Positions 1 to 64,000 of a stretch of 64,000 bases of DNA are shown here, one piece after another. Both the position numbers and the translations under genes were made by a program. Position 1 is the stretch's first letter. The number at the start of each line of letters is the position of its first letter. The notes under the pieces were generated by a model that was not told the DNA's origin, did no database searches, and saw only the letters and a list, made by a program, of their open reading frames with translations. Source of the DNA: Takakia lepidozioides (Eukaryota > Plantae > Bryophyta); NCBI GenBank assembly GCA_030704615.1, contig CM060733.1, forward strand, positions 5,394,001 to 5,458,000, written 5' to 3'.

Positions 1-2227
1 GCCCAACATCAGTGGCTAAGCTCCCAAGTCCAACAAGACCTCGCAGTGGCCGGTACTTCTTGCCTGCCGGTCCACTCAAAGAGAAAATGCCATCCTGGTT
101 GTCTAACAAGACAACTCCAGGTGTCACCATGGCGCGCTCAAAGGCTGGCCTAGCTGGCAGCTCCGTCAACCTGGCAGCTGCAGCTTGCCATGGCGCAGCC
201 GTGGCAGTCTTGACCCTCAAATCCGAGGATCCCTCTGCCACTACACCTCCACTAACTCCGCAGAAGATGAAGTGACCTCCCCACTCTCACAGAGTGTTGC
301 TGCTAGTCTGAACACTGCAGCTGGTCTTACCCCCGGCGTCGCAATCATGGTTGCCGAGAACAGTGGGGCTTGACACACAGAGGTGGCTGCCCCCAACAAC
401 ACACCGGCTGCACTAGCCTTGGCAGCAGGTGTCAGTGCTGCACGTGTAGCTCTCCCCAATGGCATAGTAACCTCCGCCTCGGTAACAGTCGGGCGAGAAC
501 TAGGTGCCATGGATGGCGTCGACACTGTCTCCGCCAAGTGAATGACTGAGGAAGCCTCGCCTGACGGCTTGCCTCCCCACGTTGTGGATCCAACTCCACC
601 TCTGCACCTCGTGGCTCAGGAACTCGTGCTGCTCCTCGAGTCACGGCTGCAGCAGACTCCACCTGCTCTAGTGGTAGTGCTGCTCCGCACATGAATCCCA
701 TGCCTCCCATATCTCCTCCCTCAGGAGCAGGAGGTGGACCATCCCGCCTGGGAGCCGGTACCGCCTGAGCTGTAGCCATGGCAGCGAGCCTCTGCTCTAG
801 CTGCTGAAGCCGGTTGGCCATGCCTTGGTCAACACCCTGACCTCCGCGTCCTTGGCCATGTTCTTGCCACCTCGTGCCCGACCACCTCGTCCTCTCTGGG
901 CTGGTCCACCTCGCCCCGGCCACCATTGTTCCCTTGGAACTGGCCTGGGCGCAACTCAGGATGCAAGTCATAACACTGGGCATCTCCATGCCCATACTTG
1001 CCACAATGCCCACACTGCAACTGTGCAGGCTGTGCTTGTGCCGGCCTTTTGCCACTCTCTGGGCAATCTCTCTTGACATGGGGTCCTCCACATGTCCAAC
1101 ATATCACCCCTGGTTGCTGTTGGCCTGCAAAAGATGCCACGGGCCTCTGCACCTGAGGTCCCCTGTAAGCTCCATGGAACTTGGGTTGGGAAACCTTGCC
1201 CCCCTGACCACGCTGTTGGGCAGTCCCTTGTGCCTGTGGGCTGGCAGCTGCGCCTCGTGCAGGCATGTCCTTGCCAAATCCAATGGTAACAACTCGCTCC
1301 TCCACCATGTTGAGCTCAATCCGCTCAGCCAGCAGAAACACATCTGCTAATGTGGGTTGGGCTGCTTGTAACAGGGTTGCATCCCGCACCCTTCTCCTGA
1401 GCTCCTTGTCCAAATTCCATACCAAACTGGATTGCCTGAGCTTCAGTAACCCCTTGGGTCACACTTATCAAGCGCCTCATACGAGTGTACGCCTCTCGCA
1501 GGCTCTCACTGGGTTTGCGCTGGAAGTCTTGCAAACTTCGCAGCTTCTCTGTCCGTACACCTTGGTAGTTCCTCCGCAACTCCTGGAAGAACTCCACCAC
1601 CGGGTTGAATCTAGGCACATGTGTTGTAGTCGTGGCAGGAGGAGTAGTAGCACCTTTTGAACTGGTACCACCTGCAGAAGTACCGGCACTACTTGTTCCA
1701 CTACTAGTGCTGGCAGTGGGAGATATTGGTACTGATGCAGCTACTGGTCGCGTCGTGCCTCGAGTAATGGAGACGTAGTCAGGTGACCAATACATCCTCC
1801 ACTCCTCAATCTCTGCTTCATGTCCTCGCCTGAACTCGTGGTAATCGTCCATAGGCGGGCCTTCCAAATGCTGGAACAGTCCCTTCCACGCCATGAATGG
1901 GTGAATAGCTGTGGATTGCGCATCTGCTGCAAATCACACCAGCTGTCGAACTCCTGGATAAAGTCATCCAACTCGATTGTGCCCACAGCTCCAGAGTACC
2001 TACGAGGCCCCTTGGTAGCTCCATACATCTCCTCCATGTCGTCCCACAACAATGGCGAATGAAACTGCACACCTGTTGATGAAGCCTCCGAAGTCTGTGT
2101 CTGACTCCACTAGTTGAGGGTGGAGGTGAAGGTGGTCTGAAACGAACACCTCGTCTGTGAACCCACTCTCACTGCTACTGCCTGTAGCCGTACTCCCCTC
2201 AAACCCTGGGTAACTCCGTGATGACAC
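1..2227 (-). mobile_element. Ty3/Gypsy retrotransposon copy A: frameshifted gag (two CCHC knuckles) to start of aspartic protease; continues off the left edge
   Basis: Overlapping minus ORFs 2000-2227, 1741-2070, 1325-1894 and 829-1425 give a gag-like chain with CWTCGGPHVKRDC and CGHCGKYGHGDAQC knuckles. Bases 1-826 are the reverse complement of 5859-~6685 and end in RPLR/VLLDLGA (protease). Confidence 0.85.
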
Positions 2228-3799
2228 TCACAATGTGCACCTCCCCACGTGACACTATAAGGCTCTAGTACTAATTCTAATAGTGACACGGGTGGGCACC
2301 TGTTGCAGTTTAAGGGTCATATCCCAGTGGCTCAGGGCACCTGCACCTGCATCCACCGCAAGAACTCCTATGGTTGGCTGGTCATCAACCCAGCCTCACC
2401 ATAGAAGAAACACTGGTGGTCTTGCTGGTCATCACTCCAGCCTCACCACCGACAGCATACTCTAGGATTGACCGGTGATCAAATCCGGCCTAATCCCTAT
2501 GAAAGCAAGCGCCCACACAAAACCAACATGGCGCACAGTCAAGCATGCAGGTGTTGGGGGGATCCAAACACAAGAAATCAAAACATCAACACCCCCACAC
2601 CAAAATCCAGCTGCAATGCTGATCCTGCAGAATATCCCAGCCCAAAACCCCGGACTGACTGGCCTCCACCAAGAGAGGCTTTGGCAACTACAAGTACAAG
2701 GTAATGAAAATAGTACAGAGATGGAGGGGAAGAATAGAAGCCCGACCAAGCAAGATCTAATCCTGATCTATGCTATCAACTGCCAGACTTCTCTCAAAGT
2801 GCCTCGCTCTGCATGATGGTAAGGTGTAGGAGGTATATCTATGTCCAGAAACCTGCCACTAACCTTGTCCCAAGCTACAGTAGCTCGCTCTAACCAACCC
2901 TCCTCCTCTTTCTGCCAGGTAGAGACAAAGCAATACTCCCTATCTCCCGCTCACTGAACACTAAAGAAAACAAAGGTAGGGTCTGATAGTCTCTCAACTC
3001 GAAAGCTTTGAGACGGTTGCGGGTGTCCTCATTGCGAATGACTGCATCTCCTTCAAACAGAACAAACTTGTCATTGCTAATGAACCCCCGCTCGTGGTTG
3101 CCTTGTGCAGAGCGTGTCCGGCTGCAACCTGTCTGATTGCACAAACTTGTGTAGCTCCTGCTCCTCTGCTCCAGTACACCACGGCCTTGTGGCTGAACAC
3201 CTTGGTCCCCGGGGCTGTCTTTGGCTGTGTTCCAAGCCTAGCTTTCACCCACTTTGGTATTTCACCTACAGCTGCAGAACTGCTGGCTCCAACAGAGTTC
3301 TGACTGTCCAAAGCAATATTGAGGCCCTCAACGCCAACTACAGCAGTTTGTTGTCTACTGCTAATGCCTGACTCCCAGTATGCAATCAACTCGTCCAACT
3401 GTTCTCCACTCAAATCAGTCTGAGTTCCTTGGGAAACATAAATCTTGTCCCCTTGTGTGCACAGGCTAAGAGAAGAGACCTGCCCTTCAATTACGTCCTC
3501 ATTTCCCCCAGCCATACAAGGAGGACATCCCAGATTTGTCTCTCATGTAGACCAGAACAGGTTCTAGAAACAGGATTGTGGATCTTTCATGGCACACTCA
3601 CACTCTAAAAATTCCATAGATTTTTAGCAGAGTCAGATAGGTAGATATCCCCTTTCTGCAGCTATCCCCCCAAAAACTGAGTCAAACGAGTCATTTGACA
3701 AAGATATGACCAATTAGGCTTAAATCATTTAAATTAGATCTTTTTTTTTTTTTTTTTTTAACACCCAAACGTTCTTGTCATTACAACCTGTTCCCAGGT

Positions 3800-5858
3800 T
3801 ATCTACGGGTTCCCGAGGCCGTTCCCCGACTATGCTGACTCCGGGAGCAACAGAGACGAAGGCTCTGCTCAGTTGAGCCCAATCGAAGGGACGAAGAAGT
3901 CAGCGACATGCATATCTCTGACGAGCAATACTTCGCTGACGACCAGGCACTCCAAACCAGACCAAATAGTGACCACCAACGATCGCCCCAGGAAATGCAA
4001 TCATACAAGACCGAGTTTTCTCCCCAGCAGACAAGCGGGTGTAGGTCAGCCGAGTCTTGTGGTAAGGTGAAGAGGATGCTCGGTGCATGAAGAGCTGGGT
4101 CCGATCAGCTGGCTAAGATTTGCGTTACAGATGAGATATAAACCTCTTGAGTAGCTTAGGATGGTGGAGTTGGGTCTGGCATTGACTCGTTATGATTCAT
4201 CTTTTGGCCATGGTTGGTCTCGATTTGACATGCGCAGTACATCTCCAGTATCATATTCTTGTCTTTTCGAGTCCTGGCAACCTCCCGGCTCAGCAGGTTC
4301 TTGCAAGTGCGTCAAAAGTTGGGTTTCCTCCAGTGCGTGTGCTCATTATCTTGCGCGGGTTGATGATGGGTCTCGTGCACCGGTCAAGCATTCCCTCCCT
4401 ATGCTTCATTCTTTCTCTTTTCGCAGGTTACAACTATATCTCCCTTTAATCCTCTCGCACGGTTGGGCAGAGAGTTGAGGCAGCTTCTTCTTCAAGAAAT
4501 GTTATCAATCACAATTTGGGTCGTTGGACAGAGTATCCGAGTTGGCTTGTACATCTTTGAAGCCTTCCTCCTCTTCACAGGCCGCTTCGAGTGCTCTCTG
4601 TTTGCAGCACCTTCTTCCTATCTCTGAATCTCTCCCTCAGTCTAAAGAAACAGGATGCCCACAAGTAACCTATCGCATGCGACTTCTGCTTAAAGCAAGA
4701 TGGGTTGCATTCCTCCTGTTTGCTGGTGTCGCGGCCACTTTCATGTGGAAGAGGGTTCCCCGTGCCCTGTCAAATCCTACCACCTTCTATCAAACCGACA
4801 CCGAAGTAGAAAGCAATCAAGTAGATTGGTTCCCACATTGCCATCCGCATATTTTGTGCATGGCGATTCGGGTGAGGCCAGACATTTCCTTGCTGAGCGA
4901 GGAAAAATAAGGGCGGAGAACTGCTCATGTCAAAAGGTCAAAGCCAAAGAGGTTGAAACATTGTGCGAAGGGGGACTGCAGCTGGATGCTCTGGAACCCA
5001 TCGCCAGCACTCTTTGCGAGGAGTCCATCCGTCACCATCCTCAAGAAGATCAACCTGGGCCACTCGAGAGTATTGAGAGTTCTTGAGGTAAATAGAACTA
5101 CCACACCTGGTAGCCAGGACATTGAAGCTACTATGATCGTTTAAAAAGTGGCTTGACACAAACCACGGCATTTCTGCTGCCCTCTCCCACTTCAGCGCAG
5201 CATTCAGCGTCCAGAGAGTGAAGTCCCTCTTTCCATAAAGGTAGACCTCCACGGTAAAGAGGATGAAATGCCCGCCACTTTCTATCAGCTTTCTGTCTTC
5301 GCATATGACTCCTATCCAAAGTGCAGGCCTGTCGTGCGGACCTCAATCCAGACCTCTTGGTTTTCAAACTCACGAGCAGAGACGACAACTAAATTGCGCG
5401 CACAGCCCATGGAAACAGCAGGGCCAGATGGACTCCCGCCCCAAGATATATATTATAATAATGCTAAAACAAACATATCTAGCTTAGCACCAGCACACTA
5501 GATAACGCTCATCTCTCTCGAGTGATAAGAAAGCTAAAGGACACACACTCTCAACACAAGAAACATGAAATCCATCGCATCACTCTTTTAAAATAGAAGT
5601 CGAGCCAGGGCACCCCAAGCTATGGGGACTCCACCCCACAACAACCTACACTCCCATCATAAGCACACTCAGTTCTAAACGATGAAGGAGCTCGGTCGCG
5701 CAGGCTCAACTCGAGAGAGATGAGCTGCGCGACTGCCGCTCTCGTGAAGATAGAAGGTGTCACGGTGGTGTCAACTAAACTTGACACCTGATTTAACACT
5801 TGACCTAAATCCAAGTGTTAAATATAAATAACTAGCTTTATTCTTATTTAACTTGACA
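3800..5858 (-). mobile_element. Fragment of a second repeat element with an LTR-like TG terminus (TGTCAAG at 5858)
   Basis: The reverse complement of ~5560-5858 aligns by eye with 10863-~11130 (tgtcaagtta...tatcttcacg...gctcatct.tct.gagttgagcct...tccccat.gc.tggggtgc). It abuts the gag of copy B exactly at 5858/5859. The internal part has no recognisable domain, so the left boundary is a guess. Confidence 0.45.
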
Positions 5859-6629
5859 AAGGCATGGCCAACCGGCTTCAGCAGCTAGAGCAGAGGCTTG
5901 CTGCCATGGCTACAGCTCAGGTGGTACCGGCTCTAAGGCCGGATGGTCCACCTCCTGCTCCTAAGGGAGGAGATATGGGAGGCATGGGATTCATGTGTGG
6001 AGCAGCACTACCACTAGTGCAGGTGGAGTCTGCTGCAGCCGTGACTCAAGGAGCAGCATGAGTTCCTGAGCCACGAGGTGCAGAGGTGGAGTTGGATCCA
6101 CAGCGTGGGAGGCAAGCCGTCAGGCTAGGCTTCCTCAGTCGTTCACATTGGCGGAGACAGTGTCGACGCCATCCATGGCACCTAGTTCTCGCCCGACTGT
6201 TACCGAGGCGGATGTTACTATGTCATTGAGGAGAGCTACACGGGTAGCACCACTACCTAGTATTGCCAAGGCTACGGCTAGTGTGCTACTAGGAGCGGCC
6301 ACATTTGTGTGTCAGGCTCCATTGTTCTCGGCTACCATGATTGCGACGCCGGGGGTAAGACCAGCTGAGGTGTTCAGGCTGGCAGCTACACTCTGTGAGA
6401 GTGGGGAAGTTACTTCATCTTCTGTGGAGATAGTGGGAGGTGTAGTGCTGGAGGGATCCTCGGATTTGAGGGTCAAGACTGCCACGGCGGCGCCATGGCA
6501 AGCTGCAGCTGCCAGGTTGATGGAGCTGCCAGCTAGGCCAACCATTGAGCGCGCCATGGTTACACCTGGAGTTGTCATGTTAGACAACCAGGATGGCATT
6601 TTCTGTTTGAGTGGACCGGCAGGCAAGAG

Positions 6630-6960
6630 GTACCGGCCACTGCGGGTCTTGTTGGACTCGGGAGCTCAGCCATTGATGCTGGGCAGAGCTGCTATTGCAG
6701 GCTTGGGCCTCACGAAGGCGGATATAGAGCCTTGTCTTTTCCAGATACAGACGTCTCTGGGAGGATCAAAGCAGGCTTGGGGCATGACACGGCTTGAGTT
6801 GGCTATCAGACTACGGCCGGATCACCTTATAGATGGCTCAGTGATGCGAGCCAAGGCCATTGTGACAGACGCAGTCTCATACGATGTCCTGGTTGGTGGG
6901 GCAGTGTTGTACCCCATGGGCTTCACCCTGGATTTTTGGGAGGAGTCAGCTTTCTATAGG
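6630..6960 (+). pseudogene. Retrotransposon aspartic protease
   Basis: RPLRVLLDSGAQPLMLG (D-S-G catalytic motif) and downstream YDVLVG (ILG-like motif). Confidence 0.85.
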
Positions 6961-7364
6961 CCTGCATGGCAGTCAGGGGAGGGCCGGCGGTGTGCAGCTC
7001 CCTGTGACGTTCATAGGAGGAGTTGCAGTTGCCCAGCGAGGCAAGATGCTGACACTAGCAACATTCACAGCGGCAGTGAGTTGGCCTAGAGAGTTGCTTG
7101 AGGGCAACGCTCATTCAGAGGATGTGCCACCTCCGGGAGAGCAGGATGACATGTATGGTATGACGGAGTTGCCTACCATGGTTGCTCAGACTCCATTGTG
7201 GGGCACGAGCAAGGATTTGCAGTGGGATGCTGATCGACGGGTGCAACAAGCCTGGGTGGAGGCTTTTGTACCGTCAGGAGAGGAGGAGAGTGCGGGGATT
7301 GCATCAGGACCACCTCAGTTGTCTCCATTGGACACCACACCTATTGTGTGGCAGTATCCGGATG

Positions 7365-8300
7365 AAGGCATTTGTCTTCTGGACTTGTTTGGCGGGATCA
7401 GCACCGGATTGGCTGCTGTGTTACAGGCAGGTGTACGAGTTCGGCGTTACCTGTATGTGGAGAGGGATGAGACTGCATGACTCGTTTCACTTCGCCATAT
7501 TGCTCAGTTGGTGCAGTGGTACCCTGAGTTGTTATCGGTGTCTGCAATTTGTGGATATCAGCAGGCCTTGCCAGCAGACATTTCGTTGCTAGGGGCGCAG
7601 GATTTGGAGCGGGTTGGGTCCATTGATCTGGTAGTGGCAGGTTGGCCCTGCCAAGGGCATTCATCCCGGGCATGGCAAAGGATTGCGACTCGAGGTCGGG
7701 TCTGTTTTGGGAGATGGTGCGGGTTTTGCGCCACTTGCAGCTTCATCAAGTTGTATCTCCAGCATACATCTTGGAGAATGTGCCACTGATGGGTGATTCT
7801 TGGGCCAGGGTGATGGCCAGTGTGCATCAAGTCCGGTCGTGGCTTGGGTCAGCAGTGTTGCTAGATGCAGCTACAGTGGGGTCACGGGCTCGTCCACGGC
7901 TATGGTGGACTAACTTGATGCCACCCGCAGTGCTCAAGCGTGCATTTGATGGGGTGCAGCGGCCAACACATCTCACAGTGGATAGCATTCTGGACACAGG
8001 GAGGCAGTCTCAGCGTATGAGACATGATGACCATTCGCCTTTGGCAGTGGTCAACAAGGTGGGTCAACCACGAGCAACATTACCTACACTGCTCAGCTTC
8101 CCAGGATCGCATGCTTTCCGGGATAGTGGACCTGGCCTCCTGTGGGATGCTCAGTTGCAGCAGTTAGTGGAGCCTAATGCTGACGAGTGTGAGCGGGCAA
8201 TGGGTTTTACCACTGGTACCACGGCATTGTCGTCTCTTTCTGAGGCATCACGTCGTCAAGTATTGGGGCAAGCAATGGATCTCAATTGCTTGACCTGGAT
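7365..8300 (+). pseudogene. Retrotransposon-encoded C5-cytosine DNA methyltransferase, DNMT3-like catalytic domain (disrupted)
   Basis: Motifs in canonical order: I LLDLFGGISTG, II YVE, IV DLVVAGWPCQGHS, SGLFWEMVRVL, VI ILENVP, VIII RARPRLWWTN, IX ERAMGF, X RRQVLGQAM. Stop at 7478-7480 and a frameshift near 7670. Confidence 0.9.
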
Positions 8301-9176
8301 TATCAGCTTGGCTATGGCTGAGCAACGCAGAGTGCGGAGTACACTTCCCTCGATGGTCTCTCTACCTACCGAGACGGTACAGGCAGTGAGTGGGGGCGAG
8401 CATGTGAGGACCACGGGGTGCATGCATCCATGGCACACGTGGGAGGTGCTCGAGGTTCAGAGGGAGTTGGCAGCCAAGGCGGCTGTGATGGATGAGGTTG
8501 GGGATTCTTCTCGGGTTGAGGAGGTCCTCAAGGATGAGATGATGGGGCAGGATGAGGCCTTGTCATTGACTGAGCAGGAAGGGAGTACTGCTCAAGAGGT
8601 TGCGGCATAGCAACCACGGGACGTGTCCTCTACCTCTAAGTCTGCTGGACTTAAGGTTGCAGTTACGAAGGGCAATTGGGAGCCTGACATTGGACCTATT
8701 GTCACTAGAGGAGAGAGACGACGTATACGGCGGTTCCTGAGGCTTACAGGAATTGCTTTGTCTCTCGTGCTACGGTGGATGAGCATGAGAGACATGTTCA
8801 GGTTGTGCATCGACCGGGTTTGGTCAATAGGGATGCGGATGGATTGAGTCACAATCCATGCACAAGCCAGCAGGATGACACTGGAGCTCGGTGGCATGGT
8901 GAGACGGACGAGGAGATGGTGCCGGGATGGCATGCATCTGCCTTTTTGTGTATCTTGGCATCGGGAGGTCAGGTTGGACCTACAATAGGGATGACTGTAG
9001 ACGGAGTGTCTGAGGACCCTGAGGCTAGTGATGAGCCAGGTGGTGCCAAAGATATATATGAGGATTTGGTTGTGTTGGACTACCTCCACATTGGAGACAC
9101 GGCAGCTAGTGTGACTGCCAAGGAAAGGGATCGGATCCTACAACGAGCCAAGAGGTTCAAGTGGTAGGGGATACAC

Positions 9177-10412
9177 ATGCTTCGAGTGTGGGAGGATGGT
9201 CGGGTGAGGATTGTGCCTCACCCCACACAGCGTGCACGGTTAGTGCGGCATGCCCATGAGGAGTTGGGGCATTTTGGAGTGCGACGCACTCACAGTTTAC
9301 TGCAGGGGCAGTATTGGTGGCGTGGTATGTATACAGAGGTGCAACAGTTCGTGGCTAGGTGCATGGTGTGTGATAGGGTGCGTGCTTCATTCAACGCCCC
9401 TACACCACAGTTGCATCCTTTACCAATAATGGGATTGGGCTACAGGTGGAGTCTTGACTTCGCAAGACCGTTGCCACTGACTATGCGCCACCACAGATAT
9501 GTGTTGGTGATGGTGAAGCACTTCTCCAAGTGGATTGAGTTGGTTCCATTGCCTGACAAGGCTAGTGTCTTGGGGGAGTTTCAGGCTTTGTGTGATACAG
9601 CCTTGATAGACCACCGCACCACTTCTCGGGATCATCCTGAGGCTGATGGCTTGGCAGAGAGAGTTGTTCAGACGGTGAAGAAGGGTTTGCGCAAGTATGG
9701 CTTGCAGAAGGGACACCTAGGAGATTGGGATCTTCAGGTTCCTTGGTTAGCCATGAGCTACAGGTTCAACAAACAAGCATCACTTGCCTCCTTCTCATCA
9801 TATTTCCTTCTCTTTGGCCGAGAGCCGGATTTGCCTATAGTCATTCGTAGGGACACTGCTCAAGTCCTTAACCTTGACGATCCGGACGTGTGGGTACGTG
9901 CATGTGATCAGCGTGCAGAATTGTTCAAGAAAGTCATGCCCATGGCTTTTGAGAACCTTGCCATTGCACAGCACCGTGATACGTTGAGGTATGTCACTAT
10001 ATGTGGTGGAGGATATCGTCCTGGGGTTCGGAGGTTTAGCCCTGGTGACTATGTTTATTTGCAGCAGACTGCTCCTACGACTCTGGATGTTACTGCAGGG
10101 CGTGTTATTCTGAGGGTTCAAGAGGTGTTGCCCTCAGGAGTCCTGATCTTGGAGGGTCGGGATGGCATGACTTGGAAAGACCATGTGCGTAATTGTGCGT
10201 CATGTCACCTTCCCAATGTCGATGGCAGAGTTGACCCAAACTTGGCAGTGGTACCTGCAGGTTTGAGGTGCATACTCTGTGGGTCTGCCAAAGGGGCAGC
10301 CATCATGATGGTGTGTGATCGATGCTCAAGGGGTTGGAATATGGGATGCTTGACACCACCTCTTGAGAAGGTTCCTGACGGAGATTGGTTGTGTCCACAC
10401 TACTTGGGATAG
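9177..10412 (+). pseudogene. Gypsy integrase with C-terminal PHD finger (internal deletion in catalytic core)
   Basis: 411-aa ORF with an HHCC zinc finger and rve core. C-terminus is CILCGSAKGAAIMMVCDRCSRGWNMGCLTPPLEKVPDGDWLCPHY (PHD spacing, with H->N and last C->Y). Confidence 0.88.
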
Positions 10413-10672
10413 TGGCAGTGGACATGACTGGAGGCAGCTAACAAGACATGGGAGGCCAAGCTCATATGAGTCAATACATGAGATCCCAAGCTCAAGTTCA
10501 CAGGTTGCAAGACGGTGACTAACGATGGGGCAACTCTTGCACCCGGCCTCTTGATCTATTGAGTTTGAGTGTAGTAGGGATAGTGGTGGAGAACTTAGTG
10601 AGGCTATGGTCACTATCACATCTTGTGGCTACCTGGACTTAGAGGGACCTAAGCACCAGCTAGGGGGGCGAT

Positions 10673-11351
10673 TGTGTGGACTAGTGACTGCCAGAGTGGG
10701 CAGCATAGTGGCAGCCTAGTGACTGACTAGTTGTAGTCTAGTGGTTGGACTAGTGGCTGGACTAGTGGTGAACTAGTGATATACTAGTGTGTGGCGTGCA
10801 CATGTGTTGTGTGGTTTTGGACAGCGATGTAGTTGTGTAGCGATATGTATGCGCATGACAGCTGTCAAGTTATTTTACCACTAGTGTGAAACTAGCTAAG
10901 AAATAGCTAGCTTTTACATATTGACATTTGGGATTGGCCCCAAGTGTCAACCCAGGGGTCAAGGCAGATTCAGGCCCTGGAGTGGTTATCTTCACGGCAA
11001 GCGCGGGAGGCTCATCTTTCTTGAGTTGAGCCTCACCGCGCCTAGCTATGGCGCCGTAGTGTGGATTCCCCATGGCGTGGGGTGCACTTGGCTTGACTTG
11101 TATTTGAGTGATGAGGTTATATATGCATGAATTTATGCTTCAGATTTGTGTGCTCGTGCTTGTATTTTTTTTCGTTGTGTGGACTAGTGACTGCCATAGT
11201 GGGCAGCATAGTGGCAGCCTAGTGACTGACTAGTTGTAGCCTAGTGGTTGGACTAGTGGTGAACTAGTGATATACTAGTGTGTGGCATGCAAATGTGTTG
11301 TGTGGTTTTGGACAGCGGTGTAGTTGTGTAGCGATATGTATGTGCACGACA
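10673..11351 (+). repeat. Two direct copies of the LTR-start unit (10673-10860, 11176-11351) separated by a 315-bp segment
   Basis: Both copies start TGTGTGGACTAGTGACTGCC and end ...GCA(T/C)GACA. Rich in ACTAGT repeats. Confidence 0.85.
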
Positions 11352-12021
11352 GGGGCGTTACCCTACGTAAGGAAATGCCAAAAAATTTTAAAAGAAAATC
11401 TAATGACAGATGCATACTGCATTTCGGAATGCACTCGATGGAGCTGATAGGGTGCATTCCGTCGGGTGGAATGCACATCGATGAATTCTGCTTTTTAACG
11501 GCACGATAAATACAAACAAAAGTTTTTGGCAATGCTTTGCGGTGTCATTACATCCTGAATGGATATTGCCTTCGGTTTGAAAGTGGGACACTTTCTAACG
11601 GCCGAAAACGGTTCAATGTGGTTGCCCAAACCTCCCCAAGGACTAGAAAGTCCCTAGGTACCCACACATTAGTTATCTAGTTGACTCAAGTACCTCGCTT
11701 TTATGGATGGCTGATTGGCCTTGTAAACGGGTGGACACTATGAATAAGGTATGAACTTAATTCACTCATGCTATCTAAGGGTACTTTCGCGGGCTGGCAG
11801 CCTGGGCTCCTCCAGCGGGACCGGTGTCAAATCCTCCCCACTCCCTCTTACCTCGGTTTAAGAATCCAAGATGGTGTAAGGGCAATGGGTAGCGGTTGGT
11901 AAGGTGATTGTAGTGCATGCTGCAAGATTCAGTACACATTTCTTTGATTGAAGGCTATTGTAGTGTAACCTGGTGTTGGCCAACTCTTAACTTTCAAATT
12001 CGCATTCTTCTGGGTTGAGTC

Positions 12022-12264
12022 TTAGATCATATTTCCTTGTCCGAGTAAGCATTCACTCTGACTGTTAATGTCATCCACGAACAGCTTTGCACACTCCTTG
12101 AGTTCCTTCACTAATATAGTGTCCATTGCCCTCTCGAATGTGACAGTAGGCATTATCAGCCACTCATAAAGTCCAGATTTTGTCAGTATTGTTGTCTTTT
12201 TTATGTCTTCCTCAACCATTTTGATTGCCAAAATCCACTTTGTAAGTGTAATGTTGTGAACCAA
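12022..12264 (-). pseudogene. Ty3/Gypsy reverse transcriptase fragment
   Basis: IKMVEEDIKKTTILTKSGLYEWLIMP...TFERAMD...LFVDDIN (RT motifs including FVDD). Confidence 0.8.
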
Positions 12265-12427
12265 TTAGCGTTTCCCAATCTTTGTAGGACATCCAATACT
12301 TGACTTTAATTGGTGAGATTTATGTTAACCCAACTACATCTTGTAAAAATATATTACTAGAAAAGAATAGATATTTTAAATCGCACAACATAAATTCAAC
12401 AAATAGCTAATTGCGTAAATGCTCGCT

Positions 12428-12800
12428 TCTCATTGAAAGATAATAGCGTCTTCAATGCATACGCGTGTGCCTGTGGCAGGGCCCACGTGTAGACTAGACT
12501 GCAGAGTGGACTCGCCTTTCAACGCACTGGGCAGATCCTCGAGCGGACTCTATAGGTGGATTCAGAGTCCACTCTGCACGTAGAGTGGACCCTCTAGTGG
12601 ACTAGACTGCAGAGTGGACCCTCTCCAGCGGAATCTGGAGAGTCGGTGGACCCTCGAGCACATTCTCCATAAGAGACTAGACTATCCAATGGACGCTTCG
12701 GCGGACCCGGTGGATGGGCACTGGTCTTAGGAGCTGACCCCACGGGCCAAACTGGTGGGGCCCATAGGCGCATTGAAGACACTATTATCTTAAAATGAGA
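12428..12800. mobile_element. MITE-like element with 31-bp terminal inverted repeats
   Basis: tctcattgaaagataatagcgtcttcaatgc versus the reverse complement of 12770-12800 (28/31 match). Internal actagactgcagagtggac repeats. Confidence 0.65.
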
Positions 12801-14448
12801 GCCTAAATGCTCCTCCTAATTTGTGAATAAATATTTGTATCTACTTTTCATACACATTAATTAATTTAGTAATAAGTAAAGATGAGGGATATAATAGTGG
12901 TTATAATTAGTTCTATGTGCTGTCTTTGGTTTCCCATATATTGTATCATTATAGCAAAAACCTAGTGCATGCATGAATTGTTTTTGACCAAGAGCTTGTA
13001 TTTTTTTTCCTCGTTTTTTTTTTTTTTTTTTTTTTTTTGTTTTTTGTTTTTGTTTTTTGGTCCAACTCTTTTTTATTTTTTTACCTCTTATAACAGGAAG
13101 GTGGACACCTTCATGACACACCAGACGGTGGTTTCCTCGCTTTCCAATTACATGATCAGATGGCCGGGGATATATTACTGTGGATTGAGGATCTTAGTTG
13201 CATTAAACACATGGCAAATTAGAAAGTTGTCATTTCAAAATCAATTTCAGAATAGATACACTGATTATCCAATAACAAATCATAATGAGATTGTCCAGCT
13301 TTGACAACGTACTTCCATAGCAAAATAGTGTATCAAAATGCATTATCTTTGTATACCAAACATAGACCTTATCTGGTTTCTTTGCCATGTGCATCTAAGA
13401 ATTGAAAATTTGACACACACACATACTACATATATAAGAAAATCTATAAAAACAACTAATGAAAGTACAAATGGAGGTGTTAAACGCCTTTGACACATGA
13501 TATTTATCTTTCATGAATGCTTCTTGTTGAGCCCTTGATGTAGCTCAAGGGTACAAAAATGTTGTTAATGGATTTTCATTTTAAGATGGGTGCTATTATT
13601 GACTTGATAAAAATTTTGTGTTTTAAATATGTAGATGTTGGTTTGTTTTTAAAAACAAAATCTTTTTGTAGGGGGTGTTGGGGGAGGGGGGAGGGGGGTT
13701 GGTATTGCGTGAGTGCAAGTGTGAGCAATTTGGCATGAGTACAAGTGCTCACGTGAGCACAATATCAAAGTACTTATAGGCCATATGAACCTTGACAAAA
13801 TAATATATATATCATATCTCAGTATCGTAAATAAAATCTATGACCAAGATTATTATGGGATGTTATGAACATTTTACCAAAGACTTTGAAATACATCAAT
13901 CTTCTTACAAGTATCACCATTTGACTTCGCGGCAACATACATAACCCTTATAGCACAAATGATCTTGAGATATATATAAATATAACATCCGGATCGATCA
14001 CCACTTCCATGAGAGTCATCGGCCATCTCAATGTCATTTATTCTCTTTTAGCTTACCATTATTTCCAAACATGATTCAAGTGACAAACAATATGTTATTT
14101 TGACTATTGCTAGCCCATTCTGGTGGTCCTCTGAGCTTAAGCTTATCCTTTGTCGACACTGTATCGCTTAGATATTTATGACTACTCCTATAGAACTCAA
14201 CCTAAATTGGGGCCCCAATACTAACAAGCCGCCAACGGCGAGAGGCTCTATCCATTGAAGCAACAATTTTGACAAGCTGCCATGTGGTTTATGCTTAAGA
14301 GTTTTTTTAGACCAGTCATACTCTTGACATGGTGTAAGATCTGTTGACCACATTTTCTCAGTTGACTTCAACAGGATGCAAAGTCTCTCCCAAGTGACAG
14401 AGCCAACAAATATTAAATATATGACGCCTCCCCAAGGAAGCGTAAATT

Positions 14449-14566
14449 ATGGTGTCTCTTGATCCCAAAGGGCTACTGCCTTCGGGCAGAAGGTGGACAC
14501 TTTGCGACATGAATCGGTGGATTGATCCCACTTCTAAGGTGGGATGTGCCCATTACCACTGGGCTA
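14449..14566 (-). mobile_element. tRNA-derived SINE copy
   Basis: Minus strand begins TAGCCCAGTGG (A-box-like) and shares its body (gtgtccacctt...gaaggcagt.gccc...acaccat) with 35899-36025. Confidence 0.6.
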
Positions 14567-16780
14567 CAACTTGGTTGTCTCCCCAATATTATAGTTTGCT
14601 AGGTACTAGAGCAGGTAGCCCAGTGGTTGGGAGTTTGTGCCTTGCATGTGCATAACGTATTAGGGTAATTATCGCCCTCGGCGCCATGCCCTCAAATCCG
14701 CGAATGCCCCACATGAGGGGCGTTACCCTGCGTAAAAAGAAATAGGATGATTTCTTGTCTTTTCATCGTTCTTTTATCATTTCTCCCCGCTAGTAGCTTC
14801 CCGTGAAAAAACTTCTTGGAGGTAAAGATAAAGAAATGTCGCAGGTATGCATTACATGAGTGTGTAATGCACTGGTAATCGTGTGGCTGATTGTTACGCT
14901 GTATAACGCACAGAAATTTACAAAGAGAATCAGCACTACTTCTTTACATAGGTAATCTAGGATTGAAATTGTTATCCACCTTCCAACAGTAGTCCCTTGG
15001 GATGAATAGACAACATAAATACACCTTCGGGAGGTCTCATCCATTTTTTAAGTTTGCTAGAGGAATGGCTCTTATCACTTGATTATGAGATCACAACTTT
15101 TATGAATAGTTCATATTGTAGGATTCAAGGTAAGAAGGGTGGGGAGGATTTGAAAGGGGCCATAGCTGGAGGAGCCCATGCTACCTAAACCTGGTGAAAG
15201 TACCATCAAATGGCACGCATGCATTAAGTTCTGACATTATTCATATTTTTTTCCATAAAATTTCAACAACTTAATGTGAAATTTTAGTATTTAATGTCAA
15301 ATTGAATGGCCAAATTTTTTGGGATTTATCTTATAATATTAGAAAATATCCAAATTATACAATTATTCACACATTCACATCCTGAAGGGTTTTTTTGGAA
15401 AAAAAAAATAATCAACAGGGTACAGAGGCCCTGGAAGCTTTATTCAGGATTATTTTAGGGGAATTTTTTTAAACCCTAGGTACACCATAACCCTTGGGAG
15501 GGTCACTCCCCGTATTTTCAAAACCACGTGAGAACAAATATAGGGTGTAGTTTTTTTTTTTGAGGTAAATTTTAGAAAAGTTTTACTTGAAAAATATGGT
15601 AGGACAATATCCTTTCACCCAGTTTTTTCTTAAAAAGGGGCACAAAAAATCCAGAGTTATACTTAAAAAGTTAATGTAATAAAAGATTTTATCTACAGTA
15701 TAATATATCCATCCTTATAAAGTTCCTCATATTTCATCCAACTCTAATCCATTAGGATGAAATCTTCTCAAAACTTCATTCATTCATCAGGCTTCTTTGA
15801 TGAATAAGCATGCTCTACCCAAATCTGGGGGTCCTTCGATTATGATGTTTTTGAATTGGTTCTCTAAAGGTAGAGGTCACCTAAAGTTCAAATATGATTC
15901 CAGTGATACACAATGGATTGATGTTGAGACCATAATCTCAACAGTGACTATGACATTTGAACCATCTCAGAACTTATACTCTTTAGATCTAAGTGATGCT
16001 GCGGCTTTGAATGAGTTCGTGGCTAATGAAATTAAACTTTTCCTTGGGTCCAGCATTTTACTTATGTATGGAATGTTGTTTGTGTACATGCTTTGAAATT
16101 TTGTAATTATTTAAAAAGACAATTTAAAATAGGATCTAATTAATTGTTGCAAAAAAATTATAAAGAAAAATAGGGTATTATGAAACAAAGGGTTTTACAA
16201 TATTTCCTAAAGATAGGGTGGAAAAAAAATGTAAAATTTTAAAAATATAACCTAGTATAAATATACCTTTGTACGCACGTGATATGGAAAAGATACATAT
16301 AGTGACCCCCCCGTGCCATAACCATAGTGAGTGAACAAAAATCGAACCTCGGAAGGGAGTGAGTGAACGGACATTTACACCCCAATGAAATATGATGAGG
16401 GCCAGATGAGCCTGAAGGGTTTTACATTGAAAAACCATACAATGAGACAAACTACGTAGTTGGTTATTCTTTCCACTCTCTATTCCGAGTACTGCGTATT
16501 GTGTACTGTCCTGTTTTCTCCCAAAAAAAGAAAAGCAAAGAGAACGATGCAAACCATCACATGGACTGCAATGTCAGAATTCAGCCTTGCATTTGATGTT
16601 GTTGTAAACTTTAAGTGTTTTTTACTGGTTCTATTTTTAATTAAAGGGAAACACATGGGAGCGACAGCTCACAAATCAGGCCCCTTACCATCGTAAAGAA
16701 GTGCGGCTGATTTCTCTTTGCTAATATATGCTCGTTATATAGCGTAATAGCCAGCCACACGAGTACCAGGGCATTACCGT

Positions 16781-16815
16781 GCAGGTGTGTAATGCACAGT
16801 GCATTACACACCTGC
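16781..16815. repeat. Perfect 17-bp-arm palindrome with 1-nt spacer
   Basis: gcaggtgtgtaatgcac-a-gtgcattacacacctgc. Confidence 0.95.
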
Positions 16816-17299
16816 GTAACGCCCTGTGCATTACAAATCTTGCGTAATGTACACCTACGATATTTCTTTATCTTTATCTCCAAATTAATCTTTTACAGGT
16901 TCACCATTTCTTTTTATCATCTTTGGCAGAGTTTGCCGTTTACAGGAGAGCAGCAATGTGCCGCAACAAATCAATGTAACAATGTGCTGCCAAAAATATC
17001 TATACAATGTAGTTGCAATATGCAGTTTCCGTAAAACTTGAATTCACAGAAATTGAATCAATCCTGCGTCGCATGTGCTTTGTTCGCGAGTGCAGCTCGA
17101 AGTAAAGTACCCGTTTCAACAACATCAGCACTGAGATTAAGAGTGATAATATTGCAATTCTGCATATTATTGAAGTTTTGGCATGTCTACACACAAGAAG
17201 ACAACGTAGGGAAGCGGCTTGACATACTTGGTGACATAGCAGAATTCTGTCAAATAAGATCTTGCTCAGCCTGCACGAATATTTCATCTGACATATCGT

Positions 17300-18700
17300 A
17301 GTAGTTCTCCTCGTCCCCTTGTGAGCAACTTGCACTATGGCATTATGAATATTTGCAAAATGACGAACAACTCCTAGAGAACTGTTTAATGATGTGTCGC
17401 CAAGAATCTGCCGAGTTTGTGTAAGGACCGGCTGACCATCTTGCTGGATCAATGCGTACTTACGAGACTCATCCTCAAGAGCCTCCACAAATGTCAAGGG
17501 CTTTCCATCCAATTTCTCCCCAGATATTATCCTCTGTGTAGCCCTATAATGTAGCATTTTGTCAATCCGAGAATATTTCTCGTAGCTTTCTTCATCTCGG
17601 TGACCAGTAAGTCGCATTGCAATCCTTGAAGGAACAAATCCCTCATGTATGCGAGTGATCCTTGTAGACCTATCAAACTTGTTCGTAAGATCTTTGTTCT
17701 CCAAGCCACGAATTCCTGCCGTCATCTTCTTAGTCATACCACTCAAGCTATTGCGGCCAACAGGACCTTTTGAAAAACCATATAGGATTCACTTTCCACT
17801 TTGTCAAAGGAGTCAAGAAAAGTGGATGAGGCCCAGCCTCATCAACACCAAATACAGGTCACCGAGCAATCAATAGTTCAAAAGTTTTTATAACATCGGC
17901 CATTGGACAGTGAACAGGCTTCCGAAGATTTTGTGACCCGCACCGTGTCACATCCACCTTCGTGGTCTTAGAAATTCCAGGTGTATAATAGAGCACCCTT
18001 TAATCTCAAAATCTTGCACCAGTGTTGCACGCATTCAGCAGCAGCTCTTATAAAAAGGTTGTGCGCACAGTACCACACGAACCTGAAGTTTAAGCCGCGG
18101 CTCAACGTATCGCATTGGCACATCGGCTGAGCAAGCACCAATTCCTCTTCGTCCAAAGTGTCAGAGTTCTTTAATATCTTTACCAAGACCAGCAGCAAAA
18201 GACCGCATCACAACTTCATCTCCCGCAACTTTGGCCCTCTGGTAACGAACATCCGTAAAAATATTAAACTTCTTCTACGGCTTGCTAGATTGAATGCACC
18301 TCAAATTACACCTGGCACAGATTAATCTTCCGAGACCTCGCATTAATGATTGTAAAGTTTGAGACGGGTACATAGTGTCGTCCACTTTGTTAACCTTAAG
18401 GATGAACATAGATATCATGTCAACAAATTCATGTAGATCCTTTTTTTCAGACATGTCTTCGACCGAAATGCTTGTATTGTGCCTCTTCTCAGAGCGGCAG
18501 TCATCAAAAGTCTTACGAGCCCATTCATCAACAACTCGACTCCTATGACGACTACCTGCATCGATTGTCCGTTTTTCGTGATCTGATATCGTCCGGTGTC
18601 TTCGATTAACAAGTTCCAAACACTCCTTGGTATTTTCTTCCGAGGAAGAATCACTTCCCAAACCTTCAAATCCTGGACATTCCTAGGGGAGAACAAAATC
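17300..18700 (-). pseudogene. Crypton/DUF3504 (KCTD1/ZMYM-type) tyrosine recombinase, degenerate
   Basis: N-terminal WARKTFDDCR...ISMFILKVNKVDDTMYPSQTLQSLMRGLGR; middle NLFIRAAAE (catalytic R region); C-terminal LTNKFDRSTRITR...IAMRLTGHRDEESYEKY (degenerate H-x-x-R, TGH, Y). Several frameshifts. Confidence 0.72.
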
Positions 18701-20039
18701 TGAATCAAATGCACATGGCTCCAAACCTTCAATCCTTGGACATTCCTGAGGGAGAAAAAAATCTAAATCAAATGCACCTGGTCCCAAACACTGTCGTTTC
18801 GCACTTCCACAAGCCTCATGCTCGCTGCCAACCTCCATTGTAGCAGCAATAGCGAAAACACAGAATCACCAGACATCTGGCACTTAACAACAATGGCGGA
18901 AAAATAAACAAATAAGAAAAAGAGAATCTTTAGATAATTCATCATGGAACATGGGCAAGCAAAACAATAAAAATAAAAATCAAATGGCTTCTTACAATTA
19001 TATTATTAAATAAATGCATGCAATTCATGCAAGCCCTGCCCTCTAGTAATTATGAATAGATAGTAAAAATCTGGAAGATCACACAGTGTTTATTAATAAA
19101 TATCGCGGTAACAGGACTTGAGCCCTGAATCACCCGGGTGGCATGCAGGGGAATATCCTCATTTATGGCATGCACAAGAAGTTGAACTCCAGACCTAAAG
19201 GCCATGAAACTGTTCATCCAGGGGATGTCATTCATTAGAAATATGAACAGAATATTCTGGTGGCAACTGTCTCGATCGAATTGGAAGCGCAATCGAAAGT
19301 ATCAATATATGAAGCGAGACGTTTGATTTGTTTTGTTTTGTTTTGTCACGTTGAGATGTCCCAAACCGCGCCCCAGCCCTGATGCTTGGTACCGTTGGAA
19401 AGCCCTCGGTGAGGAGGGGTGCACCGGCTTGGTCTCACGATTTTTGGACGGGCGGTGTGGGAGATGTGGAATTTCAAGTACTTTGGGTCGCTGGAAATCC
19501 GGAAAAGAAAGCAAAATGGGCTCTTCTGGGACAATGGTTGGAACCTCGACGGGAGGTTGTTGTTGGTTTTTTTCTGTCAAATTTCAAATACTTTTGGTTC
19601 CTGGAAATTCTTGCTACTCAATAAATTCATGGAAAACAACAAAAAATAATTTTCAGTCGAATTTCAAGTATTTGTTTTATTTTTTTGGATGAAATCTTGA
19701 TATTTTATTGTGAGGGGAAAAAAAAAAACCCTGTGGGGCCATAAGGCATACACACCTGACGGTGAGGGACGAACCGAGAGTACTTTTAACGGAGAGAAAT
19801 CCATCCCAGAGGATGAGGTGGAATGCTACGATTAAGAACAACAGCTGGGAGAGGGCCAAAAACGAATCTAGTGCTCACGAGATGCGAGCTCCAAAATGAG
19901 GGCAAGGGTATGCCGACTAGCCCAGACAGATTCCTACCACTGTGATCAATGAAAGGAGCATCATATAAGTGAACTTGCAGTTTAGAACAAGGAAGCCATG
20001 ATCGGCTTGAGAGAAGAAAGCAGTGGAAAGATCAGCTCT

Positions 20040-20780
20040 GAGCTTTCTTGGGACAATGATTGGATTACTCAATATAAATTCATGGAAAACAATAAATTGA
20101 AGCTACCCTATGAGGAGATATACTTTTGGTTGCTGGAAATTCTTGCTACTCAATAAATTCATGGAAAACAACAAAAAATAATTTTCAGTCGAATTTCAAG
20201 TACTTTTGGTTGCTGGAAATTCGTAAAAAATAGCAAATTGAGCTTTTTTGGGACAATGATTGGATTACTCTATAAATTCATGGAAAAAAATAGATTGAAG
20301 CTACCCTACGAGGAGATATACTTTTGGTTGCTGAATTCTTGCTACTCAATAAATTCATGGAAAACAACAAAAAATAATTTTCAGTCGAATTTCAAGTACT
20401 TTTGGTTGCTGGAGATTCGTGACAAAATAGGAAATTGGGCTTTCTTGGGACAATGATTGGATTACTCAATAAATTCATGGAAAACAATAAATTGAAGCTA
20501 CCATATGAGGAGATATGGAATTTCAAGTACTTTTGGTTGCTGGAAACCCTTGCTACTCAATAAATTCATGAAAAACAACAAATTGGTTTTTTCAGTCGAA
20601 TTTCAAGCACTTTTGGTTGTTGGAGATTCGTGAAAAATAGCAAATTGGGCTTTCTTCGAACAATGATTGGATTACTCAATAAATTCGTGGAAAACAATAG
20701 ATTGAAGCTACCCTATGAGAAGATATGGAATTTCAAGTACTTTGGTTATTGGAAATTCGTGAAAATAACAAAGACAGAAA
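20040..20780 (+). repeat. ~200-bp tandem repeat (~3.5 copies) in Helitron 5' region
   Basis: Units starting g(a/g)gct(t)..gggacaatgattggattactc near 20040, 20240, 20437 and 20647. Related sequence at 19465-19680. Confidence 0.9.
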
Positions 20781-21287
20781 CCCATCAATATATGAAACGA
20801 GGTTGTTTGTTTGTTTTGTTTTGTAGCTTCTTACACATCTGAAAAGGTACGTTTGACAAGATACCAATAAGCTAAAGATATATAACCCCTTACATACGAA
20901 GATGGATATCATTATTTCAATATTTTATGTCATTTCCTTTCATATTCATCCAATATTGTTCTCATTCATCTACAAAGAAACATACCTCCTAGACGTCGTG
21001 GTGGTGTTAGTTTACGCACAGAACGTGCACGAGCATGACAACGTGCTACTAGATTAAGAGATGTGGAAACCAATGAGGAGAGGGAGGAAAGGCTCCGTGC
21101 TCAGGCCGCTTATCAGGCATCCCATGTAGCAACTGTTAGGGCCGCAAAATCCTCTGCTCAAGCGGAAAAACAGTTGCTAGCTCAGGTTGTTTATCAAGCA
21201 CTCCATGTAGCAGCTGTTAGGGCCGCAAAGTCCTCCGCTCAAGCGGAAGAACGGCTGATAGCTCAGGCCGCCTATCAAGCACCCCAT

Positions 21288-21640
21288 GCAAGCTCTTCAC
21301 AATTATAGTCAAGTTGTTCTGCAATGAGTGGATTTGGACAGTGTACTATCCACTCCAAAATGGATTGCGGCATACCTAGTGTGGCGGACAATAAAGTGTT
21401 GTGATGTTCCCTCAAAGATTCGTCAATGAGAAATAATCCGTAATCGTATACTTCATGCTCAGTGGGGTCGTCAAGATGGTGCTGTACTTGCAGCCGGTGT
21501 TGTAAATCATTGCATAGATGATGACGAAATTGTTCCTACAGTTGTCTAGGTTTGTTAGGAGTGCAAAACCTAAGTAATGTCACAAACAAATGTCGTTATT
21601 GTGATCATGTACGGAAAAGTGAAGCTTTTTCCAGGGTTGC
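21288..21640 (-). pseudogene. Helitron Rep-helicase linker segment
   Basis: Manual translation: RHLFVTLLRFCTPNKPRQL*EQFRHHLCNDLQHRL...EVYDYGLFLIDESL...MPQ...NPLIAEQLDYNCEEL. Confidence 0.8.
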
Positions 21641-22853
21641 TTCAAGATGCAAACAGGTGGTACCTGCTTGTGGAGCTACAGCCTTTGTGGCAGCTATGTT
21701 CTATGATACCAGAAGACAGCTATCATCCATGGTCGCCAAGGATTACTCTCTGCGGTCTTACCTCCATAGGTTGAAGGGGAGTAGGGAAATTTTTCTAGCA
21801 AAATATAGTAAGTCAGAGGTCATTTGATGGAGCAAATTGTAATGGTTAGTGGTAACTATGACCTTTTGCATCTCTGCATATCTCAATTATTCCATATGTG
21901 GTGTAAGGTTGTATGCATTCTTTCAAGTACGTAAATTCTCAATTCCTTGTAAGTTTTATACAAGGGTTCACCAATTCAAGTATGTGCATCATATCTTGCA
22001 GAAGGAGAATCATGTTCTTCTTTGCACTATCAAGATTTATATATAGATAAGTCTCCTCAAAGCCCGTCCTGATACTCCACCACTAGGCCAGTGCACCAAC
22101 TGGAAAGAGGAAGGGCACTTGGTCTGTCACCCATCCGTCCCTACAAAATGCCTGTGCTGAGCCTCATAATCCATGTTACTCCCTCCCCTAAATCATCTTT
22201 CATTCTTCCTTCAGATCGATAGTAACATTGAACTATTTTTCCTCGCTTTGATTCCCTTGGGGCCTCCAGTGCATGTTTATATTTCTTCAGCCACTTCTCA
22301 ATAGAGTGGTGCAGAGGGAGCACAGGAGGGTCAGTGAAAGTGAATGTTTTATATATGGTTCTTTGAACCCAACAATGAGTGCTGCAAGGATAGCACATAT
22401 GATACAGTGACATTGCAATGTCGCAGGAGAAGATATTTGCCCATAGAAAGACTGCATTGTCAAAATGCAACTGATAATATTCCACTGCATCATCACATGA
22501 TGGTCTGGCTATTATCAACCCTCTACATGACTTCTACAACTTAATGAATTGCCCTAGCTTTGTCTGGGATCGAGCCATAACCAGGATCATCAAGGTCCCT
22601 AACAATTTGGTTGGGGGAATGTACGGTCAGGTCAACATGGAATCCCTAATCCCAACAGGGCCTCAGCACAAAAGCCAAGATAAATACCATGACACCCTTG
22701 AGCCTCTCACTGCATTTCATTTGAGAGGAAGTTGATTCCAAATTGGACGTGATGCCACCAAACCACAACCATGTGCATCAACCCCGCCTCCCACAGGTAT
22801 GCCTCAAACCCAGGAACATGTGTCCCAGTTGGCTAAATGCCTGATATATCCTC

Positions 22854-23665
22854 TCATTCTCTTTTGGGAAGTTGCTGACAAATACAGTCAGGAGCTGGAT
22901 ATCTGAAAATAGAATACTTCTGCATCCGGGGCATAGGTGCACCCAGTCGACTCTTGTATGCAGTCACAACCCTCGAGGAGAACTCTTTCCAACTGATTGA
23001 GTTGTTGGCAAAGACGTTGGCCAGAAGGGCTTTGTCAGGATGGATTGACTTTCGGGGTCCAAAAAAGGTCCGTTGTCCACTCTGCATATGACACAGGGGT
23101 CAAGTCAGGAATAACCTTATTGTACAACTTCAATACAAACTTTGTGGATCAATAGGACTAACCCAGACATCAGTGAACCAGTGTCATTCATTGCAACTGA
23201 ATCATATACGAAAGGCAAAGATGTGCTGCATGGCAAAACTTGGCAACGCTCTGAGGCTAGTTTCCCCCCCTCTGGCTACGAAAAGGAAAGGGAGAAGTGT
23301 ACTCATTGAACCTCTGGTATGAACTTTGACATTGGCTCGGAGGCCATAGTGCCGAAAACCTTCTTGACCTGGGCATGGAGGTTTACCCACAAGGGCGTGA
23401 TCTTCAACCCTATCTTCTCAATAGACCTATAGCACAAACTCAATGGCAACCCAGCTACATGATTCATTGAGTGATGGGAGAAATCTACCAGAACATTGGG
23501 AAAGTTGCCTGCAGCATTGGACATAAAGACATCACTGTTGAGCAAGACAATAAAGTCCAGGGCCGCAAGTTTGTGTGCATGAGGCAAAAAATGCCCAAGT
23601 TCCTTCTTGAAAGCCAAAGTATACTTGCTCTCCAGAAATGGAAACATTTCTTTCAATGGCTTGAT
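22854..23665 (-). pseudogene. Captured C-terminal two exons of a plant O-fucosyltransferase (DUF246/OFUT) gene
   Basis: IKPLKEMFPFLESKYTLA...LAALDFIVLLNSDVFMSNAAGNFPNVL|gt (23489), then cag|SGQRTFFGPRKSIHPD...PDCIC (23081-22854). Phase-0 intron retained. Confidence 0.8.
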
Positions 23666-23924
23666 GCGTTGTTGTTGTTGATTGTATCGGTGCTTCTTGC
23701 TCATGGTCTTGCTCCTCTTGATCGTCTTTGTCTATTAGTTCATCTTGTTCTGGAATTGGTGGCAGAAATTCCTCGTGAATGTCTGTCACCAACTTCGCCA
23801 ATTGACATTTCATTTGTCTTACCATTGCCCTGTTGAGTTTCTTCATTTCCAGTTCACTCCTTTCATTCAACCAGAAGGCTGCGTCTGCTGCGTCCAGCCC
23901 TGCTTGTAGTGTCAGCTTCTCCAG

Positions 23925-25640
23925 AATCCACTCTCTATCATCTTCCAGCAATCCCCTTACAAAACGTGCTTCTTTAAATGTATCGTAAACATGACCACAC
24001 ACTATTCGGAGGTGTTCAAATGAGACAGGTCCTCGAACTACCGTAAGAAGTAACCGGAGGTAATAACGTTCTCCCGCAGTTGGATCAGCAAAGTACAGCC
24101 TTCCTAATGCGAATCCAAGTACTCTAGGTCTCCACTCTTTCGTAGCAGCCTTCCAAATATAGTGTTGTGAGAATTCAAGATATGTGTACATTGCCTAGCA
24201 TTTGGATCTATTGCACATCTAGCAAAAAACGCAGTTAACGTTGTTGTTTCGCGCTCTGCTCTTTGAAGGACCATTTGAACATCTTCATTTTCATGGAATA
24301 CCACTCTGTGCATCCCCGGCAAGTGGAGAGCAAGACGTACCACATTTGGCTGCTCCTCATGCATCTCCATCGTAAATAAACGCCATGCCGCCCCAGGTGC
24401 ACTGACATATCGAGCATCAAGGTTTTGCTCAACCTCATTTGGTTCTCGACCAATGCATAGTAGTTCGGTCATGTTCTTTGTAAATATATTTATGAATATA
24501 TTTTACAACGAGTATGGAAGCACATACCTCTATGTTGATCTGACACTCGTATTTCCTAGATAGGAATGGATTATAGGGCACCACATCCCGATTGTCCACC
24601 AAATGTCCTCGTGTTTCATAGTCGTGACCAATATTATGTCTCCTTCGATATAATGGATATCCATCAGGATCCATGGAGGTCTCTTCTTGGAAGGCCTTTG
24701 GATAGCGTTTTGAACACTTGACATCTTTCATGCATGGAGTTGGAGGTTCCGTGGTCCACATGGGCCATGTACCATTGTCTTCAAGATTGTGTTAAAAAGA
24801 ACAGGATCAAGTTCAAGATCCGGAAACTCTGCACAAACAATTCGATCCACTCTTGCTACATCCACCACTTTGTGTTCTGCTGCAAAGAATATAAGAAAAT
24901 GCTTGTGTGACAATCCACATTTTTGAAACTCGTCCAAGTACATTGATCTTCAAAATATCTCGAAGTAGTGCCATGGACTTTTGCTTGAAAACACGGGCAA
25001 CCAGATCATGTCGATGTACTGCATTCTGTTCTGGTAGTATTGCAGCTTTGCATCGCCAAATCCAAATTATCATTGCCCGTACTCGTTCTTCATGCAAAGT
25101 TTCATAAGCTTGTTTAATAAGCGGAACAAAAGGATTGTATTCAAGCAGAAGTTGTTGTAGTGTCAACATTGTATCTAGTCGAACTTCTGGATTTACTCGC
25201 ATCCGAGCTTCTATGGCTTCGTTTGGGTCATATATATATAATTGCGCAAATACAGGTTGTACATCGGGCTCAGGTAATAGAACTCCACACATGTGGGTCA
25301 ATCTACCATGGACACGAAAACAGTAGGGTCCAGGCCCCAATGTGCGATCCCGATTGAACCCCACTGAAGTAAAAGCAAATGCATTATTGTAACGTCGTAT
25401 ATTATCACGAAATTCCCTAGCCACCACATCATCACCATCGAACAACTGTTGTAATATAGGTGGTGGGGGTCGCGGTAATGAAACTTTACCTTTATGACAA
25501 CATGTGCTGAATAATGGATTTGGAATACTGCCCTCAGTAAGTTTTTTGGCCATCCAATGAAGAGCACCACAATGTCGATAGACAACATTCATATTGCCCA
25601 AGTTATGGCGCAACCCTGTTTCAAAGAACGGCGCCATTTG
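23925..25640 (-). pseudogene. Helitron Rep (HUH endonuclease) region
   Basis: HCGALHW...CCHKGKV; FRDNIRRYNNAFAFTS; FAQLYIYD; EFQKCGLSHKHFLI (HUH); MVHGPCG; VVPYNP; KYIHKYIYK (Y2); ERYYLRLLL...RGLLEDDREW. Confidence 0.95.
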
Positions 25641-26386
25641 TGTAGCTTGGTAGACAGCCTGATCACGTAATCTTTGTGCTCGTTGTTCTTCCAACTTTGC
25701 GGCCCTAGCAGCTGCTACATGGGGTGCTTGATAAGCAGCTTGTGCTTGCAGCCTTTCTTCAGTTTGAGGCCCTAACAGTTGCGACATGGGGTGCTTGATA
25801 TGCAGCTTGGGCTCGCAATCTTTCTTCCGTTTCAGCAGATGACTCTGTGGACCTAACAGCTGCTACATAGGGTATTTGATATGCAGCTTGTGCTCGCAAT
25901 CTTTATTCTATTTCAGCAGATGACTCTACAGCTAATAGCTGCTACATGGGCTGCTTGATAATTCGTCTGCAATCGTAGCTTTTTCTCCGTTTGAATGGAT
26001 GACTCAGCGCCCCTAAGAGCTGCTACATGGGTTGCTTGATAAGTAGCCTGAGCTACCAACCTTTCTTCCGTTTGAGCAGATGACTCTACGGCCCTACCAG
26101 CTGCTACATGGGGTGCTTGATAATCAGCCAAGGCTAGCAACATTTCTTTCGCTTGAGCGGAGGACTCTGTGGCCCTAATAGCTGCTTGATAAGCGGCCTG
26201 AGCTGTCAACCTTTCTTCCGTTTGAGCGGAGGACTCTACGGCCCTAACAGCTGCTACATGGGGTGCTTGATAAGCAGCCTGAGCTAACAACCTTTCTTCC
26301 GTTTGAGCGGAGGACTGTGCGGCCCTAATAACTGCTTGATAAGCGGCCTGAGCTGTCAGCCTTTCTTCCGTTTGAGCGGAGGACTC
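25640..26386 (-). repeat. Coding tandem repeats (ESSAQTEERLxAQAAYQAPHVAAVRA) of the Helitron ORF N-terminus
   Basis: ~63-78-bp units in frame with Rep. The same repeats occur on the plus strand at 21063-21288. Confidence 0.85.
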
Positions 26387-26438
26387 GAAGAACGTGTACC
26401 CCAACTTAATGCTGAACAATTTATTGCTTATCACCAAG

Positions 26439-27255
26439 CACTACAGGAAAAAGGGGGGGGGGGGGGGTTTCGATGTCGCGGCCACGCCGCAACCACGTCA
26501 CGGCGTCGTAAAACAGCCCTTTTCGGGCAGGGGGAAGAACCAAATTTGCGACGCCCGGGCGTCGCAAGCCCGTTCCAAGGGCGTCGCTAAAAAAACGTTG
26601 CAAATTTGCGATCAATGAGGGTCGCAAATAGGCGAAACTGCGATTTGCGACGTTCGGGCGTTAGAAAAGAAAAAAAGAAAAACCTACTATGTAATGCAGA
26701 ATTAGCACCGTCCGGGGGTCGCAAAGTGCGACGCCCGGACGTCACAATTTAAGGGGGTACATTTGAATTTAGGCGGAAAATTTTGAATTTGAAATTTGAA
26801 TTTGAAAAACTTGTTGACCATTGACTCCGGTTCTGTCTAATGGTGATATGTTCATTGTTCTACATATATCATGCAATGCATACTTGAACCTAAGACCTCC
26901 ACGTTATAACATTTCTAAGACACTACAAACTAACCAACACACCTACGCTACATCTATGTATCACAAAAGCAATCTAAATATATAGATATACATATAAAGA
27001 TTTCCTTCAAGTTCCTTCAAGTTCCTTCTAAGGGGGTCTCTCTTGTGACGCTGGGGAGTTGCAACCTCCATACCCTTAGTGCCCAGCCCCAGCCCCAGCC
27101 CCAGCCCCAACCCCAACCCCAGTGTCGTCGCCGTTGTTGCACCCCCCCCCCCCCCCCCCCACCACTAGGCTCCCCAAGCGACGTCCTTGCGATGACCTAA
27201 GAATCTTTGGAAAATCGGCAGTTCGCGAGTTGGCTGCTACAAGTTGGAAGTGGAA
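26439..27255 (+). mobile_element. CACTA (En/Spm) transposon left end nested in the Helitron helicase
   Basis: CACTACAGGAAAAA at 26439 followed by subterminal tgcgacg/cgtcgca repeats in both orientations, including a perfect 22-bp palindrome at 26546-26567. No right TIR seen, so the right boundary is approximate. Confidence 0.7.
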
Positions 27256-27817
27256 CCATGTTGTCGACAGTATCAACAATGATATAATTCACATGTTCCA
27301 AGGAGCTCTTCGAACATTTCATGGTGCAGATTCAACACTTCTAGAGGCAGGTGCTGACAATCATAATCTATATCCTATAGAATATCTCAATTCTTCAGAG
27401 TTGCCAGGATTGCCACCTTTGAAGCTCAATCTTAAAGTTGGATGTCCAATCATGTTGCTGCGTAATATAGCTCCCAAACGTGGGTTTGTAATTGAGGCAC
27501 GCTTTTTAACTCGTACATGTTCTGGAGAAACAACATTCATCCCCATAATCACATTGCAACCTACTACATCAGAGATACCTTTTAAATTCACTCGAAGACA
27601 ATTTCCTGTGAAGGTGGCTCTTGCTATGACAATCAACAAATCATAGGGACAATCCGTAAAACATGTAGGTCTAGATCTTCTAACACCTGTATTCTCTCAT
27701 GGTCAATTGTATGTGGCATTCTCTCGGACCACATCAGCAAATTCGTTGACAGTCCTTCTCCCCGATCAAAATGTACCAAAAACAATGAATATTGTATATA
27801 CAGAAGTATTAATATAA
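27256..27817 (+). pseudogene. Helitron PIF1-family helicase C-terminal part
   Basis: YPIEYLNS...GLPPLKLNLKVGCPIMLLRN...RRQFPVKVALAMTINKS*GQS...[13 protein letters not shown]...NIVYTEVL*. Confidence 0.95.
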
Positions 27818-30800
27818 ACTTCTAATCTTTCACCAAATTCCAATCTATGAATCATATTACATTGTTGCTCATTTTGTTGTTCATTCATGTACCACACATT
27901 TCCTTGTAACTAAACAAACATCCACCTTCATTTTAGTATATCAATTTCAAATCTTCACACATGGGCATCGACATAGAGGACACACTTGGATACATAAGGG
28001 ATTGGACTTGGACTTAGATGACACTAGACACTTGGGCCAACGGCAAGGCTACCCTAGTCGGTAATAAAGCAGCGTAACCCTTTGCGTAGTTCTGCCTTAG
28101 GAAGGCAGGGCCAAATAAATAAAAAGATGAAAATCATGGTCTGGCTACTAATCAGTAGCCTATGTTAGCCAGAAATATGCCTCCAAAGAAACAACATTCA
28201 TCTATTTCAGAAATTGATTCATCATGGATGAAGCGAGGGTGATGAATCATTCATGAACTCAGTCAACTCACTTCATTTGCACTTATGGATGAAACTTATA
28301 TAAATTAAGAAAACAAATCAAAGAATGAAAGCTCACGGCATCCACCTCGTAGGAAAGTACATCCATTGTCGCATCGACATTCGTTCATATTCTCGTCTGC
28401 CTACCTGCCTCGCTCTCGCTCTTGTCTCTGTTGTTTGGGAATTTCAGTCGCCTCTCTCCCTCTCTCTCTCTTCTCTCACAGCCCTTCCTCTTGCTTGCGC
28501 CCCTGCTCTCTCTTTATACTTGTCTTAGGAGATTTCATTCTTGTTCTGTCTTCCCTCTTATGATCCGAGATTGATATTTTTTCTGTTCACATTCTTTGCT
28601 TCATACTTTCTCCAGACACTATTTATTTTAATTGTGCATACTTCTCTGCTGTCCCCTCCCTCAAGTACATATGGACGTCCTGCTTTTTCGTCCCGTTTCT
28701 CTTCTGCCTACCTTTCTCACGCACGGACTGACCTTCCTCCTTCATTTCGACATTGCTCTTGATCAGTAATTTTCTGTCTGGAACTTGCCTCTGTCTGTTT
28801 CTATGCAAGAAGGATGCAAGAAGTGGGAGAACTGCATCATTTATTGTGATTTCCAGTGCACTTGAAACTCGAGGGATACCCGTTTGTCTTTTGAGAGAGG
28901 AACTGCTCAGCGCTGACGGAAGGGTAGTTGGTTTCGAGGATCATGTATCAGTTTTACCTTCACGCTTCCGCCTCCCGGTAGCGCTGTAGTTCTAGGGCAT
29001 AAAAGTCGCCTTCAAAAGCTACAATATGCGGAATGAGGCATACTTGCCTATGAGTAGCAAGACGATGGACTTGATCATTGGGGCAAGCAGTGCGCTAGTT
29101 TTTATCTTCCAGTACTATTTATGTAGCACACTGCAAGACTGGTACGCTCATGCTAACTACTTGCTATTCTACTTGTTAAAAGTCTGAATTGATGTCAGGC
29201 AGAGTGTCACGCGACATTAGTGCACACCCAGATGTTGACATGAATTTTTTTTTGACATGGCAATCTCTCAGAGCAATGACTGGCACATAGGGTATATCTA
29301 ACAACTGTCTAGCAGACTCAGTAAATCTGACAATAATCAGAGACCTTCAAGCTGTCTCAGGCTCAGTACCGTTGACAGTTGGTAGAAACAATCGATTAGT
29401 GGAAGGCTGTTAGAATTAGGAAGCGCGAACCAAAATCAGGCCGTTTTGAAGTGCAACATGAATGTCTCCATCATACCATACCTCTACGGCAGGAAGTCAT
29501 TTGCTCGCACACCCATGGACAAGGATTGAAGCGGGTGAAGCTCGTTTGATTTTTGGTACCACTCAGCAAAAATTTCTTGATGAGATACTAAGCAGGCATC
29601 TAGAGGGATGGGTCACTACAGACCCCGTAGACCATTCATCTGGCAAGACGAAATGAGAGAGGTTCGAGAGCTTTTTCAAAGAGTTGCGCGTGTTAAACGC
29701 AGTGGCTTCACGGGATTTAGTGTCTGGGGCCACAAAGTACCAACTGCAGAGAAAAATCGATTGAGGCGGCGGCGAGGTCAGTTTGCGGTTGACCTCACAC
29801 ATCTGAACTACAAGGAGCCCCCATTTGAAACCTTGACGCACGTGGACAACATCAGGGGTATGTGCACCCGCATCCAACGTCAGGTACATTTGTTGCTTTG
29901 TTTGTAGTTGCAAATATAGATTCGAGGAGGTTACAGTATGTTATGTCTGTCAATATCCACTTCCTCTCCCTCTCGTATACGAGTAGCAATAGCTCTTCAG
30001 TGTCTCTTCGTGCCCGTCGCAGCAAATGCAGTTCGTGCCACAGTTTCAATCTTTACTCATGGACTAAAGTACAATGGCAGGAAACGATCACCGAGAGAAA
30101 GAAGAAGGATCTCGATTTGGACGTCAGTCCCGCATTACTTCGCCGGCCAATGACAACGGCCAATCCTCGAACGGCGAAGCAGCACTTATACTTCAGCAGG
30201 CCTCACTCGGCCCCTGTCCCTGACCTGGGGCAACCCCCATTCCAGTATGCACCACCAAAGCCTAAATTTCTGTACGATGTCACCCACAAGTGTGCACATT
30301 CCTTAAGGAGTTCCAGAACAAGTTGGACTACTGCGGACCACACTCCTGTGAGTCGAAGTAACTCTAGGATTTATTATTGGAAGAGCGCCTGTTATTCATC
30401 ATCGAGTCCAGGTTTGCACAAAACTCTAGTTTCTAGCTCATGGAACGATTTTGTGAATAGTCACAGAAAGTCGTATGCATAGTGCAAGTTATTCTCTAGG
30501 TGAGACATATTTGTCTGGGGCACCAGTATTCCAGAATCCCACAGAGCCAGCCATTTAGTAAAGACCAACTGGTCGAGGGAGAAAAATTCGGGAGAAACCC
30601 AGTTGAACTTCCCTTTTAATCCAGATTCAATGATGAGATGACAGCAAATCTCAAGATTTTGGGTTTATTTCATTAATTGGGCTTAAGGGCGCGTTAGGCA
30701 CTGAGTGAGTGTGTGGGAGAGAAGATAATTTACAAGCAGTTGACATGAAGAAGAAACTTAGATTCCCCAAAGAGAAAGGAAAGGAAAACGAATTTTTATT

Positions 30801-30920
30801 CAAATTTTCTTTTGGGTGCTTGCCTTGCCGGAGCTCCCTGACACTGAAATCCGTCACAATCTGCTCATTGGCAGAAGGTTCAATCCATTTATACCGTGAC
30901 CTTGACAACAAGTTCGTAAC

Positions 30921-32575
30921 ATGTCTGAAGCTACTTCCCCAAGAGAAGTTTATTCAGAGTATCCTGGAGCGAGATACGGCGGTAGTAGACCTGTGACAAT
31001 GGCTGCACAGCACATAGAAAGACCTCCCTCACGGATGATGCATGAACGGCCTATCACTGACAACCGCAGTGAAAGGCCTTCATCTTGGAATGTAATAGAT
31101 CGGCTGCCACTTGATAGACTTAATACGGAGAGAGACTTTAACCCACGGGTGGGGAAGGTCTCCCCTTGGATAAATCAAGAGCATTCAATGTCATCAAGCA
31201 ATGAGGACATGACTTCCTCCGAGAGAGACTCGTTAAGTCTTCCATGGACGATACACAGTGACTCGCCAAGGGCACCAAGCAAAGGTACTACATCTCTCTC
31301 TTACTTCCTCCTGTGTATGCATTATATAGCAGACACGTTGAAGTTCAAGCATATCTTACAATATGTTCCATTCAGTGTTTTGACAGACATAGTAGTCAAA
31401 CATGCTTGATTAATAGTGGGGTCCTATGAACGCATGTCTTGGTAGCCTGAAAAGACACTCCCCACCTGATCTCCACGGGGATGGATCTTTGGCTTTTTTC
31501 TGGTCTGATTTTAATGGATATCCCCGACCTTCTCTTTCTCCCAGTCTCTTTCATCCACAAAGATTTTGGTGAAGAGTGTTTGCCATGGGCAAGTGATTCC
31601 GAAGTAAAGATCAATTCTGCTGTCTTTCAGTAGCTGTGAAACGTCCCTCTTCAGGAAAATCCCAGGAGAAACTACCTTATATATACTCTTGTGACCTATG
31701 ATGCATCATTGGAGAGGTCCCTGGTTTACCAGTCTTAGAAATGCCAACTTCCTCCCCTATGAAACTTTTTCCTAGGATAACATCATTAGGCAGCTATCCC
31801 CCCGCGAGTCATGGGCAAGTTCTTGACTTCTGTGGGTGGTCGAATGCACCTCATGAAAGTGGACGAGGATGAGCTTGGCCCTTTGAAGCCAAGAGTGAAA
31901 TTTGCCAGTCTGTCTCGACCTGAAACAAGAAAAGGTAAGATCATAATATTCAACCTTGCAGGTATGAGAAGGAATCATCACAGAAGGATTCATGGTCACA
32001 GAGAATCCAAGAAGACTTGTTGGAGTCTGAAAGAGGGGATGCCCAGACACCAGTTGTGAGCAGTTCACCTCTGTCCAGTTTTTCCAGAGGGGGCATTCAA
32101 AGGAATCCTCTTGATGATGGAATTGGGACAGTGGAAGATAGTCTTGTTCTGATCAAGCACTCATCAGACCCATATCTTGACTTCAGAAACTCTATACTAG
32201 CCATGCTTCAGGAGAACTTACAGGTACAATTCCACACTGTTTGTGCCTTATATCTTGTATAACATTGCTACTGTAAACTATCAGATACTGCCATGTTTTG
32301 ATAATCCCGTTCTCTTTAATTTGTATTAGAAGATTGCAGTATTATAGATAGAGATAGAGAGTGAATTAGTGGTCATTTGATGTTTCTTAGTAATATTTAG
32401 AGAAATATTCTCATCACTTCATCTGCAATCACAAGCTTTGTCAGGCACTAACTTTTTCTTTTCTGTTCACTAGGACCAGCATCTAGAGATGGAAGAACTA
32501 TTTCAGTATTACTTGGATCTCAATCCTGTTGTCCACAATCTCAAGCACATCACATATATACGAGGACTCACATAG
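30921..32575 (+). CDS. OFP: OVATE family protein (multi-exon; 5' structure uncertain, may extend to ~29600)
   Basis: DSLVLIKHSSDPYLDFRNSILAMLQENLQ|gt (32223), then ag|DQHLEMEELFQYYLDLNPVVH (32474-32575) = OVATE domain. Upstream Ser/Arg-rich exons with a GT donor near 31284. Confidence 0.75.
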
Positions 32576-34329
32576 TGAGTTAAGCACAAAACAGAGACAG
32601 ATTTTTTGATGTTTGCATCACATATTTCATCAGAGACTGTGTTTCAAAACCTCTCACTTTTATGAAATATTTCTTTGTTGTTCACCATGATGTTCTCAAG
32701 TTATCACAGATCAAGAAAGGCAGCTTGGTTGTAAGCTGATGTACAAGAAGAGCCAACAATGAACTCGTTTTGTGCTCACCATTCACAAGTGATCTTTGAT
32801 GGTATGACTAAGTACTGATAACACATATATGGTAAAGGCATGAGATAGAGACAGAGAAGACTTTGGCTGAAGCTGGCATAACCAAGAGCCACTTCACCAT
32901 TCAGCAGCTGCCCCCCTTTGGAGGTGGGCCACTTCCCCACAATAATGATGCCGGTATGGTTGAGATAACACTTCCAATACCATGACAGCCTCAATTCATG
33001 TATCCCTTTATCTTCCAACACTGGTTGAGATCAGAATTTCATAGACAGAATTTCACAGCTGCATGACATGGCAATTCTGAAAGATGTACCTGCAAGCTCA
33101 GAGAATCACAGATCCTTCTACTTTATATGATTATACTCCTGAGACAAACAGAATTATACTCTTGAACAAACACACTTAGAAAACCCATTTCTTTCCATAC
33201 ATGGCTTGCCTGAGAAGTGGAAGACAGGCCTCCAAATTCATCCCAAAATGCCAATTTCTTCCCATTTGCTATCACTTCCATTCAATCCTGATTAGAACTT
33301 CCATAGATCTTTGAGATGAACCTTTAGAAACCATTGTCCATACTAGCCTAGACTCTCCCAAGGAGTTTTGCCCCATGCAGCCATGGTGTTTCCAGATCAA
33401 TTCCATCCCAAAAGAACTACATAATCTATTCAAACAAGGAAACAATCTTTAGCACAATACCCTAATAACAATTTAGAAAGCTATCTATCTACCTCTGGGA
33501 CAAAAGAGAATTGAATTTCACATACTTGGAGCAGAGGCTTTACAATTTGCCTTAACCCACTTACATCCTTACAGAATTGAAGTGTGGCAACCCTGGAATC
33601 ACGAACGTGGAGTACACATAAGAATTTATGCTAGTAAAAATAACATGGAATAATGGGTCAGCTACAGAGATGTTTCCTGTATATGTTCTTTGAAGAGGCA
33701 GGAGATATTATGAGAAACAGGGGAGGAATGGAATCTTCCAAAAGCTTATTGCAGTTTTGAGACTTAAACAGAGAGTTTAGTGTAGAATGTTATGACAAAC
33801 AAAAACACAAGTACAGACACTCTGGTGTCAATTGTGGTGATCAAGCACATGATGATAGTGTGATCCTCAAATTCAAGTGTTGTAGGTACACCATGATGCC
33901 CTTTTTCCATTAGTCTGCCTCGGCTTCTGATTGGTGCCTGAAAAGCCTCTCCATGACTTTGCATCTGTGTGCGCACATCCAAAGTTGAATGGAGCATTTA
34001 TCTGAAATACTTGGAGTGTGATGTTCAAAGACCACCTGAAAATGCTATAGAGTAATATCTTGCCGACCGGCCTAAGAACATTCCACAAATCTACCATCCC
34101 CTCATCATGTTCGTTAGAGGGGACATCCACACTTGCTGTACCAGAGGCAACCCTGCGCAGATTCCACTGCTACAGATGAAAACTCGTACAAGTGGATCAA
34201 GAAGAACGTTAGGTTGCGATTTCCCACTGCATTTGGTCTCACATACACAAAGCTGCACTGCTGGTAGCAAAAAGATACAGGCAGGATCACAAATTACAAC
34301 GGATAGCACAAACTGCTTACCAAGGAAGA

Positions 34330-37300
34330 TCAGGCTCCACTTGCATACAGTCGAGTCCATTCCCTTGCTGCTTCCCCATCCCCAAAAACACTTTCGATCA
34401 ACAATGTGACTATCTACATTGAACTGGCAACTGGATAACATGGACAACATCAATATCCAGCTGGAAAACTATAATATCATAGAAGACATCCTTCCATAGA
34501 TACCATAAGACTTGTGCTACAAATACGTCAAACCAGCACCAAAGATAGCTAGTATACTGCTGGTTTAGGTTAACCATGCACCGATGTTTTTCATAGCCTC
34601 CCAAATAGATGCAAGTGACTAACATTAATATACCTTAGACATCCAACAAATGGCCGAGTAGTTGGGGCACACAGCCACTGTACATGTAGTACTGTGTTGA
34701 AAGCCACATAGGTATATGATGGATGTCACCCATTTTGACAAACCCAGCAATTAAAAGGGGGTTACTTGGTCAACTGGTCACACAATGTGTGGGTACCCAT
34801 AAAACCCAATGCTAACAAAGCCAGTACCTGCAAGGGAAGTGACTCTCACTTATGCTGGTTTTAGCCCGAAGTCTTCCCTCTCTCTGGTACATGGGGCTTT
34901 TCAGTCCTTTGGGGAAAGGTTTGGAGCGCCCCTTTAGGACCATTAGAAAGTATCCCTTCTGGTGGGAAGACGATAACCCCTTGGGGTGAGGATACACTCT
35001 AATCTACACACTTGCTTTGGCAGGAGTCCACCTGTCTAATCTCTAAAAGAAAAGTACCTTATAGTGGCAAACTATTACATTACTAGGTCAACTTCTTCAA
35101 GGAGCGAGGAATAGGCATTGTCAATCCAGTAGAATGTACATTCCATGTAGTGTGGAAATTTCCACACGATGAGCACAATGAGGTACAGACCTGTTCCAAC
35201 AGCCTCAGCCTCATTGGTCTTCCAATGCTTGGCAATGTTCTCAGCCAAAGGGTCATCTGGATTTGGCGCACTCAATAGGGCCTGAATGCTGCCATATAGC
35301 AGTAGAATGTCAGACAAAAATTGGATCATATCTTGGAGATTGCTAGCTAACACTGGCTCATTCTCAAAATTTTAACCAATATCCGAACCGCAAAGTGGGT
35401 GATATAGTTTCCTTTGATTTGGTGACTTGACGACTACAACCTCTGTTGTCATGTGACAATAACAGGGCCATTAAAATAAACCACCTGCTTCCCCCTTGGC
35501 TATGTATAAGTATAAAGATTATCTATTGAATGAGTGTTACATTTCTCTCTTCTCTCTGTGACCCTCTCTCCCTTCCCCATGAAGTCTTGACCCACTGGGG
35601 ACTCCACATACCAAACCATCATCGCCAATAGTCAGAGTACCAAAGGATCATTCATGAGCATCAAACTTACACACGGAAAGATGCAGAAAACATTTTTTGA
35701 CTAACCTGAGCAGAACTGTGCGAATTTGCAGAGCAGGACTCCATTTGTCCTTAAGAATATCTAAGCAAATGCGTCCCAGCTGCACTCACAACTTACACAT
35801 TACAGCAAGATGCAGTGAAGCTAAGCCTAAAACTTCCATAGTACTTGGCACCGGTTTTGAAAACCAATGTGGACATGTTGCCGAAGCAAGCATAGATTAT
35901 GGTGTCACTTGACCCCGAAGGGGCAACTGCCTTCCCGTGGAAAGGTGGACACCTTTATGACATCCAACATGTGGCTTGAACCCACAACCACTAGTCAAGC
36001 GGTTTGTGCCCTTAACACTGGGCTAAATGTTGGTTGTCATCGGATCATGAGATCTCATCACAATGAATAGACAAGTATGCAGAGAGAATGTAGTCATAAG
36101 ACATTTTCCATAGCCTTGTGGCCATAGACCCTTGCCCAGTTTGGGCGGAATGAGTGAGAGAGAGAATGTACTCATAAGACGTTGTTTGCCGTAGCCTTGT
36201 GGCCATTGACTGACCCCGCGCCAGGTTTGAGCGGAACACAAAGGGACAGAAACTACCTTTGTAAGGGGCTGTGTGTGATTTGCCCAATAACTAGGCCCCA
36301 AAAGGGCAGAGAGAGAGAGAGAGAGAGAGGGGGGGTACTAACCCCTAATTTAAACCAGCATTAGTGTTTGTGTTTAGGTAGTAAAAAATATATCTCTTTT
36401 TGTACTTCTGCATTTGGAATATGCATGTACATTTTACGGTATCCTTGGGCAGGTCAAAATCATCCCTAAGGAATGATAAAGTTGCAGGAAAAACCCTTCT
36501 AATGTTTAGAGAGAGAGAGAGAGAGAGTACCTTATCAATATTGGGGTGGTAGATTTTTGTCAAGAACCGGACCTGTCAGTGAACAATAAAACCAGAGCAC
36601 GAGCAGACGCTTACATCACGATGCAGATAAACCAAATGCTGCTCCAAAACAGGTACTTTGCTGAGCATGTTTCAAATCCCCTTCGCAAGCCAACTTCACT
36701 TGTTACAGTGTCATGTTCATGGTTGCCATAGTACCTCTACAATATGGTCTGGAGTTGTGTCTAAGACCTAGTTCCAAAACCGCATATTGCAGTGCACTGG
36801 GATTAGTTTAACTTTGAGCATGATTGCTTTTTACTGACGATTGGCTTCCTCACAGGTCTTATCATAAGTCCATCTAGACTGTGGCAAGACATCCCTAGGC
36901 CAGCAGATGTGATGGAATCGAACAACCCCAAGATACTGATTTGCTCAAACATCACAACTCTCTTTCTTCACACCGAGAAGTTAAAAGAGTGATACAAAAG
37001 AGACTGTGTCCATGCATCACACTGGAAATCTCACAACCATGTCTAATTAGCAGATAAGAGAAACATAAAGAGGATAAGTATGCATTCCAAAGATTTCTTC
37101 ACTTTAAACCCTAATAACCTTGGGTGCAGCCATCGGATACTCCTCGGGCAAAAATAGCTCCAACTTGAATACCCCACCTAGACCCATCCATTTGTGCCAG
37201 AGACACATAGTAAGCCTAAAATCTGCCATACCATCTGCTAAGCATGCATCCATTACTCAAGCCAAGGACTCCCTTTGATTTTGCAGCACTAGAAGTAGGG

Positions 37301-38883
37301 AGCACATGTAGAGATGGATATTGACAGGTAAACAAGACTCACTTCCAAAAAAGGAGACATTCACATTATTGACAAATTCCACACCAAATCTAACAGAAAC
37401 CCCAACTGGCAGGGCTCGTTAATCACTCCAATCCCGAAACAAGTCCACTTCATTCAAACTACTAGAGTACAATTGTGAAACTGCAGGAGTGCTTGGCAAG
37501 TACTCCAAGAATGCGCATGTGTCGCCCACAAAAAATACGAAAAAATGTAAGCAAGGTAACCATGCACCAGTGTTAAAAACTCCAGTAGAAGCCAATAAAT
37601 ATCCTTCCAAAAATCAAAAGGCAAAGTACCACTGCTTGAGTCTGTCCTAACCAAACCCATTGCATCCGATGCATGGTCACTTGGAGAGGCTGTTACATGC
37701 ATCATTGAAGAGTAAAATCACTACATGAAAACACCTCCTTCCCTGACCTGAAAACTTCACTCATACGGCAAAATGGAAACAGTGACAGTCAACACCTTCA
37801 TAAGGGGACTGGGACGGTCCCAGAATCATAACATTGAAATACCGCAAATTCTCCTCTGATGGAGAAGCACTGATGCCTGGTGCTGCAACCTCACATGACC
37901 ACAAAACCTTGTGAATCCACCACCCCTTACTCCCCACAGAACCTTTGCCAAACCTAGCCCTTACTGCCTTCCTTCTGCTTGCTATCAACCATCCTACCGA
38001 TGAGTGGCTATGAAATTATCATTCAGCCTACAGGGATTCACTTCCCATACTCACCAATGGTCAGCCCGCTACCATTCCTATCCACCCTGTGCACACAATC
38101 ACATGACCTACCACGAACTTCCAGGCAGGCTCTGCAAAGGCGAATTGCAAAAACCTACAGAAGTTTTCCTGCTCGATTCTCTTGCAACGTTAACACCGCT
38201 ACTCGTGTAATCATGACATCGAAGTGCACACCCCCAAACAAATGCGAACAAACCCTTTGTGACCGTCATACATCTCCAACACCAGTAACCATCTACTATC
38301 CCTAAAGCATAATCACACACAGCAAATTACGTACCTGGCTCACTCAGCAAGCGCTGTGTTTCCTGTCACCCAACATCCCACAGTCCCCTATTCATCGTCA
38401 GTATCAATTTCAAACAAAGTTCAGGCTAAGAAGCAAGCATGGCACGCAGATCTCCAAGTTTTCACTTTGATGTCCAATGTTCGTGTTCGAGTGCCCTAAA
38501 CTTCGCTTTAGGTATAACAACCCCGACCCTAGAGAAGACTGGCACCACAATGCCTTCCCTCTTGTAAATCCTTCTTCATAAGGCCTCCCTCCAGACATAC
38601 CAATCACCACACACCCAAAGGGCATCGCGCTCAGCTCCAACATCGAACCAGCAGATTAAAACACGACGACAGATTCCTCAACGGAAATAAAGAGCTGCCG
38701 AGAAAGCTTAGGTCCAAACAAGCAAAACGTTACAACACAAAATCCCCGCACATCCAACCAACTGGCATAAACCTCCACGACAAAATTGAGGCACTGAACA
38801 AGCTCATCTCCGACTCTACAAGAACAAACGCAAACCTTGATGATCCGCCGCGGCAGTACGCTATTCGCCGTAGGCCCCGACAT
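34330..38883 (-). CDS. UBC13: Ubiquitin-conjugating enzyme E2 UBC13 (UBC35/36-like), 8 exons, 157 aa
   Basis: Exons 38883-38836, 38362-38335, 37882-37796, 37177-37119, 36572-36531, 35779-35706, 35288-35191 and 34367-34330, all GT-AG. They splice to [25 protein letters not shown]...[37 protein letters not shown]...[12 protein letters not shown]. Confidence 0.97.
35899..36025 (-). mobile_element. tRNA-derived SINE in UBC13 intron
   Basis: Minus strand has TAGCCCAGTG (A-box) ... GGTTCAAGCC (B-box), then a body shared with 14449-14566. Confidence 0.7.
36080..36300 (-). mobile_element. Two tandem short copies of the LINE 3' end in UBC13 intron
   Basis: tgtactcataagacgttgtttgccgtagccttgtggccattgac is identical to 61060-61103. 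A second diverged copy lies at ~36085-36150. Confidence 0.85.
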
Positions 38884-40278
38884 GTTGCAGGATGTCAAAT
38901 ACCTACGCCCCTGCAGACAGCCTCTCTCCTCCCAACCCCGACCTCTCCTTCCTCCTGGATGCAGATACAGTCCTTCCTATCAAGCAGGCCACGCCCGGGC
39001 TTGAGTGGGAGCGCTGCCTGCTGCTCTACGTTGAGATCGGTGCAGGGGCGCGAGAAAGCGAGTGCGCGATGCGAGGGCCCACTGTGCGTTCCAGAAGAGG
39101 AGACAGCGTCGTGGCTTGTTTACCCAAACTCTACTCTCGCAACCGGTAACCCCCCTCTGCTTCTTCTTGTGCTCTTTCACCTTTCACTTCCTCTCTCTCT
39201 CTCCCTACTAACTTAGTACTAATCTCTGTGGGACCTTGTCTCCCTTTCTTTTCGCAACAATTGTTTGCGATAGTGTTGGGGCAAAACGCCTGACCCTTCA
39301 AACCTAGACAATGTTTTGTGAAGTGGAAGTAGGGAAGTGGTTCTTATTTACATGACCGGAGTCCGTCCCAGTTGTGGAATTTTTTTGTTGGCCGGGTCGG
39401 ATGGACAATTTCAAAGCAAAAGGAGTCTCTCTTGATGTGGAATTTTTTTGTTGGCCGGGTCGGATGGACAATTTCAAACCAAAAGGTGGCAGCCTATTTA
39501 GTGTTGTGTAGGCTTGGTTTATCTGTCACTGTAATTCACTTTTCTTGGCTGTGAAGCAGGCTACAGTGAAAATGTGATGAAATTTTAATGGGTATGAAAC
39601 TGGGCGACATGGGTAATGGTATCCCTGATTCATTAGAAGAATGTCAACAATTGTGACCTCGGATGTTAGAAGCATTGACAATTGACTGGAATGAAGACCC
39701 CATTGGGCAGGCGTGTGGGTTCAAGTCGTGATCAATGCAAGCCAGCAATAATATGCCAACTGCAGTTCATAACAATGTACTTCCAGTTGGGAGTCACTTC
39801 TATACAGATTACAACAGTAAGAAACTGCACTTGGAAACAGGAAGCCTCAGACATACTTCATTGCCAGATTGCAAAACACATCCTTATGCAGTGGGACTAT
39901 CACATTGGGACATTGTGACTATGCTTGGGTCGGGTCAGAACAACTCCTGTGAAACTTGAGCCGTGTAGTAAGGAAATTCTGATCTACTCTGCAACCACAT
40001 CGCCTTTTGAAAAGCAAGTGAATAGGGACTCGGAGGATACACATACAGCCAACCTGACTTCCCTAAAAAATCCTCCATTCCCATGTGGATCGGACAGCTT
40101 TTAGGACATGCCTTTATTATTGTTTGGGAGAGACGAAGCACACAAAACCAAGGGCACACACCAAGATAGCCTTGTGCACACTTTCTCTTCACCCCTCAAT
40201 AAATGACTGTTGGTTGGGTGCCAATGCAAAGCAGCTAGAATGCCCCCATATCTTCTAAGAGAGTCCCTACAAAGGGTG

Positions 40279-43200
40279 TCATTGTTGCTGGAACCCTCCA
40301 GCACTGCCTTTCCCTCCTACCCTGCCCCCACTGCCGCCGCTGCCCCCTCCGTTCTGCCCTGTTGGACCAGCTCCAACTACAATTCCTTGGGGCTGAACCG
40401 CAGGGTTCATAGGAGCTGGGGCAAGCCCTCCCGGTTGAAGTGCATTGTGAAGGTGGGGCATTTGAGGTTGCTGCAGATGGTGTTGCTGTGCAGGAAGAAA
40501 TGGGGGTGCTCCACTGTAGTGCACCCCTTGGATGCCTCCACCTGGTTGAGATACTGTGGACGAATTAGATATATGATCGATACTAAAAGAACACACCTGG
40601 CTACACTGAAGCCACAAGATGTCTGACCTTTACAAAGGTGGCAGGTAAGAAAGGCTCACCGCGATGCTTTGGCTGCTGACTTTGCTGAGAAGGCTGAGGG
40701 GGAGGAGGGCCTGGTTGGGGGACTGGTTGTCCGGGCATCATTCCCTGCCAACATTTGACACAAACTGAACTTGACCCACCTCTTAACTCTAACAGAGCCC
40801 ATTCATTACAAGAAAATGTTGTATATCGCAACTACTTCACTACATTATACTCCAAGGCAACAATGTTACCTGAGTACAACTATCTCTGCAGGCATGTCTT
40901 ATGTTTACTTCTTTGCAATTTGCAAAGCCACCAGAAAATAATGACTAGTTGATGAGTACTAAAAATTTAACCAGTCACAATTGAAGATATTGATCATTTC
41001 CAAACAACAGTGGAGAAATTCTGATCGTCAATACAAAGTCTACCAAAAATGTAAACTTCATGGCTACAACAGCACCACGACCTGTTCGAATATTGGCCCC
41101 TATGATGGGTCACACAGACAGATTTTATGTTTGTTTAAGACATACCTGATGGAATGGAGCCATATACACAAGTTGGTTGCTGGGCTGTCCATACATCATG
41201 TGCTGTTGATACTGGTGCCATCCAATACCAGCCAGACGCTACATTAGTTAGTCACATACACCTTCCATTCCTCCATACCCAACTTTAAACCTTGTCTTTT
41301 TTAACCCCCACAATCAACTTTCTCTACAAAATTGGGTTCCATACTCCAGGAATCACGACATCTATAGCATGTAATCAGTCTCTCTTGCTGAATAGTCAGA
41401 AAGGATAAGATATGGTTGGTGATTTATGAGATCTTACCATCTGGGCATTTGGATGGACGTAGCTGTGGCTAGGCTGCATAGGGGGTGCCTGGGAAGGATA
41501 CCTAAGTTGCTGCTGCTGTCCATATGGTCCCACAACCTGTGTAGCAAGACATTGAAAATAACATCATAAAATTGTGCAACATAGCTTTCAGTACATTGCT
41601 CAATGGTGCTGGGTTCAAATACACAGGGGTCTATGTTGATGGTCACCCTATCTTGTCCACCCACCTCTAATGGGGTTACAACATAAACTTGTCTTCCATT
41701 AACTGGGCACACAGACAGTCGGCCCATCACGTTCATGAGACTTGCAGGGAGCCTGGGAGCCATGGGCAGGGTTTTTGAGTCACTAATCAATACATGGTGC
41801 CTGCATTGCTAAAAGGTGGAATAGCATGGGATGGGCTGGCAAACAGACACTACTCATAAGCGTCGTCTTCAGTTTTTGGCAAAAATCAAATAACCTTTCC
41901 AGTAAGTTGGGTATCTTGTAGCCTCACTGTAAGTCACTCCTACAGTGCTTTGGAAAATGCCTCAGGGTTTCCTTAGCAGATATGTTACAACACTCTCATG
42001 CCATGGAAGAGATGGAGAGATTGCAGCAGAGACTTCTTTCAACAAGACCAATAAGTCTCAAATGGTCCGTAGTTGACTCATCCCTAGAGCCAAATACCCT
42101 CCCAGAAACCTTAAGTCAAGAGGTTTGTATACACAACGACACAGCAGCACATTGCCACTTCACAGCATTTTCCAGTATTCGACAAACCACTCCAACTGCA
42201 ACTACAAAGAAGTGAGGCAAAGAGGATTGCTTGTTTGCTGAGTTAAACAAGACAGTCAAAGAAACTACAGGTCAATTACAGATGAAAGTACAGGCTGAAA
42301 TTCAATCTGATTGCCATCTGACTGTCCAATAAACACTACTTGGGGAAGACATGAGAATAAGTCCTCATTCTCTCAAAGTATGACAAACACAGTCTCGCCA
42401 CGTTCGCTATAACAAGGTTACAGGAACAAGATCTACCTGCTGTTGCGAGTGAGGAGGCATCTTTATGCTGGGCTGCCCTTGCAAAACTGGTGGCATTCCA
42501 CCCCCTGGGTACCCTGAGACGTAGCCTCCCGGTGGTTGCATGTATGGTGCTCCTGCAGCCGCAGCCATGGCATTATGGTACTGAGCGAACTGAGAGGGCT
42601 GCCCTGGTTGTGGCTGCATGTATTGGCCCATAGCAACTGGCACCCCTTGGAGAGGAGTCACTGGGGGTAGGCTCGCAGGCATGTAGATAGGTTGCATAGG
42701 TGACACAGGCCTTGGAGAGCCATGGCTTGGTGTAAAAGACTTAGCATTTGGGTTGAGCTTGAACTCCTGTCCACGACAATATACGACACTTGTAAGTATT
42801 GTTCCGCCAAAGGCATGGTTTATTAGAATGACCCCACTGATAAGGCAGCTCTCTCTCTCTGTGAACTGTCTAAAACCCTGGTGGGTGCAAACCCCACAAA
42901 AGGCTCTGGGAGGGTTAGTTTCTCGCAGGGTCAATGGCCGTAAGGCTATGGCGAGTACATACTGTGAAGTCCCCTTTATGTTTCTCTGCTTGTTCCACTG
43001 TGCCCATAGACCCTCTGACACTTTTGTGGGTCTCCCTACTCAGCTCTCTTGCTCTCTCCTTGTTCTACTTGATCTCATGGGCCTGCGGGCAGTATAAAGT
43101 TTCTCATGCTGTACTTGGCACCACTATTCAGCTGGAAAACTTGAGAGGGTTGGAAGTATAGGACAAAAAATCAATCTGGGATACACCATCAACTAACAAC

Positions 43201-46200
43201 ACAAAAAAGGTGGACAAACTCACTAACCCACATGAAGGTCTTGTGAATTTGACAAACCGACATAGCCAGCTAGTTCATAAGATGCTAAACAAGCCAGAGC
43301 ATCAGAGATGTACTCATGTGACAACTGAAAAGGAAGTGACCCCCGGCGCACCTTTGCATTAGGATTCAATGTTGACTTCTTCGGGACTACTCCAGGCCCT
43401 GAAGAAGTGAGGGAAGCAGACGATGACGACGGTGACACAGTAGGGGATACCATAGTGGGGCCTGAAACACTGGGCCCTGATGTAGCAGGAGCAGGGGCAC
43501 TAAAACCCGGAATTGGCGGACCTGCTGTTGGGGGCATTGGAGCACCAGCTGCTGCTGTGACGACCCCTGGAGGTCCAGATGGATCAAACGCGCTGCCAAG
43601 CAGTGTAGCTCCGCTGGTGCTCTGCTTTGAGGGTGTCCTGAACCCTGCTGGAAGGGGTAGTGCTGAAGCAGGTGGTGCAGAAGCTTGTGCTGTGGTTAAC
43701 AGGGCTGTGGGAACTGGCGGTGCCAGACTTGATTTAAGGTCATGGGCTGCGGCAGGCCGGGCCCCTCCCTCTCTGCCGAACTCGCCTGATATGCTTTTGG
43801 CTGCCATCAAAGAGCACACGTAAAAATTGAAAACTTTCGTTGCTGAAGAAGTAATCGAGTTCATGATATGGTTCTCTCGTTTTGTAGCTTACTTTGTCAT
43901 ATTCCTTGACAGAAGATTCAGCCTTTGTAGATTTCTGTGGGGAAATGACAGCTCCTAATGATCTCATTAGAGGTGGATGACTAAACCAACCTCAATTCTT
44001 GAGTCAGCAGCAAAATGGGAGCTGAATGTCTGCTACATTGCACAAAGACCGGGATTCGTGCTGCAAGTGGAGAGAGAACTGCCATAGTGTAGAGAGGGAC
44101 ATAATAGCAAAAACAGGTAACATGCAAAGTTTACAGCTGATGAGCTTCCACAACGAGCTGACCCTACCCACAAATTCAGTAACCAGTTTCAAACTTTCAG
44201 TCAATCTCAAGATAGCCACAAGCTTGGAAGGTGCAGCACTCAAACAAGGGAAGGTCTTAAAACTAACGTGCTGCCCTTGGAGAACGAGGCTCCAGCTCCT
44301 TTTTCTGTCAAAACAGAGCAAGCATCAATCACATACATTAGCACTAGCATATTAACTGATTAGAAGGATTTTATTTGAAATCAATCAAAAGATGGGCCAC
44401 CCTAAAGCATTTGGAAGACCTGTGTTCTTGCTGATCAATTGTTTGCTAGATGTCCTCTTGATATTGACCTATTTGATTACATTTTGAAGGACCTAATTGG
44501 CTATATGAAGCATGTAAACCACCAGACTGCACAGTGATAGAGATTCACGGTTCATAAGGATGGGAAGAACAACCATGCCTCCCCAGCCCTTTGAAGGCAG
44601 ATAGGTATCAACAATGGAATATCTATGTCATACCTGTGAATTGATGTTATCTCTAGAATGCAAAAGCAAAAATGAGCAGCAACTACAAGATAAAGTATGG
44701 ATGTAGGAGCCATCAAGATCCTTCATTCCCCCTTTCCCACAAACATGGGGAAAGACACACAGAGAACTAAGCAATCATATTGAGGCACACTTGAGTTGAT
44801 GCCTACAAAATAACACAGTATGGGTTATGCACACCTTGAGGCTTTCACTGAAGGATTTCAGTTCATTAACTTGGTCCTCTCGCTGCTTTTTCCCCTTCTT
44901 AGCAGTCTCCTGCATTTTGAAGTTTTGAAACTCCCTGCGAATGTCCAAGTCACCATCGCACCTTATATTCACAATCACCCCACATCTACATCAGCTTAAG
45001 CTGCACACCAAACCACAGTCACCCCATTCTAGCACAAATGTAGAGTGCAGACTAGCTTGCAATTAACACAAACATCTCAGTGTCACACCTAAGACCATTA
45101 AGATCAGATCCCCCAAAAACTGAGTGACACTCTGGTCCCCTGTCTCTTATAGATCTGGGCTTGCTTCTACTATAGAATTGCATTACTGCAGACAAGTTCA
45201 GCGCTTGCTGCTACTTGATTGAGTCTTTCAACTAGTTACTTGGAAAATTTTCGATGCAAGTGACAAGGGGACTATTGCTTGAGGCCATTCTGTCAAACGG
45301 GGTTGAAGGGGAGGAGCACTGGCTTAACAGTATTGCAGCCACTCTTCCATGCAGTGTCCTTGATTCCTCATGCCCAGGATACTGCCATCATAGCATCTCT
45401 TGAGGGTCTTGTGTTGCAAATTCTTGTTCCTCGAATTGCAGAAAATTGGCAGATATTTAAAATACTTTTGGCCGAAATTCCTACAAAACAGTCTAAAATC
45501 TGGCACCTCAAAGCCATAATGTACCCTGCCTGTGGCACACATAAGACAAGGTGGAGCTTATGACTCCATACAGGACCACAGGCAGTCCTCACCACTGACA
45601 GATTTCTCTTAATATTGTCAGGAAGCAGAAATTGTTATAGCAGACTGCCAACATAACCTTACAGTGCTAACAAAGCACGACTCAACTAAGGGTAGGTGAA
45701 AGGAGAGTAATATTCAATAATAAAGCAAAAGGTAGTATAGCCTACATACATCAACCATTCAGAGTAAACGTGCACACTCCTTGATCAAGGCCGAAGCAGC
45801 AAACCTGTAAACATCCTCTGGAACTTGGGGACAGCTGGGGTCCAAATTGAGGGCTTGAATGCTTGTTGGATCTCCAACCAACGGCGACATGAGCGGTGAA
45901 CCCCTCCCCACAGGACTGTGGTATGGTGACCCCGGACCCTACACCACAAGCATATAGTTCACTCAACCAGAGACCAACATAACCACACTGATGCTTAGGG
46001 GGAATACGCTCCCTAGTAATTCCATCAATAAATGGATCCCTCTGCACATTCTGAGCTCGAATTGTACTTAATTGTGTTATATTGTCTCTTCTGCGACAGT
46101 TGCTGTGAGGAGACCTTCTGATTATTTAACTTTACTTGCAGGAGTCTTGTGGGCATAGGAGGATCCATGCCTGTTTTGGAAGAGCAGAGACAACGAGGGT

Positions 46201-49200
46201 GATGGAAGAGGACAGTGAGTATGAGAGAGATAACTCCACTGGTTTGGCTGGACTCTGTGTGACTCTCTGATTGCTGACCCTGTGTGGGTCGGCACTTCTT
46301 GGCTTGCCAAAGTTGTGTTTGAGGTTTTTGGTTATAAAATTTGTTCCAGGGTGTTTCCCCTTTTCCGTGCCAAGAAAATAAAAAGACTCTAAGGGAGAGA
46401 CCCTCACAGCCTTGCACAGGGAGGCCTCATAACAATTGAGGGCAGTGTCGCAACCGTCTGAATTAGGGTTAGCTGAAAAGACAAACCAAGAAGCCAACAA
46501 CTGCTGCCATGGCTACATGCTCCCTTACACTCCAATGGGTAATCATCCCAAGATGAAGTGGAACTGCAGATGACCCAATTGCACACACAGGGTCTCCAAA
46601 GCCAGTATCACAGCAAACCTCCCAAGAGTGGCCAACTTCTACCCACCCCAGCCCTTGACAGAGTCTTGGAACCAGACATTTGAGCACAGGTATCACAGAT
46701 ACACAATCCCAAAACAATCTCAGAGTGTGACTTGGATTGCTGTTCCACTATTGGAAAGCTGGTGGCTTGTACCGAGCCATGGTGTGCTCCTCTTTCTCAG
46801 AAACTGAACTTCAGGCCTAGTTAGTTTCTTTATCTTGACCCCTCCTCCATCAGGCCTCAGACAGATATACAGACCCCAACAGCTTTTGAAAGGTCCAGCA
46901 ACAGGTATCCTGAACAAATTGAGATTTCCTCCAACGTCTTTCCATGTCAAGACAGTTTGCGACTATTGGAAAATGCAACTCCAATCATCCAGACTAAATC
47001 CCATGAGGTATCTTGACTATTGTCAAAGAAGCAGAGTATCCAGGCTGCTCTTTTGAAAGTTCGATGCTCAATTGGAAACTGGATCTTGTGTGTGGTGATG
47101 GCAATATGAAGAGCACAATAAGTAACTCAACTCCACTTTGTGAGGAGCCCCGGAGGCAAACCTTTAGAACCCCTAGAAGATTCAGAGACAGTCCTCAAAA
47201 AACCAATCCTCCTCCCAAAATCCCCACAATCTATCCTGAAGAGATCCCAGAGAGTCCTAACCGTACTCAGCTAGGAAGGAGCGCCTGGAAGGCCTCCAGG
47301 GTCTCACTACAGGGGATGGCCAAAGCAGCCGCACTTCCCTCCCCAAACGAGAAAGGGCGGGCTACCTTGTTAGCACGTTTGCTTTTGTCGCCAACCAACA
47401 GGTGCCGCAGTCTGAGGTGCTCCCTGTGTGTGTCGCCCAAGCTATCAAGGTTCGCCACATCCCCCTTCTCTATCGACGTAGCCCGCCGGTCTCGCAAGGT
47501 TTCCCGTTTCGATGGCCCATTTACAGTCTGCGGAAAAAGGAGAAAAATGGTTTTGTCTTTTTGAGGCCACCCAAAACCGAAAGTCTGAAACCTTCCATAA
47601 ACACCGAAAACCCCCCACCTAAGCCAAACTGTGAAGGCCATGGTCTTCTATGAGAAGACAGTTGTTTGGAGCCCTCTCCAACATAAGTATGTTGTAAACA
47701 CGTGTGAAAGCGGGCAGACCACATTCACAGCAAATATGTACTACTACTAGTTATGGCACGGCTGGCATTCGCACATCTGCCGGTTGGCATTGTGACATGG
47801 TGGCTGCAGCAAGACCCAGTCTTTGCTGGAACCAGGCAACATCACTTCTGAGGTGGACAATACCAGGAAGAAGCAAAAAACCTTAACCTCTTCGGTACAA
47901 TCACATAAAGCCAACACCCCATTCTCTACCTTGGTGCTCTCAGTGAGTTTGTTCAAGTGACCCAACTGCACCAAACTGATTTTTGGCAAGCCCAACAAGT
48001 ATAGTTTAAAATAGATCATCGCCTCAGTCAAAAGCTGACGAAAGAGTGATGCAGTGGACAATTAAGTTGTGACCAAAATACCAATTCCCAAACACAAAAT
48101 TCACCAATGATTCCTTACAAGTGGGCATACCTTTGCAGAATCTGCTGACGATGGGCGACTGCTTTTATTTTCTGCTTCCCCTGCAGAAGCCAGCATCCTA
48201 CATTCAAGTACTTGGACTTATGCATGACCTAAACAGCGCAGTCGACCTCTGCATCTACTCAACAATTCCCTCTCTGTGCTTGTAGCTAAAAAGCTAAAGA
48301 GAAGAGAAGAGAAGAAGCGTCAGTCAACTGTCATTTAGCAGAGTATAATCCATTTACATTGACTAACTGTTCACGCCATAAGCCCGTGCCAAGTTTAGAT
48401 CATGAGGAAAGAAAGGCTAAGGAGGGAGAGAACATTGCAGTGGTTGAACACTCCCTGCAAATGTTGGTTCAGATACTAGCAAAGACCCTGTGCAATATCA
48501 ACCCTCCTTTCACCATGTTGTGGTGATTTTACCAATCCTGCTATGCGAACTCAGCCCTTAGAGCATCTCCACCGGGGGTACACCAAACAAGCCTGCAACG
48601 GTAACCTCCGGCGGCCTCCAACACTCGCCTCCCCCACCGGCAACCCCATCAAACTACCCTGCACAGGTCATTTTTGCTGACCTGCCTTGCTACGGAGGGC
48701 CCACTTGGCAGACACAGCCTTACCCTCACGCCATAAATGCAAGACTGCATGCTTTTTATTCTCTCCAGCAGGTACCGGCCGGGCTTAGCTGCACGGTATC
48801 CTGCACCAAAGTACGGGCCCCCGGGGTGCGGATACCAGGGACGGGGGCTCCATTGCCGTTGCAGGGGCATTTAAGGACCCCCGGTGGAGATGCTCTTAGT
48901 CACCGAAGTGCTCATGCACAGCCACGGAGAGACAGAGACCAAGACACAGAGAGTTCGTGAACTCACAGAAGCCCTAGAGCTCCAAAACTTGTTCAACTCA
49001 AAAGATTGTGGCAAAATGCAGTACCTGCAATGGGCGTGCTGGCATTGCTGTCGCTAGGGCTAGTAGAAGGACCACCCCCAAACGTTTCATCATTGCGGTC
49101 ATCAATGTGGCCATCCTCATCATCCTCACCAATATCCACTTTCTCCCGGAGTACAGACGAAAATCTACTTTCCTCATCCATTGCTTCCACCTCGGGGCCC

Positions 49201-52021
49201 AATCGCATGCCGCGCTCCTGGAAAGGAGTGCAAAACTATCACGTGAACCTTGCGTCTTGTCTTCAGACCTCCTCAAAGCTGATTTCATTAGTGTCATCTA
49301 ACATGCAACAGCTGACCACAAATCCATGAAAGCAAGCTGAGGTGCACCTTCAGCCAGGTGGACTGGTCTCTCGGCTAGAGCCCATCAAGAATTCACAGGG
49401 AGTTGATCCAGCGAGATGGGCATATTGAGGACTGGAGGGTGGCAAGGGCCCCTGCAAAGCCAAAACATGTCTTGTTGAAGACACCTACCTCAGCAAGATG
49501 GAGATTCCGTGTGGTTTGGCCCTCAATTTCACGCGCAATTCTCAAGGCCTCCCGTTCCCTCTCGCGCATCTGGGGTCCCCTCTCCAGCTTGGTGGTATAT
49601 ATCTCCTCATTAAATGTGCTCTCCACACCAAACAAGGCCTTGTTTGTCTCAAACTGATCCCAACTTCTAGCCATACTTAAGATGTTAGTCGCCTTATAAA
49701 GCTTACACATACCCTCAAGCTGTAATGTGCATTTTTGTCCCATCATTCCCGACAATATTTCATATCTGGTTCCATGTTGGAAAAAGGACCTGGAGATATC
49801 TTTAAATGAAATGCAGTACAAAACCACTGCATCTCTGGCCATTCTTTAGTACCACTTTTTCTTACCTGTTCCAATTCTTGTGGAAATCGATCTGTAGATT
49901 TTTAGGGGCTTCATCATCAGGCTTCCATGGCTTGAGCTCCCGTTCCAAATCGCGATGTCGGCCTTGTGACAAGACCCCATCTGTTACTATTTCAGCTCGG
50001 TTTTCTCGGGCACGCCCATTAGGTAGTGCATCTCCACTCAAGGATACATCCTGCAGCATAAATCCAGGCCAAACACATAAACATGCCACACACAGCTCGA
50101 GAGATGTATAGCTCCATAGAGGTTCTAGTGACGATATAACTTATAAGCCTATGGATACTGTCGATCAGTACACGTTACAGGAAGTGCTCCCTTGAGTAGA
50201 AGGGCTGCCAAAAAGTCAACCCATCAGGCGCTATCTTTTTTCGAGGAGTGACGTCTATGGATGTCACCTCAATGATGAACTGGCTGGAAACAGATAAGAA
50301 GAAGGAAATTCCAACAAACCTTAGCAATAATCTGTACAAATTCTCTGCCATGGATGACAAAGGTCTTCACAGGGGGTTTTCTAGCAGCCTCTTTCACTGC
50401 CTCACTTTTCCCCCCTTTCACAGATCCATCCTTGATGAGCCTTGCCATCTTCAATATTATTCCTGATACCAAGTATCACAACTGTTGCTGTCAGTACGAA
50501 CATATTCAGAACATAACTCCTTAAAACCGTTATGTCTAAAGCAGATGTTAAACCAACAGATGGATCCCTCACATACAACTGTCTTGCATATCAGTGGAGC
50601 CTTGTTCCTCTCTGTTTCCTCCGCAAACTGCACTGTAGCTAAGGTTTTGATAGTGAGAAACTGAACAAACTAACGAATGTTGACATCCACGAGAAATTCA
50701 GGACACAGAAGGTATGAGTTACCAAAATCTTTGTCAATGTTGGCAGCATGGAAGATGCCAGAAAACACTGAGCCATTCTTGGTCTGAACTTCAACTTGTT
50801 GACCTATAAGGCAAGTGTACACGAACAAAAGGCGGTCGTGCATCTGCCTGTCTACTCCTGATGGGAGAAAAACATTGACTGCATCAGAAGTGTCACAAAC
50901 CTGGGAAACACAAGTTGTATCCTAAAAAATTGGCAGATATTGCACAGAAATTGCAAAGCCTTACATAATAATATATATCTCCAAGTGATCTGATTCAGGT
51001 CCTCTATACCAGGATAGATGAAGCGTTTTTCTAACGAAGACATAACCAGCCAATGATCTTATTACCTGTTTCATCTCCAAAAAATCTATAGGAGCATGCC
51101 TTCTTCCGGACCATCCATGTTCCTTTGAATGCCTTCAGTTGTGCTTCTATTGACTGAGTACGTTTGACAATCTGACAAAAAGTTTTAACTAAAAGGCACT
51201 GTGCCCCCTTAATAAGGTAGTTTATCTCCCCACCCTAAAAAGGTCATGGACTAGATTCCATTGCATTCCTTAGACATAGACTTTATTTTATCTACTACAA
51301 CATGGGACCTCTGAGCAGGGGCCCAGCTGCATCTCCCGGAAGGCTGCATTAACATACAGCCAAAGGAGGCCAGCTCACTCCCAGCCTTATTCCTCTAAAT
51401 AAGGTACAATATTTTGTTCCGCATATGAAGACTGCCCACTGTAATAAGCAATCATTCCCTACAACCCATTTACAACAAGTTCTCTTGAACTTGCCTAACT
51501 CCATTTGATGTCCCTCAGGGGTTTTATCTCGAGCGTTCCCAGACATCAAATGCTGCATTCACAGAATATGAACACATGCCCAGATTGTAATTATTCCAAT
51601 TATTCCACCAGAGCCGAATGCTCAACGCTGAGTGCAACGACATCAAGCAAAAAAGTACTTCAATCTTGTATTGAGATAAGAAATGCCTAATATGACTGAT
51701 CTTGCCCCACAAGCGAAATTGGCTAAGCAAACCCTCACACCAGGACACCCACTGACCTGTACTGCCACCCCCCAGAGCAACCACAGTCTCCACTCTCTCT
51801 CCCACAGGCCTGGGGTCGCCGCTGTTAGTACTATTCAAATGATTGTAGTGGCTACCCTGGACCGAGGTATTGGGACCTGGTCTTGCTGACTGGGAAGACC
51901 TCCAATTTTGCGTATCAGAGCGAAAGACTCCCTCTAATCGATTACTCCCATCCTTGTCATTTCGCCTACGACCAACACCATTTGCAGCAGATGGCCGCTG
52001 CTGGACCTGCTGCTGACTCAT
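40279..52021 (-). CDS. Ataxin-2 family PABP-interacting protein (CID3/CID4-like), multi-exon
   Basis: SM-ATX exon HDRLLFVYTCLIGQQVEVQTKNGSVFSGIFHA (~50723-50858); LsmAD exon WDQFETNKALFGVESTFNEEIYTTKL...IAREIE (~49489-49667); tandem PAM2 KSTLNPNAK|EFKLNPNAKSFTP; P/Q-rich tail. Some small exons not resolved. Confidence 0.93.
48561..48895. mobile_element. Tourist-like (PIF/Harbinger) MITE in intron
   Basis: Perfect 19-bp TIR GAGCATCTCCACCGGGGGT and TTA target-site duplication (48558-60, 48896-98). Confidence 0.95.
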
Positions 52022-55000
52022 TGCACGCTGGATTCCTTTGGCTGCCCACCTGGCAAGCCAGCTGGTGCTGGTGCAGCCTTCCGCCGCCCTTCCCTTACCC
52101 TGTGAAGCAGTCAATGTATGCTTTATATTGAATTTATCAAACCTACGCCCCAACAGATCCATGCGATACAATTCAAAGAAAACCAGAACTTGCTTTGAAA
52201 CTGCTGGCCATCACCTTCCCTATTCAAAAACAGGTTCAGTGGTGGATGCTACAACCACATAAGTGTTCGCACTATGAACATCGAGCTTCCCTTGCTCCCT
52301 TCCAGTGAGATGAGCCACTCCTTTGACAAAGGAAAGAGAGGCTCAGGCAGAAGCATCAGCAGATTACATTGCATAGCCACATGCGGCTGGAACTGGGATG
52401 GTGAAAGAAGGGCTTTCCAAATAGATTTCCAAACATCAATTCCGTGACTCTGGTTCAATCAGTAAGTTAAAGACACATGCTCATGGAATAGAAATTATCA
52501 AGAGCCACAAATAAACAATATCCCCAGTATTCTACTGAATAGGCTCTCTGAACATGTCTCTTCTCACAGTCTGAGAAGCTCTGTACGTCACCAGATTACA
52601 CACCTAGATACCTATGACGAGATTCCTGTGGGTACCATAGTGATTGATCAGGAACAGTCAGCGAGGAATACTTCCGTTGGCTATAGAAAGCCAAATGTGC
52701 TCAGCACTGATCAGGAATGTACCTAGACCTTTGCAAATATAAGCAGGTGCCGAACTTGAGCCAGATAATTAGGTTACAATACACTGTGCCTTAGATCTGA
52801 AGTTCAAGGAAATACAGATGTGACCTCCGACCTACCCTGAAGGAAACAAAAACTTGGCACGGCATTCAACTCGAAGGTGTCCACGCATGTAGGAGGCCGC
52901 ACAGATGATGCATTCTGATGATTCACTGACTATATCCAATCTGTTGCAATGTTTTTCTATTCGTGTACTTCGCCACTCTCAGTACTTAAATAACCATAGC
53001 ACGCTACCCTACACAAAAATGCATCAGGAGGAATTACCTTGCATGCGGACTAATCAAGTGTGTCGGCAGCAACGCTTGAATGCGGCAGCAATTGTCAGAA
53101 TGGAGCCGAATTTCGTGAGCGAGAGATGGATGGATAACGAGATTAATGCCTATTAAAATATATCCAAGACGCAGCAGGAGAAGAAAGTGGAGGAGGCTGA
53201 GAGGGACGAGAGAGGGAGAAGGAGATATTCTTAGGGTTGGATCAAACCCCTCTTCCAATGTAGGAGACAGAGACCAGGGATCCACCAGAAACAAGCTACG
53301 AAGACGAAAAAAAGGGATACGGAGAGAGAAGGGAGCGGGCGGGCACAGAGACAAATGCCACGCTCAACACAGTCACATTAATGCATTAGGGCAGAAATGC
53401 AAAAGGGCAGGAACAGAGAGAGGAGGAGAAAGTGGAAAAGAGGAATAAGGGGGTAGGAGTAGGAGAAGGAGAGGAGGTGTAAAGAAATGAAAAACCCCTG
53501 GACAGTAAGGGGAAGATCCGTAGTAGAAAGTGCCAAGGAGATGGCGGGAGGAGAAAACGAAAAGAGTCGTGTGTCACGGAAGATGAGAAAGGAAGACGAC
53601 GATGCTCGCCTCCCGTATTCCCGACGTCATGACCGTCTGCCGTCGGTCGTCCGGTTCCTACCTTCCGGACCCGACCGGTTGAAATACATCTCAGCCCCTG
53701 GAGCAGCTCCGATGGACGGTCCGATATAATCAAGTGCTGAATTTTGAATCCGTTAGATTATAGAATACCGACGGTATGTATTAGTATATTCATTGTAATA
53801 ATGGACGTCAAATGACTCATTGTAATTTTTTAGCCGTTCGATGGAACTGCGTTGAACGGCAAGATCTGGAAGAAGAAAAATCTGGTTTTAACTTGTTTTA
53901 TTTTAAATATTATGCATCTAATTGTTTTTCTTAAAAAAGACATAATATGCCAAGTCAGCAAGACTCAGAGCGCAGTGCGAGGTGACCAGCGACGACTTGA
54001 TATTATTTGGAAAGACATCGAGAAACCAGATTCCATGCACCCCACGTGGGCTTTGGATCTAATATTCCTGCTCGATTTGAAGGCTGTAGCTCTTGAGTTT
54101 TGTGACCAGGAATCGAGTGGCATGATCTGCAACAGAAGAAAGATGCAAGATGGAGATGGTGCAAGTGCTTTCACATTTATGATATGTACATTTTGAAGTG
54201 ATTTAGATTTACAGGGCAGTTTGATGTGTTTTACAATAAGAGTAGACTTGTCTAGGGTTGCTGATTCTGAGTAGTTCTTTTCCTTCACGTTTGCCTGTCC
54301 AGGAATAGTGTCAGTGAGCTTAGCTCCTTGCAGATCATTGTGTCTAGCACAACGTGAGCCCCGCTCCGTTACAAGTCCATTTTCCCAACTCTTTTTGTGG
54401 AAATCCAGGGCTCTGCATCACATATACTGCCCATGGCCAAAGACCAGTGCCAATCTTGTGCACCGTCAGCTTTCAACCATCACCAACATTGAAGTGTAAC
54501 TAAGATCACCAAAGATATCGTGCCTCCCGTGGTGCTTGGTTACTACTAGTGCTTTTCTGGTCCTTATTGGCTCACTAACTAGTAGTGACGGTCACTCGGT
54601 GGCAGGAAAAACAAACTGTAGCAGCTGGAACTTGGTCGGGCCGTAAGATTAGTGGCGCGATGATGAGATCGTTGGCTCCGGGGGCCCTGGGAACCTGTGT
54701 ACAAAGCGGTCATGCCACCATCAGGAGCCATAGTTGCTGTCAAGACAATAATCTCGCTAAATTAGAAAGCCAAAAGGGTGGGCACTCATCTTTCCTCACA
54801 GAAATCAAGACACGGCAATAGGAGGCTACTCGTTTATATGAATTCTAACGGGACTGTTGCCCGGTGGAAGACATCCTGTGCATTTTCCCGTGGGTCATGA
54901 GTTCAAACCCCTGTGGTGCTGTCTCTGTCTGCCTTCTGGCTCTGGCTTGTGCTCTGTCTCTGTTTGCTGTTTATTCCCTCATCAAGGCCCATTGTTTGCT

Positions 55001-55831
55001 TACGTTCACTGGACGTTAAAGAAAACTTATCTTTTATCTTATCTCTCACTGATTTTTACGCTGTCAGAGGGTGAAACTGGACGTTTTACCGCAGGTGCAA
55101 AGGGCCACGCGGGAGCAGAGAAGAAAGCAGCGTGTTGGCTCTTCCCTGGTCGGGAGAATTTTTGCAGAATATGTGAACGTCATTGAGAAGGATACCTAGT
55201 AGAAATTGTGGTGGAGAAGCGGAGACAGCGAAAGGATTCTTGAAGGAGGAAGAGCGGGCGTTCTGTGGAGAGTTTTTGAGGCGGTCTAAGTATTTCCGTA
55301 ACTGAAGGAAGTGGCGAGACCAAAAAAATCGGTGGTTTAGTTTCGTTCTTCTAACCTTCAATCGACGAAGCTGGGAGCAATTTTACATAATCCCTCAACA
55401 TTGAAAGGGATACTAGGAAGGTGAAGAGAAGTGGAGAGAGCGAAGGAGGCGGGGAGAGGGGCCTATTCGCCAGCATCTTGAAGTGGAAGAGCTGGTTTTG
55501 TCCCGAGAAATTTCTTTCTTCCAGGGACAATCCAAGTGTTACCGTGACTCAAGGAAGCGAAGAAAATTCGGTTGCTTAGTATCTGATAGCAATTGTTGGA
55601 AGGCGGAAAGAGAGAGAGAGAATGAAATGAAATGAAATGGTGCTTTATAACGTCCGCGGAGAGAGAGAGAGAGTGAGGTCCATTTTTACCTCAATTTGAT
55701 CCCCTGTCTGCAGGGAGCAAACTGCCAAGCACCTTGCTCGGGATTTTATTAAATTACTTTCTGGCACTCGCATTTTAACGCTGCGTTGTGGAGACAATTG
55801 TTTCGATAGACGACTGGACCGGGCAGAAAGA

Positions 55832-56050
55832 ATGGCTGACATCACGAATGCAAGTGAGTATCAAAAATCTTTGATTCATGACGAGGAGCGAGCAGCGCCT
55901 CTCGAGCAGGACACTGTGAAACCGATGACTTGGGAAGAATATTGGGAGTGGGTGAAGGCGGAGACGAAGTGCTACTCCAAGTACATCTGTCCTGTCCTAC
56001 TCGTCAACGCTTGTCTCGTTGTCCTAATCGTTCTCTACTTGCTCCGATAA
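55832..56050 (+). CDS. 72-aa small protein with C-terminal transmembrane helix, unknown function
   Basis: Start context agaATGG. Acidic N-terminus, WEEYWEW, hydrophobic C-terminus ICPVLLVNACLVVLIVLYLLR. GA/CT-rich leader-like upstream sequence. Confidence 0.55.
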   Translation: MADITNASEYQKSLIHDEERAAPLEQDTVKPMTWEEYWEWVKAETKCYSKYICPVLLVNACLVVLIVLYLLR

Positions 56051-58324
56051 TTGTAATTTGTGTTTCAGTTCATTATTGTTTTCTGAATTCTCCTCATTGC
56101 AGCCATCAGAAGCTGCATCCCTTCCCTTGTTAATCATGAGTGCACCGATCCGAGGTACATCTAGTCATATTTAGAAGCAAGTTCGTTCATAGCATGGCTG
56201 AGAATGAACCGAGCACACATTGTGGTGCGACAGTAATTTCGTCAGAATTGACAATCACTTGCCGTTTTATATCTTTAGTGGAAACTTTATCAGATTGTCT
56301 GTGCAACTCTGGCATGCTTTATGTTTTCACTTGCATCCCTTCAAATTTTAGAGCCGCATTATCAAGTATCAGATGTGTTAGGATTCCAAGCTTTCAAATT
56401 TTCCATATATGGAAAAAATGTCAGAGTGCAACCCCTGACATTTTGATTTACAATTGTATGACCTCTGAATGGTTGAGATCCTCAGTAATAGCAGAGGTAG
56501 TTGTTATTTCTGCATCACTCAGGATTGGTTGGTGAGTAGAAGAGCCTGTGTCTGTTTCCACGTCTGGAAGGCTTGTTGCTATAAATACTCAAGCTCCCTG
56601 TCACCTGTACCCGAGGTACGAGCTCAGGTTGCCAGCTCACAGCATCCACGAAACACAGGTTTCCAGGTTTCTTAGCTGTGGTGATTTGGGATTCTCAGGA
56701 TTGAAGGAAGGTTAAAGGTGGATTTGACCATTTGACCAGATTTACTGCGATGAATGCTTCTTCATCTTGCCCACATTGACCTATTTGTTTTGAAGGTGTG
56801 CCACTCAGTGGTAACCATTTGCAAATCATTCCACCAGTTATATGGAATGGAAGATGACATTCTCTTTTATGGAATGAGGTATGTTGCTTCAACACACATT
56901 GACAGGAGGAAATGCACGTAGTGCACACCAGCACAGCTATTACAATCTCGACCAAAACGCCTCAAGCAGAAGTCAGTAAGGAACTTGTCAGGTACCTCCA
57001 GCAAGCAAATTCGAACATGAACAGTGCAGGCTACAGTAGAAAATAAACAACCCATGATTTTTAGTGAGCAAATTTGAATGTTGTGTGTTGTCCCTGTGGG
57101 GTACCTACAAGTGTCAATGGATACATGTATCCAATGACTTGACCCTTAAAGAGTAATGCCATTGCCCTGGACTCCAAACTCCTGTGTGAACAATCCCTCC
57201 GCCATTTACCAGATGCAGCCCTCTGAAGACACAAAATTAGTTCATACTGAATTGCCACCTTTAGATTTGGTAAACCTACCTCTTCCAGACAGTAACCGAT
57301 GCCCTGTCTTCAGGATGTCTTTTTCTGCAGAAATGCAGGTCACCTACTCAATATTCCAGTAGTCCATGGGCTGCATCATCATTTTCCAGGAAGTGTGGAA
57401 CAAGAAAAGACCAAATCTCAAGGTGGTTTTAAAAAAACGTAGCTGCTTCAGTGTTCTTACTTTGGCAGGGTTAGCTGCCAGGTTGAGTGTGAGGTGCGGC
57501 ACCATGGGCCCAATGGTCACATCAAACAGGACTTCCTCTACTTTCTTGAGATCATACATATAAACCTGGACTAGGCCAGAGGTGTCCAGAACATTAGGAC
57601 CTATCTCATGCATCCCTCTTACTCAACAACTGGGATGATGCTTGTTAGCAGAAGGACACTTAAAGCAAAACTTGCAGATTGCAAAACAAGTCCATCAAAG
57701 GGAACAAACATCGATATCAAGCAATTTGAGCCCATCAAAGGTCAGCTCAGATGCATCTGTATCAAGCACATACCATGCCAGTACTCATCAACACTATACA
57801 TGAAGCAGCATTGAACACCCGGGCCTCTTTTATCACTTGTCATGAGGGCATGAGTTTGTATGGATGTGCGTATTTCATTACAGTTGCAGTTTCACAGCTT
57901 GCCTCCTCTGAATGACCAGCTTGAGAATACACAGCAGATTAATAGAAGGGCTTTCCAATCAGGACTGACTATTTAGGTGTGTTGTAGTCTATCTAGACCT
58001 TCAAATGCCTCTTCAAAAAGTCAGTGCATTTGAACACTGGAACCAATATTACACAACGTAGCCCAGGTCTGTAGTGAACGGAGAGATTGCTGGCTTTTAC
58101 AATTGCCCCAAAAAGGCGTCGGTGTTCTTGGGTAATTTCTTCTACCTTCTGAATGTGCGTAATGATCACCTGGGTCGGTGTTTGTTCTCGCCTTCGATGA
58201 GTTGGCCAACTTTTTCTTGCAGAATTGAGAGTATGCTACATCACTCTCTTCTCTTTTGCCAAACTGGTTCAATAAAGTGGTGAGCTGTTGATCTGAGCAA
58301 GCTGTGTATTTCTCATGTGTGCAG

Positions 58325-58567
58325 TTCCTCACTTTGAGAAAATGCTCTACGACCAGGCCCAACGAGTGAATGTGTATCTAGATGCATATGCTGTCGCTAA
58401 GGACACACAATATGCATATGTCGCACTTGATGTGCTCGACTACTTGCGCCGTGACATGACTCTACCCTGAGGCAGGCATATATTCTGCTGAAGATGCTGA
58501 TAGCGTAGAGGTCCCAAATGCTCCCCGGAAGAAAGAAGGGGCTTTTTATGTGTGGGCTCTGCAAGAG
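58325..58567 (+). pseudogene. SPATA20/thioredoxin-glycosidase-fold (YyaL) gene exon, frameshifted
   Basis: cag|(V)PHFEKMLYDQAQ...VLDYLRRDMT/fs/PEAGIYSAEDADS...KKEGAFYVW...|gt. Confidence 0.88.
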
Positions 58568-58849
58568 GTGTGTCCTCTCTCTCTTGGCACAAAAATTAAC
58601 CATGCATCATCAGAACAGAAACCGGCCTAACTTGCTGCTCAAAGATGCGTCATGAAGCTCAGCTGCAAGGATTTCTGTCTTCATAGCTCAAAGCTTTTAC
58701 CTCGAGCTGTGGACCTTTCTGTGGCTGTTACGGAGTTTCTTACTTTCTTTCTTCTCGCCCTGTTGGTCCATTACCCACCTGTCCTTACGGTGTGACATGC
58801 AGTGCACCATATGTCATGCAAGGTAGAGAGAACTGTGGAATCAAGGTCC

Positions 58850-59000
58850 AACGTGCCAGGAAACAGGGTAAACAGGAAATACATATGCTATGGACTTCAG
58901 GCGGCCACTATTCGCATCCTTAATGCAATCTCAGTACACCATGAGTACAATGCAATCTCAGTACACCGTGAGTACTACGCCCTCAGGGCATTGACCTGTC
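58850..59000 (+). pseudogene. VARICOSE/EDC4-like WD40 N-terminal fragment
   Basis: VNRKYICYGLQAATIRILNA...ALRAL resembles the recalled VCS/EDC4 motif VNxxYICYGLKxGxIRVLN. Contains a 27-bp tandem duplication. Confidence 0.55.
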
Positions 59001-59859
59001 ATCAAGCCAATGGAACACAAACTTCCTCGTACTCTTGAGCAGAGCCGCTGGAGACCTCTTGTGCTTCAATTGTACTGCGACTTCAAGAAATGATCCTGCC
59101 TTGAGTACCCCCAAGAGAGGCTGATCATCTTACCGAGGACCCACGCGATGTCTTTGCAGACCCCAATCTTGGCATCAATGCACACGAGGGGGGGCCTAGG
59201 AGGATGGAGTAAGTTAGAAGGCATGATTTGCCTGACCTTCCCACAACAGGGGCAGAGCTTACTTTAGCACTGACAGAGTTGCAAGATCGTGCCTATGGAA
59301 TAGGCATGGTTGGACAGCCTGATTTGGTAGCTTGTTACATACTACATTGGTATCTTTCTCGTTATTGTCATTTGGCAGTCACTAATCATGTCTACTTGGA
59401 TCAACTAGAGCTGATTGAGGACTCACCTATTAGTAGGCAAGCTCTACAGTTGCTGGTTCAAGTAGCTAGGACGTGATCAAGGACAAGATGCAAATGTTCC
59501 ATCATTCGATGAGAGAATTTCTCACAGTTGCTCTAGTTTCGATCGACTCTCTCCATCCTTGTTGCTGCAAAAGGAAAGTCTTCAGATAAAGGAAACCGCG
59601 GTTTTCCTTCTACAATGGGATTGACATGTAACCGTTGTCCAGGGCCAGACTCTTTCATTGAGATGACCTTCCCAACTTGCTGGTCATTCAGTAGATGGGA
59701 TATGTGGTGGGCACTGGCTGGATGAGACCCAGCAAGCTGGCTGTGCCAAGGGTGGAGTCAGTGAAACTTTTGGAGAACAAAACAAAAGTTTCTGTAAAAG
59801 CCCCTTGAAGATGGCACCACGTGGGGATCAAAACAAGACCCAAACCAATCAAGCACATA

Positions 59860-60450
59860 ATGCTCCTGTGAGGGTGCACTTGCAGTGGTGGCCTTTGCCA
59901 ATTGCTGGACCACCTGCTTCCCTGTCTTTCGTAGCAGGTCCTTTTTCGAGTCCCATACTTCTCGAACACGCCTGCTCATAACATTTGAGTGTCAATTTCA
60001 GATCCCCGAGTATGGCTTCATGGTGTGACGAGCAAGAGTCGGTGACATACTTCTTACACTATGCTTGCTGTTCCGGCCTGGTGGCCTGGATGGAAAACCA
60101 AGAGAATAAATTTCTGTACGAACAAGACTACTGCCACAACAGGACAAGAATGACCTCCAACTGTAGCCAATCAGCAATTCCCCTGAGAAATGAGCTGTTT
60201 CAATACAACCCAAAATGTGGGAGCCAATGTACAGCCCACATGGACTTCTGGGAAAGGCAACTAACTGTTAAACTGAGTCTGTTATGAAAGTACTTACTTA
60301 CTTTAAAACAGTTTTAAACCCAGGGCGACCATATTTGTCATCAGGAGGGAAGTACGTGCCACCCACAATTGGCTTCAGCTCTGGCGTGAGAAAGACACTC
60401 ATGGGCCAGCCTCCCCCTCCTTGTGAAGCTTGCACGTATGTCATGTACAC
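59860..60450 (-). pseudogene. SPATA20 N-terminal thioredoxin-domain exons (two)
   Basis: [49 protein letters not shown]|gt (60450-60302; acceptor reads CGG), then cag|RVREVWDSKKDLLRKTG (from 59971). Confidence 0.88.
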
Positions 60451-61059
60451 CCGCCACAACAGCAAATGGTTGAATACATCTAACATTGTACATTGATCCT
60501 TTGAGAAGGTACTGTTCTCTGACATCACAAGCCCATTCCATGCCACAATTACCAGCTCGACCACAAGCCACCAGAAAGCAAAATCAATTTAGATTTTTTT
60601 AATGTAAGTTTGTTTGACAACAAGCCGCACATTCACTTGATCCTGCCAGCTCTAGAATGGCCAGAACCTTTGGAACCATTTAGTCATTTGCCACAAGATA
60701 AGAGCCAACTACAAATATCTCATATCACACAGGATTCGCTCAAGGAATCGTGGTTCTTTAGGGTGAAATACCTACAAAGATTCCATTATACCAAGCGCTA
60801 GGAACAGTTGATCTTCAATGAGAGTTTAGTTCTATATAATAATCTGGTCAGCTGAAAACAGAGAGGTAAGTCATTGGAAAGAAGGAGACAACAAACAATT
60901 AAGGAAACCAGAAAGACCTCAATGACGGCTCCCTGTACCTGCTTTTCCTTAAAGCATTCCAAGAATATCCACATTCAATGTGCCCAGTGTGGACAAACAA
61001 GAGAGCGGAAGTATGAAACGGAGGCTATTCCTGATCGTACAGCAGAAGACACATAAGAT

Positions 61060-62070
61060 TGTACTCATAAGACGTTGTTTGCCGTAGCCTTGTGGCCATT
61101 GACCCCGCGCCCAGTTTGAGCGGGAACAAAAGGGACAGAACCTACCTCTGTCAGGGGCTGACGTTGGTAGTAAGACTTACCTTCATATATAGAATTAATC
61201 CGGGTTTTCCAGATATCCTCTAGAAATCCCTTCACACAAGCATCAATCTGCTGTGTGTGATTTGCCCAAAAACTAGGCCTCAGGAGGGCCTGGGCTTTTG
61301 GCTCAGCCTCGAGACTTTCAAAGTTGGTAAACAGGGGTACAGGCACAATTCCCTTGATAGATTCGAAGAGAGCGTCTCTTTGGTGAGAGAACCCCGGACA
61401 GTGTATCAGAAAATGAATACTGTCTTCAGATTGCCCACACAACGGGCAATTGCACTCTCCCTTTCCTCTCTGCTTCTGTTTGCTGTTCAAAGGTAGGCTT
61501 CCTGCCCTGAGTTTAAATTTCAGTCTAGTGCCGAGAGTGGGTAGACCCTTGAGGTCATCCAAGATGTCCTCCCCCATGTCACAGACTGGAAACAAGTTCA
61601 GGGAAGTTTTCTGCCTAACTTCATTTTCATCAGACAATCTCATGGCAACAGACATGGCTGAGGACACTACAGCCTCTAAGTCAGATTTATCCAGCAGGGT
61701 CAAGACTTGCGGATCCAGGTCCAGGTCCTTGAGGATCTCTTCTACTCTCTTCTGCCAGGACTTCGCCTGTTTGACAGGGCGGTCCTGTTTCCAAGATATA
61801 GAGTCGATTAACTTAGGATATCTGGTGTTGGGCATATGTTGCAGCTGACCCCACCATCTGACCTTGAATTCATCTCGTCGGGAGCTTAAGGACAGAATGC
61901 CAAACTCACCCCGAACAGCCACATTGGCTGTTTTGGAGCATGCTGACATACACTCCTTAAGCACCCCCACTTGAATGGATTCTAGAGACTTAGCCTGGTT
62001 GGAGTTATCAACCCATATAGCAGATCCGTACTCCAAGGCAGGTCTAATAACGCGACAAAGCATGGTTTTC
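61060..62070 (-). mobile_element. 5'-truncated non-LTR retrotransposon (LINE; RT thumb + CCHC zinc finger)
   Basis: [12 protein letters not shown]...VAVRGEFG...LRAGSLPL...[18 protein letters not shown]. Open for ~330 codons. Confidence 0.9.
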
Positions 62071-62126
62071 TTAACCTCAGAGGTGACCCCACAGAAGACA
62101 CATAAGAGAGAGGGACAGAGACAGAC

Positions 62127-62294
62127 CTCTAATGGTGTCAACGGGCATTTCCCATTCATCCTAATAGCTCCAGGGTTGATCATACGACCAGTTTTGCTGA
62201 ACTTGCCCCTCCATGCACTCTCCCGCGCACCATCCAATTCAAGTTTCTCTTCCTTGCCACCCTCGTATACACAACATGAAAAGGCTACCATATC
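62127..62294 (-). pseudogene. Isolated internal exon of an O-fucosyltransferase (DUF246) gene
   Basis: cag|[13 protein letters not shown]...[29 protein letters not shown]|gt. No neighbouring OFUT exons seen. Confidence 0.85.
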
Positions 62295-62688
62295 CTGCTA
62301 CCATGGCCAATATTTAAGGGACTTCCTATTAAAATCTGACAAAAGTGACCTTCACCATGTGATGGTAATTTACCATTACCACAATGCCGAGTAAACTTTT
62401 AACGCTTTTGAACCTACTATAGATAGCATCACTTCTAGCCTCTCATACAGTAAATGGGAACTCTTTAATGGGCCACTTTAAATGCAACTAAGGCCTATTC
62501 TGCCCTGGTAAAATTCCTATTGCTCCTCCTTTGCATACAAAGTGCATGTCAGGCACATACCCGGCCTCCTTCATCCATCCAGAGAATCTCTGCAGCTCAG
62601 CATATGATTCTCTAATCTGTGGATGTGATTTGTCTGCTACAATTCATCCATCCAGTTTCCAACCTCAATGCAGCTGTATCCTTCCTCC

Positions 62689-64000
62689 TTACTTTCTGAC
62701 ACCTCTGTCCTGCATCATTTGTCTCACCTTCGCCGTATCGTCCCACCTGCCAGCTGCTGCGTAGATGTTTGATAACACCACATAAGTTGCAGCATCCAGT
62801 GGATTCAGCTTGAGCAGGCATTTGGCTGCATGTTCTGCTAGCTCTACATTGCCATGAATCCGGCAAGCACCAAGCAAGGCACCCCACACTGAAGCATCTG
62901 GATAGATTTGCATTTCGTTAATGAACTTTTCTGCCTCATCGAATCGTCCTGCACGGCCAAAAAGGCCCACAATGCAGCCAAAATGCTGCACTGATGGAGC
63001 GAGGCCATAGACTTGACCCATGGAATCAAAGTAGTGACGGCCTTCATCCACTAGACCTACATGGTTACATGCTGATAGAAGACAAGTAAAAGTGATACAG
63101 TCCGGTTTCAACCCCTCCTGTTGCATTTGCTCAAACAGTTGCACAGCCTCCCTACCACACCCATGCTGAGCATATGCTGCGATCATCACAGTCCATGAAA
63201 CCACATTTCTTTGAGCAATATTGTCGAACACTTGACGTGCATCCTTTATGCTCCCACATTTTGCATACATGTGGATGAGGGTATTGTCCAGATGTATGCA
63301 TGATACAATGCCAGCATTCGTGATTTGACTATGGACCTCTTTGCCCTTTTCCAAGGCTTCCATGCTGGCACACGCATTGACAACGCAAATGTATGTGACT
63401 TTGTTGGGTGTCACCCCTTCCCGTATCATTTGCTCATAAGTTTTAAAAGCCTCCATACCACACTTATGCTGAGCATATCCTGCAATCATTGCATTCCATG
63501 AGACCACATCCCGTTCAGTCATGTTGTCGAACACTAGACATGCATGCTTGAGGCTCCCGCATTTCGCATACATATTGAGAAGGGTTGTCTCCAAATTAAG
63601 ATATGATGCAATTCCAGCTTTGATGATGGTCATATGGACCTGTTTGCCTTTTTCTAGGCATCCCAGGTTTGCACATGCATCAATGACGCCAATGAATGTG
63701 GCCTCTGTGGGAGTCACTCCATCCCGTATCATTGTCTCGTACATTTTGAAAGCCTCCATACCAAAACCATTTTGAGTATATCCTGTGATCATTGCATTCC
63801 ATGAGACCACATCTCGTTGAGCCATATTATCAAACACTTGACGTGCATACTCCGTACTCCTGCATTTGGCATACATGCTAACAAGAGCATTATCCAAATC
63901 AACATATGGTGCAATTCCAGCTTTGATGATGTCAGCATGGACCTGTTTGCCCTTTTCCAGGTCTGCCAGGCTGGCACACGCATTGAGAACGCAAATGAAT
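62689..64000 (-). CDS. PLS-class pentatricopeptide repeat protein with E domain; stops before E+/DYW; 5' end outside window
   Basis: Repeated P-L-S motifs (NALVSMYAKC...VFDNM..RDVVSWNAMI) and E domain VWGALLGACRIHGN...YVVLSNIYAAAGRW...GVRK*. Frameshifted E+ remnant (SHPQI...MKEAGYVPD) at ~62530-62688. Confidence 0.93.
   Translation of the reverse strand, partial: FICVLNACASLADLEKGKQVHADIIKAGIAPYVDLDNALVSMYAKCRSTEYARQVFDNMAQRDVVSWNAMITGYTQNGFGMEAFKMYETMIRDGVTPTEATFIGVIDACANLGCLEKGKQVHMTIIKAGIASYLNLETTLLNMYAKCGSLKHACLVFDNMTERDVVSWNAMIAGYAQHKCGMEAFKTYEQMIREGVTPNKVTYICVVNACASMEALEKGKEVHSQITNAGIVSCIHLDNTLIHMYAKCGSIKDARQVFDNIAQRNVVSWTVMIAAYAQHGCGREAVQLFEQMQQEGLKPDCITFTCLLSACNHVGLVDEGRHYFDSMGQVYGLAPSVQHFGCIVGLFGRAGRFDEAEKFINEMQIYPDASVWGALLGACRIHGNVELAEHAAKCLLKLNPLDAATYVVLSNIYAAAGRWDDTAKVRQMMQDRGVRK

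Follow-up and report, generated by a model that had tools for sequence, protein, structure and literature searches.

A Gypsy retrotransposon family of land plants with a conserved stop codon between a DNMT3-like methyltransferase and the reverse transcriptase

Results

The window, a stretch of 64,000 nucleotides from the bryophyte Takakia lepidozioides, contains a dead copy of a high-copy land-plant retrotransposon of Ty3/Gypsy order from which the reverse transcriptase (RT) is deleted (E1, 5859..11351, plus strand). We propose, with a probability of about 0.6, that the first open reading frame (ORF1) of this family ends in a DNMT3-like cytosine methyltransferase (methylase), that the stop codon behind it would be read through at a low rate, and that the methylase would enter particles in Gag-like amounts and methylate the element's new cDNA. 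The stop-bearing Gag-PR-MTase layout in land plants is a variant of Gypsy elements carrying a DNMT3, which were already known from algae.

E1 is covered at high depth throughout in sister contigs. It is truncated at 5859 and lacks gag, which is present in a second copy on the opposite strand (E2, 1..2037, minus strand). This copy runs off the window and comprises gag with zinc knuckles (PF03732, E 6e-4), the linker and the start of the protease; it is 91% identical to E1 over 837 columns. E1 itself begins with a broken Gag C-terminal tail and linker (5859..6519, identified by tblastn against Marchantia P0003/P0005), followed on the plus strand by an aspartic protease (PR; 6520..6960, LLDSGA, catalytic D at 6655-6657, PF13650 E 0.034), a frame break at about 6989-7000, the methylase (7340..8340), the stop and its context (8608..8616) and a pre-RT linker (8617..8760, WEP.IGP..T.GERR), which is homologous to the linker of relatives and may contain a weak 3' stem–loop. 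RT and most of RNase H (RH) are deleted. The joint lies near 8767-8797, where sister contigs have loose ends at 8767 and 8797, and a tail of RNase H follows it (8761..8900). The integrase (IN; 9168..10268) has an H2C2 zinc finger and a DDE core (PF17921 E 2e-17, PF00665 E 0.03), with 28 residues of the core deleted near 9567, and ends in a decayed PHD finger (10269..10400, PF00628 E 1e-6). The domain order of the family is Gag-PR-MTase-stop-RT-RH-IN-PHD, which includes the Gag-PR-RT-RH-IN order and the DDE integrase of Ty3/Gypsy elements. An initial sequence-only reading had described a decayed element of Gypsy order in a land-plant genome, which our analysis supports. It had also placed the element at 5859..10860; the real end is 11351, since only repeat B1 stops at 10860.

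The 3' end of E1 is composed of split repeats, all on the plus strand. A polypurine-tract-like AGGGGGG (10662..10668), matched by a G run at the corresponding position of related loci, lies just 5' of repeat B1 (10672..10860, ending in CA, 90% identical to B2). A spacer of 2 nt (10861..10862), found also in related loci, completes an internal CA-GC-TG junction with repeat A2 (10863..11174, starting with TGTCA), and repeat alignment places the 3' terminus at the end of B2 (11175..11351, ending in CA). A is also the 5' end of full-length relatives, and X12 contigs start at 10863 with unlike letters upstream. Instead of two identical whole LTRs, the family thus has A alone at the 5' end and B-A-B at the 3' end: B-A-B is seen in the window and the full A-coding-B-A-B layout in the loci L052, L053, and L058. 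These elements are about 9.2 kb long and have target duplications of 4 bp, TCTC for L052 and CATA for L053 and L058, which represent one insertion, so that duplications were found in both independent full-length insertions. The termini of relatives are TG...CA (L052 begins with TA, a decayed end), and together with the duplications they lie within the Ty3/Gypsy range of TG...CA and 4–6 bp. None of ten short tRNA primer-binding motifs, a short list, was present in four loci. DIRS, PAT, and Ngaro elements were rejected because of the DDE integrase and the target duplications, in place of a tyrosine recombinase without duplication. Troyka elements, known from animals only, have CG...CG termini and 3-bp duplications (PMC12440569), which do not fit the TG...CA ends and 4-bp duplications. 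Upstream of E1 lies a diverged A repeat (5519..5858, minus strand; alignment score 217 versus 109 ± 8 for 200 shuffles). It belongs to a related element oriented the opposite way, and its TGTCA end abuts the truncation point of E1, likely through a nested insertion.

The methylase is situated 3' of the protease and 5' of the linker. Its motifs I-IV-VI-VIII-IX-X follow one another on the plus strand: FGG (7388-7396), PCQ (7646-7654), ENV (7774-7782), RPRLWW (7891-7908), ERAMGF (8191-8208) and LGQAMD (8263-8280). We could read all of these in the canonical order, on the strand of pol and between protease and pre-RT linker, as first described. In E1 a stop at 7478-7480 and a break in the interval 7663 to 7687 disrupt the frame, and one codon is lost near 7889. 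One window piece matched PF00145 below the Pfam cut-off (E 0.065), and the N-half, read with X, gave no match. Two unbroken relatives passed with 32 and 37 bits (cut-off 22), and the domain is present in 40 of 48 longer homologs, the best having 73% identity (E 3e-93). The Pfam check suggested by the sequence-only reading was therefore passed by unbroken relatives and failed by the window's own broken pieces. The match to relatives is collinear and without introns, so the host introns that would have spoken against an element domain did not appear. By its sequence, the domain at 7340-8340 belongs to the non-permuted C5 methyltransferases and has no introns.

The closest solved relatives of the methylase are DNMT3A/B, judged by profiles and a predicted model. 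A profile of the methylase matched DNMT3A with E 6e-20, DRM with 2e-10, HhaI with 3e-6, and DNMT2 with 2e-3; for the methylase of one open relative the values were 7e-10 (DNMT3A), 1.5e-3 (DRM), and 0.04 (M.HhaI). With the AlphaFold model (pLDDT 81) the top Foldseek rows were all DNMT3, and VIA aligned 264 residues to DNMT3A (Z 23.7, rmsd 3.0), the next family being represented by M.MpeI (Z 20.7). Structural identity to DNMT3A is only about 20–25%. The domain thus stands nearer to DNMT3 than to DRM, DNMT1, DNMT2 or bacterial enzymes, and the original assignment as DNMT3-like and non-permuted rather than DRM is in line with this. Plant host DNMT3 (PpDNMT3a/b, PMC6453930) and animal DNMT3A/B share the canonical motif order; unlike these, the methylase is fused to Gag-protease and is devoid of PWWP, ADD, introns, and DUF3444. 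The latter is the C-terminal companion domain of host plant DNMT3 (Yaari et al. 2019, PMC6453930) and was not found in Pfam scans of 20 relatives.

The methylase is a fixed part of the repeat family. In run X1 the summed contig depth, which is not a copy number, was 0.80–1.12 million for the methylase, matching that of protease (0.88 million) and integrase (1.0–1.16 million), and 389–626 over the flank (3871-5031). Among 80 related loci, PR or Gag was found upstream in 43 of the 55 with room there and RT, RH, or IN downstream in 59 of the 69 with room there; these loci are not independent, since they are mostly repeated insertions of one family. Compared with related loci, dN/dS of the methylase N-half is 0.08–0.14 (five loci), similar values being obtained for IN (0.10–0.13) and PR (0.13–0.16). 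In the C-half pN is 0.18–0.22 and pS 0.76–0.79 (seven loci), which is saturated, so that the ratios are rough. By this sequence comparison the methylase is under purifying selection with dN/dS of about 0.1. The methylase is thus common to the family and under selection; neither a one-off insertion nor a lack of purifying selection, which the sequence-only reading had named as refuting outcomes, was seen. Of 68 loci in which both halves are present, only 3 have a methylase frame free of stops, and one of these lacks PCQ, so that most copies are dead. Since CpG is depleted in host genes (0.37–0.46) at least as strongly as in the element (0.50), its depletion is no evidence of self-methylation.

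Close relatives of the methylase occur in Marchantia, Calypogeia, Riccia, and Sphagnum, and further ones in Closterium and chlorophytes. This breadth across green plants, the leaky-stop context and the A-coding-B-A-B repeats had not been part of the sequence-only reading.

An in-frame stop (8608-8610) divides the methylase from the RT frame. Its context, TAG CAA CCA, fits the TMV-type (type I) readthrough motif UAG-CAR-YYA (PMC2754532) at all six positions; among the 148 plus-strand stops of the coding span, no other has CARYYA after it. Sister contigs had no variants at or above 4% within 8606-8617 in any of four runs. Of 31 related loci in the same frame, 30 have a stop followed by CAA at codon 80, and 8 have the next commonest stop site. 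A diverged group of relatives has TAA CAA TTA/TCA. In the main metagenome family CAA CCC follows the stop (5 of 6 motif positions), and the stop itself is TAA instead of TAG in 10 of 45 distinct sequences. Gene models of Calypogeia and Marchantia terminate 96–100 residues past motif X. A 3' stem–loop past the stop is weak (z -0.4 to -2.5) with little true covariation. Given this invariance in sister contigs and the stop in 30 of 31 loci, ORF1 is Gag-protease-methylase. The methylase had been placed inside pol, with a single open PR-MTase-RT-RH-IN-PHD frame expected in intact copies; instead it closes ORF1, and the conserved stop interrupts that frame.

Discussion

The sequence context of the stop suggests that RT-RNaseH-integrase-PHD is likely made by readthrough, and we are fairly confident that low-rate readthrough would give a rare long polyprotein. 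If so, the output of methylase in active relatives would greatly exceed that of the copying enzyme. Packaged in amounts like those of Gag and freed inside the particle by the element's protease, the methylase would act on the new cDNA or the fresh insertion. We consider such activity slightly more likely than not, and a new copy would then arrive pre-marked. The PHD finger may steer the integrase off active promoters: its best matches include PHF21A, KDM5 PHD1, CHD4, and ATXR5, whose PHD fingers read unmodified H3K4, and it thus resembles readers of unmodified H3 tails. The internal CA-NN-TG junction kept by the split repeats may template the integration ends. Only tentatively do we go further and suggest that the DNMT3-carrying, PHD-tipped Gypsy elements of green plants form a single ancient lineage reaching from chlorophytes to bryophytes. 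In its land-plant clade the methylase would have left Pol for the end of Gag-protease, 5' of a leaky stop, with a many-fold rise in dose that would turn it into a particle-loaded enzyme pre-methylating the cDNA. Given the kept internal junction, the DDE integrase might in this view use a circle junction and not linear LTR ends; transposases of the IS3 type act on such junctions.

The downstream domains could also arise through re-initiation, internal initiation, or splicing, with the methylase at Gag levels as proposed. In the main metagenome family, 44 of 45 distinct sequences have an in-frame ATG three codons past the stop, with which re-initiation also fits; in the window's family, however, the first 43 codons 3' of the stop contain none in frame. 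Gene models of Marchantia and Riccia (P0003, P0008, P0010, P0074) bridge MTase and RT and skip the stop region, but the stretches skipped differ, as prediction artefacts would. Plants are known to have two-ORF layouts that begin with Gag-PR (PMC6317226). Three lineages with differing upstream residues (QEVAA, PKVFA, FPHFA) keep CAA after the stop, which argues against this group of alternatives, and we consider it unlikely. We likewise give a low probability to a methylase acting mainly in trans or without catalysis instead of marking its own cDNA, be it through self-limiting silencing, in which older copies or host chromatin are methylated, by coating cDNA, or by competing with host DNMT3. 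A Gag-level dose far exceeds the need of one cDNA, DNMT3 enzymes oligomerise in structures, and a host-benefit model was put forward by de Mendoza et al., who saw no KnitGypsy activity in yeast (PMC5890265). On the other hand, PCQ, ENV, and RxR are kept in liverwort, moss, Closterium, Klebsormidium, and chlorophyte relatives, and the chlorophyte relatives hold the methylase between RNaseH and integrase, where the cDNA is. That E1 alone captured a host DNMT3 fragment once, or contains one by chance, would explain why the window's own pieces stay below the Pfam cut-off; it is refuted, with next to no probability left, by the family-level depth, the matching position in related loci, purifying selection, the lack of introns and DUF3444, and the broadly congruent methylase and integrase trees (the trees comprise retroelement domains only).

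The closest known relative of the present element is KnitGypsy-Dnmt3 of the alga Klebsormidium nitens. It is described (de Mendoza et al. 2018, PMC5890265) as a K. nitens acquisition with the DNMT in the Pol ORF, a Gypsy domain set, a non-permuted, intronless Dnmt3-type domain under purifying selection, and DIRS-like A-coding-B-A-B repeats (Fig. 4c legend), which tie it to our element. Here, in contrast, the host is a land plant, the methylase ends ORF1 before a conserved stop, and the integrase ends in a PHD finger; the text of that paper does not contain "PHD". The window C-half matches K. nitens GAQ93235.1, presumably a KnitGypsy copy, with 38% identity (E 3e-33). In a quick, midpoint-rooted tree the one K. 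nitens row groups with Closterium (support 91), apart from the stop-bearing clade. Because of the stop between methylase and RT, we class the element as a sister variant of KnitGypsy-Dnmt3 and not as a member. In the same paper, the KnitGypsy methylase caused no methylation in yeast, a result its authors call inconclusive, and SymbioDIRS-Dnmt3, which also combines a Dnmt3 domain with A-coding-B-A-B repeats, was shown to methylate CG de novo in yeast; SymbioDIRS-Dnmt3 has a tyrosine recombinase, our element a DDE integrase and 4-bp target duplications. Chlamydomonas Gypsy-7a_cRei is likewise a green-lineage Gypsy with a PHD finger; the sections of 10.1101/2022.06.16.496473 at hand describe intergenic insertion bias and left and right LTRs and report no methylase, which our element has. 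EpiLTRs of Cymbomonas and Euglena are LTR elements with a cytosine DNMT, but of a DNMT4-sister type, with DAM and chromodomain, and are stated to be distinct from "streptophytes (Gypsy-DNMT3)" (10.64898/2026.05.21.726589). The TMV-type stop context of the present element lies 3' of protease and methylase and not between gag and pol.

Methylase-bearing retrotransposons have been stated to be absent from land plants such as tracheophytes (2019 opinion paper, PMC6338049), and our search of the accessible literature, in agreement with the sequence-only reading, yielded no characterised embryophyte family. Earlier examples came from algae and protists; bryophyte genomes contain the present family in abundance. 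Its combination of split repeats, DDE integrase and target duplications is an unexplained mode of replication, mentioned earlier only in one figure legend within the literature accessible to us. Owing to the conserved stop, annotation pipelines cut or mis-splice these genes, and the genes could be miscounted as host DNMT3s. The stop also predicts dose: the methylase would go with Gag and not with RT. Marchantia carries the family as unnamed gene models (e.g. Mp4g09160, Mp8g17980). As it is a genetic model for which methylomes as well as met1, dnmt3, and cmt mutants exist, a transposon's reason for keeping a silencing enzyme is testable in a land plant.

The methylase domain and its enzyme class

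The Gypsy copy on the plus strand, E1 (5859..11351), carries the methylase domain at 7340..8340. From the sequence and its translations we read six C5-MTase motifs, which span 7388 to 8280 of the plus strand and follow the canonical order, in agreement with the sequence-only reading, which had placed them in this order on the pol strand. The domain is interrupted in three places: the frame meets a stop codon at 7478-7480, breaks somewhere within 7663-7687 and lacks one codon near 7889. The suggested check against PF00145 gave a divided result: the pieces of the E1 methylase taken alone did not reach the cut-off in the Pfam scan, whereas with the open C-terminal half as query 48 longer proteins were found among 2761 candidates, and 40 of these carry PF00145. 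The same query also matched 238 proteins of similar length among 550 candidates (120 listed). Named matches of the C-terminal half come from Calypogeia fissa (73%), Marchantia polymorpha, M. paleacea, Riccia sorocarpa and three Sphagnum species.

The claimed likeness to DNMT3 rather than DRM held as well. L001, a related metagenome locus with an open frame, matched DNMT3A with an E value of 7e-10, DRM with 1.5e-3 and M.HhaI with 0.04; for a profile of 27 methylase sequences the values were 6e-20, 2e-10 and 3e-6, respectively. An AlphaFold model of the methylase (pLDDT 81) gave only DNMT3 chains among the Foldseek matches listed. In a wide structure search DNMT3A came first (Z 23.7, rmsd 3.0, 264 aligned), tied with DNMT3B (Z 23.2) and followed by M.MpeI (Z 20.7). 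As the trees took in no host DNMT3, the label rests on motif order and on matches of sequence, profile and predicted fold, by which the methylase of the element is DNMT3-like.

Anatomy and termini of the element

Protease, integrase and PHD finger were still recognised in E1 by the Pfam scan. The reverse transcriptase (RT) and most of RNase H have been lost (deletion near 8767-8797), 28 residues are gone from the integrase core, and gag is absent; with the methylase frame also broken, the copy is indeed decayed, as had been stated. A gag region is supplied by E2, a second copy of the family on the minus strand (1-2037), which is 91% identical to E1 over 837 columns. At 5859 a diverged A repeat running the opposite way (5519-5858; score 217 versus 109 +/- 8) truncates E1, likely through a nested insertion. 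In five metagenome loci (L057, L067, L070, L072, and L078), several of which may be one insertion, a second copy of reversed orientation likewise lies within the first or next to it. The stretch from the diverged A repeat to the E2 leader (3871-5357) has low depth and is covered, in run X12 (possibly an RNA run), by near-identical pieces of longer contigs. Upstream of the E2 gag, within a high-depth stretch, a frame of 182 codons (2994-3542, minus strand) had no Pfam match, and the ESM Atlas returned nothing at 0.8 or above for the ORF 2997-3539.

The 3′ end of E1 consists of a B repeat (B1, 10672-10860) preceded by a run of G, the spacer GC between the end of B1 (10860) and the start of A (10863), the A repeat (10863-11174) and a second B repeat (B2, 11175-11351), all on the plus strand. 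The full-length relatives L052 and L053/L058 measure about 9.2 kb, have the layout A-coding-B-A-B and are flanked by 4-bp target duplications, TCTC (L052) and CATA (L053/L058); L053 and L058 are one insertion because they share their flanks. An internal junction CA-NN-TG with a 2-nt spacer is present in L012, L013, L050, L052, L053, and L058, decayed to TA in two of them; the spacer length was tested by self-repeat comparison only, since the pattern behind the separate junction count had its 2-nt spacer preset. Given this layout and the target duplications in an element with a DDE integrase, a DDE integrase works here with DIRS-like repeats. The three-repeat end also brought Troyka into question, an assignment rejected on comparison with the accessible text of PMC12440569.

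The methylase is a family trait under purifying selection

In run X1 the summed contig depth was 0.80-1.12 million over the methylase, 0.88 million over the protease and 1.0-1.16 million over the integrase, compared with 389-626 in the flank 3871-5031; the contigs stem from the same organism, summed depth does not equal the number of copies, and the window itself possibly derives from the X1 sample. Run X5, from another study, showed the same pattern. A metagenome scan yielded 153 related stretches, the best 80 of which were used as loci. Among these, protease or gag lies upstream of the methylase in 43 of the 55 loci with room for it, and RT, RNase H or integrase lies downstream in 59 of 69. 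The methylase is thus a family trait, as proposed, and no one-off insertion.

Between the window and related loci the N-terminal half has a dN/dS of 0.08-0.14, and in the C-terminal half pN is about 0.2 with pS saturated, resembling the integrase. Host introns were not seen, and the N-terminal half shows the purifying selection that the earlier reading had asked for. Most copies of the family are dead: a stop-free methylase frame remains in 3 of the 68 loci (best 80 of 153) having both halves. Transitions between E1 and E2 number 12 in CG, 15 in CHG and 16 in CHH context in 799 columns; this spectrum and the CpG/CHG depletion fit ordinary host silencing and are no test of self-methylation.

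A conserved stop codon separates methylase and RT

The methylase frame is closed by a TAG at 8608-8610, followed by CAA CCA. This fits the CAR YYA context required for readthrough of the TMV type in plants (PMC2754532). Across the coding span the full readthrough motif occurs at just one of 148 plus-strand stops, and 8606-8617 is free of variants at 4% or more in four runs, while adjoining sites do vary. TAG or TAA plus CAA stands at codon 80 in 30 of the 31 loci with methylase and RT in one frame and within 700 nt; the next most frequent stop position is found in 8 of 31. With the frame disregarded, 74 loci have sufficient sequence for the comparison, and 58 of them carry a stop plus CAR in the matching stretch. 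A diverged group of loci has TAA CAA TTA/TCA preceded by different residues. Calypogeia and Marchantia models, among them P0001, P0056, P0005, and P0007, terminate 96-100 residues past motif X, as known from the protein ends alone. Since the loci are largely one family, the independent evidence for the stop comes down to three DNA lineages and the liverwort protein ends.

Downstream of the stop, the window and its relatives share a homologous linker. In the main metagenome family the stop is followed by CAA CCC, and 44 of 45 distinct sequences have an in-frame ATG three codons past it; both features count against readthrough. In the window no in-frame ATG was found in the 43 codons after the stop. 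A candidate stem-loop 3′ of the stop (8624-8640 with 8704-8720; L002:5250-5330), which the window has in common with the main metagenome family, may serve as a weak lead. Four gene models from Marchantia and Riccia (P0003, P0008, P0010, and P0074) bridge methylase and RT, each omitting other stretches around the stop, and these joins are likely false introns. The sequence-only reading had put the methylase inside pol; the conserved stop places it on the Gag side instead.

Most likely, ORF1 would be translated into Gag-protease-methylase, and readthrough of a few percent would add RT-RNaseH-integrase-PHD. The element protease could then free the methylase in large numbers within the particle. 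There the cDNA would be marked by the released enzyme, and the PHD finger may bias the insertion site. This finger is closest to those of PHF21A, KDM5 PHD1, CHD4, and ATXR5, whose ligand is unmodified H3K4. No activity of the related Klebsormidium domain was seen in yeast according to the accessible text of PMC5890265, whose authors regard this outcome as inconclusive.

Relatives across green plants

At an E value of 1e-30 or lower, the methylase profile retrieved 543 representatives. Among the best 150 of these, 143 were new: the methylase follows RT/RNase H or directly precedes the integrase in 87, follows gag/protease or precedes RT in 8 and stands alone in 48. Among 30 proteins looked up, names were obtained for Scenedesmus and Cymbomonas, both with the methylase in front of the integrase, for three Closterium proteins and for Klebsormidium nitens. 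In many relatives among the proteins P0292-P0431 the same DNMT3-like domain is placed after RNase H and ahead of the integrase, in most cases with a PHD finger following, and the named members of this set are chlorophytes (P0344 Scenedesmus, P0387 Cymbomonas). P0299 additionally carries a Tudor and P0350 a G-patch domain. In Closterium and several relatives the methylase continues into RT without a stop.

In quick trees the chlorophyte-type and streptophyte-type layouts separate for both methylase (support 85-89) and integrase (97); as the trees are midpoint-rooted, they do not show the direction of change in layout. The window groups with Marchantia, Calypogeia, Riccia, and Sphagnum (support 98; 94 in a smaller set, also quick trees); the row of L062, out of frame in the larger tree, was disregarded. 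No vascular-plant names were found among the named methylase matches, which does not imply absence, most matches being unnamed and gene sets often repeat-masked.

Other genes and repeats in the window

The Pfam scan identified a PLS-E class PPR gene (62689-64000, minus strand) and an intron-rich ataxin-2-like gene (42400-52210, minus strand; LsmAD E 1e-17), the latter being the more suitable of the two as a marker of the host. The PPR gene best matches Diphasiastrum (a lycophyte), Ginkgo, and Sphagnum at about 45-59%; in its tree the window row lies loosely with Sphagnum and Diphasiastrum (support 89). On these matches the host is a land plant outside the angiosperms, likely a seedless one. 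Helitron fragments (PF14214 and PF21530, Pfam scan) at 21078-27646 are accompanied by 81-nt tandem coding repeats in both orientations. By eye, a LINE-like C-terminal remnant was seen at 61065-62297 (minus strand), as was a frame at 17000-17788 (minus strand) whose motif resembles that of a Crypton-type tyrosine recombinase; the latter frame had no Pfam match.

Relation to known elements

The methylase-bearing element in the window is a real feature. The closest known element, KnitGypsy-Dnmt3, is described in the accessible text of PMC5890265 as acquired by K. nitens, with the methylase inside Pol and with DIRS-like repeats. According to the accessible part of PMC6338049, land plants such as tracheophytes lack methylases of this kind, and the corresponding parts of PMC12344493 and bioRxiv 10.64898/2026.05.21.726589 give the range merely as "streptophytes"; the supplementary trees of these two might hold bryophyte copies. 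The family is not mentioned in the accessible parts of PMC6453930, 10.1101/363937, PMC6317226, PMC12885004, 10.1101/2021.02.12.428880, PMC9516144, 10.1101/2023.01.30.526367, PMC11982613, and 10.1101/2022.06.16.496473. We found no bryophyte family in print in a search that left aside most subscription journals and Repbase Reports, and an earlier note on bryophyte copies is possible.

Compared with the known kind of element, the new features are the land-plant range, the conserved stop of leaky type that places the methylase on the Gag side, target duplications proven together with split repeats, and chlorophyte relatives bearing the methylase module elsewhere.
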